Assembly (NCBI GenBank): GCA_934131695.1
Contig: CAKOZV010000002.1
Location: forward strand, 5,316 to 69,315
Length of the DNA stretch: 64,000 nt
Direction of reading: 5' to 3'
DNA from: an uncultured Bacilli bacterium
GTDB taxonomy: Bacteria; Bacillota_I; Bacilli_A; RF39; UBA660
The notes beneath the pieces are model-generated. The model was not told where the DNA came from. It worked only from the letters and a program-made list of their open reading frames with translations, and searched no databases. The translations under genes were made by a program, and so were the position numbers. Positions 1 to 64,000 of this stretch are shown one piece after another (position 1 is the first letter of the stretch; every line of letters begins with the position of its first letter).

Positions 1-1251
1 AGTAATGAAGGCAATTATTACTCCGAAAGTTATAGTATCATGCATTACAAGTAAAGCTCCTACAATACATACTGCTACATAACCAAAATTTCCAATGAAT
101 GACATTATTGGTTGCATAAGTCCTGATAAGAATTGACTCTTTCTATTAGCATCATATACTTTTTCATTATACTCATCAAACTTGGTATCAGCTTCCTTCT
201 TACCATTATAAGCTTTTACTACTAAAAGTCCTGAATATACTTCTTCTATATGTGAGTTTAACTTACCTAATTCTCTTTGTCTTGCGGCAAAATATTTTTG
301 TGATTTAGAAAGAACAACAAAGATGATAGAAAAACCAATTAAACTAGCAGATATAGCAGTAAGAGCCATAATCCAGTTCGTTATAAACATCATTAAAATA
401 GTACCTAATAAAAGTGTTATAGCACTAACTAATGATGATAGTGATTGGTTCATACTTTGAGCAATAGTATCAACATCGTTAGTAACACGTGATAAGATAT
501 CTCCTGTTTGATTCTTATCAAAATATTTAAGTGGTAATTTATTAATCTTAGTAGAGATTCTTCCTCTTAGTTTTCTAGCAAAATTATTAGAAACACTAGT
601 CATTATAATTGATTCAATAAATGATAATAAAGCACTAGCTATGTATAGACAAGCTAGAAATAGACTTATTTTTTTAATTTTAGCCATATTCATACTAGGT
701 TCAACTACTTTTCTAATACTCTTTGGCATTTTATCTATTTTCTTATATAAAGCTTTAGCATCTTTCTGGTCTTTTATAGTACTAGTTATTTGTAAAAACT
801 TTAATTGATCAGTTGAAGATATTTTTTGTTTATTAATAGTAAATTCTTTAAAAATTAATTCTAATGTGTTGTCTGATAGTTTTGCTAGATTATCTAGCAT
901 ATTATCTTTATCACTAGATTGCATCACCATCATAAAGTTAGTCTTTTCTTCTACTGTTAAACTTGTGCTTTTCATTATTTCTTGGGGATTAATATTTTGT
1001 AAATTACTAGTAGTTTTCTTACTGATTTCTTTCATTTCATCAACATTTACTATTAACCCTTCTGAAATAGTATCTGTTAGTTTAGAAAGTTTATTAGGAG
1101 CAGCTATTGATAAAACTGATGATAAAATAGCAAAGATTAAAGCCATAGCAATTAGAATTTGAAAGCTCTTTAATTCTTTAAATAAACGTTTCATAGAGCC
1201 TACAAAGTCTTTAGACTTATCCATCTTTGGTCCACGTGGTCCATTATGCAT
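1..1251 (-). CDS. ABC transporter permease/ATP-binding protein, N-terminal (transmembrane) part only; gene runs off the window start
   Basis: Minus-strand frame is open from the ATG at 1251 (MHNGPRGPKMDKSKDF...) to base 1. Sequence is multi-TM and ABC-exporter-like (..RVTNDVDTIAQS..). The ATG overlaps the stop of the upstream ABC gene by 8 nt, which is typical of heterodimeric exporter pairs. It is absent from the ORF track because it has no stop in the window. Confidence 0.8.
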   Translation of the reverse strand, partial: MHNGPRGPKMDKSKDFVGSMKRLFKELKSFQILIAMALIFAILSSVLSIAAPNKLSKLTDTISEGLIVNVDEMKEISKKTTSNLQNINPQEIMKSTSLTVEEKTNFMMVMQSSDKDNMLDNLAKLSDNTLELIFKEFTINKQKISSTDQLKFLQITSTIKDQKDAKALYKKIDKMPKSIRKVVEPSMNMAKIKKISLFLACLYIASALLSFIESIIMTSVSNNFARKLRGRISTKINKLPLKYFDKNQTGDILSRVTNDVDTIAQSMNQSLSSLVSAITLLLGTILMMFITNWIMALTAISASLIGFSIIFVVLSKSQKYFAARQRELGKLNSHIEEVYSGLLVVKAYNGKKEADTKFDEYNEKVYDANRKSQFLSGLMQPIMSFIGNFGYVAVCIVGALLVMHDTITFGVIIAFIT

Positions 1252-3004
1252 TTTCTAACTCCTCCTTTGATAATTGTGATAAAGCTATTTGCTTATAAAC
1301 ATCACAAGTTTTTAATAATTCTTTATGAGTACCCATGCCAACACATTTACCATTATCAAGAACAAGTATCTTATCAGCATTCATGATTGTACCTATTCTT
1401 TGGGCAACGATTAAGCTAGTAGCATCTTTAGTATAGTTTTTTAACTCTTTTCTTAAGATATAATCTGTTTTATAGTCAAGAGCAGAGAAGGAATCATCAA
1501 AAATATAAATTTCTGGGTCTCTTGCTACTGCTCTTGCAATAGATAAACGTTGCTTTTGTCCACCTGATACATTAGTACCTCCTTGGGCAATTTCAGCATC
1601 GTAAGTCTTATCCATCTTAGAAACAAATTCTTCAGCTTGGGCTACTCTTACAGCTTCTTCTATCTTCTTAGCATTAATCTTTCCTTTACCATTATCACCA
1701 AAAGATACATTACTGCTTACTGTTCCGTGGAATAGCGTAGCTTTTTGTGGAACATAACTAATCTTATTACGAAGTGATGCTTGTTTATACTTTTTAACAT
1801 CAACTCCATCTACTAATACTTCTCCATCAGTAGCATCATAAAATCTTGGTATCAAATTAATAAGGGAACTCTTACCACTTCCGGTTGATCCAATAAATGC
1901 AACTGTCTCTCCTTTATTAGCTTTAAAGGAAATATCTTTTAATAAGTATTCTTCAGCATCTGGATACTTAAAGGATACATTTTTAAACTCGACAGTACCA
2001 GTTTCTTTAGTATCACCTGTAAAGGTTCCATCTTTTATACTTAACTCTGTATCTAATACTTCATTAATTCTTTTAGCAGAAACACTTGCTCTTGGTAACA
2101 TCATAAAGATCATTGCAAGCATTAAAAATGACATAATTACTTGCATAGAATAGCTTGAAAATACTACCATATCAGAGAATAAACTTAACTTATCACTCAT
2201 CATAGCTTTATTAATTAAATCTGCTCCAATAAAGTAAATACTAAGTGTTAAGAAATACATTACTAAATACATAATTGGTTGCATAATAGCAAAAGCTTTT
2301 TGGTTAAATAACTGGGTATTAGTTAATTCATTATTAACCTTACTAAATTTATCTTCTTGATACTTTTCAGCATTAAAAGCTCTTACTACTCTAATACCTG
2401 TTAAATTCTCTCTTGTAACTCCATTTAACTTATCAGTAAGTCTTTGAACCCTTTTAAATCTTGGCATAACTATTAACATTAAAGTTAGAATAGTAACTAA
2501 TAAAATGATAACAGCGACAGCCGTTACAGCACTCCAAGTTATATTTTTATTAAGTATTTTGGTAACTGCCCAAATAGCTGTTACCGGAGCTTTAATTAAT
2601 AGTTGTAGTCCCATAGAAATAAACATCTGAATCTGTGTTATATCATTAGTAGTACGTGTAATTAAACTACTAGTTGAAAAGTTTTTAACCTCTGCTATAC
2701 CTAAGTTTTCTACTTTGTTAAATAGTTTTTTTCTAATAGTCTTGGAAAAACTGGCTGATACATTAGATGATATATAACCAACTAAGATAGCTGATAACAA
2801 GCTTCCAAAAGCACAAAGTAACATATAGCCACCATTTTCTAAGATAGCACTCATCTTACTTCCTTCAGTCTGAACAAGTTTTGTAATCTCTGACATATAG
2901 TCAGGTAATTTTAAATCTAACCAAACTTGTACTAAGATAAAAATAAAGGAAATAAAGATTAGCAAATAATCTTTTTTAGTAAAGTTTTTAAATAATTTAA
3001 ACAT
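1244..3004 (-). CDS. ABC transporter permease/ATP-binding protein (MDR-type exporter half)
   Basis: 586 aa with an N-terminal 6-TM domain. Walker A GSTGSGKSS, ABC signature VSGGQKQR and Walker B IYIFDD are present. Confidence 0.9.
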   Translation of the reverse strand: MFKLFKNFTKKDYLLIFISFIFILVQVWLDLKLPDYMSEITKLVQTEGSKMSAILENGGYMLLCAFGSLLSAILVGYISSNVSASFSKTIRKKLFNKVENLGIAEVKNFSTSSLITRTTNDITQIQMFISMGLQLLIKAPVTAIWAVTKILNKNITWSAVTAVAVIILLVTILTLMLIVMPRFKRVQRLTDKLNGVTRENLTGIRVVRAFNAEKYQEDKFSKVNNELTNTQLFNQKAFAIMQPIMYLVMYFLTLSIYFIGADLINKAMMSDKLSLFSDMVVFSSYSMQVIMSFLMLAMIFMMLPRASVSAKRINEVLDTELSIKDGTFTGDTKETGTVEFKNVSFKYPDAEEYLLKDISFKANKGETVAFIGSTGSGKSSLINLIPRFYDATDGEVLVDGVDVKKYKQASLRNKISYVPQKATLFHGTVSSNVSFGDNGKGKINAKKIEEAVRVAQAEEFVSKMDKTYDAEIAQGGTNVSGGQKQRLSIARAVARDPEIYIFDDSFSALDYKTDYILRKELKNYTKDATSLIVAQRIGTIMNADKILVLDNGKCVGMGTHKELLKTCDVYKQIALSQLSKEELENA

Positions 3005-3006
3005 AT

Positions 3007-3690
3007 TTAATCATCCCTTCTTCCAAATATCATAATAAGTCTTAATAGTTCTAATAAAGTTGTTAATATACTAGCTACATAAGTTAAGGCAGCGGCTGTT
3101 AACATAACTTTTCCATCATCTAACTCCTTACTAGTAAAGAAGTGAGCATAATCTAGTTCCTTTAATGCCCTTCTACTAGCATTAATTTCAACTGGCAAAG
3201 TTATTATTTGAAAGAATAAAATAACCATTTCTAGAATTATTCCTATCCATACTAGATTAAATGAACCAAACAAACAACCAAAGAGGATAGCAAAATACCC
3301 AAACTTTGAAGAAAAATTAACAACTGGTATTAGCTTATTCCTAAATCTTAGGAAAAAGTACCCTTCCTTATCTTGAATAGCATGACCACACTCATGACAA
3401 GCAACAGCCACACTTGCAATAGATGCTTCATTATAATTAGAACTAGATAGTCTAATAACTTTATTAGTAGGATCATAGTGATCTGTTAAAAATCCACTAG
3501 TCCTTTCTATTTTTATATCAGAAAGGTCATTTTTGTCAAGTAAATATCTTGCTGCTTCCTTTCCAGTCATTCCTCTCTTATTAGAAATTCTTTCATATTT
3601 CTTATAAGAAGATGTTACAAACACTTCCGCTAAAAATGTTATAATTACACCAATAAATGTTAAACCATATAGGATAAAAAAATCATGCAT
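3007..3690 (-). CDS. membrane zinc metallopeptidase, YugP-like family
   Basis: 227 aa with an HECGHA (HExxH) motif, flanking TM segments and overall YugP-like layout. Confidence 0.75.
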   Translation of the reverse strand: MHDFFILYGLTFIGVIITFLAEVFVTSSYKKYERISNKRGMTGKEAARYLLDKNDLSDIKIERTSGFLTDHYDPTNKVIRLSSSNYNEASIASVAVACHECGHAIQDKEGYFFLRFRNKLIPVVNFSSKFGYFAILFGCLFGSFNLVWIGIILEMVILFFQIITLPVEINASRRALKELDYAHFFTSKELDDGKVMLTAAALTYVASILTTLLELLRLIMIFGRRDD

Positions 3691-3799
3691 ACATTGTCAC
3701 CTCGTCTAATATAATACTATATTATTTTTATTAAATATTAATTAAATTATTAAAAATTATTAAGAAAAAAGAGAGTAATATCTCTTAATCTTAATTAGT

Positions 3800-5041
3800 T
3801 TATAAATTTTTAGCTATACTAAACTCTATATTAAAACCATTATCATTATATCCTTTAATAGTCCCATTATGCATTGTCACAAATTCTTTACAAATAGAAA
3901 GCCCCAGTCCGGATATTTTTCTTGAATTATCTGTAGTAAATAGTGGATCAAATATCTTATCAAGTATTTTATCATCTACGCCTATACCATTATCTTTGAA
4001 ATGAAATAAATAATAATTAGTATCGCTGGTTATTTCAATAGTAACTTTTCCATCATCTTTTAAATACCGCATACTATTAGAAATTAAGTTAGAAATAATT
4101 CTTTTAAATTTTACTATATCTATGTTTATGGTGCTTTCTTCTATGTCTGTTTTAATTACTAACTCTACCCCATTATTTTCAAGTTCCAGTTTATAATCTT
4201 TTTCTATCTCTTTAATCAAATCTTTTATTTTAATAGAAGTTAACTCTAGCTTTTGTTCTCTTTGATTTACCAAATAATCATCAAAAGTTGCTAAGACATT
4301 CTTCAAGTGTAGTGCTTTCTCATAGATTTTTTGATTATATTTCTTTATCTCATCTTTAGTTAGTTTTTCTTCTTCTATTAAATTAGAATAACCAAGAATA
4401 GAAGTTAATGGTGTTTTTATATCATGAGAAATACTGGCTATTATTCTATTTTGTTCTTTCTTTTCCTCTTCTAGGGAATCAACTAAGGATACAAATTCAT
4501 TTTGAATAAGAGAAAACTCATTTTCTACTGGTACTCTACTTGGTCTTTTTCCAAACTTATAATTTCTAATATCTTCTATTATTTTATTAACTGGTTTAAT
4601 TATTTTATCTTTAGCAAACAAAAATATTAGAAGCATACAAACGGTAATTACTAAAGTTTGAAACGCTAATAACTCAAGTATTAATCTTAATATGCTCATA
4701 TTTTTATAAAAGTAAGCATTTACAATGTATTCATGATTATTAACAAATACTTTTTTGGAAAATAAATATAAGTCTTGTTTATCTTTCTTAATCTTTTCTT
4801 TTTCAATACTAAAAGTTAACTCTTTCTCCTTTTTTATATTATCAAGGTCATTTATTAGCTCATCAAATGTATGATAATTATCTTTTATATCTTTAGTAAG
4901 AACTTCTTTCTTTAACATTTCTTTCTTGTTAACCATTGGTTCTACATTACATAAAAACCAGATACCTAACGTTAAAATATTTATAAAAGTAATAAAGATA
5001 AGTCCAATAAGTATTTTTCTTTTAATCGATTTTTTCTTCAT
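3800..5041 (-). CDS. sensor histidine kinase
   Basis: Two TM segments, H-box SHDIKTPLT, and HATPase N and G boxes (NLISNSMRY, GLGLSICK). Confidence 0.85.
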   Translation of the reverse strand: MKKKSIKRKILIGLIFITFINILTLGIWFLCNVEPMVNKKEMLKKEVLTKDIKDNYHTFDELINDLDNIKKEKELTFSIEKEKIKKDKQDLYLFSKKVFVNNHEYIVNAYFYKNMSILRLILELLAFQTLVITVCMLLIFLFAKDKIIKPVNKIIEDIRNYKFGKRPSRVPVENEFSLIQNEFVSLVDSLEEEKKEQNRIIASISHDIKTPLTSILGYSNLIEEEKLTKDEIKKYNQKIYEKALHLKNVLATFDDYLVNQREQKLELTSIKIKDLIKEIEKDYKLELENNGVELVIKTDIEESTINIDIVKFKRIISNLISNSMRYLKDDGKVTIEITSDTNYYLFHFKDNGIGVDDKILDKIFDPLFTTDNSRKISGLGLSICKEFVTMHNGTIKGYNDNGFNIEFSIAKNL

Positions 5042-5046
5042 AGTAA

Positions 5047-5721
5047 TTAGTTCCTCACAAATTTATAACCATAACCCCAAATAGTAATTATATATTTATT
5101 ATTAGGATCTAGCTTTTCTCTTAGGTTCTTAATATTAACAGCTACCGTTCCAATATCTCCATAACAATTACCCCAAACATTTTCAAATATTTGTTCTTTT
5201 GATAAAGCAATACCTGCATTCTCCATTAAATAACTTAAAAGTTCAAATTCCCTAGTTGATACTTCTATTTTTTCTTTATTTTTATATACTTCAAAGCTTT
5301 CCTTATTGATACTAATCTCCCCAATAATGATAGTATTTTTACTGGTTTTACTCCTTGTTTGTAACCTTAAATGAGACTTTATCTTTAAAACAAGTTCCGT
5401 ATTATCAAATGGTTTAGTAATGTAATCATCTCCACCTATTTCATAACCTACCATCTTATCAACTAGTTCTTTTTTTGCAGATAAAAAGACAATAGGACAA
5501 AATACTTTATCTCTTACTTTTACACAAAGTTCCGTACCACTAATATTAGGCATCATTATATCAAGTAAGATTAAGTCATAATTATAATTACCTGATTCTA
5601 GTACTTTCAAAGCTTCAAGAGAATCAGTTATAATATCAGACTCTATCTTCTCTTTTTTTAAAATTAAAGAAACTAACTCTGCTATATCCTTATCATCATC
5701 TATTATTAAAATCTTAGCCAT
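5047..5721 (-). CDS. OmpR-family response regulator
   Basis: Receiver domain (ILIIDDD...LLDIMMP) plus a winged-helix C-terminus (REFELL...GYGYKF). It lies immediately upstream of the kinase gene. Confidence 0.9.
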   Translation of the reverse strand: MAKILIIDDDKDIAELVSLILKKEKIESDIITDSLEALKVLESGNYNYDLILLDIMMPNISGTELCVKVRDKVFCPIVFLSAKKELVDKMVGYEIGGDDYITKPFDNTELVLKIKSHLRLQTRSKTSKNTIIIGEISINKESFEVYKNKEKIEVSTREFELLSYLMENAGIALSKEQIFENVWGNCYGDIGTVAVNIKNLREKLDPNNKYIITIWGYGYKFVRN

Positions 5722-5848
5722 TTAATCAGTCCTTTCTAATAACCATCAGTTGATTTATATTATAACTATCAAAAATATGTTCGTCAATAATTTCTTTGCA
5801 TTTTTTATACTTTTTCTCTATAATATAAAGTTAATAGGAGGAAAAAAT

Positions 5849-6592
5849 ATGATAATAGAAGTTAAAAAAAGCAAACACTTAAATAGATTGGAATTCTTAT
5901 CACTTGCTAAAAGCTATTTAGCTACTTATTTTATATCTTTAGCAAATGGTGATGATAAAGAAAACAGAAAAGCTTTACTTACTAATCTAAAGGATTATTT
6001 ATTAATAACAAAAGAAGAAAATGCTTATCTTAGTTATCTAATTTCTAACTTTGATAAAATTAAAGGTATTGATACATTATATTCTCTATTAGATAGAATT
6101 GATTTATTAAATGAAGTTACCTTTAAATATTTTAATTCTCTAGGTGAAAAATACTTAGATGCTTTAGAATCTAAGGAAAGCTACTCTTTTCCCACTAAAC
6201 CTATACCTTCTTTACTAACTGATGATTCCATAAAAAAAGAAGTAATAGGACTTACTTTATCACAGGATGATTTATTAAATTATTATCAGAAGGAAGATGC
6301 TATTTACTATCTATTCGAGCACACTAAGATTCTTGATACTAATTTAACAGATACTACTTTTTATGGTTGTTATCCAACTATAAAGGACAATATACTTAAG
6401 GGAATAAGAATTTGCGTTCCACCAATTAATAATCTCAATTCTATGTTAATAAATATTCATGAATATAGACATGGCATTGACTTATATCCTTATCTTGGAA
6501 AGCCTTATCAAGAAGATGATTATGAAATAATGGCTAAACAGGAAGAAATTAAATTTCAAAAAACTTTGTCATTAAAAAAGGGGAAAGACTAA
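5849..6592 (+). CDS. hypothetical protein with an HExxH motif
   Basis: ATG at 5849 lies 7 nt after AGGAGG; the upstream part of the tracked ORF looks like leader sequence. Motif HEYRHG sits near the C-terminus. A hairpin terminator overlaps the stop. Confidence 0.5.
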   Translation: MIIEVKKSKHLNRLEFLSLAKSYLATYFISLANGDDKENRKALLTNLKDYLLITKEENAYLSYLISNFDKIKGIDTLYSLLDRIDLLNEVTFKYFNSLGEKYLDALESKESYSFPTKPIPSLLTDDSIKKEVIGLTLSQDDLLNYYQKEDAIYYLFEHTKILDTNLTDTTFYGCYPTIKDNILKGIRICVPPINNLNSMLINIHEYRHGIDLYPYLGKPYQEDDYEIMAKQEEIKFQKTLSLKKGKD

Positions 6593-6609
6593 ATATGGCT
6601 TTCCCTTTT
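6581..6609 (+). terminator. rho-independent terminator
   Basis: GGGAAAG-N11-CTTTCCC followed by TTTT. Confidence 0.6.
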
Positions 6610-6807
6610 AGTAATTTATATTTACTTTTGATACAATTATTTCTTTATATTTTTCATAATTTGGTATAATTTTATCTATAATTATCAAATAACTCACAGT
6701 TGTAATTCTTAAAATATTAAAAAGCAAGAATCCAAATACACAAATAATTTTTTTCTTTTACTCATACTTCTTATCATATTTTTACACGCGTTATAAAATT
6801 AGCAATA

Positions 6808-9800
6808 TTAATGTTGCTTAGCTACTTCATTAGTAAGATTATGAGATTTCTTATATTGAATTAAAGTCTGTTTCATTTTTCGGTATCCTACATCACTCAT
6901 ATTATAGACAAAATTATCATGTGGAAATACTCCTTCTCTAGCTGCCATATGATTTTCCCCGAAATCCCATATTTGGTAGGAATCTTTAAATTGATTAAAA
7001 TCTTTGTCCTTAGCAGCATCTAAGAAACTATCCATAGCATCTACAAAAGAGCCACCATTTTGCAAGATCCAGTTTTCAATTCCAACTCCTCCTAAACCAC
7101 CTTGACTACGATCAGAACTAGTTTTCTTATAAACATTTGCTTCTTTTAAAACTTGTTTAGCTAAAAGTATATTAGCAACTACATAATTATATTTTTCCTT
7201 ATCTATTTTCTTTATAGTCTCTAGTCTATCTTCAAGTGCCATATCTGTTGAGTAACTCACTTCATCTGTCTTAGTTACAAAACTAATATCTATATCCACG
7301 CTATCTTCTTCATCTAATTTTACACCTTTAAGACGAAAATCACCAATAGATGTTATATCGTAAGTATCTTCTTTACCTAATTTTCTTAATAAGGTTTGTT
7401 TTACTTTATCCAATTCTTCTGTCTTAGACATAATCTTTCTATCTAAGCGCATCATAAAATCAAAATCGCCATCACCTGGTTTATTAGTGCCTCTACCAGT
7501 AGAACCTGTATCTATCAGTTCCACTACTCCTGAAGATAAATCACCATCTATTTTTGTTTTTAATTCTAAGCCTACCTCTTGCATAGCCTCTTCTATTACT
7601 CTATTTATTTTTTCTCTTTTCTTTGCTGTTAATTCATTATTAGCTTCTATTTCTTCTTTTAATTCTTCCACTTCACTAATTACCAAATTATCTGAAAAAT
7701 TATAATCATTTTCTTTATAGTGGGATAAACCACTCATTTTATTTCTTAATGCCTTATAATCATCATAAGTAAAGACAGTCCTACCCTCCATATTTCTAAC
7801 TGGCACATAACCTCCATTACTCATAGCTACGATAAGTCCTACTCTTTTGTCATAATTTTCTAACATCAGACTTGTTATTTTAGTAGTTGGAAACCCTACT
7901 TCAATTCCATAATGATCTTTTCCTCTAACCCCAGTCTTAAAGACTTCTATTTTAGTCATATCATTTGTTATATTTTTTTCTCCATCATCATCCCTTGTTA
8001 TTATAAAATCATCATCCGGTTTTATAGCAAAGTAAATTGGACCTTTTTCATGAGCTACTGTCCTATTTATTTTTTCTTTTATCGTTCCTTCATTATCCAA
8101 AATTATTGAAATATCCGTATCAAGTGGAGTCAAGTCACTGTCAGAATCAGCTCCTAAAAATTCTTTTGCTCTACTCCCACTTTCTAATATACTAAGTAGA
8201 TAGGTTATATCTCCGATTCCTTTAATGAAATCTCCCTTATCTAAAGTCATATCATGTTTTGATGCTTGTATATTTCTAAGTTGAGCTTGTTGAAACTTTG
8301 ATTCTATAAAATCTTTTGCCTCTTTCATGGTACTTATCCCAGCATGACCACAAAACATTCTAACTACTCTATCAGCTATATTATAATCACTACTTCCATT
8401 TGGTGATAATTTAGTTACTAACTCATCTATTTCTTCAATTCCATTCTTTTCACTAGTAAATGGCTCTTTCTTACCTTTCATACTATTGTTATAAAGAGTC
8501 TCTAAGTGTTTACTAAATAAGTTCATTGTCTTCTTATCTTCTTCACTTAATGAATCATAACTTTTCTTCCCACTCATTATCTCCTTATATAAATTAGAAC
8601 CAACTTCTATATTATCAAGATAGTCATTTACAGATCTATTATTAGAAGCAAGGGTTGTTCTAATCAAATTAGAAAAAATTGTAAATTGTCTTCCCATAGT
8701 AGATTTATGTTTTAAAATAGGGGAAATTATATCACTATCAAAGTTAAAGTCACTTAAATCAGGATGTAATATTTCAAAACAAGAATATATTTTTCCAATG
8801 GTGGGTAAATTATTTTTAATAAATATATCTTCCATTTTATCAAGTTTTTCTAAAGGGTCGGGAAGTTTAATCACTTGACTTGCTATTGACTTCTTTAGTT
8901 TATACATTTCACTAGAATTAGAATATGATAATTTTTCAAGAGCAGTTACAATAGTACTTATTTTATCATCCTCTAAATTCGAATCTTCCTCACAACAATA
9001 CTCCTTGAAGGTATCTCTTAAATCACAATCAGGTATTTTTTGATATTCTGCTATTATTTTTAGCCTACTGTAGTTAGCCTTATCATTATCATTATCAATA
9101 TTTTCAAATAAAGGAATAGTCCAGTAATAATCTTTACCAAAAGCACAAGCTATATTGGTATCCTTAAAATATTTAAACAAATCAATATCGTTATTAAAGT
9201 CATCTAGTGTAAACTCTCTATTATAGAACTTATCTTTAATTTCTTTAGGAACTTTATCATTTATAAATAAACTAGGATACTTTTTCTTAAAACTTTCATG
9301 TATATCATTATTATAGTCAACATTACCATTTGTTATGTTTTTAAATATTTCCTTGTTAATCTCATCTAATAAAGCAGTTTTAGTTAAGTTTTCTTCATTG
9401 TAACCAAAATTAATTTTCTCAAAACACTTTAAATAAGGTATTATTATTTCATATGTTTCGGTTCTTCCTAAAGTTTTTTCAATATTATCTATTAATCCAC
9501 TTGTTTTAGTTTCAAAAAAATCTCTTAAAGGTCTATTACTTGTACGAATATATTCCAAACAATCAGGATGCTCCTTTATAAAATCGCCATTTATACTATT
9601 TTCATAAAATGCTTTTCTTAATGGTTCTGGAGCATCAAAATCTATAAATATATTAGGATGCTTTTCTCTAAAGTCACCAGTAATATAATCATAATCAAAC
9701 CGATAATATTGATGACTATTTCTAATATTCCATAATTCAGTAGCTATTTTTTCTTGAAACTCATCATAACTATACGAATTTACCAAATCAATATGGCGTA

Positions 9801-11277
9801 AAATATCAATGGTATTCATACCATATTTAGAAAGGAAACGAGTTTCATCATCAAATCGTTTTATATATGCAAAACTTTCCTCAGTAAATTCAGCAATTGT
9901 TTTTCTTTGATTTTCATCTAACAATAAAGTATTGGTATTGTACCCAAGTAAATCATTAATATCTTGATACTTATCAACTATTTTATTGATATTTAAAGGT
10001 TTAAGCCAAAGAGGAAATTTACTAACGTCTAATATATTGATATTATTATTTTTTGTATATTCTATATAATAATCTTTAACTGCTTCTTTGAAGAAACATT
10101 CTATCATTTCATTTTTATTATTTTCTTTTGTAATTTTCCATGTGTGTGGTAGTCTTCCCGTTATTTCATCAATTGCTTCATCATTTTCCATCAAATAATC
10201 AATAGTTTCAGGATATTTTTCTAATAATCTTTGAAAATTACCGGATTCAAGTCTTTCGCACAGTCTGACAAATTTCATGTTTTTTTCCATAAAAAACTCT
10301 ATAGGTATAGGTATTGTCTTAAATGCTTCTAAATTATCTTTAACATCTTGATAAGTTAAACATCTATTAAAATATTTATTCTTTATATCCTGTGGTAAAT
10401 TAATATTTTTCAAAAATAAATCTTTATTTTGTTCTACAAAATCATGGGGATAATCACTTTCTCTCAATGTACGGTCTACTCGATAAGAGTCATTATAATA
10501 AAATCCATTCGTAATAGCCTCATTTCTTACTTCTTTATAGATTGCCAATTTAATATCAGATAATGAAGCATTTTCTAAATTATTTAATGAGTCAGCATCA
10601 AAGTAGTGTCTTACTATATCTTCTATATTTTTATATTCAGTTGCATTTTGCTTATATAATTCTATATTTTTCTTAAGTCCAAGTATATTAATGAGTCTTT
10701 TATCAATAGAAGTAAAACCATTTTTTCTTCTGCTTCTAGCATTACAATTATTTTCTAATTCATTTATTTGCTCATCTGATAAATTGCTAATATCTTTTAT
10801 CGATAAATTATAACTATAGTATTTATCTTTAATATCTTGAGAGAATTTATCTGATAAAAACAAACTGCTATTTTCTTTTTCAGTTTTTTCATCAAAGAAA
10901 ATATCACTATAACTTTCTAAACTTTCTATATTCTTAACATTACAGCCTTTAAAATTATAAATTTCTTTTCCAATAATAAGAATATCTGATATTTCAAAAT
11001 CTAGATTAGCTTTAGTTTTGGAAAAGTCAGCTGGGTATTTATCAGATGATACTAGTATTACATTCTCCCATTCTTCAAAAGGTATATCACTTAAGTCATA
11101 AGAAAGCAATCTACTCTGCAATCCAGATAATTCTTCCAGGCCTTTTTTAAGAAAATCTTCCTCATTATAATTATTACTGTCCTTTAGAGTTTTTTCCTCT
11201 TCATTCAATCTGCCTAGTAATTGTTGTTGCTCTTCTTTATATTTTCTAAATTCTTCTAAGTTTAATTTTTCTAACAT
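6808..11277 (-). CDS. 1489-aa multidomain protein: repeat-containing N-terminal two thirds plus a C-terminal Pol-beta-type nucleotidyltransferase resembling class I (archaeal-type) CCA-adding / PAP-like enzymes
   Basis: Uninterrupted 4.47-kb ORF with RBS AGAGGAAG. NTase signature LIDTGSTGRGTNKPGDGDFDFMMRLD (GS-x-RGT...DxD) is followed by NILLAKQVLKEANVYK...GGLGGVGIENWILQNGGSF. This matches my recollection of the archaeal CCA-enzyme core (GSxxRGT..DxDxF; K.FLK..gvYG..GFSGY..ELL...GSF). The N-terminal part carries four copies of an LF(I/L)-x4-8-P-x2-(I/L)K-x-K(F/Y)Y motif. Confidence 0.6.
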   Translation of the reverse strand: MLEKLNLEEFRKYKEEQQQLLGRLNEEEKTLKDSNNYNEEDFLKKGLEELSGLQSRLLSYDLSDIPFEEWENVILVSSDKYPADFSKTKANLDFEISDILIIGKEIYNFKGCNVKNIESLESYSDIFFDEKTEKENSSLFLSDKFSQDIKDKYYSYNLSIKDISNLSDEQINELENNCNARSRRKNGFTSIDKRLINILGLKKNIELYKQNATEYKNIEDIVRHYFDADSLNNLENASLSDIKLAIYKEVRNEAITNGFYYNDSYRVDRTLRESDYPHDFVEQNKDLFLKNINLPQDIKNKYFNRCLTYQDVKDNLEAFKTIPIPIEFFMEKNMKFVRLCERLESGNFQRLLEKYPETIDYLMENDEAIDEITGRLPHTWKITKENNKNEMIECFFKEAVKDYYIEYTKNNNINILDVSKFPLWLKPLNINKIVDKYQDINDLLGYNTNTLLLDENQRKTIAEFTEESFAYIKRFDDETRFLSKYGMNTIDILRHIDLVNSYSYDEFQEKIATELWNIRNSHQYYRFDYDYITGDFREKHPNIFIDFDAPEPLRKAFYENSINGDFIKEHPDCLEYIRTSNRPLRDFFETKTSGLIDNIEKTLGRTETYEIIIPYLKCFEKINFGYNEENLTKTALLDEINKEIFKNITNGNVDYNNDIHESFKKKYPSLFINDKVPKEIKDKFYNREFTLDDFNNDIDLFKYFKDTNIACAFGKDYYWTIPLFENIDNDNDKANYSRLKIIAEYQKIPDCDLRDTFKEYCCEEDSNLEDDKISTIVTALEKLSYSNSSEMYKLKKSIASQVIKLPDPLEKLDKMEDIFIKNNLPTIGKIYSCFEILHPDLSDFNFDSDIISPILKHKSTMGRQFTIFSNLIRTTLASNNRSVNDYLDNIEVGSNLYKEIMSGKKSYDSLSEEDKKTMNLFSKHLETLYNNSMKGKKEPFTSEKNGIEEIDELVTKLSPNGSSDYNIADRVVRMFCGHAGISTMKEAKDFIESKFQQAQLRNIQASKHDMTLDKGDFIKGIGDITYLLSILESGSRAKEFLGADSDSDLTPLDTDISIILDNEGTIKEKINRTVAHEKGPIYFAIKPDDDFIITRDDDGEKNITNDMTKIEVFKTGVRGKDHYGIEVGFPTTKITSLMLENYDKRVGLIVAMSNGGYVPVRNMEGRTVFTYDDYKALRNKMSGLSHYKENDYNFSDNLVISEVEELKEEIEANNELTAKKREKINRVIEEAMQEVGLELKTKIDGDLSSGVVELIDTGSTGRGTNKPGDGDFDFMMRLDRKIMSKTEELDKVKQTLLRKLGKEDTYDITSIGDFRLKGVKLDEEDSVDIDISFVTKTDEVSYSTDMALEDRLETIKKIDKEKYNYVVANILLAKQVLKEANVYKKTSSDRSQGGLGGVGIENWILQNGGSFVDAMDSFLDAAKDKDFNQFKDSYQIWDFGENHMAAREGVFPHDNFVYNMSDVGYRKMKQTLIQYKKSHNLTNEVAKQH

Positions 11278-11420
11278 ATTATACTTCCTCTCTTATCTTC
11301 TATTAACAGTATATCATATAGATGACTAATTTAGCATAAAATAACAATATAGGTAACTACCTACACAAATAGAGATTACTAGAATACCTTATATTAGATA
11401 ATAGATAAGAGGTGGATAAA

Positions 11421-11825
11421 ATGAATACAAAGGAAAACTGTTGCTTTTCTAAATTATTAAAAGTAATTGATATTTTACAGAAAAACTCTTGTGGAGAACT
11501 TTGTAATGATGAATCATGTACTAGACCATTCTTAGGAGGAAGTCCTACTATCATTTGTTATAATACTAGACCGGTAACATTCTATACAGCAAGTGGAAAT
11601 ATCTTCACAGCTAACTATCAAGTAGCAGGTAATAATAAAACATCAAGTGTCTTTAGAGTAGAAAGTGTAGATGGCTGTTGTGTAAAATGTAGAATACTAG
11701 AACCTAACCCTGATCAAAGTGATTTAACAAGAAGTTATCTTGCAACTAATCAATTTATAACTATTAATTTAAACTGTATTTGTGTCATTAGCTGTCTTGC
11801 TGATATTATCATTGATAGTTTATAA
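11421..11825 (+). CDS. cysteine-rich spore coat/exosporium protein, CotY/CotZ family
   Basis: ATG at 11421 follows AAGAGGTGG. Layout matches B. subtilis CotY/CotZ: N-terminal C..L..I..LQ, NTRPV.FY, SSVFRVESVDGCC..C..L.P, TINLNCICVISCL. Confidence 0.7.
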   Translation: MNTKENCCFSKLLKVIDILQKNSCGELCNDESCTRPFLGGSPTIICYNTRPVTFYTASGNIFTANYQVAGNNKTSSVFRVESVDGCCVKCRILEPNPDQSDLTRSYLATNQFITINLNCICVISCLADIIIDSL

Positions 11826-11842
11826 AAGAAAGGAAAGATATT

Positions 11843-12256
11843 ATGTGTTCAAATCAAGATGATTCTAAAAGAAACTGCTTAACAAATATATTAGACACTA
11901 TTCTTTGCTTACAAGAGAAAAAGGATTCTTGCTGTGAAGAAGGTGGTTGTGATAAGCCATATTTAGGACCTACACCTAGCCTTGTTTGTTATAATACTAG
12001 ACCCATTAATTTCTATAATTGTATGAATGGAACGCTTTGGACTTTTCCTTATACTTTAGGAGAAACAAGTAATACATCAAGTGTCTTTAGAATTGAAAAT
12101 ATGGAAGATAATTGTTGTACTTGTAGAGTTCTTGCACCTAATCCTGTAACTAATAGTGAAGAACCTTACCTAAGTACTAATTCCTTTTTTACAATTAATC
12201 TAGATTGTGTTTCAGCAATAAAATGTTTAGCAGATACTTTTGTAAGTGGAGTTTAA
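11843..12256 (+). CDS. cysteine-rich spore coat/exosporium protein, CotY/CotZ family (tandem paralogue)
   Basis: Same length (137 aa) and same motif order as the upstream gene (SSVFRIENMEDNCCTCRVLAPNP, TINLDCVSAIKCL). RBS is GGAAAG. Confidence 0.7.
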   Translation: MCSNQDDSKRNCLTNILDTILCLQEKKDSCCEEGGCDKPYLGPTPSLVCYNTRPINFYNCMNGTLWTFPYTLGETSNTSSVFRIENMEDNCCTCRVLAPNPVTNSEEPYLSTNSFFTINLDCVSAIKCLADTFVSGV

Positions 12257-12267
12257 AAAAGGCTTCA

Positions 12268-12603
12268 TCATGATTGATGAGCTTTTTTTATTTGAAAAGA
12301 TGTGATTGTTGATATGGGAATAATTTCATTATCTAGTGTTATGATACTACTACTAGTTCTAGCAGCTAGAAAGGTATTAACTGTTTTGCCAGCAAAAGAA
12401 ATGGTAACTGGTATATTAAAAGGATAACCTCTAGTTCTAAAGATAGAGTTAATTTTATCTTCAATACTTACTTGCTCTTCCCTCTCCTCCTCCTTAACAA
12501 CTTTATTTTTAACTACTTTATTAACACTAGATGATTTATAATAACTAGTATTATTGCTAGAGATATTGTTACTCACTTTAAAAATCGGTGGTAAATTCTT
12601 CAT
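12268..12603 (-). CDS. hypothetical protein (possibly spore-associated, from neighbourhood only)
   Basis: 111-aa ORF with RBS AGGAGG. It ends in TGA TGA. No motif recognised. Confidence 0.45.
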   Translation of the reverse strand: MKNLPPIFKVSNNISSNNTSYYKSSSVNKVVKNKVVKEEEREEQVSIEDKINSIFRTRGYPFNIPVTISFAGKTVNTFLAARTSSSIITLDNEIIPISTITSFQIKKAHQS

Positions 12604-12691
12604 ATCTTTTAACCTCCTAATTAATTTTATGTTTTTCTTAATAAAATTTGCTAATATTTGATATAATAATAATGGCTTGTGAGGTGGATAT

Positions 12692-13843
12692 ATGTTTAAG
12701 AAAAATAAAATAGATTATAGTATATTAGGATTTGTTTTAATCTTTTTCCTAATTAGTGTTGTTACTATTAATAGTGCACTTACTTACTTACCAAGTGATG
12801 TTGGTAATTTAGCTTTAAAACAAGTTATTTGGTATGGAGTTGGTTTATTACTCGTCTTTATAATTTTTAAGGTTAAGAATGAGTATTTATATAGAAATGC
12901 TTGGTTTTTTTATATTCTATGTAACCTACTGCTCTTGTGTCTTTTGTTATTTGCACCAGCTATTAATAATAGTAAGTGTTGGTTTATTATCCCGAAGATT
13001 GGTAGTTTCCAGCCTAGTGAGTTTACCAAGATAAGTCTAATGCTAGTACTTGGTACTATGATTAATAACTTTAGATTAGATTATGAAGAACCTAGTATAA
13101 AGGAAGAGTTTATTTTTTTACTAAAGACTTTTATTGTAGTATTAATACCTAGTATTTTAACCTTTCTAGAACCAGATACAGGAGCAGTTATAATCTACTT
13201 TATAATTTATATTTCTATGTTATTTGCATCAGGTATTAGATTAAGATGGTTTGTTATTCTAGGAGGACTTGCTCTTTTAGCAATTGGGTTAGTTTTAGGA
13301 TGTTACTTTACTAGTGAGAAGTTATTTGTTTCTATCTTTGGTAATAATTTATACTATCGATTTGAAAGAGTATTTAACTGGAAAAGTGGTAGTGGCTTAC
13401 AACTTGAAAATGCCCTTGCTGCTATTGGTTCTGCTGGTGTATTTGGACATGGTTATAATAAGACTCCTATTTATTTTCCAGAGTCTGGTACTGATTTTAT
13501 CTTTGCTGTTTTTGCTAGTAATTTTGGACTTTTAGGTTGTTTTTTATTTCTATTATTATTATTACTATTTGATGGAAAGTTATTCTTTATTGCTGTTAAA
13601 AAGATTCCTTTAACCGATAAATTTGTCTTAGCAGGAATTATTGGTATGCTTATCTTTCAACAAGTACAAAATATTGGTATGACTATTGGTCTTTTACCAA
13701 TAACCGGTATTACTCTTCCCTTTATTAGTTATGGAGGAAGTAGTTTATTATCTTATATGATTTTAATTGGAATTATTCTAAATATTAGAGAAGAACATTC
13801 TAATTATCAATATAGTTACAAGAAAAAAGGATTGTTTGGTTAA
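12692..13843 (+). CDS. FtsW/RodA/SpoVE-family (SEDS) peptidoglycan polymerase
   Basis: 383 aa with about 10 TM segments. Conserved blocks QPSEFTKI, EPDTG, DFIFAV and LPFISYGGSS are present. Confidence 0.9.
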   Translation: MFKKNKIDYSILGFVLIFFLISVVTINSALTYLPSDVGNLALKQVIWYGVGLLLVFIIFKVKNEYLYRNAWFFYILCNLLLLCLLLFAPAINNSKCWFIIPKIGSFQPSEFTKISLMLVLGTMINNFRLDYEEPSIKEEFIFLLKTFIVVLIPSILTFLEPDTGAVIIYFIIYISMLFASGIRLRWFVILGGLALLAIGLVLGCYFTSEKLFVSIFGNNLYYRFERVFNWKSGSGLQLENALAAIGSAGVFGHGYNKTPIYFPESGTDFIFAVFASNFGLLGCFLFLLLLLLFDGKLFFIAVKKIPLTDKFVLAGIIGMLIFQQVQNIGMTIGLLPITGITLPFISYGGSSLLSYMILIGIILNIREEHSNYQYSYKKKGLFG

Positions 13844-13848
13844 TCCTT

Positions 13849-14859
13849 TTATTTTTGTAATACTTCTTGATAAACTTCTTTTAACTGTTTTCCGACTGTT
13901 TTAATATCTTTTTCCTTAGCTTTCTTACTAGCATTATCAGTTAGTGATGGTAGTTCTTTTTCTACTATTTTTTTAGTCTTATCAACAAATTCATCTACAT
14001 TCTTAGCTTTATAAACATCTACATTTTCCTTAAACCAATCTTTAAATATTTCAATATCTCTTACTAGTATAGGACACTTCATCGCACAGGCTTCTATGAT
14101 AGGTATTCCTTCTGTTTCTTCTAGAGTTGGAAATAAGAATAAATCACAGCCACCTAACGCTTCTCTTATATATTTTTGATCAACATGACCTGCAAAAGTT
14201 AAGTTAGGAAGTTTTGTCTCTACTGCTCGTCTAGCATCAGGAGTAGCGGCTGCTAATGGACTTGATCCAAACCAAATAAATTTATAGTCTGGTAATCTCT
14301 TAGCCACTTCAACAAAATCAACAATTCCTTTTCTTCTACTATATATACCAATTCCTACTATTACTTTATCAGTATCTTTATAATTATATCTTTTTCTAAA
14401 TGATTCACGGTATTTTTTATCCGGTTTAAAGAAATCTAATTCTAATCCATTAGAAATAGCTACTATCTTTTTACCTTTCAATCCCTTATAACCTTCTAAT
14501 ATCTTTTTAGAATAAACAGTTGGAGTAACAATAATATCTCCTAATTTATAACATTTTTCTATCCACCATTTAAATAATTTACTAGTTAAATGGCCCCCAA
14601 TAAACCCATCTTTATAATCTTCTTCTGTTGAATGAGCATGATAGACTATCTTTATTCCTTTTCTTTTTAACTTTTTAGCTAGAAAATAAGACTTTAAGAA
14701 ATAGGTATTGATATGTGCTATATCGTAATCAGTTGCCTTATAATCTCTTGTATAGTCTACTTTTGTAGACTTTAAAGCCTTTTCCTGATGAAGAATAGCT
14801 TTTCCTAAGCCACTTACTCCTATAACTTTCAAACCTTCAGCATATAATAAAACCTTCAT
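13849..14859 (-). CDS. glycosyltransferase family 4 (GT-B, group 1)
   Basis: MKVLLYAE... start lies after a GAAGGGAAG RBS; the tracked TTG start at 14877 is less likely. GT1 C-terminal motif FPTLEETEGIPIIEA is present. Confidence 0.8.
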   Translation of the reverse strand: MKVLLYAEGLKVIGVSGLGKAILHQEKALKSTKVDYTRDYKATDYDIAHINTYFLKSYFLAKKLKRKGIKIVYHAHSTEEDYKDGFIGGHLTSKLFKWWIEKCYKLGDIIVTPTVYSKKILEGYKGLKGKKIVAISNGLELDFFKPDKKYRESFRKRYNYKDTDKVIVGIGIYSRRKGIVDFVEVAKRLPDYKFIWFGSSPLAAATPDARRAVETKLPNLTFAGHVDQKYIREALGGCDLFLFPTLEETEGIPIIEACAMKCPILVRDIEIFKDWFKENVDVYKAKNVDEFVDKTKKIVEKELPSLTDNASKKAKEKDIKTVGKQLKEVYQEVLQK

Positions 14860-14941
14860 AATATCTTCCCTTCTCAAGATGAGTATAACATACTTTTTCT
14901 TATAACAATAGAAAAAGTAGAAATTAATCTACTTTATTAAT

Positions 14942-16114
14942 CTACTTCTCTTTTTGAAATGATTCTTTAATGGTTTTCTTTCCTACATAGAAGTAATCAT
15001 ATGGACTTCTATTGATTAAATAACTATTAGCTCTTTCTAAGAATTTATCTTTCTTTTCCTGTGATGGAAGTTTTTTTGTCTCTTCTTTTACTATAGTATC
15101 TGCAATATCTGTAACTAATTCACCACCTATAAGTTCTGGATATTGTACTTCTATGGAATGGTTAAGTTCATACATTTGTCTATCAATACTAATCATAGAA
15201 CTATTAATCTCATAATTTTCTTTAATTGTTTTCATTATATTATTATTGAACTTTAAATATTCTTCTTCATCATAATGAATATCTACTTGATACATATGCT
15301 CTTTTAAGAATTTTTGAAGAAAACTCAATTCAAATTCTTCAGTACCTTCTTCTAATGGTTTATAAAACAATTTAGATTTTACTGGTTCTACATAACTAAC
15401 ATTAGCATAATTTTTAGCTATTTTCTTTAGTTTTCCATTTATTAATTCTGATATTCTTAAACCTAGGAAATTTGGAGCACCACAAACATATACTTGTGTA
15501 TTAGTTTGATTAGTTCTGTTGTTAGTTTGAATATATTTAAGTACTGATTCTAAACCAACTGTATCTCTATTAACACCACTCATTAATTGTTGGGCTAGTT
15601 TACCATTACGAGTTGCAGCATCAAGAAAAGATCCTGTGCAACCATTATAAACAATAATATTAGCCGTATTAAGACTATCATCCAAAGCTAAATCTCTTAA
15701 TCCTTTATTATCTGTTTCGTCATATGGATAATACTTTTCAATCTTTGCTGGTGTAAGTCCATGAGTTACCATACTACTAGTAGCTCCAGAATAATCTCTT
15801 CTATTCATTTCATGCATTTCATTTTCGGTTATATTAGAAATTAGCCATTCAAAGATATGTTCATCATTATTATTTTGGGCTCTAGCGAAATGATATCTTT
15901 CAAGTTCTATATCATATTCTTTCATAATACTTTCAATACTATCATTTCTCAAAAGTAATGGTTTTATTGTTCTTACCATTGAATAACCAGAAGCAATTGA
16001 GTTACCCAAACTAATCAAACGTAAATTAGTTATAGGAGAATCACTATTCTTTAACATACTAGCTACTTCCCTATTTAATTCTTTTTGTTTGTCAATTATT
16101 ATTTTATTCATCAT
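14942..16114 (-). CDS. hypothetical protein, possible SGNH/GDSL-like hydrolase
   Basis: 390 aa with a block-I-like LISLGNSIASGYS motif near the N-terminus. The assignment is weak. Confidence 0.4.
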   Translation of the reverse strand: MMNKIIIDKQKELNREVASMLKNSDSPITNLRLISLGNSIASGYSMVRTIKPLLLRNDSIESIMKEYDIELERYHFARAQNNNDEHIFEWLISNITENEMHEMNRRDYSGATSSMVTHGLTPAKIEKYYPYDETDNKGLRDLALDDSLNTANIIVYNGCTGSFLDAATRNGKLAQQLMSGVNRDTVGLESVLKYIQTNNRTNQTNTQVYVCGAPNFLGLRISELINGKLKKIAKNYANVSYVEPVKSKLFYKPLEEGTEEFELSFLQKFLKEHMYQVDIHYDEEEYLKFNNNIMKTIKENYEINSSMISIDRQMYELNHSIEVQYPELIGGELVTDIADTIVKEETKKLPSQEKKDKFLERANSYLINRSPYDYFYVGKKTIKESFQKEK

Positions 16115-16213
16115 AATCCCCCTAAATGTCAGCTAATTATACCACTATTTTTTATTTTTGTCAAATTGACCACTTTCAAAATTGATAAATTTGGTTTTTT
16201 TTGCAAAAAAGTG

Positions 16214-16243
16214 TTGACAATATCTATATATACATGTTAAACT
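16214..16243 (+). promoter_or_regulatory. sigma-A-type promoter of tRNA-Ala
   Basis: AAAGTGTTGACA -35 box, 18-nt spacer, TAAACT, ending about 15 nt before the tRNA. Confidence 0.55.
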
Positions 16244-16257
16244 TAATTTGTTCTTAC

Positions 16258-16333
16258 GGGGAATTAGCTCAGCTGGGAGAGCGTCTGCTTTGCACGCAGA
16301 AGGTCAGGAGTTCGATCCTCCTATTCTCCACCA
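16258..16333 (+). tRNA. tRNA-Ala (UGC)
   Basis: GGGGAAT acceptor stem, anticodon arm TCTGC-TTTGCAC-GCAGA, T-arm GGAGTTCGATCCTCC, encoded CCA. Confidence 0.95.
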
Positions 16334-16398
16334 TATAAGATTTCACTAGCCAGTTGGTTAGTTTTTTTATGCAAAAATAAGCTTGCTTTATGGCAAGC

Positions 16399-17223
16399 TT
16401 ATTTATTTAAAGATTTATCTATAACATTCATTACCCTATTTTTCATATAACATTGACCTTTAAAATTTGGATGACAATCATTTTTAGCAACATGATTAAT
16501 ATTTCCCATAACATCAACAAAGTGTATATTATCATATTCTTCAAAATAACTGGCTACTTTTCTGTTAATCCCAGCATATATCGGTGCTAAACCATATCGC
16601 ATTAATTTTGATTCAAACATAGGATAAACACCAAACATATAAATTTCTACAGTAGGATTTAAAACTGTTAAGTAATCAACCATTAATTTAATATCAGACA
16701 TTGTTTTTTCAAAGTTATCATTAAATCTAAGTAATAGTTCTGGTGCTATTTGCTTTATATCATTTGATCTCATTTTCACATAGCTGTGGAAGTTCATTTG
16801 GCCACAACTATAAAAGAAAATGGGATTTTTACTTTCACAATAATGAGAAGTTATTTTCATAGTAGGATTATTGGTATCTTTATAATAGTCTTTTAAGAAT
16901 CTAGGATTAACTGGGAATGGAAATATTCCTTCTTTAGCAATAGCTTTTTTTGTTTGTACTAGATTTATATCATAATATTCTTGCTTTTGATAATCAGAGT
17001 CAATGATTCTTTTTAGACTGAACGTCTTATTACACCCTAAACTATGTAGGTTAACATAATTAACGTTTAAACCATAAGTTGTCATGTCATCAGCAACCAT
17101 ATCAATATAACTTTTAACTTCTGTATTATCTGGAGTATGTGGTACTCCAAAACAATCTAATGCCCCCATCAAAAACATTTCATTATCATTATACTTCTTC
17201 TTAAGTTTATCAATATTATTCAT
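16399..17223 (-). CDS. hypothetical protein, possible SGNH-like hydrolase
   Basis: 274 aa with a C-terminal NDCHPNFKG motif resembling SGNH block V (DxxH). It overlaps the upstream kinase-like ORF by 8 nt, suggesting an operon. Confidence 0.4.
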   Translation of the reverse strand: MNNIDKLKKKYNDNEMFLMGALDCFGVPHTPDNTEVKSYIDMVADDMTTYGLNVNYVNLHSLGCNKTFSLKRIIDSDYQKQEYYDINLVQTKKAIAKEGIFPFPVNPRFLKDYYKDTNNPTMKITSHYCESKNPIFFYSCGQMNFHSYVKMRSNDIKQIAPELLLRFNDNFEKTMSDIKLMVDYLTVLNPTVEIYMFGVYPMFESKLMRYGLAPIYAGINRKVASYFEEYDNIHFVDVMGNINHVAKNDCHPNFKGQCYMKNRVMNVIDKSLNK

Positions 17224-17926
17224 TATTTATCCTCCTTAAATATATAGCATTTCTTTCATATCTAACTAATTGTTTTACCTTAGATAATATTTCTATATCT
17301 TCTCCCGCATATTCACTAAGTGACTTTCTAAATTCTTTTAAAAATTCTAATGACGAAGCTTCTTCATATGAATTATATAGTATTTTGTCTTGACTAACAA
17401 AATAATTAAAATAACTATCTACTAAAAAGCATTTTATTTCTTCATCAAAATCAGCTACATTAGTTTGAAAGTCTACCTTTTTGCTAGAATAATCGGCTGT
17501 ATCAATAATTGAAAATTTTTTTCTACTATATAAAATATTGTACATTATATCATAAGCTTTTACATTATTATCTGTTATTAGTTGTATATCAGTATAAACT
17601 TTAGTAATTGCAGCTTCCAAGTCATTTAAGTTGATGGACATAGGATTTAAATCATAAAGATTTTTAGCTTTTCTATATGGCATTATATATCCTACAATTC
17701 TTTGTCCTACCATAATCTCTTCTGTTGGCCAAATAAACGTTTTATTTTTAATATAAGAAAACCGAAGGAGTTCTTCCTTAGTTAATCCCTCATAATAGAA
17801 TAATAACTTATACACCATTTTCTTATTTTTATCTATGTAACATTCTCCCTGAGAGCCACTATTTAGATAATGTAGACTTTTAAAATACGACTCTTGTTCC
17901 TTTTGGCTACTAAATCTCATCCCCAT
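17216..17926 (-). CDS. hypothetical protein with a protein-kinase-like N-terminus
   Basis: A SGSQGECY....VYKLL segment resembles a glycine loop plus VxK of the kinase fold. Nothing further was recognised. Confidence 0.3.
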   Translation of the reverse strand: MGMRFSSQKEQESYFKSLHYLNSGSQGECYIDKNKKMVYKLLFYYEGLTKEELLRFSYIKNKTFIWPTEEIMVGQRIVGYIMPYRKAKNLYDLNPMSINLNDLEAAITKVYTDIQLITDNNVKAYDIMYNILYSRKKFSIIDTADYSSKKVDFQTNVADFDEEIKCFLVDSYFNYFVSQDKILYNSYEEASSLEFLKEFRKSLSEYAGEDIEILSKVKQLVRYERNAIYLRRINNE

Positions 17927-17983
17927 CCCCTCTTTGTTCGTGTATTATAACACTTATTTAAGTATAAATCAACTATAATCGAC

Positions 17984-18466
17984 TTAAGAGACTGTTATTT
18001 TGGCTAAATCAAACTTAATTACTTTCTTTAGTTCATCTAAAGTAGTTTCCACTTGATAGCCTATTTTTCCACCACTAAATATTAATCTATCATAATCTTT
18101 AGCACTGCTATCAATAACAGTTTTAAAGCTTTTTTTCATACCAATTGGAGAACATCCGCCGTGAACATAACCAGTAAGTGGTAGTAGTTCTTTGGATTTT
18201 ACCATTTCTATACTCTTTTCATTAACAGCTTGAGCAGCTTTTTTTAAATCTAATTCTTTATTTACGGGTACTAAAAAGACATAATGATTATTAGTTTTAC
18301 CAACTGTGACTAAGGTTTTAAAAGTAAGATTAGGATTTTCATCTAGAGCTTCTACTACTTCCATTCCACTGATAGCACCAGTTCCTAAATAGTTATAACT
18401 CTTATATTTAATTTTCTTTTGATCTAATATACGCATTACATTTGTCTTTTCATCCTTTATTTTCAT
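17984..18466 (-). CDS. ybaK: Cys-tRNA(Pro)/Cys-tRNA(Cys) deacylase, YbaK/EbsC family
   Basis: 160 aa with N-terminal TNVMRILDQKKIKY and GGCSPIG / GGKIGYQ blocks typical of YbaK. Confidence 0.8.
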   Translation of the reverse strand: MKIKDEKTNVMRILDQKKIKYKSYNYLGTGAISGMEVVEALDENPNLTFKTLVTVGKTNNHYVFLVPVNKELDLKKAAQAVNEKSIEMVKSKELLPLTGYVHGGCSPIGMKKSFKTVIDSSAKDYDRLIFSGGKIGYQVETTLDELKKVIKFDLAKITVS

Positions 18467-18484
18467 TTAATTCACCTTTTTTCT

Positions 18485-18511
18485 ACAATAAAAGAGTCTA
18501 AAAAGACTCTT
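18485..18511 (-). terminator. terminator downstream of tRNA-His (hairpin usable in both directions)
   Basis: AAGAGTC-N6-GACTCTT, with TTTATTGT following on the minus strand. Confidence 0.55.
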
Positions 18512-18524
18512 ATTATCAATATAT

Positions 18525-18601
18525 GGGGCGGCGTATGAGGATCGAACTCATGCATACTGGTGCCACAAACCAGCGTGTTAACCACTTCACCAACGCCGCC
18601 A
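18525..18601 (-). tRNA. tRNA-His (GUG)
   Basis: The reverse complement gives anticodon arm CTGGT-TTGTGGC-ACCAG, an extra 5' G(-1), T-arm GAGTTCGATCCTC and CCA. Confidence 0.9.
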
Positions 18602-18618
18602 TCTCAAGTAACAAGGTT

Positions 18619-18647
18619 ATTTTACCAAAATTAGACACGTCTTGCAA
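18619..18647 (-). promoter_or_regulatory. sigma-A-type promoter of tRNA-His
   Basis: On the minus strand: TTGCAA, 17-nt spacer, TAAAAT with TG upstream. Confidence 0.5.
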
Positions 18648-18683
18648 CCCTTTTTTATCTTTTTTTGAAAATTTTGTCTAATA

Positions 18684-18710
18684 TTAGCACTCTTTCTTGA
18701 CAAGTGCTAA
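18684..18710 (+). promoter_or_regulatory. CIRCE-like operator (HrcA site) overlapping the hsp20 promoter
   Basis: TTAGCACTC-N9-AAGTGCTAA versus consensus TTAGCACTC-N9-GAGTGCTAA. TTGACA (18697-18702) lies inside the element, followed by a 17-nt spacer and TATAAC (18720-18725). Confidence 0.7.
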
Positions 18711-18751
18711 AAATAGTGCTATAACATAATTGTGAAAGGAAAGTGATAATT

Positions 18752-19138
18752 ATGTTACCAAGAAGATTTTATTTTGATAACGCATTAGATGATTTATTTG
18801 AAGAAGAAGGAGCTAAAATGAAGTGTGATATCTATGAAAAAGATAATACTTATCATGTAGATATGGATTTACCTGGCTTTAAAAAAGAAGAAATTAAAGT
18901 AGAATGTAATAAAGGAAATTTAATCGTTAGTGCTGAGAAGAAGCATGAAGAAGAAGAAAAAGATGAAAAGAAAAAATATCTTCGTCGTGAAAGAGTTTAT
19001 GGAAAGTACTCTCGTAGTTTCTATCTAGGTGATGTGGATGAAGAAAATATTGAAGCATCATATAATAATGGTACTTTACATATTGCTGTTCCAAAAATTG
19101 ATGAAAATAAAAACAGAAAACTTATTGATATTAAATAA
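18752..19138 (+). CDS. small heat-shock protein, Hsp20/alpha-crystallin family
   Basis: ATG at 18752 follows AAAGGAAAG. An alpha-crystallin domain is present (DIYEKDNTYHVDMDLPGFKKEEIKV...NGTLHIAVPK). Confidence 0.9.
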   Translation: MLPRRFYFDNALDDLFEEEGAKMKCDIYEKDNTYHVDMDLPGFKKEEIKVECNKGNLIVSAEKKHEEEEKDEKKKYLRRERVYGKYSRSFYLGDVDEENIEASYNNGTLHIAVPKIDENKNRKLIDIK

Positions 19139-19146
19139 TGATAAAA

Positions 19147-19174
19147 GGAGCCAAACGTTTGGTTCCTTTTTTTT
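19147..19174 (+). terminator. bidirectional rho-independent terminator between hsp20 and the alarmone synthetase gene
   Basis: GGAGCCAAAC/GTTTGGTTCC hairpin followed by T8. Confidence 0.7.
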
Positions 19175-19175
19175 G

Positions 19176-19823
19176 CTAAATTATTTCTTGATCTTCAATC
19201 AATGTTTGCATCTTATCATTCATAGCAACCATCTTATGATCTAAATCATTTATATCAAGTGCACACTTATACATATTATTTTGAATTTCTTTAGGAATAT
19301 CACCTTTAAATTTATACCTTATTTTATGATCTAAGCTTGCCCAGAAATCCATAGCAACAGTTCTAATTTGTATTTCTGCTTCTACCATTTCTACTCCATC
19401 AATTAAATAAACAGGAACATAGACAAGTAAATGATAACTAGAATAACCACTATCTTTCGGATTTGAAATATAATCCTTTTTAGTATGAACAGTTATTTGG
19501 TCACTATCTTCTAGTAAATTTACAATTGTATAAACATCTGATAAGAAAGAACAAACAATTCTTATTCCAACTGCATCATGAATATGGTCTTCAATATTAG
19601 CGACAGTTACTTCATAATCTCTACTTTTAAGTTTATTTACAATACTATCATAACTCTTAATTCTGCTTTTAACGTGTTCTACTGGATTATAATGATTTTT
19701 AAATTCAAAGTCTTGTAATAAAATAGCAATTTGTGTCTCAAGAGTTTTTAAAGCAGCATTATATTTAAGTAATAACTCTTCATAGCTTTCCGTTAATTCT
19801 TCCAAAAAATTCCCTCCTAGCAA
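19176..19823 (-). CDS. small alarmone synthetase (RelQ/RelP-type GTP pyrophosphokinase)
   Basis: 215 aa with a RelA/SpoT synthetase core: GIRIVC, GYSSYHLLV, EIQIRTVAMDFWASLDHKIRYK. Confidence 0.85.
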   Translation of the reverse strand: MLGGNFLEELTESYEELLLKYNAALKTLETQIAILLQDFEFKNHYNPVEHVKSRIKSYDSIVNKLKSRDYEVTVANIEDHIHDAVGIRIVCSFLSDVYTIVNLLEDSDQITVHTKKDYISNPKDSGYSSYHLLVYVPVYLIDGVEMVEAEIQIRTVAMDFWASLDHKIRYKFKGDIPKEIQNNMYKCALDINDLDHKMVAMNDKMQTLIEDQEII

Positions 19824-19832
19824 AAAACAGAC

Positions 19833-20273
19833 TTAAGATTCGTCTAAGTCCAACACTTCTATTTCTTCTACTACTGCTAATTGTTGTTCAACAATAATCT
19901 TTAACTTTCTTTTAAATATTTTAATATTTCTTTCTAAGACATCAGCTTGCTGTTCGATTCTTTCCGACCTAATAAGAGCATCATTAACTATTCTAGAAGC
20001 ATTATTTTTAGCATCACTAACTATTACATTAGCTTCTTCTCTAGCAAGATGTTTTATATTATCACTAGTTTTTTCTGCATTAACAATAGATTTATTAATA
20101 CTATCTTCTAAAATTTTATAGCTTTCTAGCTTATCTTTTAAATCTTTAATTTCATCTTTTTGTTCTTGACACTTATTAATAATACCCTCAGTTTCCCTAA
20201 TTACTCTTTCAATAAAAGCATTTACTTCACTTCTATTATAACCATTAGCTTCATAATGAAACTTATCCATCAC
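19833..20273 (-). CDS. divIVA: DivIVA-domain cell-division protein
   Basis: N-terminal GYNRSEVNAFIERV motif followed by coiled coil. It lies directly downstream of sepF. Confidence 0.75.
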   Translation of the reverse strand: MMDKFHYEANGYNRSEVNAFIERVIRETEGIINKCQEQKDEIKDLKDKLESYKILEDSINKSIVNAEKTSDNIKHLAREEANVIVSDAKNNASRIVNDALIRSERIEQQADVLERNIKIFKRKLKIIVEQQLAVVEEIEVLDLDES

Positions 20274-20296
20274 ATATCCCCCTTTCGGGTTAGTTA

Positions 20297-20731
20297 TTAC
20301 CAGTCAAACTCATCGTCTTCTTCTTGTTTAGACTTTTTACCACTTGTTTTAGCTGGTACGTCATCAGTAATTTTACCTTCAACATTTACATTGTTTGGTG
20401 TACAAAGGAAAATTCCCCCACCTAATTTTTGTAAATCTCCACCGATAGCATAAAGAGTACCTGATAAGAAATCTACTATTCTTTTACCTTGATCTGGTGT
20501 TACTCTTTTTAAATTAACTACTACTGCATTTCTATCTTTTAAGTGATCTGCTATTTGTTGTGATTCTGAATAAGCACGTGGTTCAAGTAGCATCATTTTG
20601 CTACCAGCTACCCCATTTTCATCTTCATATTCTTCTCTTGACACTTTGTAATACTCCTCCTCTTTTATATCTTCATTTGTTGCTGTATCATCTTGTCCCA
20701 TTAATTTTTTTAATTTATCGTTGAAAGCCAT
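20297..20731 (-). CDS. sepF: cell division protein SepF
   Basis: C-terminal SepF domain: [27 protein letters not shown]...[22 protein letters not shown]. Confidence 0.9.
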
Positions 20732-20857
20732 ATGCTTAACCTCCTACCTAACTACTATCTATAATAACATATTTTTCTAAAAAGGAAAAGACTTTTTTAA
20801 AACCCTAGCTTGGCTAGACACTTTTATTGTATAATTGGTCTAGAAAGGTGGTTTAAA

Positions 20858-21418
20858 ATGAATATCTTTAACTATTTAGAATATAATTCTTTAATTATTT
20901 TATCTTTCTTCTTTATCTCTTTAATATCTCTTATTTTAAATATATTAACTAAAGGAAAAAGTAATGATTTATTTTTTTCAACTTACCGTAGTAGTTTACT
21001 AAATCCACTTACTTATTTAAGACTAGTTACCCATATCTTTGGACATGCTAACTGGAGTCATTTTACTCATAATTTTCTTTATATCTTACTTATTGGTCCC
21101 ATGATAGAAGAAAAGTATGGTAGTATTAATCTTTTAATAATGATTTTAATAACTGCTACGGTAATTGGTATAGTTAATTCTATTTTTACAAGAAATAAAA
21201 TCTTAGGAGCTAGTGGTATTACTTTTATGTTAATAGTTTTATCATCTTTTGTTAATTTTTCTACTAATAAGATACCACTAACTTTTATTCTTATTGTACT
21301 TTTCTATGTAGTTGATGAGGTAAGACTATTAGGTGCTAAAGACTCCGTATCTCATGGCAGTCATTTTCTTGGTGCCTTATGTGGTTTTATCTTCTCTTAC
21401 ATCTTATTTCCATCTTGA
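20858..21418 (+). CDS. rhomboid-family intramembrane serine protease
   Basis: ATG at 20858 follows GAAAGGTGG. HANWSHFTHN, GASG and a downstream H in TM segments are present. The gene ends in TGA. Confidence 0.75.
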   Translation: MNIFNYLEYNSLIILSFFFISLISLILNILTKGKSNDLFFSTYRSSLLNPLTYLRLVTHIFGHANWSHFTHNFLYILLIGPMIEEKYGSINLLIMILITATVIGIVNSIFTRNKILGASGITFMLIVLSSFVNFSTNKIPLTFILIVLFYVVDEVRLLGAKDSVSHGSHFLGALCGFIFSYILFPS

Positions 21419-23175
21419 TACCAAACACTACTAACATCAACGTTATTAGATAATGGTTCAGGATTTGCTTTTTGAAAATACATACTAATTGGTACTTTAA
21501 AAGCATTTCCAAAGGCAATACAGTTACCTGGTTTTAAGTTTTTAAGTTCTTCTACTATTTCTGCTGATACATTAGGAACCATTTCTTTTATATAATGCAA
21601 GTCTTTGGGATGAAGAGTTCTTAGGACAATAAAGTTAGAACACTGAGAAATAGCTGTATCAGAAAGTTCACTTGGTCGTTGGGTAATAAGTCCTAGTAAA
21701 GCTCCATACTTTCTACCCTCTTTAGTAATTCTATCAAAGATGTTATATCCTAATATTTCTGTATCTGTATCTTTTTGTACATATCTATGAGCTTCTTCAA
21801 TGATAATATGGAAAGGCATACTACCTCGATTAGAATTTTCAACAGTATAATCAAATACTAATTTAGATAAAATCTTAGTAATTACTTTAGCAAGTCTATC
21901 ATCTATATAACTAATATTAAAGTTTACTATTTGACAGTGATTACCATTTATATCAGTAAATAAATCAGTTATATAACTTTCTCTATCTATGTAAGTGGAT
22001 GAGTCAAAGAAGACATGATTAGGACTATTTACCAAACTATGAAGTCTAACACTTAAGACATTAGCATAGTCATAAACTTTATCACTTTTTAAGACTCCTT
22101 CACTAATTAATGCAAAATCCATAGCAGTTTCTAAGTCTTTTAGAGTATAAGCGATGAATTTATCTGTTTGTGGTGCTATTTCTCTATCCTCTAAAATAAA
22201 CTGTTTTACAAAGTTCACTACTAATTCCATTTCTACTAATTTTCCCATTTTATCAATATAAAGACATTGCTTTAAAGTTCTAGTATATCCTGGTTGAACT
22301 ATTAAGCTTTCAAGCGATAGGTCCTTGGTATGGAATTTAGTAAGAACAGCTGTTACTTGGTCTCTTATCTTAGTAGATTGGGCTCCACTTAAAAGGATAT
22401 CTTCCACAGCTCTTGCTATTATATCGTTCTTATATTTTAGAACCATCTCATCTTCACCTGTCAAGATAGGAACTAAGGTTAAGGCTTTTTCAATAATTGG
22501 TAATTGGTTAGTAGATGTTACATCTAAAAGTAAGGCTATATCATCCACTCCAAGTAACCATAACGGTATATTTATAAGATCACTAGATGCATCATTTGTA
22601 TTAGTTGTATAAGTTTTATAATGCATATTAGGATTAACTTTATCTATATCTTTCAAGGCTCTTGTATACTCACCATATGCATCAAACATAACGACATGAG
22701 CACCTACAGGACTAGCTGTTTGACTAGCAAAGATATTTTGAAAAATTCTACTTACGGTAAAACTCTTACCAGCTCCACTATTACCTAAAATAGCAAAATG
22801 ATTACTGAAAAAAGAATTAATATTAACATGAATTGGGTAGTTTTGATATATTGTTGAATATCCAAAAAGTACTTCTCCCTTATCTGGTGTTTGCTTTCCT
22901 AAAATAAGTGCTAACTCATCCATATTAACTATTCTAACACTAGATCTAAAAGATGGTTTACTACTAACTCCGGGAATAAAGGTATTGTTTCTTATTTCTC
23001 CCACAATATTCGCCTTTAAGACTGTTTTGGTAGTACTAACTATTTGTCCTACTACTTTATCATTTCCATCTTCAAATATTACATGTAAATCAACTAAGTT
23101 TGTTTGTTTGGCAAGGTCGATAGCTAAATTAACAAAGACATTATTATCGACTATTTCTTTAATATCACCTAACAT
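21397..23175 (-). CDS. HerA-like (DUF87/FtsK-HerA superfamily) ATPase
   Basis: 592 aa with an N-terminal barrel-like segment, Walker A GNSGAGKSF, Walker B-like HIIIEEAHRY, and LITQRPSELS typical of HerA. The 3' end overlaps the rhomboid gene by 22 nt (convergent). Confidence 0.75.
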   Translation of the reverse strand: MLGDIKEIVDNNVFVNLAIDLAKQTNLVDLHVIFEDGNDKVVGQIVSTTKTVLKANIVGEIRNNTFIPGVSSKPSFRSSVRIVNMDELALILGKQTPDKGEVLFGYSTIYQNYPIHVNINSFFSNHFAILGNSGAGKSFTVSRIFQNIFASQTASPVGAHVVMFDAYGEYTRALKDIDKVNPNMHYKTYTTNTNDASSDLINIPLWLLGVDDIALLLDVTSTNQLPIIEKALTLVPILTGEDEMVLKYKNDIIARAVEDILLSGAQSTKIRDQVTAVLTKFHTKDLSLESLIVQPGYTRTLKQCLYIDKMGKLVEMELVVNFVKQFILEDREIAPQTDKFIAYTLKDLETAMDFALISEGVLKSDKVYDYANVLSVRLHSLVNSPNHVFFDSSTYIDRESYITDLFTDINGNHCQIVNFNISYIDDRLAKVITKILSKLVFDYTVENSNRGSMPFHIIIEEAHRYVQKDTDTEILGYNIFDRITKEGRKYGALLGLITQRPSELSDTAISQCSNFIVLRTLHPKDLHYIKEMVPNVSAEIVEELKNLKPGNCIAFGNAFKVPISMYFQKANPEPLSNNVDVSSVWYQDGNKM

Positions 23176-23202
23176 TTAATCACCCTCTACTCTTATTGTT
23201 AT

Positions 23203-23246
23203 AATAATTGTACCAAATTTCTAACGAAAAGTCATCAAAGTATCAC
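23203..23246 (-). repeat. 44-nt promoter-like repeat, inverted copy (L), upstream of the HerA-like gene
   Basis: The reverse complement GTGATACTTTGATGACTTTTCGTTAGAAATTTGGTACAATTATT matches 25405-25448 at 40/44 positions. Its 24-nt core is identical to 25270-25293. It contains an extended -10 box, TGGTACAAT. Confidence 0.85.
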
Positions 23247-23333
23247 AAAAAAAGACACATGATATGTTAAATAGTTACTCAACCAAAAGAAACTACAATT
23301 TCATGTGTCTTTTATATTATACATCAAATTTTT

Positions 23334-23967
23334 ATGAATACTGAAAAAAATCAGAAAATTTGGATTAATAAAATCCATGAAAACTTAATTTTAAGAGGAA
23401 TGAGTGAAAAAACATTTTTAAATTACAAAAGTTGTTTACTTAGATTTTTTAATTATTATGATGAAAATATTAATATTAAAGCATTAAATGAAAATAAAAT
23501 TATTGAATTTTTTAAAAGTGAAGGAAATTCGAAACACAAATGTTGGTTAATTTTAGCTTTTTTGTTTAGGCTTAAGAGTTGATGAGGTTTCAAGAGTAAA
23601 AGTTGAAAATATTAATTCTAAGGTGCATAAACTAAAGGCCTTGGGCAAAGGTAATAAAGAAAGATATACAATTCTACCAAATATAACTATCAAATTTCTA
23701 AGATTATATTGTAAAGAAAACAATATTAAATCTTGTTATTTATTTCTAAGTACCAGTAATAATGTTGTAATGAATTTTAAAACAATAATTAATTATTTTT
23801 CTGTAATAAAATATGAATATAGTTTAAATAATAATATTTCTTTTCATAGTTTAAGACACTCTTTTGCTACTTATTATTTGATGAATGGTGGAAATCTATT
23901 AACTCTACAATCCATGCTTGGACATAAATCATTAAATTCTACGACTATATATCTTCACATATCATAA
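23334..23967 (+). pseudogene. tyrosine recombinase (phage-integrase family), frameshifted and internally shortened
   Basis: An N-terminal SAM-like segment (23334-23582) runs into TGA TGA. The +1 frame continues as GLRVDEVSRVKVENI...GKGNKERYTILP and the catalytic C-terminus is HSLRHSFATYYL...LGHKSLNSTTIYLH. Total coding length is only about 210 aa. Confidence 0.7.
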
Positions 23968-23995
23968 AATTTTAATAGTTTAGAAGTTGTTAAAT

Positions 23996-24943
23996 ATGTC
24001 TAAGTATACTATTCAAGATATATTCATTACTTATGACGATGAATATATAAAAAAACATAATTTATCAAATGAACAATGAAAAGCTTTTAATGCTATTAAA
24101 AATTGTAGTACTAAAAATCTTGGCTACCATATTTGCACTTGTAATGAATATGGAGAAGAATATTTTGGGTATAATTCTTGTCGTAATCGTCACTGCCCTA
24201 TGTGTCAAGGTTATGCTAGAGAAAAATGGATTCAAAAAGAATCTAGCTATTTATTAGATTCCAAATATTTTCATATTGTAACTACTGTTCCTTATGAAAT
24301 TAATGAAATATTTTTACATAACAAAAAGATTTGTTACAACATTTTATTTGAAGCAACCAGTGAATTTATTTTAGAATTAGGTGAAGATTCTAAATGGTTA
24401 GGTGCAGAAATTGGTATTGCCTCTATTCTTCATACATGAGGACAAACTATGGAGTTTCATCCTCATATTCATTCTATAGTTACTAGAGGTGGTTTAAAAA
24501 ACGATCAATGCTTTTCTTGTGAAAAAGACTATCTATTTAAGGTTCAAGTTTTAGGTTCTTTATTAAGAGGGAAGTTTTTAGCATATCTAAAACACGAATT
24601 TGATAACTTAAATACAAATTTTAATAATTTAAAGTCATTTAATAGATTTCTCGAACCTCTTTATAATAAAACTTGGATAACTTATATAGAGCCACCTAAA
24701 GATAAAACTGAAAATGTAATTGAATATGTTGGAAGATATTCTTTTAGAGTAGCTATTTCTAATGAGAGGATTAAAAACATTGAAAATGGTAATATTACAT
24801 TTGGATATAAAGATTACAAAGATAATTCTAAAATTAAAGAAATGACAATCACTACCGAAGAATTTATTAGAAGATTCCTTTTACATGTTTTACCAGATAG
24901 TTTTACTAAAATTAAACATTATGGATTACTAGTAATAGAATAG
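23996..24943 (+). pseudogene. IS91-family (Y2/HUH rolling-circle) transposase, interrupted by two in-frame TGA codons and decayed at the 3' end
   Basis: A single frame runs from the ATG at 23996 and is interrupted only by TGA at 24077 and 24437. A zinc-binding N-terminus is present (C.TKNLGYHICTC...YNSCRNRHCPMCQ), then FHIVTTVP and ILHT-TGA-GQTMEFHPHIHSIVTRGG (HUH motif). The C-terminus reads HYGLL and then loses frame next to an AATAG duplication. Confidence 0.75.
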
Positions 24944-25269
24944 AAATAAAAAAATAATATTAAATTATGTAGATTACTCATTTCTAAAATTTTATCTAAT
25001 TAATTTATTTCAAGCATATCTAGAAAATTTCATGAATTTAAGTGTGATGGTTCAACTAACTTTAGTTATTCATTCATATATGATATTAATCGACTCTGTA
25101 CCACTTAATTTATTAATATTTAAACTTTCTGGAGTAAACATTCTCATGGGGTAATGGGAAATCTACCCAAAATTAGATAAAAATGCTGTTTTATCAGTTC
25201 AATTTAGCAAAATTACATAGAATTTATTTAAAAATAGAAAAAGAGAAAATCTATTTTCCCCTTATACAT

Positions 25270-25293
25270 TTTTCGTTAGAAATTTGGTACAAT
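25270..25293 (+). repeat. 24-nt core copy (R1) of the promoter-like repeat
   Basis: TTTTCGTTAGAAATTTGGTACAAT is identical to the reverse complement of 23207-23230. Confidence 0.85.
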
Positions 25294-25404
25294 AATTTTA
25301 TAGCATATTTTTCACATGCTCAAAATATGTCATAAAATGCTATACATTATACCATGAGTCTTTTCTTTTTTTATGTATTCCGATAAATTTTTACTCCGGT
25401 TTTG

Positions 25405-25448
25405 GTGATATTTTGATGATTTTTCGTTAGAAATTTGGTATAATTGTT
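25405..25448 (+). repeat. 44-nt promoter-like repeat (R2) immediately upstream of the 253-aa ORF
   Basis: GTGATATTTTGATGATTTTTCGTTAGAAATTTGGTATAATTGTT carries an extended -10 box (TGGTATAAT), then AGGAGG and the ATG at 25464. Confidence 0.85.
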
Positions 25449-25463
25449 GTAGGAGGTTTATTT

Positions 25464-26225
25464 ATGTGTGAAGAAGAATTAGTAGTATTATACGGAAAAG
25501 ATAATTATGCCTATTGTAAGTATGAAACTTTTGCTTTAGGTAGCGATGAAGCAAAAAAAGCACATTATAATATAAGAAAAATTAAGCAAGAAGGGTGTCA
25601 AATAATTAATGTTGAAAGCATAACAGAAGAAGAAATGAAGCTATTTTTAGAAAAAATTGATTCAGAAATTAGATTCTATGAAGCAATGAATACTTTAAAC
25701 GTTAATATGGTAATTAAATCAAGTGATTTATTTAGTGTTTTTGATTTAGTTGGCGATTGTTTTATTGATAATTTAGAATGTTGTGCAATGCCAGAAATAA
25801 GAAAACTATTAAGAAATCCAGATGAGTCAAATAGACTTAATAAAATTAAACAAGTTACATATAGAACTGCTGGTATTCAAGAAATAATACCAACAGGTTA
25901 TATGATTCCAATGATTGCAGTTGGAGATTTCTTTTCATTAGAAGAAGCTGAGAATATTTTTGGTTTAAATTCTATTAATACAAGTAGAGATGGAATACCT
26001 TGTCAATTTGCTTTAAATCCTGTTTCAACAAGCAATTTATTACTTATGAAATCTGCTAAAAATGCAAAAAAATCAGATGCATCAGAAGAGGATAAAGAAA
26101 AATTTGAAAAAGAAAAGAAATTAATGTTTAATGAATATAAAGCAAATTATGAATTAATACAATCGTATAAAAATACAAAAGATCAAGTTCTAGAAATATA
26201 TTTTAAAAATAGTAAAAAAATGTAA
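25464..26225 (+). CDS. hypothetical protein (253 aa)
   Basis: Strong RBS (AGGAGG, 8-nt spacing) and a promoter-like repeat upstream. No recognisable motif. Confidence 0.6.
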   Translation: MCEEELVVLYGKDNYAYCKYETFALGSDEAKKAHYNIRKIKQEGCQIINVESITEEEMKLFLEKIDSEIRFYEAMNTLNVNMVIKSSDLFSVFDLVGDCFIDNLECCAMPEIRKLLRNPDESNRLNKIKQVTYRTAGIQEIIPTGYMIPMIAVGDFFSLEEAENIFGLNSINTSRDGIPCQFALNPVSTSNLLLMKSAKNAKKSDASEEDKEKFEKEKKLMFNEYKANYELIQSYKNTKDQVLEIYFKNSKKM

Positions 26226-26257
26226 AATTAATAAATAAATGGAGGATAAGATTTATT

Positions 26258-26573
26258 ATGAATGAAGAAATAGAATATGGGAAAAAATCTTGTATAATTT
26301 ACTTGGAGGAGATATAAATGATAATTCTAACAAGAATGCAGAATTTGATTATAAATTAAAATCTGATCTTATGGGATTAATAAGAGATTTGATATTGCTC
26401 TTGGTGTTTTATAATTATTTAACCACAATCCAAAAATGTCTTTTGATAGTTTTGAACAATATTTAACTGAAAAACATGGTGAAGAAACCGCCAAGAAAAT
26501 GATGGATATGATTACCGATGATTTAAAATATGTAGGACAAATTGTGGATGCATTAAAGTATAATAAGGGATAA
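26258..26573 (+). pseudogene. frameshifted remnant of an unknown gene
   Basis: ATG at 26258 follows GGAGGA. Coding-like sequence continues in three different frames (MNEEIEYGKK.. / ..LLGGDINDNSNKNAEFDYKLKSDLMGLIRD.. / ..SFDSFEQYLTEKHGEETAKKMMDMITDDLKYVGQIVDALKYNKG). Confidence 0.35.
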
Positions 26574-26842
26574 TCTGATATTGATTATGCAAAAAACACT
26601 CCAACGCATAAAACAGTATAATAAACAAAGATGATGACTTATAATGATAAGCTATCGTCTTTTTCTTTGCTTTTTTAGTATTATAAGATTCTTCAGCAGC
26701 TTCGTCCAGATCATCATTAAGATTATGAGTTGCTTTTCAATTTCTTTTTTATTAAGTTATGTTAAACTTTATGACTGATAAGAAAAAAGGTATGCTATAC
26801 ATGGTGCCATAAAACTTTAATTAAGAAAGAAAAAAATCAAAA

Positions 26843-27403
26843 TTAAATTGATTTTTCTTTGAAATAATTCAAGGTTTTAATAGTATCTTGGTGGATACAC
26901 TTACCTTCACTAGTAAGCTTTTTTATTTTTGTTTCTAAGCATAAAGTAACTGCTTTATCTAAATCTTGATAAGCAAGAACTCTTTCTTCTTCAATACCTT
27001 GATAGTTCTTTCCTGGTTCTATCTTATCTGCTAGATAGACAATTTTTTCTAAGTCACTCATATTAGGTCTACCTGTTGCATGATAGTAAACGGCATTAAC
27101 CATGTCTTCATTAAAATGATACTTTTCTCTAACTAGTACGGCTCCTACTACACCATGAATAAATTTTTTATTCTTAGGATCTAATAGATTTTCATCTAAG
27201 TTATGTTCTTTTACAAACTTTTCATTCTCTTCCGTTGTAAACTCTTTAGCTATATCATGAGTAAGTCCTGCAAGATAAGCTTCTTCTTCATTTAGATTAT
27301 AATGTTTAGCCAAATCTTTAGCTACCTCTCCTACTCTTAAACAGTGATTGTAACGATATTCACTAAGTAATGATTCTAAATCTTTTTTAATTTCTTCTAC
27401 CAT
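26843..27403 (-). CDS. yqeK: HD-domain phosphohydrolase, YqeK family (bis(5'-nucleosyl)-tetraphosphatase type)
   Basis: RYNHCLRVGEVA...GLTHDIAKE...YYHATG...LADKIEP matches the YqeK HD pattern. Confidence 0.8.
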   Translation of the reverse strand: MVEEIKKDLESLLSEYRYNHCLRVGEVAKDLAKHYNLNEEEAYLAGLTHDIAKEFTTEENEKFVKEHNLDENLLDPKNKKFIHGVVGAVLVREKYHFNEDMVNAVYYHATGRPNMSDLEKIVYLADKIEPGKNYQGIEEERVLAYQDLDKAVTLCLETKIKKLTSEGKCIHQDTIKTLNYFKEKSI

Positions 27404-27419
27404 AATAACACCCTTATTA

Positions 27420-28676
27420 TTATGACATAACTTCTCCTTTTGGTAAAGTAATACTTACTTCAGTCCATTCATTTTTCTTAGAGCTATAAGTAATGTTGCC
27501 ATCATGTAGTTTTATTATTTCTTTTGATAGACAAGTACCTAAACCTGAGCCTTTCTTCTTAGTTGTAAAAAACATCTGACCAACTTTATCTAGTTCTTCT
27601 TTACTCATTCCCTTACCATTATCTCTTACCTTGATAGATACTTCTTTTCCTAGGTCTTTTACATTTACTTCAATCGTACTTTTTTCTTTACTATCATCTT
27701 TCGCTTCAACAGCATTTTTTAATATATTTATAAAGACTTGTTTTAAACGATTATAGTCTGCTTCCATATAAAGTTCCTCATAAGGAATATTATAGATTCC
27801 TACTATCTTTCGCTCGTGAAATAATGGCTTTAAGGCAGAGTCTAATTCTTCTAAAAGCATTACTAAATCAAGTTCTTCTTTTTCTATTTTGATTTTTGTA
27901 TAATCTAGAAAGTCGTCCATCAAGACTAGAGTTCTATTAATTTCACTTTTAACAATTGGAATATACTTGATGCATTTCTTTTGATCATTTGGATCTAACA
28001 TATCAAGATAACCTTTACATACAGCGATTGGATTTTTAATCTCATGTGTTACTTTAAATAGTGATGCTCTTAACTCTTTTTCTTTCTCTACTGCATATAA
28101 ACTATTATTAAAATCGACAATTTTCTCACCTTTATTTAAAAAATAGAGAATAATAAAACTTGCTACATAAATAACAAAGATAAGAAATGCTAGATAAGCG
28201 ATATTATCAGAATAACTTCTATCAGGCGCAATAAACCAAAATACTTTTATGGTTAGAAAGAAACTATTAATAATAATAAAGCCATGAATTAGATTAACAA
28301 GAGAGAATTTACTTTTAGTAAGGTAAAGATAGCCAATAAAATAAATAATATATTCTACAATTAATAATCCAGGTACAATATGTAAAAATAATGTTTGATA
28401 ATAAATTAGAACAACTGATATAAAGATACTAAGCTCTGTTTTCTTTTTAGAAAATGCTAGTAATAAAGGAATATCAAAAAGCATCGTTGGATAATTATGA
28501 TGTAAAGGTAGTCCATAACGAAGGATAAAATATAGGGATGAAGTAAGTGCTATTTCAAAAGCTAAAGTATTCTCTTCCTGCTGAATATTCTTACGATATG
28601 TTATATAAATAAGATATAGGGAAATAGGACATAAAAGATAGATACAATTGTTTAAGATAATTTCAAGATACGACAT
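27420..28676 (-). CDS. orphan membrane sensor histidine kinase
   Basis: Five or six N-terminal TM segments, H-box THEIKNPIAV, and N/G boxes NILKNAVEA and GSGLGTCLSKE. No adjacent response regulator. Confidence 0.8.
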   Translation of the reverse strand: MSYLEIILNNCIYLLCPISLYLIYITYRKNIQQEENTLAFEIALTSSLYFILRYGLPLHHNYPTMLFDIPLLLAFSKKKTELSIFISVVLIYYQTLFLHIVPGLLIVEYIIYFIGYLYLTKSKFSLVNLIHGFIIINSFFLTIKVFWFIAPDRSYSDNIAYLAFLIFVIYVASFIILYFLNKGEKIVDFNNSLYAVEKEKELRASLFKVTHEIKNPIAVCKGYLDMLDPNDQKKCIKYIPIVKSEINRTLVLMDDFLDYTKIKIEKEELDLVMLLEELDSALKPLFHERKIVGIYNIPYEELYMEADYNRLKQVFINILKNAVEAKDDSKEKSTIEVNVKDLGKEVSIKVRDNGKGMSKEELDKVGQMFFTTKKKGSGLGTCLSKEIIKLHDGNITYSSKKNEWTEVSITLPKGEVMS

Positions 28677-28759
28677 ATTTCTCCTCCTTCGATATAATTA
28701 TATGTATCTTCTTTGTCGAATTTTGTCGAAATATGAAGAAAAGTAAGAGAAATTTTCCC

Positions 28760-30640
28760 TTACTTTGCTAATAAGTCACAAATTAAATTACTTAACTCTG
28801 TTGGATTATCTACTGATAGTCCTTCAATTAGTCTTGCTTCTTGATAAAGTACTTTACTATATTTATCTAAAGTATCAAAGTCTTTACTGTTATATAATTC
28901 TTCCATCTTCTTAGTAATTGGATGATTCATATTAATCTCCATTACTGTTTCTGCTTTAACATTTTGATTATTTGGCATAGATTGTAAAACTTTCTCCATC
29001 TCTGTTGATACTTCACCTTTAGTTTTTAAACATACAGGGTGATTCTTTAAATGATTAGTAAAGGTTACGTCTACTACAGAATCTTTTAGTGTATCTTTCA
29101 TCTTTCCTAACATATCTTTATAAGAGGTATTAGCTTCTTCTAGTTCTTTCTTTTCCTCTTCAGTAGAAAGATCAAGTTTTTCATCTGCTACATTCATAAA
29201 AGTTTTATCATCATACATACTTAATGTTTTAATAGTAAACTCATCTAAGTATTCGGTTAAGTATAATACTTCATAACCTTTTTCTTTAACAGCATCTACT
29301 TGTGGAAGCATCTCACATTTTTCTAAGCTTTCAGAGCAAGCATAATAAATGTTTTTCTGATCACTTTTCATTCTACTAACGTATTCTTTTAAGGTTGTAT
29401 ATTTTTTATCATTTGATGAATTAAATAGTAATAAGTCTTGTAGTAAATCTTTTTTCATACCATAAGTAGAATAAATACCATACTTTAATTGCATTCCAAA
29501 GTCTTTATAGAACTTCTCATAGTTTTCTCTATCTTTTGTAAGCATAGTCTCTAATTCTTTTTTGATTTTTGACTCTAGACTCTTTTCTATAGCTTGAATT
29601 TGATAATTTTCTTGTAAAGTTTCTCTTGAGATATTTAATGATATATCTTCACTATCAACTAATCCTTTAACGAAACTAAAGTAGTCTGGTAATAAGTCAC
29701 TACACTTATCCATGATTAGAACTCCTTTAGAATATAGTTGTAGTCCTTTTTCATAGTCTTTTGAATAGTAATTATATGGAGCATGAGAAGGGATAAATAA
29801 TAAAGTTTGATAACTAGTTCTTCCTTCTACTTCACTACGAATTACTTTTAATGGTTTTTCATAATCATAGAACTTATCAGTATAAAAGTCTTGATACTCT
29901 TCATCAGTTACTTCACTCTTTGGCTTTTTCCAAATAGGTGTCATACTGTTTAATGTCTTATCAGTACTTACTGTCTCTTCCTTATCGTCTTTATCTTTCT
30001 TAGTTTCTTCTACCATCATCTTAACTGGGTATGGTATATAGTCAGAGTACTTTTTAATTAATCTTTCAAGTGTATATGTTTCTAAGAAATCACTATACTT
30101 ATTATCTTCTGTATCTTCCTTTAAGTATAAAGTAATCTCAGTACCAGTATCTTTTTTATCTGACTTACTAATAGTATAACCACTAGCTCCTTCACTTTCC
30201 CAAGTATTAGCCTCACTATCACTATCTAATGGTTTACTATTTACTACTACTTTATCACTTACCATAAAGGCTGAATAAAATCCTACTCCGAACTGACCAA
30301 TTATTGATAAGTTTTTCTCATCTTTCATATTTTCTTTGAATAGTTCAGAACCACTCTTAGCAATTGTACCTAAGTTATTTTCTAACTCTTCGCAAGTCAT
30401 ACCAATACCATTATCTTTAATAGTTAAAGTTCTATTTTCTTTATCTGGTATTAATCTAATCTCTAAGTCTTCTTTCTTTATTTTAATCTTTGTATCTGTT
30501 AGTGATTTATAATATAATTTATCAAGTGCATCACTAGCATTAGAGATTAATTCTCTTAAAAATATTTCTTGATTTGTATAGATGGAATGAATCATCATAT
30601 CTAATAGTTTTTTTGATTCTGCTTTAAATTGTTTTTTCAT
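28760..30640 (-). CDS. htpG: molecular chaperone HtpG (Hsp90)
   Basis: 626 aa. The Hsp90 N-terminal signature (IFLRELISNASDALDK, LGTIAKSG, IGQFGVGFYSAF) and full-length architecture are present. Confidence 0.95.
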   Translation of the reverse strand: MKKQFKAESKKLLDMMIHSIYTNQEIFLRELISNASDALDKLYYKSLTDTKIKIKKEDLEIRLIPDKENRTLTIKDNGIGMTCEELENNLGTIAKSGSELFKENMKDEKNLSIIGQFGVGFYSAFMVSDKVVVNSKPLDSDSEANTWESEGASGYTISKSDKKDTGTEITLYLKEDTEDNKYSDFLETYTLERLIKKYSDYIPYPVKMMVEETKKDKDDKEETVSTDKTLNSMTPIWKKPKSEVTDEEYQDFYTDKFYDYEKPLKVIRSEVEGRTSYQTLLFIPSHAPYNYYSKDYEKGLQLYSKGVLIMDKCSDLLPDYFSFVKGLVDSEDISLNISRETLQENYQIQAIEKSLESKIKKELETMLTKDRENYEKFYKDFGMQLKYGIYSTYGMKKDLLQDLLLFNSSNDKKYTTLKEYVSRMKSDQKNIYYACSESLEKCEMLPQVDAVKEKGYEVLYLTEYLDEFTIKTLSMYDDKTFMNVADEKLDLSTEEEKKELEEANTSYKDMLGKMKDTLKDSVVDVTFTNHLKNHPVCLKTKGEVSTEMEKVLQSMPNNQNVKAETVMEINMNHPITKKMEELYNSKDFDTLDKYSKVLYQEARLIEGLSVDNPTELSNLICDLLAK

Positions 30641-30697
30641 ATATAATAATCTCCTCCTTGTTAGTTCTTCCTAACAATTAGTAGAATATCACTAGAA

Positions 30698-30724
30698 TTA
30701 GCAATTGTCAATATAGAGTGCTAA
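30698..30724 (-). promoter_or_regulatory. degenerate CIRCE-like operator overlapping the putative htpG promoter
   Basis: Minus strand reads TTAGCACTC-TATATTGAC-AATTGCTAA: one half-site is perfect and the other matches 7/9. The embedded TTGACA (30706-30711) is followed by a 17-nt spacer and TATTCT. Confidence 0.5.
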
Positions 30725-30789
30725 TTATTTTTATTTAATATTATATATAGTAAAAGATAGGTAAAAGTTTGCCTATCTTTAAGTCATAA

Positions 30790-31782
30790 TTAAATCTTAT
30801 AATACATTTGGTTTTTACTATTTGGTTTATCAGGAATTGTTAGTTTAATTAAATCTCTTTCTATAGCAGGATGTAGATATTTATTTCTTAATGTATCTTT
30901 TGACTTAATATTTAATTTAGTCATCATTTCAGTAGCAGTCAGAGGTACGTTACGTTCCATAATATTTAATAATTTATTTATATTAATTTCTTCTTCACTA
31001 ACTGGAATGCTAGGTGCACTAAGGGCTTCATCTAGTGTTTCATCAATCATTTTAAGCATAAATTCAATAAATTCAGTGGAATCTCCTTTATTATTGCAAT
31101 TAGCAATAGCTTTATAATAATCAGATTGAAATTTATGTATTTGAGACTCTATTGGTAAATATTCAAATATTTCTTTCCAATTATATAGTAATATATTTTG
31201 CCATAATCTAGCTGTTCTTCCATTTCCGTCACTAAAAGGATGAATGAAAACAAATTCATAATGAAATATACTTGAAAGTATTAGTGGATGTACTTTTTCT
31301 TTATTATCGCTCATCCAAGTAAATAACTGATTTATTAAATTGCCAACTCTTTCTGGTGGTGGACACATGAAAATACACTTATCTCCATCAAAGACACCTT
31401 CATTACCTCTTCTAAATTCACCTGATTCATCTACCGTTAGAAAAGTCATAACTCCATGTATCTTTTTTAAGTCTTCTATAGAGTACGGATTTATTAAAGA
31501 AAGCATTTCATATGCCTTATAAGCATTTTTTACCTCTTGAATATCCTTTTGTGGTCCTATAACTAGTTTACCATCTATTACATCCTTTACCTGTTCTAAC
31601 GTTAAATTGTTATTTTCTATTGCTAAGGATGAATGTATAGAGTTAATCTTTGTTTGTTTTCTTAAATACGGCTTTTTATTTAAATTAGAGTAATTATCTA
31701 ATTTAGAGATTTTTAAAGAAATATTCGATACTCTTGTTAGCATCTCTTGTGTAATAGAAAAAGGCGGAACATAGTTTTCCAT
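30790..31782 (-). CDS. Fic-family protein (class II, N-terminal inhibitory helix) with a C-terminal winged-helix-like tail
   Basis: Fic motif HPFSDGNGRTARL. Upstream SLAIEN fits the (S/T)xxxE(G/N) inhibitory motif. Confidence 0.85.
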   Translation of the reverse strand: MENYVPPFSITQEMLTRVSNISLKISKLDNYSNLNKKPYLRKQTKINSIHSSLAIENNNLTLEQVKDVIDGKLVIGPQKDIQEVKNAYKAYEMLSLINPYSIEDLKKIHGVMTFLTVDESGEFRRGNEGVFDGDKCIFMCPPPERVGNLINQLFTWMSDNKEKVHPLILSSIFHYEFVFIHPFSDGNGRTARLWQNILLYNWKEIFEYLPIESQIHKFQSDYYKAIANCNNKGDSTEFIEFMLKMIDETLDEALSAPSIPVSEEEININKLLNIMERNVPLTATEMMTKLNIKSKDTLRNKYLHPAIERDLIKLTIPDKPNSKNQMYYKI

Positions 31783-31893
31783 AAATTATCACCTCATTAA
31801 TATCATATATATTATATCATATCCTAAGAAATTCAGCAATTCTAACTTGCATAAATCTTGCATAAATCTTACCTAAAAAGAAAAAGCAAGAAC

Positions 31894-32121
31894 TTAATTA
31901 ATTGCTTTTCCATTTACATATAGTTTATAACCATTAAAGTCTATATTACTATAAGATGTATCACTATCATCTAAGCTTGAGACATAACTATCACCTGTTA
32001 ATTTAATCTTAGAAGTTTTATTTAGTACTAATTTTATAGATTTAGCTTTATTATTACTATTAATAGTACCTTCATAGACATTAAAAAAGAAAGATTTATT
32101 TATTTTTATCTTTCTTATCAT
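31894..32121 (-). pseudogene. probable C-terminal remnant of a larger secreted/carbohydrate-binding-type protein
   Basis: 75-aa ORF with no RBS whose start lies inside the 3' end of the ttcA-like gene. The sequence KIKLTGDSYVSSLDDSDTSYSNIDFNGYKLYVNGKAIN looks like the tail of a beta-rich extracellular protein. Confidence 0.3.
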
Positions 32122-32935
32122 AATCTTCTAAAAAACTTTTATATACCCCATTAGTCTTTGTACCTAAAACACAATCTAAATTTACATTATCTAAGCTCTT
32201 GAAGATGTTATAGTCAGCATTTTTATTAATCTTTCTTAGATTCTTAATTAGTTCTTTCATCTCTTTTCGTTTACTAGTTCCATCATTTATTAAGGAACAT
32301 CCTTCTGTGAAACGACAAGCACAATTGATAAATGTTAATTCGTTAGTATTACGCCAAGAGATAATTGACTCTTCTTTGACTAGATATAATGGTCTAATAA
32401 GTTCAATACCTTCAAAGTTATCACTATGAAGTTTAGGCATCATAGTCTTTATTTCCGAACCATATAGCATTGATAAAAGCGTTGTTTCAATTACATCATC
32501 AAAGTGATGACCTAAAGCTATTTTATTACATCCTAGCTCTTTCGCTTTACTATATAAGAAACCTCTTCGCATTCTAGCACACATATAACAAGGACTAGAA
32601 TCTATTTGACTTACTACATCAAAGATATCACTTTCAAATATCTCAATAGGAATATTTAGTATTTTAGCATTATCTTCTATCATAGCTCGATTATACTCGT
32701 TATAACCTGGATCCATTACTACATATCTAGCGGTAAACTTAACTTTACCATGACGAATTAATTCTTGTATACACTTAGCTAATAGAAATGAATCTTTTCC
32801 TCCCGAAATACAAACCATTACATTATCATTTTCTTTGATTAATTCATATTCACTAACTGCTTTTATAAATTTAGAAAATATATCTTTACGATATTTCTTT
32901 ATAATACTTCGCTCTATTTCTTTATACTTCTCCAT
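32096..32935 (-). CDS. TtcA-family PP-loop ATPase (tRNA 2-thiocytidine synthetase-like)
   Basis: PP-loop CISGGKDS, CYMCARMRRG and GHHFDD blocks. Confidence 0.8.
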   Translation of the reverse strand: MEKYKEIERSIIKKYRKDIFSKFIKAVSEYELIKENDNVMVCISGGKDSFLLAKCIQELIRHGKVKFTARYVVMDPGYNEYNRAMIEDNAKILNIPIEIFESDIFDVVSQIDSSPCYMCARMRRGFLYSKAKELGCNKIALGHHFDDVIETTLLSMLYGSEIKTMMPKLHSDNFEGIELIRPLYLVKEESIISWRNTNELTFINCACRFTEGCSLINDGTSKRKEMKELIKNLRKINKNADYNIFKSLDNVNLDCVLGTKTNGVYKSFLEDYDKKDKNK

Positions 32936-34052
32936 GATAAATCTCCTTATATATTAAATCAAATACTTTCAAAAATTCTTCAACTTCTTCTTTAGTAGTC
33001 TTATATGATAAACTTACTCTAATTGATGATGATGCTTTTTGTTTATCTTTAGTTAAGGCATATACTAGTTTAGATGGGGTTGTGATGGGACAACATGAAG
33101 TTTTAGCAGAAAGAATGATATTATGTTCTTCAAACTTATCTAAGATAGTAAGAGCTTTTTCTCCTATAAGACTAAAGTTGATGATAGATGGTAATGAGTT
33201 TTCTCTACTGTTGATAGAAACGTTTTTATATTCACTTAGATGTGATTTAATCATATCCCCTAATTCTTTTAGATAGTTATATCTTGCTTCTTGATTAGTA
33301 AGTGCTATTTCTAAAGCTTTTTCTAAGGCTAAAATATTGGCAAGTGATGGAGTTCCTGCTCGATAAATGGTTGTAGATTTACCTCCTTCTATTAATGGAG
33401 TTAATCTAACATTTTTCTTTTTTACTAAGATACCAAAGTTATCTAATCCATGAAACTTATGAGGATTTACAGTGACAAGGTCTACATTACTATAATCAAT
33501 TGTTACCTTTCCAATAGACTGAGTAGCATCAGTATGAAAGTGACAGTTAGGATAACCCTTTAAAATAGTTGCTATTTCTTCTATTGGTTGTCTAAGAGCT
33601 AGTTCACTATCTACTGAGGTAACACTTACTAAAATAGTATCATCTCTTAACATACTCTTTAAGGATTCTATATCTACTACACCTTTATCAGTTACAGGAA
33701 TAACTTCAACTTCAAAGCCAAGACGCTCTAAGCTAACTACTGAACTAGTAATAGAATTATGTTCTAAACTACTAATCAAGATATGCTTACCATAGTTTTT
33801 ATAACTAAGACATAGTCCTTTAACTGCTAAGTTATTAGATTCAGTTGCACCTGAAGTATAAATAATCTCATCTTTTAACACTTTAAGCATATTAGCAATT
33901 CTTAAAGTACTACCACTTATCATTTTATTTTCTTCTCTTCCTAGTTTATGAATTGAATTTGGATTAGCATAATACTTTTTAGTTGTATTATAAAAGATAT
34001 CTAATACTTCATCTTCTACAAAACTAGCTGCTACATTGTCTAAATAAATCAA
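32922..34052 (-). CDS. cysteine desulfurase (class V aminotransferase, NifS/IscS-like)
   Basis: IYLDNVAAS start region; TTG at 34052 is better spaced from AAAGGGG than the tracked GTG at 34061. SGATESNN and HKFHG (PLP lysine) are present. The gene overlaps the ttcA-like gene by 14 nt. Confidence 0.85.
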   Translation of the reverse strand: MIYLDNVAASFVEDEVLDIFYNTTKKYYANPNSIHKLGREENKMISGSTLRIANMLKVLKDEIIYTSGATESNNLAVKGLCLSYKNYGKHILISSLEHNSITSSVVSLERLGFEVEVIPVTDKGVVDIESLKSMLRDDTILVSVTSVDSELALRQPIEEIATILKGYPNCHFHTDATQSIGKVTIDYSNVDLVTVNPHKFHGLDNFGILVKKKNVRLTPLIEGGKSTTIYRAGTPSLANILALEKALEIALTNQEARYNYLKELGDMIKSHLSEYKNVSINSRENSLPSIINFSLIGEKALTILDKFEEHNIILSAKTSCCPITTPSKLVYALTKDKQKASSSIRVSLSYKTTKEEVEEFLKVFDLIYKEIYHGEV

Positions 34053-34094
34053 GTATATCACCCCTTTGTTTAAGTCTATATTATTATAAGTAGA

Positions 34095-35375
34095 TTAATT
34101 TTCACTGTCAACATTGTTTTCTTCATATTTTTTATTCTGTTCTTCTGCAAAGAGTTTAGCCATTGTTTCACTATTTCTTGTTAATCTTTTTATAGTTAAC
34201 TCTTCCGCTTTATTATTAGCAAGTCTTAAGTTTCTATCACTAGAGATTAGGGCATCTTTTGTCTTTTGCAAATGATCAATTGTTTTATCTATTTCTTCTA
34301 TTGCTTTACTAAACTTTTCGGATGCTATGCGATAGTTTTTAGCAAAACCACTCTTAAAGGCATTCATATTCTCTTCAAAGTGAGATATATCAATATTTTG
34401 ATTTTGTAAAACAAGCATTTCCTTTTTATATTCTAAGGCATTAAGAGCAGCTCCTCTAATTAAGGTTATTAAAGGAATAAAAAACTGTGGTCTAATAACA
34501 TACATCTTAGGATAACGATAAGAAACATCTACTATGCCCGTATTATAATAATCATTATCAATTTCAAGTAAGGATACAAGTACGGCATATTCACATTTTT
34601 TCTCTTTTCTATCTTTATCAAGTTCTTTAAAGAAGTCTTCATTCTTATGTTTAGTAGCTGTCATATCTGCTTCATTTTTCATCTCAAACATAATAGATAC
34701 AATCTCTGTTTTCTCATCATCATAGTCTCTAAAGATAAAGTCACCTTTAGAACCGGTTCTTGCATCATTATCTTTTTCAAAGTAAGCATTAGGAAATAAT
34801 GGTCTTAAGGTATTAAACTCATTATTACAATGTACTTCTAGACTTTCTCCTATCATCTTAGTTGATTGTCTTGCTTTCATATCTTTATAATAAGCAATCA
34901 TCTCATCTTTATCTTTTAGTTTATTTTCATACACATCTTTGATATTTTTTTCTTTTAAGGCATACTCTTTACTATCTAATTCTAACTGACTTTTCAAACT
35001 AGAAATATTCTTATCTTTTTCATTTTCTAGTTCTTTAATCTTAATATTTAACTTTGCTATTTCTTCTTTATATTCATTAGCTGTTTTAATCTTAGTATTT
35101 TCAACCAAACTATCTTCTAGTTGTTTTTTACTCTTTAATTCTTCATTTAGTTTTGTTATCTCTAAATCTTTTTCTTTTAGCATCGTACTTAATTTCTTTT
35201 CAAGTTCATTCTCAGCTAGCTTTATTGCTTGGTTCTTATCTTTTTCATATTGTTCTTGCCTTGTTGCTATCTCATTTTTAAATTCACTATCTCTTACTTG
35301 TTTTACAATAGAGTCATATTGTTTCTCATCAATTTTAAAAATGGTTCCACAATTAGGACATTTTATTTCATTCAT
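34095..35375 (-). CDS. DUF2130-like protein (N-terminal zinc ribbon, long coiled coil, C-terminal nuclease-like domain)
   Basis: MNEIKCPNCGTIF start, about 150 aa of coiled coil, and a conserved C-terminal block GSKGDFIFRD...FEMKNE. Confidence 0.65.
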   Translation of the reverse strand: MNEIKCPNCGTIFKIDEKQYDSIVKQVRDSEFKNEIATRQEQYEKDKNQAIKLAENELEKKLSTMLKEKDLEITKLNEELKSKKQLEDSLVENTKIKTANEYKEEIAKLNIKIKELENEKDKNISSLKSQLELDSKEYALKEKNIKDVYENKLKDKDEMIAYYKDMKARQSTKMIGESLEVHCNNEFNTLRPLFPNAYFEKDNDARTGSKGDFIFRDYDDEKTEIVSIMFEMKNEADMTATKHKNEDFFKELDKDRKEKKCEYAVLVSLLEIDNDYYNTGIVDVSYRYPKMYVIRPQFFIPLITLIRGAALNALEYKKEMLVLQNQNIDISHFEENMNAFKSGFAKNYRIASEKFSKAIEEIDKTIDHLQKTKDALISSDRNLRLANNKAEELTIKRLTRNSETMAKLFAEEQNKKYEENNVDSEN

Positions 35376-35389
35376 AGTTTTACACCTTT

Positions 35390-35884
35390 CTATTTTACTT
35401 TTTCTTTAAGATTTTTAAACTTAGATTTAAAAGTATCTACATAATCTTTATTAATAATAATTTTATTATCTTCTTCTTGTTTTTCTTCTACTGGAGTTGG
35501 ATTGCAACCTCCTTTTTCTATTCCAATCTTATTTATATGAAACTTAGTACCACAGTTTTGGCATACTAAGTATTCACCTTCTTGGATGAAGTAAGCTTTA
35601 GGAGATGGGTTACAAACCTGACAAGTATTAAGTGCTATTCTTACCTTACCATCAGTTCCCCTTACTAAGATAAACTGAATGATAATACCCTCATCGTCAT
35701 AATTTACAAAGGTAGCTGTACTTGTTATTTTACTAGTATCTAAAATAATACTATTATCTTCATTAGCTTTTACTGTTAGATATTTATTTTCTATTTGTTT
35801 CTTTGTTTCCTTAGTTTTAGGACTACAACCATTAACAATTAAAACTAGGATTAAGATAAGAATAAGATAACTAATTTTCTTCAT
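35390..35884 (-). CDS. Cys-rich lipoprotein (two CxxC pairs; DUF2318-like metal-binding protein)
   Basis: Signal peptide with lipobox VNGC. CQVCNP...CQNCGTKF...GGCNP motifs are present. It overlaps copZ by 14 nt. Confidence 0.5.
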   Translation of the reverse strand: MKKISYLILILILVLIVNGCSPKTKETKKQIENKYLTVKANEDNSIILDTSKITSTATFVNYDDEGIIIQFILVRGTDGKVRIALNTCQVCNPSPKAYFIQEGEYLVCQNCGTKFHINKIGIEKGGCNPTPVEEKQEEDNKIIINKDYVDTFKSKFKNLKEKVK

Positions 35885-36107
35885 TACTTACTCCTTCATA
35901 TTTATATCCTAAAGAGTTGATAGTACTTTCTACTGCTTTGATATTTAATTCTTTATCACTTAAAATGATAACACTATTATTCTTAAGATTTACTTTTACT
36001 TTTCTTATATCATCTAAACTTTCTAGAGCTTTAGTTACTTTATCAGCACAATGGTTACAACTCATTCCTTCTACTTTAATTATAGTTTTAATCTTCTTAT
36101 TAAACAT
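35871..36107 (-). CDS. copZ: copper chaperone CopZ (HMA domain)
   Basis: 78 aa with GMSCNHCADKV metal-binding motif. Confidence 0.85.
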   Translation of the reverse strand: MFNKKIKTIIKVEGMSCNHCADKVTKALESLDDIRKVKVNLKNNSVIILSDKELNIKAVESTINSLGYKYEGVSNEEN

Positions 36108-36110
36108 TTC

Positions 36111-38300
36111 TTATTTCCCTTCTAGTTTTATTTTTCTGAGTCTTAGTGCATTAATTACAACCGTTAGACTACTTAAAGTCATAGCAAAAGAAGCAATCAT
36201 CGGATTCATTATAATATTAAATTTAGCAAATAATCCTATAGCAATTGGTATCATTAAAATATTGTAAAAGAAGGAGAAGAAAAGGTTTTGCTTTATATTC
36301 TTAATAGTTTTCTTACTTATGATAAATAGATTAAGAATACTTTCTAAGTTATCATTCATTAAGATAATATCACTCGAATTATTAGCTATATCAGTACCAC
36401 TTGCAATTGCTACACCAATAGTAGCAGTAGCAAGACTTGGAGCATCATTTATCCCATCTCCTACCATCATTACTTTTCTATTTTCTTTTAATAATTCTTT
36501 TATAACACTTGTTTTCTCTTTAGGAAGAAGTGATGTTTTTACTTCATCAAGTGCTAAATCTTTACTAATAATATTAGCTGTTTCTTTATTATCACCAGTT
36601 AACATTAAAACTTTTTTATTGCTTTTCTTTAACTTTTTAATAACTTCCCTAGCATTACTTCTTAGAGTATCTTTAACTCCTATTAAAGCGATTACTTTTC
36701 TTTCTTCTACTACATAAATAACACTATTTCCCTCTCTTACTAGTCTATTAAAGTCTAGTGAATGAATATCATAAATCATTAATTGGTCTACTAACTTATC
36801 ATTTCCTAGATAGTATTTCTTATCATTAATAGTACCACTTACTCCTAGTCCTGCTATATTATTAAATTTAGTTACAGCAAGATTTGATTTACCATTAAAA
36901 GCTTTAGCAATAGGATGAGTTGATTTATTCTCTAAACTTGTTACTAATTCTAATATTTTCTTATCAGGATAATCACTATAATTATAAATAGTTGATACTT
37001 GTAAATTACCATAAGTTAGTGTACCTGTTTTATCAAAGACAATGGTATCAATACTATTAAGCACTTCTAATGATTCACTATTTTTTATTAATAAACCTTT
37101 CTTAGCACAGAATCCTTCACTAACAATAACAGCTAAAGGAGTGGCAAGACCTAAAGAACAAGGACATGCTACTACTAAGACAGTTACAAATCTAGTTAAA
37201 GCTATATCTAAATTATTTGTTAATAGATTAAAAATTAAGGTTAGAAAAGCGATAAGCAGAATACTTGGTACAAAGATAGAACTTACTTTATCTGCTACTT
37301 TAGCAATAGCTGGTTTAGTATTAGTAGCTTCTACTACTAGTCTTACTATTTCGGAGATAGTTGAATCTTTACCTATATTAATCGCTTCATAAGTTATATA
37401 ACCATTAGTATTAATGCTACCTGCTATTACTTTATCACCTATTTTTTTCTTGATTAGTTTACTCTCTCCAGTTATAAAAGCTTCATCAAAGTAAGCACTT
37501 CCACTGATAATATTACCATCGACTGCTATTTTCTCACCTGGTTTACAAATTAAAGTATCATGTTTTTTCACTTCATCAATACTAATTTCTTTTTCCCCTT
37601 CCCTAGTTTTTAATAAAGCTTTAGTTGGGGTTACTTGAACTAATTCTTTAATAGCTTCCTTCGTTTTAGATTTACTCTTAGTATCAATAAATCTTCCTAG
37701 TTTGACAAAGTAGATAACGATACAAAATGATTCATAGTAAAGACTTTCTACATAACTTGTTTGTCCTTTAATTATCATAATGGTATTAAAGATGCTATAA
37801 ATAAGACTTGCTAAAACACCGATAGACACTAAAGTATCCATATTAGGGGATTTATGAATAAGATTTAAATAACCACTTTTTAGAATATCTTTTCCATAGT
37901 AAAGATAAGGAAGAGATAGTATTAGTAAAGTAATAGCATAGTTAACGGGATACTTTTCCATATTAAGTAGTGGTATAACAGGAAGACCTACCATGTGTGA
38001 CATAGAAATATAAAGTATTAAAATAGAAAGGATAGTATAAAAGGCAAATAATCTTTTATTAAGTTTCTCTTTCTTAAAGACCTTTTCTTCTGAATAGATA
38101 CCCAAACTTTTATAACCTGCTTCTTCAATAAATCTTTCTAAATCGTTTAAAGATAGTGTCTCATCATACATAATAGTAGCAGTTGCTAAAACAAGGTTAA
38201 CTGAGGCATCTACTACTCCTTTTTGTTTATTTAGATACTTTTCTAATGCCGATGAACAAGCACTACAACTCATTCCTTCAATACTTAAAATTACTTTCAT
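36111..38300 (-). CDS. copA: copper-translocating P1B-type ATPase CopA
   Basis: N-terminal HMA domain (GMSCSACS), TGES, CPC motif (ACPCSLGLATP), DKTGTLT and GDGINDAP. Confidence 0.95.
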   Translation of the reverse strand: MKVILSIEGMSCSACSSALEKYLNKQKGVVDASVNLVLATATIMYDETLSLNDLERFIEEAGYKSLGIYSEEKVFKKEKLNKRLFAFYTILSILILYISMSHMVGLPVIPLLNMEKYPVNYAITLLILSLPYLYYGKDILKSGYLNLIHKSPNMDTLVSIGVLASLIYSIFNTIMIIKGQTSYVESLYYESFCIVIYFVKLGRFIDTKSKSKTKEAIKELVQVTPTKALLKTREGEKEISIDEVKKHDTLICKPGEKIAVDGNIISGSAYFDEAFITGESKLIKKKIGDKVIAGSINTNGYITYEAINIGKDSTISEIVRLVVEATNTKPAIAKVADKVSSIFVPSILLIAFLTLIFNLLTNNLDIALTRFVTVLVVACPCSLGLATPLAVIVSEGFCAKKGLLIKNSESLEVLNSIDTIVFDKTGTLTYGNLQVSTIYNYSDYPDKKILELVTSLENKSTHPIAKAFNGKSNLAVTKFNNIAGLGVSGTINDKKYYLGNDKLVDQLMIYDIHSLDFNRLVREGNSVIYVVEERKVIALIGVKDTLRSNAREVIKKLKKSNKKVLMLTGDNKETANIISKDLALDEVKTSLLPKEKTSVIKELLKENRKVMMVGDGINDAPSLATATIGVAIASGTDIANNSSDIILMNDNLESILNLFIISKKTIKNIKQNLFFSFFYNILMIPIAIGLFAKFNIIMNPMIASFAMTLSSLTVVINALRLRKIKLEGK

Positions 38301-38434
38301 AATTAGCTTTTCCTTTCAATTTTTATTATCTATTTCTTATATAATATTAAGTCTACGAATAATAAGGTCCTTTTTATATATTTTACTTTGATACTACTCT
38401 CCACGTCTTATGGATATCTCTATTCCATCTTTAC

Positions 38435-38469
38435 TACCCAATTATAGGGGGTGGGGGTATTTATGTCAA
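38435..38469 (-). promoter_or_regulatory. consensus sigma-A promoter of the cop operon with a G/C-tract operator in the spacer (CsoR-type candidate)
   Basis: Minus strand reads TTGACA-TAAATACCCCCACCCCC-TATAAT-TGGGTA. The -35 and -10 boxes are perfect with a 17-nt spacer. TACCC...GGGTA arms flank the -10 box. Confidence 0.6.
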
Positions 38470-38504
38470 TAGTAAAACAAAAAGAAAAAGATCATATTAA
38501 TGAC

Positions 38505-39365
38505 CTAGTTTGTTTCATCAAATAACTTTTTATTTTCATAATTAGTTATGATTACTTCTTCTACTTTTCCCCTTTTCTTTCCATTAGCATTAATATTTCT
38601 TTTAGCTTCTATTATATGGATATTGTAGTCTTTATATAAATCTTTTATTAGCGGCGTATTATAATTAGATAGCATTACATAGCACCCTCTACCAGATAGT
38701 TCTTTATATACTTTAGCAAGTCTAATTTGCTCATCTTTACCAAAGCCATTTTCTGTATAACTAGTAAATATTTGTTTTTCCGAATCATATGGTGGATCGA
38801 AGTAGATGAAGTCATTCTTCTTAGCAGTTTTAACCGCTTCTTCAAAATCTGTATTTAATATGGTTATATCATTAAAGTTTAAATATGAATGAATAATACC
38901 AAGGTTTTGTCCTTCATAAGTATTTACTTTTATTTTTTTACCAAATGGTACGTTAAATTCATTCTTACTATTAACTCTATATAAACCGTTGAAACAAGCT
39001 TTATTTAGATAAATTGTTCTAGCTGCTCTTTTATAATCAGCCATTCGTTTAAATTTAGCTTTATCCCTATCTTTATTTCGTATTTCATAATAATAATCTT
39101 CACTATGATTTGTCTCATGATGATTTAATTCATTACACATCTTAGTAAACTTTGTTTCATCTTTTATACAGTTAAAAATATTCATTAATTCTTCATTATA
39201 ATCATTTATCACTGCTTTTCTTGGTGATAATTCAAATAATAAAGCTCCTCCACCAACAAATGGCTCATAGTATGTATTATATTCATCAGGGGCATATAGT
39301 TTTAGTTTATCAATTACTTGTCTTTTACCACCAGCCCACTTTACAAATGGTTTTCCTTTTATCAT
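38505..39365 (-). CDS. Dam-family (alpha-class, D12) N6-adenine DNA methyltransferase
   Basis: PFVKWAGGKRQ, EPFVGGGALLF, NDYN and DPPY blocks in Dam order. Confidence 0.9.
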   Translation of the reverse strand: MIKGKPFVKWAGGKRQVIDKLKLYAPDEYNTYYEPFVGGGALLFELSPRKAVINDYNEELMNIFNCIKDETKFTKMCNELNHHETNHSEDYYYEIRNKDRDKAKFKRMADYKRAARTIYLNKACFNGLYRVNSKNEFNVPFGKKIKVNTYEGQNLGIIHSYLNFNDITILNTDFEEAVKTAKKNDFIYFDPPYDSEKQIFTSYTENGFGKDEQIRLAKVYKELSGRGCYVMLSNYNTPLIKDLYKDYNIHIIEAKRNINANGKKRGKVEEVIITNYENKKLFDETN

Positions 39366-39557
39366 GTTTTTGCCTCCTAGTTAAGTTTCATATCAATTAT
39401 TGTATCAAAAATGTTACTAATTGTCAGTACTAACAATTAGTAAATATGATAATTCATAATGATACAGTAAATTTTCAAATTGATGACTACTAAATCCATT
39501 ATTGTAATTACGTTTAAACTATTAAATGATATTGTTTAGCTAAAAAACGCATCTAAT

Positions 39558-42167
39558 TTATAGCACTAGTGTTTTTCTGTAATTTTTTTCTAATACTTTT
39601 GGTTGTTCCTCTTTCTTTAACAATGTCATATAACTATTAAACTCTTCTATTGCCCTATAATCATTTTTTAGATATTCGCCAATTCTTTCTTGATATGTTT
39701 GAGCTATATACCAATCCTTAGAATAATAAACATTTTTTATTGAATATTTACTTATTGGTATATAATCTGTAGGATTAATTGAGTAATTTATAGAGTTTAT
39801 TACGTTAATTACATTTTCATTATTGTTATTATATCCATCTACAAAAAAGTCAACAAATTTTATTTCATCCCTAGGATCCATATATGAAACATCTGGATTT
39901 TTTGACTTAATATTTCTAAGGTCAAAATTATTATCTTTATATACAATATCTAAAGTTCTGTGATAGATATCTGTATCTTTATACACTTCATCATCCTTTT
40001 CAAATATAGTAGGAGTTGGATAATCTTTTGGAAAAGGAGTTGTGCTTGGCTTTAAGTATGAATCACTACCAATACATGCTAAATTAATTGGTTCATTACT
40101 TTGTTTAGTAATTTCTACTATCTTTTCTATTCCTTCTTTAAATGTAGTAGATATTAAACGACCATTAGCTTCTATTTCTTTATCTACACACTCAATACTA
40201 TTAGCTATTAATACATTTCCATTTCTTTTCAACGGACAAAAAGCAGCAACATCACCTGATTTATCATATATTATCAATATTCTACCATTTCTACAAAGTG
40301 CTGCATGTAACAAATGATTATGTGCTATATCAAGTGTCCTAATACAACAATTAGCTTTATATCCTAGCTCAAATATTTGTGGGTCATCTAATTTCATAGT
40401 TTCATAAGTATAACCTCTTGTAGAAGTTCCTTTTACATAAGGGATACTAGATTCAACTCTTTTTTTCATTTGCGAATATATTTCAACGATTTTTTTTAAT
40501 ATTTCATTATTACTATTGTGTGTTTTATTTCCTAAAATAATATTCTCTAAAAAACTATTATTATTTAATAAGTAATTATCTGGAGTTATTATTTTTCTAT
40601 CTACATCATATTTTTCTGTTTCTAATATTGCATTTACTTTCTTTAATGTAATTTTATTATGACATTTTTCTAATATTTCATCATAGTTGTTATACAAGTA
40701 GTACCATGTTTTATATAATTCAGAATTCTTATCATTAAGCATATTTATAAAATGATTATTATTTGGTGTTTCAAACATAAAGTTAATAAATCTTTTATCT
40801 ATAATAGGTAAGAATTTACTTCCTTCTGATTTCATTTCAACTCTTGTTATATCAGTCTTAGCAACATTATCTAAAAACATTTTGTTATATTGCCCATATT
40901 TACCACTTACTATTTCTATGCTTCTTTCATATCCAAATATAAAGTACATTTTGATACATAACCCATATATTGTAGACAATTCATCTTGAGTCTTATCCTC
41001 TAAAAATTTAGATAATTTATTAATATGTTTAACATTTACTTTAGATAATTGTTCTAGAGTCATGCCATGAAGATATCTAGCATTAGGAAGTGCAATATTA
41101 AATTTTAAATAAAACATTAATTTTAAATCTTTTGTTATTTCATCATAATTATTAGTTAAATAATTTATATCTCTGTAACTTATTAAACCATTATTTAAAT
41201 TTCTTTTTAATGTGTTATAGATCATCTCTTGATTAACAGAACTATTTTTTAATATACGACCAGTTAAATATTTTAAAAATTTCTCTTTAATTGTCTCTTC
41301 CTGATTTTCATTTAATAAGATATCATATATTTCTTTCTCTAGGTTAACCTGTCTATGAAAGTTTGGATGTCTAAATTGATTTTCTATTTTTTCTCTTATT
41401 AATTCGTCTTTAGTTTTTATTTTAGCAAAGAGTTCTTCAAACGACTTACCATTCTTAACTATATTATCTGATATATATTTTTTTATATCATTATTATCAA
41501 TACTATCATTTATATAATTAAGAAAAAATAACTCTTCTGAATTTAATTGTTTCATTATACTGCTATTAATTCTATCTTTATCAGAACCAAATAGGACTCC
41601 TTCTATATTGTTATATCTTTCTCTAAAATCAGTAGGAAGAAGCACCTCCCTAGTATAAAAATTTAATTTTTCTATTATTTTTAACTGTCTGTCAGTAGGC
41701 AATAAGTTAAATTCTTTACTTTTTACTACCTCTTCAAAGACTTTTTTTAAATCGTATGAATGGAAAAATTTGTCTTCAATTTTATTTTCATTCATGACAA
41801 TATATAGAAAATATTTATTACTATATATTTGTTTCTTTATAGTTTGTGATTTTATATCTTTATTCAATTTTTCAATATTTTTTATCGTCTGTTCAGTGCA
41901 AGCAAAGTTATTTAAACTTAATGTTCCTAAAATTAATATTTTTTGAATTTTATCATTAGTCCATAATTTATTTTGCATAGTGAAACCTGAATTTCTAAAA
42001 ATAGAATTGATGGTATTACTATCTAAATTTGAGATAAATTCAATTATACTCGAATCTATTATTGTATTTATTTGTTCATCTGTTATTTTTTTTAAAGCAT
42101 TAATCAATTTTTTAGTTTTATACGATTTAATTTTTTTAAGATCTATTTGTGTAATATTGCTTTGCAT
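39558..42167 (-). CDS. hypothetical large protein (about 870 aa), no recognised domain
   Basis: Long uninterrupted ORF. ATG at 42167 lies 7 nt after GAAGGAG; the tracked TTG start at 42182 is less likely. A Cys/His-containing C-terminal block reads GYKANCCIRTLDIAHNHLLHAALCRNGRILIIYDKSGDVAAFCPL. Confidence 0.65.
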   Translation of the reverse strand: MQSNITQIDLKKIKSYKTKKLINALKKITDEQINTIIDSSIIEFISNLDSNTINSIFRNSGFTMQNKLWTNDKIQKILILGTLSLNNFACTEQTIKNIEKLNKDIKSQTIKKQIYSNKYFLYIVMNENKIEDKFFHSYDLKKVFEEVVKSKEFNLLPTDRQLKIIEKLNFYTREVLLPTDFRERYNNIEGVLFGSDKDRINSSIMKQLNSEELFFLNYINDSIDNNDIKKYISDNIVKNGKSFEELFAKIKTKDELIREKIENQFRHPNFHRQVNLEKEIYDILLNENQEETIKEKFLKYLTGRILKNSSVNQEMIYNTLKRNLNNGLISYRDINYLTNNYDEITKDLKLMFYLKFNIALPNARYLHGMTLEQLSKVNVKHINKLSKFLEDKTQDELSTIYGLCIKMYFIFGYERSIEIVSGKYGQYNKMFLDNVAKTDITRVEMKSEGSKFLPIIDKRFINFMFETPNNNHFINMLNDKNSELYKTWYYLYNNYDEILEKCHNKITLKKVNAILETEKYDVDRKIITPDNYLLNNNSFLENIILGNKTHNSNNEILKKIVEIYSQMKKRVESSIPYVKGTSTRGYTYETMKLDDPQIFELGYKANCCIRTLDIAHNHLLHAALCRNGRILIIYDKSGDVAAFCPLKRNGNVLIANSIECVDKEIEANGRLISTTFKEGIEKIVEITKQSNEPINLACIGSDSYLKPSTTPFPKDYPTPTIFEKDDEVYKDTDIYHRTLDIVYKDNNFDLRNIKSKNPDVSYMDPRDEIKFVDFFVDGYNNNNENVINVINSINYSINPTDYIPISKYSIKNVYYSKDWYIAQTYQERIGEYLKNDYRAIEEFNSYMTLLKKEEQPKVLEKNYRKTLVL

Positions 42168-42306
42168 AGTTTTCTCCTTCAAAAGTAAGATATATTATAG
42201 CACATAAAAAAAGAAAAATGATTATTTTCATCTCTTTTAAGTATATTAAACTAAATAAGATTTGTACCTAACTTATAACAACTAACTTAAAACTTTTTAT
42301 AGTAAA

Positions 42307-42331
42307 CAAAAATGAGAGTCAAATGGCTCTC
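42307..42331 (-). terminator. rho-independent terminator (repeat m1, copy A)
   Basis: Minus strand reads GAGAGCCATTTGACTCTC followed by ATTTTTGTTT. Confidence 0.55.
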
Positions 42332-42444
42332 TTCAGGGGGAAAAATTATGGGGTGATTTTTTGTCATTTTTTTCATTATTATTGTTTTATCACTTGCTAT
42401 ATTTCTCGTAAATAGCCCTATTTTACACATCTTGCTCTATGTAG

Positions 42445-42468
42445 TTGTTCCCCATTTGTTCCCAAGAA
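42445..42468 (+). repeat. 24-nt repeat m2, copy A (tandem TTGTTCCC half-sites)
   Basis: TTGTTCCC-CAT-TTGTTCCC-AAGAA matches 50527-50550 at 21/24 positions. Confidence 0.8.
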
Positions 42469-42504
42469 AAAAAGTGATGACTATTTTTCAACACTTTTTC
42501 GAAA

Positions 42505-43674
42505 TTAGTTTTTAAATAATTCTTCCCATTTCTTAATATTTTCTTTATCATCATCAGTTAATAAATATTTCATTATAACTTTTGACAATTTATCTATATC
42601 TTCTTTTTGATGTAAAACGTGTATTTTTCTATGACAATTAGGGCATATAGCAACAGTATTATAAATTGCATCAGGACCGTTTTCAGCTAATGTTATTACA
42701 TGATGTGATTCAAGATATGGCCTTCCATTTTTATCTTTAAAAGGCGCTTCCTTTCCACAAAGATCACATACACCATTAGCTCTTTCCTTTGTATACTCAG
42801 CTATGTATTGATTCCTTTCACGATATATAGTTTTAACTTCTTTTGTAGAAATATTTTCAGATTCTGCAATTTTAGCTCTATTTTTGATTTCGCTCGAATC
42901 AAACTTTCTTACTTCTTTTAACTTTTCATTTTCACTTTTTTCGATATCCTCAATATCAATTATTAATGATTTAGTTTGATCTAATCTCTTTAGAGGAAAT
43001 TTTATTACTTTTCTAATTGCACCATTTATATCAGCTTCTTCTGATTGATATGGAGTTCCTGCCAGTTTCACCTCTCCATCATAATAGTATTCGTTATCTT
43101 TATATGATTCAAATAAATATACTTTTATTCCTTCTCTTTCAGCAATTGTTAATGTTTTATTTTGTGCATAAGAAATACTTTGATCATTTTCAGTACCCAT
43201 TCCTGTATAATTTAATATTCCGTCATCTGTCCATTGATCGTCATATAAAGGATTGTTATGTTTTGCAATTAGAACTAATGAGTTAGTTTCCTTTGACCTT
43301 CTCATACCTCCCATATTTGAACATTTAAAAGTATTAGCGATTTCACTATTTGAATAAATATTTCCTACTATTAAATCTTCAATTCCACAATAGTGATCCA
43401 TTTCATCAGAATAATTTTCTCTCAAATAGTCAGCTAATGACTCATTACTTAAAATCCCATTTTCTTCTAAAAATTTGAAGTCTTCTGCATATTTATGATT
43501 TCCACCTTTGAATTTTAGAAAATGCTCATACATATTTCCTGTAAATTTTATATATTTAATCCTACTATATTCTATTTGAACTCTTTTCTTATATTTTTCA
43601 TATTCAGGATGATCGTTTATAAAATCTAAAGTTTTATCAAAATTATCTAATACAAATTTTACTCCTCTATCCAT
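42505..43674 (-). CDS. HNH endonuclease with an SRA/PUA-like modified-base reader domain (candidate type IV methyl-directed restriction enzyme)
   Basis: C-terminal HNH: CDLCGKEAPF...LESHHVITLAENGPD...NTVAICPNCHRKIH. The central block GGMRRSKETNSLVLIAKH..YDDQWTDDGILNYTGMGTENDQ...NKTL...GIKVYLFE...YYYDGEVKL resembles the SRA (YDG) pattern. Confidence 0.65.
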   Translation of the reverse strand: MDRGVKFVLDNFDKTLDFINDHPEYEKYKKRVQIEYSRIKYIKFTGNMYEHFLKFKGGNHKYAEDFKFLEENGILSNESLADYLRENYSDEMDHYCGIEDLIVGNIYSNSEIANTFKCSNMGGMRRSKETNSLVLIAKHNNPLYDDQWTDDGILNYTGMGTENDQSISYAQNKTLTIAEREGIKVYLFESYKDNEYYYDGEVKLAGTPYQSEEADINGAIRKVIKFPLKRLDQTKSLIIDIEDIEKSENEKLKEVRKFDSSEIKNRAKIAESENISTKEVKTIYRERNQYIAEYTKERANGVCDLCGKEAPFKDKNGRPYLESHHVITLAENGPDAIYNTVAICPNCHRKIHVLHQKEDIDKLSKVIMKYLLTDDDKENIKKWEELFKN

Positions 43675-44060
43675 TATTTCATCTCCATAACATATTTTGC
43701 TAAAGGTATATCAGCAGGTGCTAAATCATAGTTTAATAATGCTGGTTTATCAACCCATTTGTATTCAGAATGATCATGTAAATGAAATTCTCCCGATAAA
43801 TATTTACATCTATATAATTTTAAATCAACTGTTTTAGTTGGATATTTACACACATTATTTATTAAAAAACTTTCTGCACTAATTAATAATTCAAATTCTT
43901 CTTTTATTTCTCTCTCTATAGCATGCTTTTCATCTTCATTATCTTGAACTTTTCCGCCAGGGAACTCCCATTTACCAAAAACATTAGGATCTCCTGTAGA
44001 TCGTTTTGCTATTAATACCTTATTATCATTTTCTATTAAAGCCGCAACAACATTAATCAT
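43674..44060 (-). CDS. NUDIX hydrolase, MutT/NudG-like (d)NTP pyrophosphohydrolase
   Basis: Nudix box GKWEFPGGKVQDNEDEKHAIEREIKEEF. The TAA stop shares one base with the ATG of the HNH gene (TAATG). Confidence 0.85.
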   Translation of the reverse strand: MINVVAALIENDNKVLIAKRSTGDPNVFGKWEFPGGKVQDNEDEKHAIEREIKEEFELLISAESFLINNVCKYPTKTVDLKLYRCKYLSGEFHLHDHSEYKWVDKPALLNYDLAPADIPLAKYVMEMK

Positions 44061-44169
44061 ATTATTTCACCTTCACTTCTATTATATCATATAAAAAAGC
44101 AAGAATTTTACAAACACTAAAAATAGTGGAAAATTCTTTTAAAAAGTTGTATTTTTTTGCGAATACATG

Positions 44170-44198
44170 TTGACCCTTTCGTTTTTTTAAGGTATAAT
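44170..44198 (+). promoter_or_regulatory. sigma-A-type promoter of the methyltransferase pair
   Basis: TTGACC, 17-nt spacer, TATAAT, about 27 nt upstream of the M1 start. Confidence 0.6.
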
Positions 44199-44225
44199 AG
44201 ATTATAGTGAGAAAGGAGGAAAAAA

Positions 44226-45029
44226 ATGAAGGCAAATATTATATACCAAAAATCAAGTGAATCTATGAAAGAAATCAATGATGAATCCGTTAATATGATT
44301 GTCACATCTCCTCCATATAATATTAACATTAATTATGGTAATAAAACTAACAAAGGTAAAATTACAGCAAGTAAGGGAATTAAATACAAAGACAACTTAG
44401 AAGAAGAGGAATACCGTAAAATGTTAAAAAATGTTTTCTCAGAATGCAAACGCGTATTAAAAAAAGATGGTTCAATTTTTATAAACATTAAAAACAGATA
44501 TAATAATGGAATAATTATTCCTCCATTTTGGATTCAAGACTATTTTGAGGACATGTATTTAAAAAATATTATAATATGGAATTTTGATTGGGGCGGTTCT
44601 ACTAATAAAAGATTTGCTCCTAGATATGAATATGTTTTTTGGTTTACAAAAAACAAAGAAAACTATAAATTTAATTTAGATGCAGTTAAAATACCGGCTT
44701 TAAACTACAGACCAGACAGGTATAAGAGCCAATTAAAAAATCCCAGCGATGTATGGAAGATATCTATGGTATCTGGCAATTTTGAAGAAAGAACTGAACA
44801 TCCAGCGCAATATCCAGAAAGGTTAATTGAACGAATAATAGGCTGTTCGACCATACAAAATGATATTGTTCTAGATCCATTTATGGGTTCAGGAACAACT
44901 GCTGCTGTAGCAAAAAAATTAAACAGAAATTATATTGGATATGAAATTGTACCAGAATACATTGAAATATCAGAAAACAGATTAAAAAAAATACAGAAAG
45001 GAGAGTTATTAGATGAACGAGAATATTAG
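44226..45029 (+). CDS. beta-class DNA methyltransferase M1 (SPPY motif; N4-cytosine or N6-adenine)
   Basis: Motif IV IVTSPPYNI is N-terminal. HPAQYPERL and motif I DPFMGSGTTAAVA are C-terminal. Confidence 0.9.
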   Translation: MKANIIYQKSSESMKEINDESVNMIVTSPPYNININYGNKTNKGKITASKGIKYKDNLEEEEYRKMLKNVFSECKRVLKKDGSIFINIKNRYNNGIIIPPFWIQDYFEDMYLKNIIIWNFDWGGSTNKRFAPRYEYVFWFTKNKENYKFNLDAVKIPALNYRPDRYKSQLKNPSDVWKISMVSGNFEERTEHPAQYPERLIERIIGCSTIQNDIVLDPFMGSGTTAAVAKKLNRNYIGYEIVPEYIEISENRLKKIQKGELLDEREY

Positions 45030-45867
45030 AATTGAGTTCGGTGATTGTAGGGAATTATTAAAAACTATTCCTGACAATTCAGTCACATTAGTAGTTACTT
45101 CTCCTCCATATAATATTGGAAAAAAGTATGGTAAATATAGTGATAAAATATCATTAGAAGAATGGAAAGAATTGATTAATGATGTTACCAAAGAAATCTA
45201 TAGAATATTAAAACCAAACGGAAGTTTCTTCTTAAATTTATCTCCTATACCATTAGGAAATGATAAAGAGATTCTACCTTTACCTTACATAGGATATGAT
45301 ATTATGAAAGAAAATAATTTCAAAATTAGAAATATAATAACTTGGACTTTTAATAATATGCAAAACTGTACGAATAGATTATCCGGTCGATATGAAAATA
45401 TTGTTTGGGGCGTAAAAGATTTAAATAATTATATTTTTAATTTAGACGAAATACGAATACCATATATTACCAAAAATGATAAAAGATTAGTTGGCGGAAT
45501 TGGTAGAAACCCTACTGACGTATGGTACTTTGATAGAGTAAATAATATGACGAAGAAAAAATTGGATCTTACTCATCCTACAATTTATCCATTACCTATG
45601 ATTGTTAGAATATTAAAAATGAGTAGCAATGTTGGAGATACAATATTAGATCCTTTTGCTGGAAGTGGAACTTCGCTGGTAGCTGCAAAGATTCTAAATA
45701 GAAAAGCAATAGGCTTTGAATTAGATACTAAATACAAAAATGAATGTAAAAGAAGATTAGCTACTGAAGGAAATATTTCTGTATCTGTATTTGACGAATA
45801 TAAAAGTGACGAAGAAAAAAAACAAGCATTTTTAAATGCTATATCAAATCTAAAAATAGACAAATAA
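45013..45867 (+). CDS. beta-class DNA methyltransferase M2 (SPPY motif)
   Basis: VVTSPPYNI, HPTIYPLPM and DPFAGSGTSLVAA. It overlaps M1 by 17 nt. Confidence 0.9.
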   Translation: MNENIRIEFGDCRELLKTIPDNSVTLVVTSPPYNIGKKYGKYSDKISLEEWKELINDVTKEIYRILKPNGSFFLNLSPIPLGNDKEILPLPYIGYDIMKENNFKIRNIITWTFNNMQNCTNRLSGRYENIVWGVKDLNNYIFNLDEIRIPYITKNDKRLVGGIGRNPTDVWYFDRVNNMTKKKLDLTHPTIYPLPMIVRILKMSSNVGDTILDPFAGSGTSLVAAKILNRKAIGFELDTKYKNECKRRLATEGNISVSVFDEYKSDEEKKQAFLNAISNLKIDK

Positions 45868-45887
45868 AAGGCAGAAGCACTGCCTTT
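45867..45887. terminator. bidirectional hairpin between the convergent M2 and TGT-like genes
   Basis: AAAGGCAG-AAGCA-CTGCCTTT with flanking A and T runs. Confidence 0.6.
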
Positions 45888-47261
45888 TTATAATTGTTCG
45901 AAAATAATAACTAAACCTAAATTCAAATCATTTGGATAATCTTTACAAAAATCCTGAATTGAAGAATAACCAGATATTACTTCACATAGTTTTCTATGCT
46001 GTATAACTGCATGAAGTCCCATTAATTGTCTACTAAAATAGTTTGCTTCGCTATCTGTATCTTTAATTGAATATAACTTTTTTATCCTATTAACATTATT
46101 AGCTTCTTCACACACATCACAGCCACACAATTCCATTTTATCATCAACAAGATTTATATCAATATATTGACATGGTTCTTTTCTAAGTGTATTGTTTGAA
46201 TTTATTCCTCCTACAAAATATTTGCTAAATTTTGCATCTGCTGGAGAAGTAGTAGAAAAAACATATTTAGTAGATTTTGCATTACCATCTCCTACTCTTC
46301 TAACAGGAGAAGCAGCATCAAAAGAAGTGGCACCACTAAAGTAATTAGTTGCAATATTAGGATATCCTCCACAGCCTAATGCGTGAATAGGTCTGTTATC
46401 AGCTATCAATTCACGTACAATTTTTGCAGCTCTAGCAGGACCTACTGTAGATACATAATCTTTTTTCCCTGTATCATTAAAATCTATATCTTTATACCAA
46501 CTTTTATCGAGTTTCTTATAACTTGCGATACCGCCTAATGCAAATCCCCAAAATTTGTAACTATGCTTTCTTTCCAAAGACAAAACGAACTTAGTACATT
46601 TTTTATAATCCTCTTGCAAATCACCATGAATAGTTGCCAACACTTTTGGATAATAATCGGGATGTTCTTTTAAATACTTTATTGTTTCTTCTAGTAATAT
46701 ATTGTTAACTTCATCAGCATTCATTGCATTAAAGAATTTCTTCAGCTCAACATCAGAACCTTCCCCATCTTTTTCAGTATATTTTCCACCTAAATCAAAC
46801 GACACAACAATATCAATCTTTAAACTATTAGCAAAATTATAATATTCTTTCATCTGAATGATTAATTCATCAAGAAATTTATCAAATTTGTAGTTTACCT
46901 TTTTTGCAACATATTTAACAATGTTAAACGCACCTGAATCAAGTAGAAATACTTTGGAATTAAAATCGTATTTTTTAGGCTTATATCCATTATATATTTC
47001 ACCTTTTTTTATTAACATATTTCTAATATCGTTATATACATCACCAATTCTACTATATCCAGATAAATCATCAAACGCATGACTTTGAAAAGAATGTGGA
47101 ATGTTATTATTTATATAGTAGTAATTTATTAGTGCAGGTGTATCTCCAGTTAGTTCAGCATAAACTATTTCTCTATCCTTATCACCATTACCTCCGCCAT
47201 AATTATACACTTGAAAAAAAGATGGAATTGGCAATTTTTTTCCATGAACATCATAATTCAT
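45888..47261 (-). CDS. tRNA-guanine-transglycosylase-fold protein (TGT/DpdA-like, candidate nucleic-acid base-exchange enzyme)
   Basis: ATG at 47261 lies 8 nt after AGGAG. Ordered TGT hallmark blocks are PIPSFFQV, FLLDSGAFN, IDIVVSFD, ATIHGD, FALGGIA, RPIHALGCGGYP...TSFDAASPVRRVGDG and the zinc motif CGCDVC...LHAV. Confidence 0.7.
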   Translation of the reverse strand: MNYDVHGKKLPIPSFFQVYNYGGGNGDKDREIVYAELTGDTPALINYYYINNNIPHSFQSHAFDDLSGYSRIGDVYNDIRNMLIKKGEIYNGYKPKKYDFNSKVFLLDSGAFNIVKYVAKKVNYKFDKFLDELIIQMKEYYNFANSLKIDIVVSFDLGGKYTEKDGEGSDVELKKFFNAMNADEVNNILLEETIKYLKEHPDYYPKVLATIHGDLQEDYKKCTKFVLSLERKHSYKFWGFALGGIASYKKLDKSWYKDIDFNDTGKKDYVSTVGPARAAKIVRELIADNRPIHALGCGGYPNIATNYFSGATSFDAASPVRRVGDGNAKSTKYVFSTTSPADAKFSKYFVGGINSNNTLRKEPCQYIDINLVDDKMELCGCDVCEEANNVNRIKKLYSIKDTDSEANYFSRQLMGLHAVIQHRKLCEVISGYSSIQDFCKDYPNDLNLGLVIIFEQL

Positions 47262-47272
47262 TTTTATCACTC

Positions 47273-48061
47273 CTAATTCATATTAACTCCATTCTTTTGC
47301 ATTACCTTTATGATAGAAACCAACTCTTCTAATGTACCCATTTCTAAAAATTTAGAATATATTTTTTCTTTATATACAGATTGAGGATTTTTTTCTAAAT
47401 CTCCCTCTCTCTCCTGTCTTTCAAATACTTTTTCATTTATAAGTGTTTCCTTGACCTGTTCACTTGTTTCAAAGAATATTCCTTTTACACATGGATAGTC
47501 TATCCAATGAATATAAAAAACAGGCCTTTCAATATCAGATTCAATAATTTCAAGTTGTCTTTCAATTTTGGCTTTATCAAGTGTAGCACTTCCCTCATAG
47601 CAATATCTATTAATCTTTTGAATTGCAGAAATAAAAGGAGCACAATGATACTTAACTTCAAAATAAGCCAATATACCTTTATCTTTTCCTAAAATCATAC
47701 AATCAGGATATTTCTTATTGCTTTTATCTCCATGAGTTGCTTTAATCTTTAAATGATCAGTAAAATAATCTATTAAAATATTTTCAAAAAATTGGCCCAT
47801 TATGACATCATACTTGACATGACTTTTATTTCTTGGGCTCATAAAATATGCACCGCATTTTTTGCACATATCCTTTAATTGTGGAATCTCTTCTTTTAAT
47901 TCCTTAACTTTTTTAGGATCTTCTATATTATTTTCTTTATACATTTTATCAAAACATTCATCATTAAAATCATCATAAGTTAACTGGTTTTCAAATGTAG
48001 GTACATTCTTAAAAAAATCATCTATCCTATCCCTATATATATCCAAAATTTCATTATACAT
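47273..48061 (-). CDS. PD-(D/E)xK-type nuclease (candidate restriction endonuclease)
   Basis: 262 aa with the motif YPDCMILGKDKGILAYFEVKYH (PD-x14-EVK). RBS is GGTGGAG. The TAG stop lies 11 nt before the ATG of the TGT-like gene. Confidence 0.5.
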   Translation of the reverse strand: MYNEILDIYRDRIDDFFKNVPTFENQLTYDDFNDECFDKMYKENNIEDPKKVKELKEEIPQLKDMCKKCGAYFMSPRNKSHVKYDVIMGQFFENILIDYFTDHLKIKATHGDKSNKKYPDCMILGKDKGILAYFEVKYHCAPFISAIQKINRYCYEGSATLDKAKIERQLEIIESDIERPVFYIHWIDYPCVKGIFFETSEQVKETLINEKVFERQEREGDLEKNPQSVYKEKIYSKFLEMGTLEELVSIIKVMQKNGVNMN

Positions 48062-48196
48062 ACTACCACTCCACCATAAAATAAGTTTCTTATAACAAAA
48101 TTATAACATATATTTATGCAATTTTTGATTTTTCGATATAAATTTGTTGCAAAAAATCAATTTTAGAGTGATTAATACAAAGATTGGAGGATAGAT

Positions 48197-48607
48197 ATGA
48201 TTAGAAAATGTACAGACGAAGATATAAGTGATGAAGAATGTGAAAAGGTTATTGATCCCTTTTATGAAAACTATGATAGTTATTTGGAAGAATATGTTAT
48301 TCCTGAAGTTATAGCATTTAATATTGCTAGTTCTTTTTATAGAAATGCTATGTGGAAAGCAACTTTTGAACAACATTTTAATTCTGCTTTTGATACATTT
48401 AATCTGATGTGTAGAAATTATAAAAAAATGAAAGGTGAGGTTATTAAACTGCTCAGATTAAAATATTCTTTAGAAATTATCAACGAAGATCCTTTACAGA
48501 CTCGTCACCGGTTTTTAATAATTCTAACTTTTCATTTAATGTTTCTGTCAATAAGTCTAATGCATAAATCTTTGTTTTTCCAAATTTATTTTTATTCATT
48601 TCATTAA
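48197..48607 (+). CDS. hypothetical acidic protein; 3' third runs antisense into the KAP gene
   Basis: ATG lies 6 nt after TGGAGGA. The first ~95 aa look coding. The last ~40 aa (FLIILTFHLMFLSISL...) look like antisense read-through of the KAP 3' end. Confidence 0.4.
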   Translation: MIRKCTDEDISDEECEKVIDPFYENYDSYLEEYVIPEVIAFNIASSFYRNAMWKATFEQHFNSAFDTFNLMCRNYKKMKGEVIKLLRLKYSLEIINEDPLQTRHRFLIILTFHLMFLSISLMHKSLFFQIYFYSFH

Positions 48608-50405
48608 TTCTTTTTATCAAAAGTTCAAGATTTTCTCTATCCATCATATAAAAATCCCTTATATTACCAAAATGATAAACATTGTCTATTGTATATTTGA
48701 AATAAAAAATATCTTTTGTAGGACACTTTTTAATATTTTCTATAATTAAATTAACATCCAATTTATTTAAAAATCCCTCGCCATGAATAACATTATTCTT
48801 GATATAAAGGTTATAAAGTTTTTCACCCCAGTTTTCTGATAACAATATAGTAACTATTGTATCGGAACTATTTTTACTTCTATTTTGATTAATAATGTCA
48901 TTAAATTCTTTTGAATACTTATTGTAAACATCCACTGTTTTTTGATCATTTAACATTGTATGAAAATCAATATAATCAACTTTATTATCAACTAAGCTTT
49001 TCTTCATTAGAGCTACTAACTGCTCAATATAATCAGGAAATAGTCCAATTACTTCTAAGCCTGATATAATCCTTAATAATTTGGGAAAAACTTGATATCC
49101 ATAATGAAAATTTTTAATCATTTTATCTAAATATTCTTTTATTTCACTATCTTCTAATTCCCAATAAGCTTCTAAATTAAAATATGGATCATCATTTGGT
49201 AAAGCATTTTCTATTTCAACTGTTATATATTGATTTAAAGTGTTCTTCATCTGACTTAAATTAAGGCTAGAAGAACATAAATAATCACTAATAAAATCAA
49301 ACGCAGTAAAATAATCAGTCATTTTTTGTAATCCATCATCAGTGAATGATGTTGCACCAGAATATTTTGCACCATTTAATTTTTGTTTTATTTCAACACC
49401 ATTTTTTAATAATACAGACATATGAATTGTATTAATAAATGTTAATTCTAAAATTCTATTTTCTTTTTCTTCATATTTTTGCTTTTTAATTTGATTAAAT
49501 ATAATTTCATATTCATTTAATAAAAAAATTATAGTTCTAATGTTACAACAATTATCTTTTTTTAGCGTTTCAACTAATAAACTCTTTTGGGATTTCAAAT
49601 ACTCATAGTATTTCTTATTTTTAACATGGTTTTCTAAAAGATTATTTATTATTTTTTCCAAATTTGGCACATAATCTATAGTTTTACCAATTAATTTTTC
49701 TTTTATTAATTTATACTTATTTTCTGTGTTATATGTTTTGTTAACTCTTTTTTTAATATCTTCTATCTTTGGCTTAGTAACTGTATCATCACTTTGCCAT
49801 GAATTAACTTTTTTCTTTTCGCCATACTCAATATTATTATATAAGCAACTAATTATTTTTAATTCATAATTATTATCTATATTTAGCTTTTCTATTTCGT
49901 TTTCGTTAGCAACTATAATACACTTAACATTCTTGTGTTCCACATAATCATTAATAAACCCCAAGACTTCATTAATAGGTATATTAACTCTTTCTAAATC
50001 GTCAAATATAATTAATTTTTTCGAAACATCTATAAAATTACTCATTAACTCAGTTGCATCAATACTTTTTGCATCTGGTAAAGGTATTTTAAAAATACTT
50101 GAAATGGCCGATGAAAAGCTTCTATAACCAGCGCCTAATATTTTGCCTCCCTTTTTTATTTTTTTATTTATTTTCATATTTTTGTTCATTATTGAGTATA
50201 GTATTTTTTTACTTATATCACTTGTATTACTAAGCCCATATAAAGAAACATATACACTATCATTAATTTTTGCTAGTATTTTGTTTTTAACAAAATATGT
50301 TTTACCGCATCCCCACTCTCCATTAAGTAGAATTGCATACTGACTATTAACATCAGAGTAGTATGTTTTAATTATTTCAATTATTTCTTCCTCGCTTAAA
50401 TTCAT
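48480..50405 (-). CDS. KAP-family P-loop NTPase
   Basis: 641 aa. N-terminal YAILLNGEWGCGKTYF (Walker A), LIIFDDLER (Walker B) and a long helical insert are typical of KAP NTPases. Confidence 0.8.
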   Translation of the reverse strand: MNLSEEEIIEIIKTYYSDVNSQYAILLNGEWGCGKTYFVKNKILAKINDSVYVSLYGLSNTSDISKKILYSIMNKNMKINKKIKKGGKILGAGYRSFSSAISSIFKIPLPDAKSIDATELMSNFIDVSKKLIIFDDLERVNIPINEVLGFINDYVEHKNVKCIIVANENEIEKLNIDNNYELKIISCLYNNIEYGEKKKVNSWQSDDTVTKPKIEDIKKRVNKTYNTENKYKLIKEKLIGKTIDYVPNLEKIINNLLENHVKNKKYYEYLKSQKSLLVETLKKDNCCNIRTIIFLLNEYEIIFNQIKKQKYEEKENRILELTFINTIHMSVLLKNGVEIKQKLNGAKYSGATSFTDDGLQKMTDYFTAFDFISDYLCSSSLNLSQMKNTLNQYITVEIENALPNDDPYFNLEAYWELEDSEIKEYLDKMIKNFHYGYQVFPKLLRIISGLEVIGLFPDYIEQLVALMKKSLVDNKVDYIDFHTMLNDQKTVDVYNKYSKEFNDIINQNRSKNSSDTIVTILLSENWGEKLYNLYIKNNVIHGEGFLNKLDVNLIIENIKKCPTKDIFYFKYTIDNVYHFGNIRDFYMMDRENLELLIKRINEMNKNKFGKTKIYALDLLTETLNEKLELLKTGDESVKDLR

Positions 50406-50436
50406 AACAATTCTATCCTCCTTATAAAAGAAAAAA

Positions 50437-50459
50437 TTCTATACTATAATTGTATAGAA
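50437..50459. promoter_or_regulatory. 8-bp-arm palindrome between the putative promoter and RBS of the KAP gene (operator candidate)
   Basis: TTCTATAC-TATAATT-GTATAGAA. Confidence 0.35.
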
Positions 50460-50526
50460 CTCTATGATTACATTATACTACTTTATCTCTTAAATGTCTG
50501 CAATAATCATGCAATTTTAACAAAAC

Positions 50527-50550
50527 TTGTTCCCGAGTTGTTCCCAAGAA
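50527..50550 (+). repeat. 24-nt repeat m2, copy B
   Basis: TTGTTCCC-GAG-TTGTTCCC-AAGAA. Confidence 0.8.
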
Positions 50551-50597
50551 TTATTTTCATTCTTCTCTATACTCACAGCCCCTTATAAAATGGGCAT

Positions 50598-50627
50598 AAA
50601 AAATGAGAGCACGGTTAAATGCTCTCT
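50598..50627 (-). terminator. rho-independent terminator of recG (repeat m1, copy B)
   Basis: Minus strand reads GAGAGCA-TTTAACCG-TGCTCTC followed by ATTTTTT. The flanks (CCCCCTGAAGAGAG...CTCTCATTTTT) are shared with 42308-42340. Confidence 0.65.
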
Positions 50628-50775
50628 TCAGGGGGTTTCGGTAAGTATATCTACACAAAAAACAGTAGATTATACTTCATGATAAATAGTAAAAGCTACC
50701 TATCATGTAACTTAATAATAACTAAAAAATGCTAAGATGTCAATTTTATTTCCGAAACTTTCCACTTCTTTACAC

Positions 50776-52776
50776 TTAACTATGTATAATTGATTCAATA
50801 ATTTTCATCTTTAATTGTTTTTCTTCTTCTGTCTTTTTTAATAAATACTGATAAGAATCTTCTCTTGCTCTTAAAAGAATAGAATAATCATTCTTTATAT
50901 TAGCTATTTTAAAAGACATATCACCACTTTGTTTAGTACCAAATAAATCACCATGACCTCTTAGTTTAAAGTCTTCTTCACTTATTTCAAACCCATCAGT
51001 AGTCTTTTCCATAATATGAAGTCTTTCAGTATCTTGATTACTTATTAAAACACAATGTGACTGTAAATCATTTCTTCCTACTCTTCCTCTTAACTGATGA
51101 AGTGTTGAAAGTCCAAATCTATTAGCATCAAATATAACCATCATAGTAGCATTAGGAACATCTACTCCTACTTCAATAACAGTTGTACTAATTAGTATTT
51201 GACACTTATTAAGAAGAAAGTCATTCATAACTTTATCTTTAGCTGCTGTAGCCATCTTACCATGAACTAGTCCTATCTTATATTTACTACCAAAAGCGAC
51301 TGTTAATTTATCTTTAAGTTCATTGACATTAGTTAAATCACTATTTTCACTTTCTTCTATCAAAGGTGCTATTACATATATCTGATGATCTTGTTTCAAT
51401 TCTTCATACATCATGGCTAAAACATCTTTCATCTCAGCCTCATTCTTTAACACTGTATGAATCTTCTTTCTCCCCTTTGGTCTTGTCTTAATAGTAGATA
51501 CATCCATATCACCAAAGATAGTTAAAGCATAAGTTCTTGGTATGGGAGTAGCACTCATATATAAGGTATCTGGTTTCTTACCCTTATTTTCTAAATTAGC
51601 TCGTTGATTAACACCAAACCTATGTTGCTCATCAGTAATAACTAATCCCAGATTGTTATACTCTACCTCTTCTTGAATTAAAGAATGAGTTCCAATAATA
51701 ACATCTATATCATTATTAGCAAGGCTTGTTAAAATCTTATCTTTATCCCTCTTACTAGTTGATCCTGTTAATAAGGCAATATTTATATCAGTATCTTTAA
51801 AGATATCTTTCATATTATTATAATGCTGGGTAGCAAGTATTTCAGTAGGAGCCATTAAAGCACTCTGATAGCCTGCTAGATAGTTAGCATAGATAGCAAG
51901 AAAAGAAACAATTGTCTTACCACTACCAACATCACCTTGTAATAACCTATTCATTTTCCCTTCACTAGTTAGGTCCTTTACAATATCAGAAACTGCTTTT
52001 TCCTGATCAGTTGTAAGCTCAAAAGGAAGTGTTTTAATAAAATCTTCTACCTTCTTAGTATCTATTTCTTTTTTTATACCAGAATTTTTATTCTTATTTT
52101 CCATTTTTAAATAGTTAATCTTAAACATAAAAGAAAATAACTCTTCATACTTAAGTCTATTCTTTGCTTCCTCTAACTTTTCAAGAGATGGTGGATTATG
52201 TACTATATTTAAAGCGGTTCTTTTATTAACAAAGTTATACTTTTCTTGATACTCTAAAGGGATAAAATCTGTTATTTCTTTATAATTACCTAGTAAAGCC
52301 ATATTTATATAAGTAGACATATTCTTATTAGTAAGACCACTAGTTAAATGATAAACTGGTTCTATCTTAATCTTCGCAGATAACGTTTCTAACTTTATAT
52401 CAGATGCTGTAATAACATTCTTTCTCTTATCAAATTTACCTATTACTGTAACACCAGTACCTACTGCTAAATGACTTTTTAGAAAGGCTCTATTAAATAT
52501 AGATATACCAACTACTCCTGATGAAGTAACTAATCTAAAGTTCATTTTATTAAGTCCTGCTTTAAACCTAACTAAGATTGGACTACTTTCTATTCTTCCA
52601 TCTATAATAATATGATCACCATCTACTGTATCAGTAAGTGATCCTCTTTTCAAAATATCATAACGAAATGGATAATGGGTTACCAAATCATCTACTGTGG
52701 TAATCCCTATTTTATTCAAAAGGACTAAAGACCTTGGTCCTATCCCTCTAACATCTTTCAATGCCACAACTACCAC
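50776..52776 (-). CDS. recG: ATP-dependent DNA helicase RecG
   Basis: Wedge domain plus superfamily-2 helicase motifs: GDVGSGKT, DEQHRFG, SATPIPRT and QLRGRVGR. The exact start among the GTG/TTG codons at 52761-52776 is uncertain. Confidence 0.95.
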   Translation of the reverse strand: MVVVALKDVRGIGPRSLVLLNKIGITTVDDLVTHYPFRYDILKRGSLTDTVDGDHIIIDGRIESSPILVRFKAGLNKMNFRLVTSSGVVGISIFNRAFLKSHLAVGTGVTVIGKFDKRKNVITASDIKLETLSAKIKIEPVYHLTSGLTNKNMSTYINMALLGNYKEITDFIPLEYQEKYNFVNKRTALNIVHNPPSLEKLEEAKNRLKYEELFSFMFKINYLKMENKNKNSGIKKEIDTKKVEDFIKTLPFELTTDQEKAVSDIVKDLTSEGKMNRLLQGDVGSGKTIVSFLAIYANYLAGYQSALMAPTEILATQHYNNMKDIFKDTDINIALLTGSTSKRDKDKILTSLANNDIDVIIGTHSLIQEEVEYNNLGLVITDEQHRFGVNQRANLENKGKKPDTLYMSATPIPRTYALTIFGDMDVSTIKTRPKGRKKIHTVLKNEAEMKDVLAMMYEELKQDHQIYVIAPLIEESENSDLTNVNELKDKLTVAFGSKYKIGLVHGKMATAAKDKVMNDFLLNKCQILISTTVIEVGVDVPNATMMVIFDANRFGLSTLHQLRGRVGRNDLQSHCVLISNQDTERLHIMEKTTDGFEISEEDFKLRGHGDLFGTKQSGDMSFKIANIKNDYSILLRAREDSYQYLLKKTEEEKQLKMKIIESIIHS

Positions 52777-52856
52777 CTCTTCTTCTGCCTGATATTATAT
52801 CACATTTTTAGGAATTTTTGAAGATGAAAACACATAAAATATTATAAGGAGGCTTA

Positions 52857-53453
52857 ATGAAATTAATTATTGATGACATGATAGAAGATAATGATAATCT
52901 TCTTTTAACCAATAAGTTTGTCACTGGTTTTAGACTTAAACTTGCTCTTACTAGTGATAATATTGTTATCGTATTACCTAGTAAAATAGATATTTCTCTT
53001 ACTAATTTAACCTTTAAAGAGATAAAAAAGATTAATCAGAATCTATATACTCTTAAAGAGACATTAGAGATATTTAAAAATTATCAAAAAGAACTTATCT
53101 TAACTATTTCTAGGTTAGAGGATAAGACTAATCTATTTATTGATTTAATTCTAGTAGAAATACAAAAGTATAGTAATTTAAACTTTTCATTTGAAACTAG
53201 TGATGATGCTATTTATAAATATTTAAAGAATACTAGTTATCCTAGTTATTTAATTACAGGTGATTGCAAAGATAAAGTCATAATAAAAAGAAAAGATAAG
53301 AATTATTTCTTTAATAAAGTATCTAGCATAACTAACCTTTATAAATTATTAAATAATCATTCTAACTCTTTTCCTTTATATATTATAATTCAAGAAAATA
53401 TGAAAAAGTCTTTGCTTTTTAACACATCATTGCTCCGTCTACTTGAAGAATAG
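52857..53453 (+). CDS. hypothetical protein (198 aa)
   Basis: ATG follows AAGGAGG. No motif recognised. The 3' end overlaps the convergent SDR gene by 35 nt. Confidence 0.5.
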   Translation: MKLIIDDMIEDNDNLLLTNKFVTGFRLKLALTSDNIVIVLPSKIDISLTNLTFKEIKKINQNLYTLKETLEIFKNYQKELILTISRLEDKTNLFIDLILVEIQKYSNLNFSFETSDDAIYKYLKNTSYPSYLITGDCKDKVIIKRKDKNYFFNKVSSITNLYKLLNNHSNSFPLYIIIQENMKKSLLFNTSLLRLLEE

Positions 53454-54159
53454 TTCCTGTTACATAACTTGCTTTATCACTTGCTAAGAATAGTATGGCA
53501 TTAGCTATATCTTTAGGATCACCTATTCTTCCTAATGGTATCATAGCAATTAAAGGTTTAATCATTTCATCTGGTAAATTTTTAACCATATCAGTATTAG
53601 TTATACCAGGTGCTACAGCATTTACTCTTATTTTCTTTTTACCTAACTCTCTTGCTAAACTCTTAGTTAAACCGTTAACAGCAAATTTACTAGTTGGATA
53701 TAGACAGCCACTAGGTTGACCATAAAAGCTTACCATAGAGCTGACATTTACAATTGATGGATTCTCCCCTGTCATATATGGAATAACTGCTTTAGAAGTA
53801 TCAAATACCCCTTTTATATTTAGATTAATAATCTTATCACACTCTTCTTCTGTATAGCTTGTTATAGGTGTACTTGAAGATACTCCAGCATTATTTACTA
53901 AAATATCAATTTTACCATATTTAGTAGCTATTTCTTTAGCTACTTTTTCCATTTCTTCTAGATTAGCTAAATCAGTAAAATATCCTTCTACTTTATATTC
54001 ATTATTTTCTTCTTTTAAAGAATTAATTGCTTTTGTAACACTTTCTTCACGTGATCCGAAAAGTATTACTCTAGCTCCTTCTTTTAGAAATTCTTCTACA
54101 GTAGTGTAACCAATCCCTCTAGTACCTCCGGTTACTAAAACTACTTTTTCATTAAACAT
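53419..54159 (-). CDS. SDR-family oxidoreductase (FabG-like 3-oxoacyl-ACP reductase)
   Basis: TGGTRGIG, NNAG and YxxxK (YPTSKFAV). The probable start is MFNEKVV at 54159. Confidence 0.85.
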   Translation of the reverse strand: MFNEKVVLVTGGTRGIGYTTVEEFLKEGARVILFGSREESVTKAINSLKEENNEYKVEGYFTDLANLEEMEKVAKEIATKYGKIDILVNNAGVSSSTPITSYTEEECDKIINLNIKGVFDTSKAVIPYMTGENPSIVNVSSMVSFYGQPSGCLYPTSKFAVNGLTKSLARELGKKKIRVNAVAPGITNTDMVKNLPDEMIKPLIAMIPLGRIGDPKDIANAILFLASDKASYVTGTILQVDGAMMC

Positions 54160-54294
54160 TATTATCATCACCTTCCATTTTAATTATAACAAGAGATAGT
54201 ACTTATAGGTAAATAATCTTTGAAAGATGACACAATTTGACAAAAAAATAAGATACCAAGAGTATCTTTTATATTTATAATTTAAATTCTCGAA

Positions 54295-54370
54295 TGGTGG
54301 TTCCAGGTGGAATCGAACCACCGACACAAGGATTTTCAGTCCTTTGCTCTACCGACTGAGCTATGAAACC
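54295..54370 (-). tRNA. tRNA-Phe (GAA)
   Basis: Anticodon arm AAGGA-CTGAAAA-TCCTT; encoded CCA. Confidence 0.9.
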
Positions 54371-54376
54371 AAATAA

Positions 54377-54453
54377 TGGCGGTTCCGACGGGGCTCGAAC
54401 CCGCGATCTTCTGCGTGACAGGCAGACGTGTTAACCAGCTGCACCACGGAACC
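54377..54453 (-). tRNA. tRNA-Asp (GUC)
   Basis: Anticodon arm TCTGC-CTGTCAC-GCAGA; encoded CCA. Confidence 0.9.
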
Positions 54454-54457
54454 ATTA

Positions 54458-54533
54458 TGGTTGCGGGAGGAGGACTCGAACCTCCGACCTCTGGGTTATG
54501 AGCCCAACGAGCTACCAACTGCTCCATCCCGCG
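54458..54533 (-). tRNA. initiator tRNA-fMet (CAU)
   Basis: C1:A72 mismatch in the acceptor stem (CGCGGGA/TCCCGCA). Three G:C pairs close the anticodon loop (GGGCTCATAACCC). Confidence 0.85.
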
Positions 54534-54554
54534 ATATCAATATATAAATTTAAG

Positions 54555-54647
54555 TGGCGGAGGAAAAGGGATTCGAACCCCTGCGTCGCTTGCGCGACCT
54601 CCCGGTTTTCAAGACCGGTCCCTTCAACCAGACTTGGGTATTCCTCC
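54555..54647 (-). tRNA. tRNA-Ser (UGA)
   Basis: Long variable arm; anticodon arm CCGGT-CTTGAAA-ACCGG. Confidence 0.9.
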
Positions 54648-54654
54648 AAATAAG

Positions 54655-54743
54655 TGGTGCCTAAGGCCGGACTTGAACCGGCACGAAGTATGACCTTCGC
54701 AGGATTTTAAGTCCTGTGCGTCTACCAATTCCGCCACTCAGGC
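54655..54743 (-). tRNA. tRNA-Leu (UAA)
   Basis: Long variable arm; anticodon arm CAGGA-CTTAAAA-TCCTG. Confidence 0.9.
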
Positions 54744-54749
54744 ACATCA

Positions 54750-54825
54750 TGGTGACCCGCATGAGATTCGAACTCATGACCCTTTGATTAAAAGTCAAAT
54801 GCTCTACCGACTGAGCTAGCGGATC
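54750..54825 (-). tRNA. tRNA-Lys (UUU)
   Basis: Anticodon arm TTTGA-CTTTTAA-TCAAA. Confidence 0.9.
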
Positions 54826-54838
54826 AAATATTTAAAAA

Positions 54839-54913
54839 TGGTTGCCTCGGTTAGATTCGAACTAACGCATGTCAGAGTCAAAGTCTGATGCCTTACCACT
54901 TGGCTACGAGGCA
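54839..54913 (-). tRNA. tRNA-Gln (UUG)
   Basis: Anticodon arm TCAGA-CTTTGAC-TCTGA. Confidence 0.9.
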
Positions 54914-54923
54914 ATAACTAAGA

Positions 54924-55007
54924 TGGTGGAGAGAGATGGATTCGAACCATCGAACCCGAAGGAACAGATTTACAGTCTGTCGCGTTTAGCCACTTCGCTA
55001 CCTCTCC
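54924..55007 (-). tRNA. tRNA-Tyr (GUA)
   Basis: Long variable arm; anticodon loop CTGTAAA. Confidence 0.9.
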
Positions 55008-55024
55008 GACTATAAATAATAAAA

Positions 55025-55100
55025 TGGTGCCGAAACCAGGAATCGAACCCGGAACCTACTGATTACAAATCAGTTGCTCTACCTATTGAGCTATTTCGGC
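55025..55100 (-). tRNA. tRNA-Thr (UGU)
   Basis: Anticodon arm ACTGA-TTTGTAA-TCAGT. Confidence 0.9.
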
Positions 55101-55107
55101 ATCTTAA

Positions 55108-55184
55108 TGGTGGGCGATATAGGACTCGAACCTATGACCCCCTGCTTGTAAGGCAGGTGCTCTAACCAACTGAGCTAATCGCCC
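55108..55184 (-). tRNA. tRNA-Val (UAC)
   Basis: Anticodon arm CCTGC-CTTACAA-GCAGG. Confidence 0.9.
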
Positions 55185-55206
55185 AAGTAACCACTTGACG
55201 AAATTA

Positions 55207-55235
55207 AATATACCAATTTATTTAATGAATGTCAA
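55207..55235 (-). promoter_or_regulatory. sigma-A promoter of the 10-tRNA cluster
   Basis: Minus strand reads AAAGTGTTGACA, 17-nt spacer, TATATT with TGG upstream. Confidence 0.6.
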
Positions 55236-55253
55236 CACTTTTTCCGATTTTTA

Positions 55254-55598
55254 TTATATTTTTTTCTCTTTTAGTGATTTTTCTAGAAAAATAGCTAAAT
55301 TTTTAAATCCCGATGGTGTTTCTTTTATCTTGCTTCCCCTATTTTTAGTAATACGATAATCAAGATTAATGGTACTTAATGAGTAGTGATTATCTTTTTC
55401 TTCTCTTACTATTCTCACTCTTATTAATTCACCAATAGTAGCATAATCATTAACATTTTCTATATATTTGTTAGAGATTTCTGAAATATGAATTAAACCG
55501 CTTGTATTATTATCTAGCTGAACAAAAATTCCATACTCTTTAATACCAGTGACATAACCCAGTACAACAGAACCTATCTTGTACTTTTCATGCATCAC
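55254..55598 (-). CDS. S1-domain RNA-binding protein (YabR/general-stress-protein-13-like)
   Basis: S1 OB-fold: GSVVLGYVTGIKEYGIFVQLDNNTSGLIHISEIS. Confidence 0.8.
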   Translation of the reverse strand: MMHEKYKIGSVVLGYVTGIKEYGIFVQLDNNTSGLIHISEISNKYIENVNDYATIGELIRVRIVREEKDNHYSLSTINLDYRITKNRGSKIKETPSGFKNLAIFLEKSLKEKKI

Positions 55599-55678
55599 TT
55601 CTCACCACAAATAGATTATAGCATAATTTTCTCTTTACGAAAAGAAAAAATTTATTTATAATGTTCTTGGTGATAAAA

Positions 55679-55924
55679 ATGAATGATGAACAAATAGAAG
55701 CTAAAGTAAGAGAAATTATTGATGAGTTACGTCCTTTTCTAGTAAGTGATGGAGGAACTCTTGATTTTGTAAGTTATAAAGATGGTATTGTCTATGTCAG
55801 TTTAGGTGGTGCTTGTGCTGATTGTGACTTTTTAGACGTTACTTTAAAAGACGGAATTGAACAAATGATAATGAACGAAATAGAAGAAGTTAAAGAAGTA
55901 AGAAATATTAATGAAGAAAATTAA
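55679..55924 (+). CDS. NifU C-terminal-domain (Nfu-type) Fe-S scaffold protein
   Basis: LRPFLVSDGGTLDFV...GACADC motif. The probable start is MNDEQ at 55679. Confidence 0.8.
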   Translation: MNDEQIEAKVREIIDELRPFLVSDGGTLDFVSYKDGIVYVSLGGACADCDFLDVTLKDGIEQMIMNEIEEVKEVRNINEEN

Positions 55925-56834
55925 AGTTTTCTAAGAAATCAATTTGAATTAAAAAACCACTTTCTCTTAAAAGATTATAAAGATAAAATAAGAAGTCTTC
56001 ATAATCTTTTATTTTGTCTAAAATATTAATTATTTTATCTTCACTTACTACTCCATTTATAATATCTTCATAACAATCAAAATAGAAACTTGGAAATAAC
56101 ACTCTAGCCATTAATAAATGTCTTTGATAAGAACTATCTACACTAAGTAATAGTTTTTTTATTTGTCCATCCTGATAACCATAAAAGAATAAATCTTTTA
56201 AATATTCACTTATATCTCTTACTTTATAATCTATAATAAGAGATAATGGATTATAGAAGTTATTTAAATCATCATTTAGATGAATTCTCTTATGACAAAT
56301 AGTTAAGTTATCTTTACTACTCTTTTTTATAGATTTATTAACTTCACTTAGATAACTAATAGCTACTTCAGCATAACCAATAAAGTAGTCAATACTATTA
56401 TATAATAAAGGATATTTATCTTTGATATATGGTTTTTGGTACTCAAAATAATCTATTTTTCTACACCATAAATTATACCAGTCACTTCTATTAAGTATTA
56501 GATAATTATTATAATTAATATAAGTATCTTTAATTAAATCTTCTACTATTATCTTTCTATTAAGAAAGTTGTAACAAACAAGAATATAGTTTTTACCATC
56601 TATTAGTGAGGAATAGTTATTAAAAACATTATCTATAATTAAGGATGGATAATTATAATAAGCTAGACTTTTATTTAAACTAACTTGTTCTTTTATCTCT
56701 TGTTCCTGATTATTCACTAAATAAAGAATATATAACTTATCATTTAAATAGAATTTATAATTTACGCCATCTTTAATAATTTCCACTGGATAAAGGTGAT
56801 AATAATAATTAAGAAAGTTTTTAATTTTAATCAC
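55908..56834 (-). CDS. hypothetical protein, possibly a CotS/YutH-like spore-coat kinase-fold protein
   Basis: 308 aa with an N-terminal Y/N-rich beta region and a helical C-terminus. The assignment rests on overall resemblance and the sporulation neighbourhood only. Confidence 0.35.
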   Translation of the reverse strand: MIKIKNFLNYYYHLYPVEIIKDGVNYKFYLNDKLYILYLVNNQEQEIKEQVSLNKSLAYYNYPSLIIDNVFNNYSSLIDGKNYILVCYNFLNRKIIVEDLIKDTYINYNNYLILNRSDWYNLWCRKIDYFEYQKPYIKDKYPLLYNSIDYFIGYAEVAISYLSEVNKSIKKSSKDNLTICHKRIHLNDDLNNFYNPLSLIIDYKVRDISEYLKDLFFYGYQDGQIKKLLLSVDSSYQRHLLMARVLFPSFYFDCYEDIINGVVSEDKIINILDKIKDYEDFLFYLYNLLRESGFLIQIDFLENFNFLH

Positions 56835-56886
56835 CTCTATTTAATATTATGAAATGTCACAAAAAAAGAGTACTATTTTTAGTACC

Positions 56887-58866
56887 CTATCTTCTTCTAC
56901 TTGTCTTTTCATCGCCAACACCTTTTGGAGTTATAGCAACTAAAACATCATCTTTTTTAGGCATTTGTTCATCTCGACCTTGTATAGGGAGATTAACATA
57001 AAAGCCATTATAATCTGTATCTACACTTTGCCTTTTAGGTTCAGTTGAAGTTGTTGAAAAACTAGCTAAATAGTCAGCATAATTTATATCACCTGGCTCT
57101 ACATGAGAAAGTTTCATTGTAGGATCAGGTGTTTCATCTTTTGATGCAGTTAAATGCTGTAACTCTGTTCTTGCTGCTTCTAATTTTTTTCTTTCTTCTT
57201 GTAAATTATAATCAATCTCTTTTGTTTCAGTCTGCAAAGTTGCTCGTTCAGATTGTAGACGTTCTCTTTCTTTGGCCACTTTACTCTGATTTTCCCGTTC
57301 AATCCTTAACGTTTCTTTATATTTCTTAGCTTCTTCTTCTTCTTTTAAAACAGCCCTTCTATTTTCTTCTATTTGTCTTTGATACTTCAAAGCTTTCTCC
57401 ACTTTTTGGTTTAACTCTTCAACAGCTTTTTGTTCTTGTCTTTTTCTTTCTATTTCTTTTTTCATTCTTTCATTTTCTTCTCTATTTCTAGAAAGTTCAT
57501 CTTCTTCTTGTTCACGTGCTTGTTTTTCAGCTTCATATTCTCTCTTAGCCTCTTCCTTTGCCTGACGTTTTCTTTCTATTTCATTAATTGATTCAGCTAA
57601 TTGAGCAGACAACTCATCAACATTAGGAACAATAGTGTTATTTTGTGTATAAGACGTACTATTAACTGGTGATGATTGTTTACCTGTTAATCTTCTAGCA
57701 AAACTTTCAAGTGCATCATCAGTTAGCGTATCACTAGGGTCAATGCCACTATTTTCCGCAGTAGGAGTGTTTTGGGTAAAAGTTCCTTCTTCATTAGGTT
57801 TTGATGAATTTTGAAGCCATTCTGGTACATTAAGAGTTGGTTTACTACTAAATATAGATTCATCTAATGGCTGATTTTCTTTGTTGTTTTTTGATAAAAT
57901 TGAAAAACCTTCTGGTACAGTAAATGTTGGTTTACCACTAAAAATAGGTTCACCTAACGTTGGCTTTTCTTTGTTATCTTTTGATAAATCTGAAGAACTT
58001 TCTGATACAGTAATAACTGGTTTTCCTTCATTCAATACAAAGTTTAAATCTTTATTTTTCAAAGGTAAAGATGTATTATTTTTTACTTGTCCACTATTTA
58101 AAATTTGATCTAACTCTGTTGATTCTAATTTAGTATGATTTTTAATTGGACTAATATTATCAAAGAAATTATCCAATTCAATTTCTTTATTTTTACCATT
58201 TACCTTTTTACTAATTAAATTATCTATTTTTGCATCTTCCTTGTCATCAAATGTTTTAGCATATGATTCAACTTTTTCATCTGTAGCTCCTTTTAAAGCT
58301 TGGTATACTGACTTTTTAATATCTTCCTGTTCTGCTTTAGATACTTCCACATCCCTTTTTATAGGTTTTGCCATACCTTCAAAAGTTTTCTTCGAAGTAG
58401 AAAACACATCATTCATTTGTTTATATGCTTCTACCATTCCAGTCATAGCTTCTTTTCTATACTTCTTTATTACCATTTGTGTAGCTAATTTTCCAAAATT
58501 AACATTTGGAATTTTTAAACTATGTCTGCCATTTTCTATTACTCTTCTGTAATATGTATCAAATGCTGCTATTTTATCTTCTAATATAGCGACATTGGAA
58601 TCTATTTTAGTAAGAAAAGCTTTTTTATCTTCATCGCTCATAGTAGTAACATTTTTCAATCCAGCGGTTGCTAAAGTCTTAGTCTCTTTTGATTGCTTTA
58701 ACATATTGTTTAAAAAATGTCTTTCTACTTTACCTATAATCATAAAGGCTAAAGCTTGAAATTTAAGCTTTGTTGGAGGAGCTACTGCTACTGTTTCAAT
58801 TGGATTATCAATAAGTTCTGCACCAAGTTCTTCCGCCTCTTTTATATTTATTTCTTCTTTAATCAT
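56887..58866 (-). CDS. hypothetical protein with about 33-aa tandem repeats and an E/K/R-rich coiled-coil region
   Basis: 659-aa ORF. Repeats read KP(V/T)(I/F/L)(T/N)V(S/P)E...SK(D/N)NKE...(E/D)(P/S)IFS(G/S). A long REQEE/KKEIERKRQ coiled coil is present. Confidence 0.6.
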   Translation of the reverse strand: MIKEEINIKEAEELGAELIDNPIETVAVAPPTKLKFQALAFMIIGKVERHFLNNMLKQSKETKTLATAGLKNVTTMSDEDKKAFLTKIDSNVAILEDKIAAFDTYYRRVIENGRHSLKIPNVNFGKLATQMVIKKYRKEAMTGMVEAYKQMNDVFSTSKKTFEGMAKPIKRDVEVSKAEQEDIKKSVYQALKGATDEKVESYAKTFDDKEDAKIDNLISKKVNGKNKEIELDNFFDNISPIKNHTKLESTELDQILNSGQVKNNTSLPLKNKDLNFVLNEGKPVITVSESSSDLSKDNKEKPTLGEPIFSGKPTFTVPEGFSILSKNNKENQPLDESIFSSKPTLNVPEWLQNSSKPNEEGTFTQNTPTAENSGIDPSDTLTDDALESFARRLTGKQSSPVNSTSYTQNNTIVPNVDELSAQLAESINEIERKRQAKEEAKREYEAEKQAREQEEDELSRNREENERMKKEIERKRQEQKAVEELNQKVEKALKYQRQIEENRRAVLKEEEEAKKYKETLRIERENQSKVAKERERLQSERATLQTETKEIDYNLQEERKKLEAARTELQHLTASKDETPDPTMKLSHVEPGDINYADYLASFSTTSTEPKRQSVDTDYNGFYVNLPIQGRDEQMPKKDDVLVAITPKGVGDEKTSRRR

Positions 58867-58884
58867 AATTTATGCCTCCAACCA

Positions 58885-59148
58885 TTATTGAGATAACTTG
58901 CGTAATACGTCTTTTACCCTATTCCATTCTTCTTCATTATCAACTCCAAATAACTGTGGAGTTCCACCATTTCTTTCAACACGAGATACATAAACAGTAA
59001 CATTACCATTTGCATCTTTTTCATTCTTTGTGTAAACTACGTATTCTTTTTTTGTATCTTTAAATTCAAAAGCAATAACTACTTCTACTTCATCAATAGA
59101 ACCATCTTCTTGCACAATTGACATAATTTTTTTATTTTCATTTTCCAT
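58885..59148 (-). CDS. DUF1292-family protein
   Basis: 87 aa with EDGSIDEVEVVIAFEF...KEYVVYT pattern. Confidence 0.7.
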   Translation of the reverse strand: MENENKKIMSIVQEDGSIDEVEVVIAFEFKDTKKEYVVYTKNEKDANGNVTVYVSRVERNGGTPQLFGVDNEEEWNRVKDVLRKLSQ

Positions 59149-59234
59149 CTTTTTCTTCCTCCCTCGCTATTCTACAACATAATATTACCATAAAAAAGGA
59201 AAAATAGAAAGTTTTTTTTCCATTCTTGTACTAT

Positions 59235-59510
59235 TTAGTGTTTTTTTATCTTTCTAATTAAGAAATAATGACAACCATAAGCACAATAGTTTTTAATATA
59301 ATTATCTAAATCTTTAATATCATTTATACAATTTCTATTTTTATTATTACTATCATAATAACCTTTTAATCTTAATTTATCATAAGCAAAATCACCAAAA
59401 ATATAGTCATAGGGCTCAAAATAATCTGTTAATAAAGAATCAACTAATTCTTTATTAACATATTCACTACCTTTAACTATCTCATATTTATTATTAAAAA
59501 ACTCTATCAT
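59235..59510 (-). CDS. YutD-like (DUF1027) protein
   Basis: 91 aa with YDYIFGDFAYDKLRLKGYY pattern. Confidence 0.55.
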   Translation of the reverse strand: MIEFFNNKYEIVKGSEYVNKELVDSLLTDYFEPYDYIFGDFAYDKLRLKGYYDSNNKNRNCINDIKDLDNYIKNYCAYGCHYFLIRKIKKH

Positions 59511-59535
59511 ACAATTTCCTCTTTCTTATTATATT

Positions 59536-60270
59536 CTAACTTATATTAGAGTTTTTTTCTAGTCCTCCTTGATAATATAGTGGTACTTTTCCTTGAATAA
59601 GTTCTGTAACAAGAGGTATATTTGATGATACTTTTACTTCTTTAGAGGTATGAGGAAGAGTTATCTGCTCTGTTATTTCTACTATAATAGACAGTTCAAC
59701 TAAAGCATTATTAAAACCATAGGAGTTTACCTTTACCTCTAAATTGCTTTTAACGCTTCCCACAAAAGAAAACCTAATAGGAATAGACATAGTAGTATTT
59801 ATAAGTAAAGAATTACCTGTTAGACTTCCTATTGGTATATCACAAACTATTCCATTTTTTAGATAGATATAATTTTTACCCTTAAGTCCATCAGATAATG
59901 AAATATTTTTAGTATCTCCTCTTTCTATTTCAAGTAATCTATCAGTAACATTCTTATTTATTTTATTCAAAATAGTATTAACTTCTTTAGAATTGTAATC
60001 AATGAATTCTATTTCTTTGGAATCATTCTTAACTATCTTATATAAGTTTTCTTTAGTAAAATCATAGTTTCTAATTACATCATTTAAAATAGTAGTTGCT
60101 ACTCTTTTAGTTTCAATAGATGCATAACTAGTTATTGATTCTTCTAAATGTTTACCAGCTTTAAAGATAATAATTATTGTTAATATAAATGAGAAGAAAA
60201 TAGTTCCTAATAAAAAAGAAATGGGATTAGATTTCTTTCTTCTCTTTAAATGTAGTCTTCTAGAATTCAT
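59536..60270 (-). CDS. sporulation protein YunB-like
   Basis: N-terminal basic segment plus a single TM, then a beta-rich body. It is positioned next to ylmC/sigG. The assignment is from resemblance only. Confidence 0.5.
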   Translation of the reverse strand: MNSRRLHLKRRKKSNPISFLLGTIFFSFILTIIIIFKAGKHLEESITSYASIETKRVATTILNDVIRNYDFTKENLYKIVKNDSKEIEFIDYNSKEVNTILNKINKNVTDRLLEIERGDTKNISLSDGLKGKNYIYLKNGIVCDIPIGSLTGNSLLINTTMSIPIRFSFVGSVKSNLEVKVNSYGFNNALVELSIIVEITEQITLPHTSKEVKVSSNIPLVTELIQGKVPLYYQGGLEKNSNIS

Positions 60271-60506
60271 TCTAATCTTACTAGGATAACATCTTCTCCT
60301 ATCCTTTCAATATTCTTCCAAGATATTTCTTCTTCCACCCCTCTATTCATGAAAGATAGCATTTTCTTATTAGGTTCTACTACTAAAGAAACAATAGCAC
60401 CACTTATTTGATCTATTTTAACATCAATTATATTACCTACATTTCTACCATCCATTGTATTTACTATATCTTTATTTTGTAAATCTGATAATCTCACTAT
60501 TATCAC
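60267..60506 (-). CDS. YlmC/YmxH-family sporulation protein (PRC-barrel)
   Basis: LSDLQNKDIVNTMDGRNVGNIIDVKID...GAIVSLVV. Confidence 0.8.
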   Translation of the reverse strand: MIIVRLSDLQNKDIVNTMDGRNVGNIIDVKIDQISGAIVSLVVEPNKKMLSFMNRGVEEEISWKNIERIGEDVILVRLE

Positions 60507-60541
60507 CTATTTATTTTTATGTAAAAAAAAGAAATACTATT

Positions 60542-61315
60542 CTATTTTAGTATTCTCTTTAACTGTTTAACAGCATTTTTTTCAAGTCTTGATACTTGAG
60601 CCTGACTAATGGATAAGTCTTCTGCTACTTCCATTTGGGTTTTACCAATAATGAATCTCTCTTCTAGTATTTGTTGACATCTATCAGATAACATAGTAAT
60701 AGCATCATTAGTAGCTAGCCGATTTTCCATCTCACTCCCCGTTTGTCTTTTATCTTCTATTTGATCATATAAATAGATAGTATCTCCTCCATCACTATAG
60801 ATTGGTTCAAACATAGAAACTGGATCTCTTAATGACTCTAGAGCATTCACTACATCATAAGTTGTACAATCTAGTTTTTTGCTTATCTCTTCACAAGATG
60901 GTTCTTTCCCATTAGTTAAAACATATTCTTCTTTATATTTTAAGGCTTTATATGCTAAATCCTTAGTAGAACGACTTACTCTTATACTATTATTATCTCT
61001 TAAATAACGTCTAATCTCTCCAATAATCATCGGTACAGCATAGGTTGAAAACTTAACATTCTGTTCCAAATCAAAATTATCAATAGACTTAACAAGTCCA
61101 ATACATCCAACTTGAAATAAATCATCTAAGTTCTCATTATAATTTTTGAATCTTTTTAAAATACTTAAGACTAACTTTAAATTACCTTCTACCAAATCAT
61201 TTCTAGCAAAAGGATTAGTTTTAATATTTTTAAAGAGTTCTGTCATCTCTTCACTAGTTAATACTTTTAAATTTCTTGTATCTACTCCACTAATTTCTAC
61301 TTTATAGTTTGACAT
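60542..61315 (-). CDS. sigG: sporulation sigma factor SigG
   Basis: Near-colinear with B. subtilis SigG: KVEISGVDT, DDLFQVGCIGLVKSIDNFDL..NVKFSTYAVPMIIGEIRRYLRDNNSIRVSRS, GKTQMEVAEDLSISQAQVSRLEKNAVKQ. Confidence 0.85.
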   Translation of the reverse strand: MSNYKVEISGVDTRNLKVLTSEEMTELFKNIKTNPFARNDLVEGNLKLVLSILKRFKNYNENLDDLFQVGCIGLVKSIDNFDLEQNVKFSTYAVPMIIGEIRRYLRDNNSIRVSRSTKDLAYKALKYKEEYVLTNGKEPSCEEISKKLDCTTYDVVNALESLRDPVSMFEPIYSDGGDTIYLYDQIEDKRQTGSEMENRLATNDAITMLSDRCQQILEERFIIGKTQMEVAEDLSISQAQVSRLEKNAVKQLKRILK

Positions 61316-61323
61316 TTTATCAC

Positions 61324-61348
61324 CTTTCTATCTTATAATGATAGAAAG
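61324..61348 (-). promoter_or_regulatory. hairpin occluding the sigG ribosome-binding site
   Basis: Minus-strand RNA reads CUUUCUAUC-AUUAUAA-GAUAGAAAG directly followed by GUGAUAAAAUG. The 3' arm contains the SD (GAAAGGUG). Confidence 0.5.
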
Positions 61349-61357
61349 ATAATTTTT

Positions 61358-62200
61358 TTATACATATTTTTGGAATTCTCTTGGTAATTTACTCTCAAAT
61401 GTATATTTTTTCTTATTATTTGGATTAGTTAAAACTATTTTAGAAGCATGTAGTAATAATCTTTTAGCTTTAATATCACTAGTATATTTTGTATCACCTA
61501 CAATTGGATATCCTAAATATGATAGAACTGCTCTTATTTGATTTTTTCTACCCGTCTTAATATTTACTTTTACTAAGGCATAATTTTTCTTTTCTTTTAA
61601 TACTGTTATAGAAGTAATTGCTTTCTTACCACTTTTATCATTAGTAACATGTACTTTATAATTATTATCTTCTTTTAAATAACATGTATAATTAGTATAT
61701 GACTTTATTCCTTTTGGTACTACTGCTATATATTCTCTATCTTCTATTAAGTTATTCCAATCATTTTGTAATAGTTCTTTTATTCTTTCATCTTTTACAA
61801 AGATTACTACTCCTGATGTATCTTTATCTAGACGGTGTAGGATAAATATTTTATCTTTACTATTTCTTTCTTTAATAAATTGACGCATCATATGATAAGC
61901 TGTTTTTTCTTTTTCTTTAGTAGTTGCTATTGTTAATAAATGTGCTGGTTTTTCTATTACTAAAAAGTATTCATCTTCATAAAGTATCTTTAAAGGACTC
62001 TTCTTATGAGTCTTATAATCTTTTCTAATTTCAATAATATCATTTTTCTTTACTTTGTAGTTATAAGCAGTAATTGATTTACCATTTACAAAAACACTAT
62101 TATTTTTTAGATATGATTTTAATTTTTTATGACTTTGTTCGTTAAATAATTTTAATATTGTTTCTAACAATAATCCTTCTTCTTCGACTTTTTTATACAT
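61358..62200 (-). CDS. RluA-family pseudouridine synthase with an N-terminal S4 domain
   Basis: HRLDKDTSGV catalytic motif, GRKNQIR and an S4-like N-terminus. Confidence 0.85.
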   Translation of the reverse strand: MYKKVEEEGLLLETILKLFNEQSHKKLKSYLKNNSVFVNGKSITAYNYKVKKNDIIEIRKDYKTHKKSPLKILYEDEYFLVIEKPAHLLTIATTKEKEKTAYHMMRQFIKERNSKDKIFILHRLDKDTSGVVIFVKDERIKELLQNDWNNLIEDREYIAVVPKGIKSYTNYTCYLKEDNNYKVHVTNDKSGKKAITSITVLKEKKNYALVKVNIKTGRKNQIRAVLSYLGYPIVGDTKYTSDIKAKRLLLHASKIVLTNPNNKKKYTFESKLPREFQKYV

Positions 62201-62341
62201 AAAAGCACCTCTTTTCTTAGAAGATTATAGCAAAAGATGAAATTTATCACAATATTTTTTAAAAAAAGCTTGATTTTTAATCACATCTTTGCTATTCTAA
62301 GTATGCAAGTCGGAAATATATTACAAAATTTAAAAAAAGAC

Positions 62342-62370
62342 TTGATTTATGAAACATTTTATTGTAATAT
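62342..62370 (+). promoter_or_regulatory. sigma-A promoter of the tRNA Ile-Asn-Glu cluster
   Basis: A-tract followed by TTGATT, 17-nt spacer, TAATAT. A similar A-tract/TTGATT box lies about 70 nt upstream (62262-62274). Confidence 0.5.
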
Positions 62371-62393
62371 TAAATTGTTCTGTTTGAAAGAAC

Positions 62394-62470
62394 GGGCTTG
62401 TAGCTCAGTTGGTTAGAGCGCTCGCTTGATAAGCGAGAGGTCACAGGTTCAAGTCCTGTCAGGCCCACCA
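62394..62470 (+). tRNA. tRNA-Ile (GAU)
   Basis: Anticodon arm CTCGC-TTGATAA-GCGAG; encoded CCA. Confidence 0.95.
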
Positions 62471-62477
62471 TTAAGAT

Positions 62478-62554
62478 GCCTCAATAGCTCAGTTGGTTAG
62501 AGCACTTGACTGTTAATCAAGGGGTCCTAGGTTCAAGTCCTAGTTGAGGCGCCA
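62478..62554 (+). tRNA. tRNA-Asn (GUU)
   Basis: Anticodon arm CTTGA-CTGTTAA-TCAAG; encoded CCA. Confidence 0.95.
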
Positions 62555-62562
62555 TTTTTTTT

Positions 62563-62639
62563 GGCCAGTTGGTGAAGTGGCTTAACACACTGCCCTTTCA
62601 CGGCAGCATTCACGGATTCGAATTCCGTACTGGTCACCA
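62563..62639 (+). tRNA. tRNA-Glu (UUC)
   Basis: Anticodon arm CTGCC-CTTTCAC-GGCAG; encoded CCA. Confidence 0.9.
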
Positions 62640-62649
62640 TAATGATTAC

Positions 62650-62674
62650 AAAGCCTTATTTTCAAGGCTTTTTA
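62650..62674 (+). terminator. terminator of the tRNA cluster
   Basis: AAGCCTT-ATTTTC-AAGGCTT followed by TTTT. Confidence 0.7.
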
Positions 62675-62733
62675 TTTTAAATTTCATTTACCAAGTGCTT
62701 GCTAAAAGTATGGTTTTATGCTACTATATATAT

Positions 62734-62841
62734 AGATGAAGGAAACTTCATATAATAAAAAAGGAAATACTTAATATCCAATGTTTGAGTACTTACCTTA
62801 ATTGGGGTTTGCACACAATCTATTAGATTGAGTGCTTTTTT
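62734..62841 (+). ncRNA. candidate small RNA (possible type I antitoxin)
   Basis: Promoter TTGCTA (62699-62704), 17-nt spacer, TACTAT (62722-62727). Strong terminator GCACACAATCTA-TT-AGATTGAGTGC plus T6 at 62811-62841. No ORF inside. Confidence 0.3.
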
Positions 62842-62850
62842 ATTTTATGA

Positions 62851-62925
62851 CTACTTATAAAGTAGGCCAATTAGTAACATTATAATTACTACTAATAATG
62901 ATATTAATAAATTTTTTTTAGACAT
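62851..62925 (-). CDS. 24-aa hydrophobic peptide (candidate type I toxin)
   Basis: AAGGAGG lies 8 nt before the ATG. The peptide is MSKKNLLISLLVVIIMLLIGLLYK. The 5' UTR can fold so that GCCUUUCUUC pairs with the SD region GGAAGGAGGC. Confidence 0.35.
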   Translation of the reverse strand: MSKKNLLISLLVVIIMLLIGLLYK

Positions 62926-63134
62926 AATATCAAGCCTCCTTCCTTTAAAAGAAGAAAGGCAAGCACTCTAACTATTAAGTATTTCAAGTGCTATTATACT
63001 ATTTATAATCATGCTAAACAATAAAAGAGAAAAGTTTTAATATTTTCCGTATTATTGTAAAAAGGAAATTAAATAAAAAAACAACTTATCTTTTAATTTA
63101 ATTAGTTCAATTTCACTTTTTCTTTGTAAAAGTG

Positions 63135-63163
63135 TTGACATCACTTTTATTTTACGGTAATAT
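63135..63163 (+). promoter_or_regulatory. sigma-A promoter of tRNA-Ser
   Basis: AAAGTGTTGACA, 17-nt spacer, TAATAT. Confidence 0.6.
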
Positions 63164-63183
63164 TATAACTACGGAAGCAATTT

Positions 63184-63274
63184 GGAGACATACTCAAGAG
63201 GCTGAAGAGGCTCCCCTGCTAAGGGAGTAGGATGGGTAACTGTCGCGAGGGTTCAAATCCCTCTGTCTCCGCCA
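63184..63274 (+). tRNA. tRNA-Ser (GCU)
   Basis: Long variable arm; anticodon arm CTCCC-CTGCTAA-GGGAG; encoded CCA. Confidence 0.95.
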
Positions 63275-63358
63275 TTTAGAATTTAAAACCCTTATGGGTT
63301 TTTATCTTATTTATAAGTAAAAAAGTCATAAATATCAAGTTGATATCTACGACTTTTT

Positions 63359-64000
63359 TTATATCATATTTTTACTACTTAACTTCATCATAAGTTTATC
63401 TATAAGCATTTCAAAGAAAGTATATAATCTATGTGATAAATACATTAAGATAAATGCTAGAAAAATCATAAAGACATTAAAATGTGTTATAGAAAATAAA
63501 GTAGTTAAGTTAAAGATAGCATATATAAATAGATAAAACATTGTACTAAATAGAATTAGTCTTATTCTATTAAATGGTCTACATATCTTAAATAAAAGAA
63601 TAAATGACGTATAACCAGTCAAAGTTAAACATAGGGTTGATATTTTAGCATAACTAAGACTAAACATCTGCCCTGCTAAACAAATTAGTAAAATATTTAA
63701 AATAATTGTAAATGCCGGTGGTGCTGATTTCTTTAAGACATTCACTAAGAATTTTCCTTTTACTCTTTCTTTATTGGGTTCAAGTGCCAAGACAAACGAT
63801 GGTATTCCAATAGTTACTACACTAGCAAGTGTTAACTGAATAGGAATAAAAGGATAAGACATTTCAATGAAAAGAAATAAGAAAGCAAGTATTCCTGCAT
63901 AAATAGTTTTAACTAGGAATAAAGAGGCTGATCTTTCAAGATTATTTATACTTCTTCTCCCCTCTGCTACTACACTAGGCATAGAAGCAAAATTAGAATC
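63359..64000 (-). CDS. P-type cation-transporting ATPase, C-terminal membrane part only (gene continues beyond the window end)
   Basis: The frame is open to base 64000 (..DSNFASMPSVVAEGRRSINNLERSASLFLVKT..). This is the conserved post-hinge segment of P-type ATPases, followed by TM helices. Confidence 0.8.
   Translation of the reverse strand, partial: DSNFASMPSVVAEGRRSINNLERSASLFLVKTIYAGILAFLFLFIEMSYPFIPIQLTLASVVTIGIPSFVLALEPNKERVKGKFLVNVLKKSAPPAFTIILNILLICLAGQMFSLSYAKISTLCLTLTGYTSFILLFKICRPFNRIRLILFSTMFYLFIYAIFNLTTLFSITHFNVFMIFLAFILMYLSHRLYTFFEMLIDKLMMKLSSKNMI

What the first reader, a model, noticed from the sequence alone, without database searches (positions are those of the whole stretch)
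44226..48061. TGT/DpdA-like base-exchange enzyme operonic with a PD-(D/E)xK nuclease and facing two SPPY methyltransferases: candidate undescribed defence / DNA-modification module
Seen: the 457-aa ORF at 45888-47261(-) carries, in canonical order, every block I associate with the tRNA-guanine transglycosylase fold. These are PIPSFFQV (cf. TPxFMPVGT), FLLDSGAFN (cf. LTDSGGFQ, catalytic Asp), IDIVVSFD (cf. SDIxMxFDE), ATIHGD (cf. FGIxQG) and FALGGIA (cf. YAxGGL). They continue with RPIHALGCGGYP...TSFDAASPVRRVGDG (cf. PxYLMGVGxP...DMFDCVxPTRxxRNG, nucleophile Asp) and the zinc site CGCDVC...LHAV (CxCxxC...H). Its ATG lies 11 nt after the stop of a 262-aa ORF with a PD-x14-EVK nuclease motif. The pair converges on two overlapping beta-class methyltransferases (both xVTSPPYNI ... 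DPFxGSGT). Established: TGT-family DpdA proteins insert 7-deazaguanine bases into DNA in Dpd islands and phages. Two methyltransferases plus one nuclease is a common layout for asymmetric-site type II systems. Inference: a TGT-fold enzyme translationally coupled to a restriction-type nuclease, with no dpdB, queC/D/E or folE gene in the window, does not match a Dpd cluster or a classical R-M layout as I know them. The protein could add a second (deazaguanine-type) self-mark. It could act as a base-excising or base-swapping effector on foreign DNA. It could also be a repurposed DNA-recognition subunit of the nuclease.
Basis: partly seen in the sequence, partly recalled or inferred. Interest (0 to 1): 0.85.

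Follow-up and report, generated by a model that had tools for sequence, protein, structure and literature searches.

The report
TGT-fold enzyme inside restriction-modification module
A divergent relative of the enzyme that swaps guanine bases in tRNA is always encoded next to a small DNA-cutting nuclease and two DNA methyltransferases in about 28 unrelated microbes, which points to an undescribed restriction-modification system that may attack foreign DNA by pulling out or swapping a base.

Summary
ORF 45888-47261(-) is a true but very divergent member of the tRNA-guanine transglycosylase (TGT) superfamily. Evidence: AF2 pLDDT 91, Foldseek top 50 PDB hits all TGT at E~5e-9, and a family profile against E. 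coli TGT at 95.6% probability. Both catalytic Asp, the guanine-pocket residues and the Zn site CxCxxC...H align.

It is co-transcribed with a Hjc/RecU-like PD-(D/E)xK nuclease (R1). The pair converges on two overlapping SPPY beta-class methyltransferases across a shared hairpin terminator.

The set M1-M2-R1-TGT-like, often with a catalytically dead R1 paralogue (R2), recurs in all 28 distinct loci that had enough flanking DNA. These span Firmicutes, Bacteroidota, Campylobacterota, Mollicutes and a Nitrososphaerota archaeon, in at least five gene orders. The methyltransferases stay 57-75% identical, while R1 (33-63%) and the TGT-like protein (22-65%) diverge as restriction genes do. In two lineages a C-protein-like HTH gene sits directly upstream of the TGT-like gene.

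No Dpd, que or CBASS partner genes are present, and every member is annotated 'hypothetical'. I found no paper describing the system.

Best reading: the TGT-like enzyme is a catalytic subunit on the restriction side, attacking guanine at unmethylated sites while R1 cuts. This is inferred, not shown.

The parts
44170..44198 (+). Best sigma-70-like promoter match (TTGACC-17-TATAAT) upstream of M1
   Evidence: 11 of 12 matches, 28 nt before the M1 ATG. This is a consensus match only; the number of such sites in the region equals the shuffle expectation.
44226..45029 (+). M1, a beta-class amino-methyltransferase (SPPY at residue 28, DPFMGSGT), probably N4-cytosine
   Evidence: PF01555 at E 6.8e-65. 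PADLOC MTase_II at 1.7e-60. The best solved relative is a DNA cytosine-N4 methyltransferase, 8s9m, at 1.3e-29. Orthologues are 65-73% identical in 27 of the 28 loci, and 39% in the fused archaeal type.
45013..45867 (+). M2, the second beta-class methyltransferase (SPPY at residue 30), overlapping M1 by 17 nt
   Evidence: PF01555 at E 4.4e-50. It is 35-37% identical to M1. Orthologues are 57-78% identical across loci.
45866..45888 (.). Bidirectional hairpin terminator filling the 20-nt gap between the convergent stops of M2 and the TGT-like gene
   Evidence: AAAAGGCAG-AAGCA-CTGCCTTTT, 9 pairs, called on both strands. It is the only terminator-like site in 43600-48700.
45888..47261 (-). TGT-like protein of 457 aa: TIM-barrel transglycosylase fold with D108, D156 and D315, plus the zinc site C379/C381/C384/H417
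   Evidence: AF2 pLDDT 91 and pTM 0.91. Foldseek PDB top 50 are all Z. mobilis TGT at E~5e-9. hhalign against E. coli TGT gives 95.6% probability with catalytic and Zn residues aligned. D156 and D315 are invariant and D108 is 35/36 in relatives down to 21% identity.
47268..47274 (-). AGGAGTG ribosome-binding site of the TGT-like gene, overlapping the R1 stop codon
   Evidence: Read directly from the sequence. It lies 6 nt before the ATG at 47261.
47273..48061 (-). R1, 262 aa: helical N-terminal domain plus a minimal PD-(D/E)xK nuclease core (E93, P119-D120, E135-V-K137)
   Evidence: AF2 pLDDT 83. Foldseek finds Hjc 1ob8 at 1.5e-4, then D212, RecU, the SPARDA nuclease, HincII and DpnI. The motif is invariant in 25 homologues. 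No Pfam, NCBIfam, PADLOC or PHROG family matches.
48062..48496 (.). Upstream non-coding region of the R1/TGT-like operon and the end of the conserved block; no C-protein gene here
   Evidence: The block 42308-48496 is 93-97% identical to L007 and L008 and ends at 48496. There is no HTH ORF on the minus strand.

Best explanation
The four genes form one restriction-modification-type module.

**Protection.** M1 and M2 each methylate one strand of an asymmetric site and so protect host DNA. The mark is probably N4-methylcytosine, judged from the SPPY motif.

**Restriction.** The R1/TGT-like operon supplies restriction. The TGT-fold enzyme flips a guanine out of unmethylated target DNA into a guanine-type pocket formed by D108, D156, H212, G243-G244 and L295. 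D315 then attacks C1' and guanine is expelled. This leaves a covalent enzyme-DNA intermediate that resolves to an abasic site or an exchanged base. The Hjc-like PD-(D/E)xK nuclease R1 cuts the backbone at or near that lesion. In most relatives R1 is paired with a dead paralogue, R2.

**Shown:** the fold, conservation of the catalytic residues, operon structure, strict co-occurrence, and relative evolutionary rates.

**Inferred:** that the substrate is DNA, that the enzyme acts on unmethylated rather than self DNA, the fate of the intermediate, and the division of labour with R1.
For: 1. **Obligate linkage.** All 28 distinct loci with enough flank carry M1, M2 and R1 next to the TGT-like gene, in at least five gene orders and across several phyla. 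R1 and the TGT-like gene are adjacent and co-oriented wherever R2 is absent except in L034 (Rummeliibacillus), where they are adjacent but divergent. Gaps are 4-44 nt in seven loci, or the genes overlap (L036, L037).
2. **Layout.** In the window the R1/TGT-like operon converges on the M1-M2 operon across a shared terminator, which is the classical R-versus-M arrangement.
3. **Regulation.** A C-protein-like HTH gene lies immediately upstream of the TGT-like gene in S. salivarius (abutting it) and in Paracholeplasma (25-nt gap). In type II systems this arrangement controls the toxic R gene (established knowledge).
4. **Evolutionary rates.** The methyltransferases stay 57-75% identical while the TGT-like protein ranges 22-65% and R1 33-63%. 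This matches the usual pattern of conserved M and fast-evolving R.
5. **Catalysis retained.** D156 and D315 are 36/36 and D108 is 35/36 down to 21% identity. This holds in the short form that lost the Zn domain.
6. **Nuclease type.** R1 is a minimal resolvase-like nuclease core, and R2 lacks the E-x-K motif and mostly the Asp. A second DNA-engaging enzyme is therefore plausible.
7. **No partner genes.** There is no DpdB, DpdC, QueC/D/E, FolE or Cap9 partner in the window or in any locus table.
Against: - No biochemical or genetic data exist.
- Every TGT-family enzyme known to act on DNA (DpdA) is a modification enzyme, not an effector (PMC10164549).
- R1, at 262 aa, is large enough to be a self-sufficient sequence-specific type II enzyme, which would leave the TGT-like protein as an add-on.
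- In the commonest layout R1-R2 are co-transcribed with the methyltransferases and the TGT-like gene stands alone.
- R1 and TGT-like identities are discordant. For example, C. perfringens has R1 at 61% but TGT-like at 22%. This argues against a tightly co-evolving complex.
- The methylated bases are probably C or A, so they would not be the excised base, and how methylation blocks the enzyme is unexplained.
- The C-protein argument rests on two lineages only.
Confidence: 0.45

Rival explanations
1. Second self-mark. The TGT-like enzyme is a DpdA-style modification enzyme. It exchanges guanine in host DNA for a 7-deazaguanine or another free base made elsewhere in the genome. This adds a third protective mark to the two methylations, and R1 (with or without R2) is the only restriction enzyme.
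For: The only known DNA-acting TGT homologue, DpdA, does exactly this using the same two Asp residues (PMC10164549). The catalytic and guanine-pocket residues are conserved. Phage DpdA proteins can work with precursor genes located elsewhere (PMC6884629, listed). The window covers only 64 kb, so que genes elsewhere in the genome cannot be excluded.
Against: - No DpdB-like ATPase is present, yet DpdA needs one in vitro.
- No preQ0 genes occur in the window or in any of the 28 neighbourhoods.
- Three modification enzymes for one small nuclease is unparsimonious.
- The TGT-like protein evolves far faster than the methyltransferases and is swapped for a 22%-identical Zn-less form in otherwise 72%-identical systems.
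- C-protein genes sit in front of it.
- The family is no closer to DpdA than to tRNA TGT: profile E is 0.024 against 4.5e-5.
Confidence: 0.22
2. Reader or specificity subunit. The TGT-like protein flips a base only to recognise the target or check its methylation state, and licenses R1 to cut. There is no net chemistry on the base, or only a futile guanine-for-guanine exchange.
For: The linkage evidence is the same as for the best explanation. R1 has only a minimal nuclease core plus a helical domain. TGT enzymes catalyse reversible guanine-for-guanine exchange (established knowledge; also used as the DpdA assay).
Against: The nucleophile Asp (D315) is invariant in 36/36 relatives, including the Zn-less form. 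That is not expected for a pure binding module. From my own recollection, not checked here, the non-catalytic eukaryotic paralogue QTRT2 has lost catalytic residues.
Confidence: 0.15
3. Counter-counter-defence. M1-M2-R1(-R2) is a complete type II system. The TGT-like enzyme removes phage 7-deazaguanines (dPreQ0, dG+ and others) by exchanging them back to guanine, or by excising them. This re-sensitises hypermodified phage DNA to R1.
For: 7-Deazaguanine modification blocks many type II enzymes (PMC5567051, PMC6884629). The pocket is of the TGT type, built for guanine or 7-deazaguanine.
Against: An accessory function would not be expected to show 100% linkage and translational coupling to R1 across 28 loci. 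No evidence bears on the reverse reaction.
Confidence: 0.07
4. Different substrate. The TGT-like enzyme acts on tRNA or on a protein, as Cap10 does in type IV CBASS, and is linked to the R-M genes for regulatory or addiction reasons.
For: The TGT fold has been repurposed for protein deazaguanylation (bioRxiv 10.1101/2025.04.06.647259). Cap10 appears as a weak hit of the family profile (E 0.24).
Against: No Cap9/QueC-like or CD-NTase gene occurs in any locus. The only invariant partners are DNA enzymes. Canonical tRNA-TGT features are only remotely matched.
Confidence: 0.04

Closest known systems
Bacterial tRNA-guanine transglycosylase (TGT; Z. mobilis and E. coli structures)
   Same: Same TIM-barrel fold. 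The general acid Asp, substrate Asp and nucleophile Asp align, as do the GG and Leu/Met pocket residues and the C-terminal CxCxxC...H zinc subdomain.
   Different: Only about 14% identity, and below the Pfam cut-off. It has extra invariant residues: a GGG motif, R30, K160-x-T162-x-K164, H293 and R321-R322. The genomic partners are DNA methyltransferases and a nuclease, not queA or queuosine genes.
DpdA, the DNA-guanine transglycosylase of the Dpd system and of phages (PDB 7UI4)
   Same: A TGT-superfamily enzyme in a DNA self/non-self context, with a two-Asp double-displacement active site.
   Different: It is not an orthologue: profile E is 0.024 against 7UI4, and the PADLOC TGT model scores 17 bits. 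There is no DpdB, DpdC or DpdD-K. There are no phage homologues in PHROGs or INPHARED. The partners are SPPY methyltransferases and a PD-(D/E)xK nuclease.
Type II R-M systems for asymmetric sites with two methyltransferases and a two-subunit nuclease (such as BbvCI or Bpu10I; from established knowledge)
   Same: Two strand-specific methyltransferases with overlapping genes, a PD-(D/E)xK nuclease plus a paralogous second subunit in most loci, convergent or tandem R and M units, an occasional C-protein, and horizontal mobility.
   Different: The second nuclease subunit, R2, lacks catalytic residues and is dispensable in the window type. A TGT-fold enzyme is an obligate extra component. The nuclease and TGT-like proteins carry no restriction-enzyme annotation.
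R.PabI / R.CcoLI restriction glycosylases (HALFPIPE superfamily)
   Same: If the best explanation is right, both are methylation-inhibited base removal from a recognition site as the restriction chemistry (PMC10273834, PMC4357717).
   Different: The fold is unrelated (half-pipe against TIM barrel). R.PabI excises adenine by hydrolysis and needs no partner nuclease gene. Here the predicted target is guanine through a covalent Asp intermediate, and a dedicated nuclease is always co-encoded.
Cap10, the TGT-like protein of type IV CBASS
   Same: A TGT-fold enzyme recruited into an anti-phage system.
   Different: Cap10 conjugates a deazaguanine to a protein N-terminus together with Cap9 (QueC-like). 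No such partner exists here, and similarity is marginal (E 0.24).

Membership tests
TGT superfamily (PF01702 fold) | (beta/alpha)8 barrel with TGT topology | tested here: met
   The AF2 model has pLDDT 91. The Foldseek PDB top 50 are all TGT, at E 5e-9 and probability 1.0. hhalign gives probability 95.6% and E 4.5e-9.
TGT superfamily (PF01702 fold) | General acid/base Asp, substrate-binding Asp and nucleophile Asp (Z. mobilis D102, D156, D280) | tested here: met
   D108, D156 and D315 align to E. coli D89, D143 and D264. They are conserved 35/36, 36/36 and 36/36 in relatives down to 21% identity.
TGT superfamily (PF01702 fold) | Zinc site CxCxxC...H | tested here: met
   C379, C381, C384 and H417 align to E. 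coli C302, C304, C307 and H333. The site is absent from the short 373-379-aa relatives in C. perfringens, Aliarcobacter and Turicibacter.
TGT superfamily (PF01702 fold) | Score above Pfam's gathering threshold | tested here: not met
   The window protein scores 22.7 bits against a cut-off of 26.3, and 12 of 26 close homologues reach only E<=0.01. Homologous relatives do pass: L035 scores 64 bits, and many carry PF01702. Superfamily membership therefore holds by transitivity.
Dpd system / DpdA | Orthology to DpdA | tested here: not met
   The PADLOC TGT model gives 17.3 bits over residues 57-156 only. The family profile scores E 0.024 against 7UI4, compared with 4.5e-5 against tRNA TGT.
Dpd system / DpdA | DpdB (ParB-like ATPase), DpdC and DpdD-K neighbours | tested here: not met
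   None in the window. None in the gene tables of the loci.
Dpd system / DpdA | preQ0 supply (folE, queD, queE, queC) and 7-deazaguanine in DNA | not testable with these tools
   No such genes were found among the 40 ORFs scanned in the 64-kb window.
Type II restriction-modification system (asymmetric site) | Two DNA methyltransferases, one per strand | tested here: met
   M1 and M2 both match PF01555, both carry SPPY, and are 35-37% identical to each other. Strand assignment and target sequence were not tested.
Type II restriction-modification system (asymmetric site) | Linked endonuclease with a nuclease active site | tested here: met
   R1 has an invariant PD...ExK motif and a PD-(D/E)xK fold.
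Type II restriction-modification system (asymmetric site) | Methylation-sensitive cleavage of a defined sequence; restriction of foreign DNA | not testable with these tools
   This needs biochemistry or a plaque or transformation assay.
Heterodimeric type IIT enzymes (BbvCI-like) | Two catalytically active PD-(D/E)xK subunits, one per strand | tested here: not met
   R2 is absent from the window. Where present it lacks the motif Glu, only L011 and L013 keep the Lys, and the Asp is kept in only 3 of 13.
Restriction glycosylases (R.PabI, HALFPIPE) | HALFPIPE fold | tested here: not met
   The fold is a TIM barrel.
Restriction glycosylases (R.PabI, HALFPIPE) | Methyl-inhibited base excision at the recognition site | not testable with these tools
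   This is predicted by the best explanation only.
Type IV CBASS Cap10 | Cap9 (QueC-like) and CD-NTase partners | tested here: not met
   None appear in the window or in any locus table. The profile scores E 0.24 against 9ntn.

The most novel reading that the evidence does not exclude
The TGT-like proteins are 'restriction transglycosylases'. They would be a second, structurally unrelated class of base-excision restriction enzymes after R.PabI. They would attack guanine at unmethylated sites through a covalent Asp-deoxyribose intermediate, producing a DNA-protein crosslink, an abasic site or a swapped base. A resolvase-like nuclease would then convert that lesion into a break. A more speculative extension is that protection works because the SPPY methyltransferases modify the cytosine opposite the target guanine.
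Probability: 0.35. Interest if true: 0.92.

Novelty: new variant of a known kind. Interest (0 to 1): 0.8.

Why it matters
Restriction enzymes are almost all phosphodiesterases. According to a 2023 review (PMC10273834), the only exception described is the R.PabI glycosylase family.

An R-M system whose restriction side needs a TGT-fold base-exchange enzyme would add a new chemistry to innate immunity. It would also extend the TGT superfamily from tRNA, DNA marking and protein conjugation to a possible DNA-damaging effector. The pocket is built for guanine, which could offer a sequence-programmed tool for excising or replacing guanine.

There is a practical consequence too. These loci, including ones in C. 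perfringens, S. salivarius, Turicibacter and gut Clostridia, are currently read as orphan methyltransferases next to 'hypothetical proteins'. Defence-system and R-M annotation pipelines therefore miss them.

Tried and rejected
- **Direct PDB sequence searches.** Single-sequence and close-family-profile searches against PDB sequences gave nothing for the TGT-like protein or R1. Only the fold search and a broader family profile worked.
- **hhalign with the narrow alignment.** A1 against E. coli TGT gave a correct-looking but insignificant alignment (probability 1.25%). Adding 35 divergent relatives fixed this.
- **Fe-S or zinc cluster in R1.** C36, C66, C69, C121, C154 and C191 are invariant among close homologues. 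I rejected a general role because S. salivarius and L037 R1 lack C66/C69.
- **BbvCI-like heterodimer.** Rejected because R2 has lost the catalytic residues.
- **A lost R2 or a C-protein gene in the window.** I found no remnant.
- **Plasmid or phage carriage.** No hits for TGT-like or R1 in PLSDB. No hits for either TGT-like form in INPHARED. No PHROG hits for TGT-like, R1 or the short form. The closest plasmid relative of M1 is only 38% identical.
- **Metagenome scan.** A scan with the divergent alignment failed because no stretch was conserved enough. I used the third homologue search instead.
- **MMBR 2024 deazaguanine review.** It is not held in the library.
- **Recognition sequence.** I could not infer it. 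No characterised close methyltransferase relative was found.
- **Literature.** Seven literature searches found no description of a TGT-like protein in a type II R-M context.

Full report
**1. What is in the window**

The region 44226-48061 holds four genes in two convergent units.
- On the plus strand are M1 (44226-45029) and M2 (45013-45867), which overlap by 17 nt.
- On the minus strand are R1 (47273-48061, 262 aa) and the TGT-like gene (45888-47261, 457 aa).
- The R1 stop TAG (47275-47273) is followed 11 nt later by the TGT-like ATG (47261). An AGGAGTG ribosome-binding site spans the R1 stop.
- The 20-nt gap between the M2 and TGT-like stops is filled by a 9-bp hairpin called as a terminator on both strands. 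It is the only such site in 43600-48700.
- The best promoter-like match (11 of 12) lies just upstream of M1.

**2. The 457-aa protein is a real but remote TGT-superfamily member**

Sequence methods aimed at the protein alone are marginal:
- Pfam TGT gives 22.7 bits against a cut-off of 26.3 (E 6e-5).
- NCBIfam tgt_general gives E 1e-5 over 50 residues.
- The PADLOC TGT model gives 17 bits.
- Nothing is found against PDB sequences.

Structure and broader profiles settle it:
- An AlphaFold2 model built on 26 homologues has pLDDT 91 and pTM 0.91.
- Its 50 best Foldseek matches in the PDB are all Z. mobilis TGT (E about 5e-9, probability 1.0, TM 0.65 normalised on the target, 14% identity).
It is identical to PDB 10fa.
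- A 36-sequence profile of the wider family aligns to it globally with probability 95.6% and E 4.5e-9.

In that alignment:

| Window residue | E. coli TGT | Z. mobilis TGT | Role |
|---|---|---|---|
| D108 | D89 | D102 | general acid/base |
| D156 | D143 | D156 | substrate binding |
| H212 | Gln of GIIQG | — | pocket |
| G243-G244 | GG | — | pocket |
| L295 | pocket Met | — | pocket |
| D315 | D264 | D280 | nucleophile |
| C379, C381, C384, H417 | C302, C304, C307, H333 | — | zinc ligands |

Across 36 relatives down to 21% identity, D156 and D315 are invariant and D108 is 35/36. A 29%-identical relative (L035) passes the Pfam TGT threshold with 64 bits, and many divergent members carry PF01702 in precomputed tables.

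The family is small. There are 79 representatives at 50% clustering among 1.84 billion proteins. Its profile is no closer to DpdA (7UI4, E 0.024) than to tRNA TGT (4.5e-5) or ArcTGT (0.021). It has no phage or plasmid homologues.

**3. R1 and the methyltransferases**

R1 matches no library family. Its residues E93, P119-D120 and E135-V-K137 are invariant in 25 homologues.

Its AF2 model has pLDDT 83. It shows a helical N-terminal domain followed by a nuclease core. The best structural matches are Hjc (1.5e-4), D212, RecU, the SPARDA nuclease, HincII and DpnI. So R1 has a minimal PD-(D/E)xK core.

M1 and M2 are beta-class PF01555 enzymes with SPPY as motif IV. The best solved relative of M1 is a DNA cytosine-N4 methyltransferase. 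By established knowledge SPPY is typical of N4-cytosine enzymes. I did not test the target base or the recognition sequence.

**4. The association is conserved**

I examined neighbourhoods from three directions:
- from TGT-like homologues (and 20 genome loci);
- from R1 homologues;
- from divergent TGT-like relatives.

All 28 distinct loci with enough flank contain an R1 homologue, a TGT-like gene and two beta-class methyltransferases. In the two archaeal-type loci the two methyltransferases are fused. The three apparent exceptions (L014, L016, L026) are truncated by contig ends or are fragments.

At least five gene orders occur:
- M1-M2-R1-R2 converging on TGT-like (the commonest);
- all genes on one strand, with TGT-like either first or last;
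- R1-TGT-like converging on M2-M1 (the window, L007, L008, L022-24, C. perfringens, Aliarcobacter, Turicibacter, L036);
- HTH-TGT-like-R1 converging on the methyltransferases (S. salivarius);
- R1 divergent from TGT-like (Rummeliibacillus).

R2 is a 149-187-aa paralogue of the R1 core. Its Glu-x-Lys motif is lost (all 13 lack the Glu; two keep the Lys) and the motif Asp is kept in only 3 of 13. It is absent from the window.

In C. perfringens, Aliarcobacter and Turicibacter the TGT-like partner is a 373-379-aa form that is only 22-24% identical. It has no CxCxxC site but keeps all three Asp.

Hosts include Clostridia, Ruminococcus, Selenomonadaceae, Streptococcus, Turicibacter, Bacilli, Bacteroides, Aliarcobacter, Paracholeplasma, Elusimicrobia and a Nitrososphaerota archaeon.

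**5. Relative divergence**

Identities to the window proteins:

| Locus | M1 | M2 | R1 | TGT-like |
|---|---|---|---|---|
| L022 | 73 | 74 | 63 | 55 |
| R. flavefaciens | 71 | 75 | 50 | 61 |
| Rummeliibacillus | 72 | 72 | 61 | 40 |
| C. perfringens | 72 | 72 | 61 | 22 |
| S. salivarius | 72 | 70 | 48 | 33 |
| L036 | 66 | 61 | 41 | 29 |
| L037 | 71 | 57 | 33 | 29 |
| L038 (archaeal, fused) | 39 | 31 | 35 | 27 |

The methyltransferases plateau near 72%. R1 and the TGT-like protein diverge quickly, and they do so discordantly. The fast divergence is what restriction genes usually show. The discordance suggests modular exchange rather than a tightly co-evolving complex.

**6. Regulation hints**

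In S. salivarius a 69-aa HTH_3 protein (E 1.4e-15) ends exactly where the TGT-like gene starts, and R1 follows 4 nt after the TGT-like stop. In Paracholeplasma a 66-aa HTH_26 protein lies 25 nt upstream of the TGT-like gene, and a paralogous HTH precedes M1.

By established knowledge, C-proteins in type II systems sit in front of the restriction gene to delay its expression. The window has no such gene.

**7. What it is not**

- The window has no DpdB, DpdC, que or folE genes among the 40 ORFs scanned. It has no Cap9 or CD-NTase.
- None of the locus gene tables lists such partners.
- RefSeq names every TGT-like, R1 and R2 protein 'hypothetical protein', and names the methyltransferases 'site-specific DNA-methyltransferase'.
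- Seven full-text searches found no description of a TGT-like component in a type II R-M context.
- A 2023 review states that R.PabI is the only restriction glycosylase family (PMC10273834). A 2025 R-M review mentions TGT homologues only as DpdA (PMC12707154).
- The nearest published idea is a predicted TGT/GNAT modification module in BREX-related systems (PMC12839542). Its partners are different.

**8. Mechanism**

Shown: a catalytically intact TGT-fold enzyme is an obligate, often translationally coupled partner of a PD-(D/E)xK nuclease and a conserved methyltransferase pair.

Inferred, and my preferred reading (confidence 0.45): the TGT-like enzyme belongs to the restriction side.
- It flips a guanine at unmethylated sites.
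- D315 forms the covalent glycosyl-enzyme, as in TGT and DpdA.
- Guanine leaves.
- R1 cuts the backbone.

Support comes from the R-versus-M operon layout, the C-protein placement, the restriction-like evolutionary rate, the invariance of the nucleophile even in the Zn-less form, and the missing precursor and ATPase partners.

Against it:
- There is no experiment.
- The only DNA-acting precedent, DpdA, is a modifier.
- R1 could be a self-sufficient enzyme.
- In the commonest layout R1-R2 ride with the methyltransferases.
- R1 and TGT-like phylogenies are discordant.
- It is unclear how methylation of C or A would block an enzyme that acts on G.

Rivals, with my estimates:
- a second self-mark (0.22);
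- a non-catalytic reader subunit (0.15);
- removal of phage deazaguanines to re-sensitise DNA (0.07);
- a tRNA or protein substrate (0.04).

**9. Genomic setting**

The module sits in a variable defence hotspot between a copper ATPase gene and recG, in a low-GC (about 27%) spore-former chromosome.

A 6.2-kb block (42308-48496) holds HNH, NUDIX, M1, M2, TGT-like and R1. It is 93-97% identical in two MAGs, an uncultured Clostridium sp. and an unclassified bacterium. The KAP NTPase next to it is absent there.

**10. Verdict**

This is a real, conserved, unannotated module. I rate it a new variant of the R-M kind with a component of a fold not previously tied to restriction. If the base-attack mechanism is confirmed, it would be a new class of restriction chemistry. 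Interest 0.8.

Noticed in passing
window 42505-44060 (-): A NUDIX hydrolase (43674-44060) has its start overlapping the stop of a 389-aa HNH protein (42505-43674). The NUDIX protein matches PADLOC candidate PDC-S07 at 1.4e-42 and is NudG-like, a pyrimidine dNTP diphosphatase. The HNH protein matches a PADLOC type IV methyl-directed REase model at 1.4e-19 and phrog_15103 at 2.8e-79. The pair travels with the R-M module in L007 and L008 (94-100% identity) but not in other loci. It is probably a separate modification-dependent system.
   Followed up: partly
window 48480-50405 (-): A 641-aa KAP-family P-loop NTPase matches PADLOC candidate defence family PDC-S49 (1.2e-54). Relative to L007 and L008, where other DNA occupies this position next to recG, it is an insertion.
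   Followed up: partly
window 38505-42182 (-): A Dam-family methyltransferase (DPPY, TIGR00571 at 1e-82) lies next to an 874-aa protein with no hit in Pfam, NCBIfam or PHROGs. The only PADLOC hit is weak (type I specificity subunit model, E 0.0014). The 874-aa protein could be an unrecognised restriction or defence partner of the Dam-like enzyme.
   Followed up: no
window 48197-48607 (+): A 136-aa ORF is divergent from R1. Its first ~95 residues look protein-like, and its tail overlaps the KAP NTPase gene and the end of the conserved block (48496). It has no family hit. It may be a small gene truncated by the KAP insertion.
   Followed up: partly
L001-L025 class I loci, e.g. L004 9389-9949: R2 is a 149-187-aa paralogue of the R1 nuclease core whose E-x-K motif and mostly the Asp are lost. 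It always follows R1 directly and is missing exactly in the systems where R1 and the TGT-like gene are co-transcribed.
   Followed up: yes
L027 7840-8979, L029 7810-8931, L030 7836-8975: C. perfringens, Aliarcobacter and Turicibacter carry a short 373-379-aa form of the TGT-like protein. It has no zinc-binding CxCxxC...H subdomain and no Pfam hit, but all three catalytic Asp are kept. It is paired with R1 and methyltransferases that are 59-74% identical to the window's.
   Followed up: partly
L035 7408-11533 and L038 4878-8927: In the archaeal-type loci the two beta-class methyltransferases are fused into one 525-526-aa protein. A DUF1156-type DPPY methyltransferase (719-729 aa) is also present. 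In L035 the R1-like protein reads PN instead of PD.
   Followed up: partly
window 54295-55184 (-) and 62394-63274 (+): There is an array of ten tRNA genes and a second cluster of four, which explains the GC rise at 53-56 kb. All four queuosine-type tRNAs (Asp-GTC, Tyr-GTA, His-GTG, Asn-GTT) lie in the window. This is probably coincidental.
   Followed up: no
window 21397-25000 and 30790-35375: Other mobile or defence-flavoured genes are present: a HerA/DUF87 ATPase (21397-23175), a Y2 transposase (24449-24943), a Fic protein (30790-31782) and DUF2130 (34095-35375). The 1489-aa ORF at 6808-11277 was not examined.
   Followed up: no
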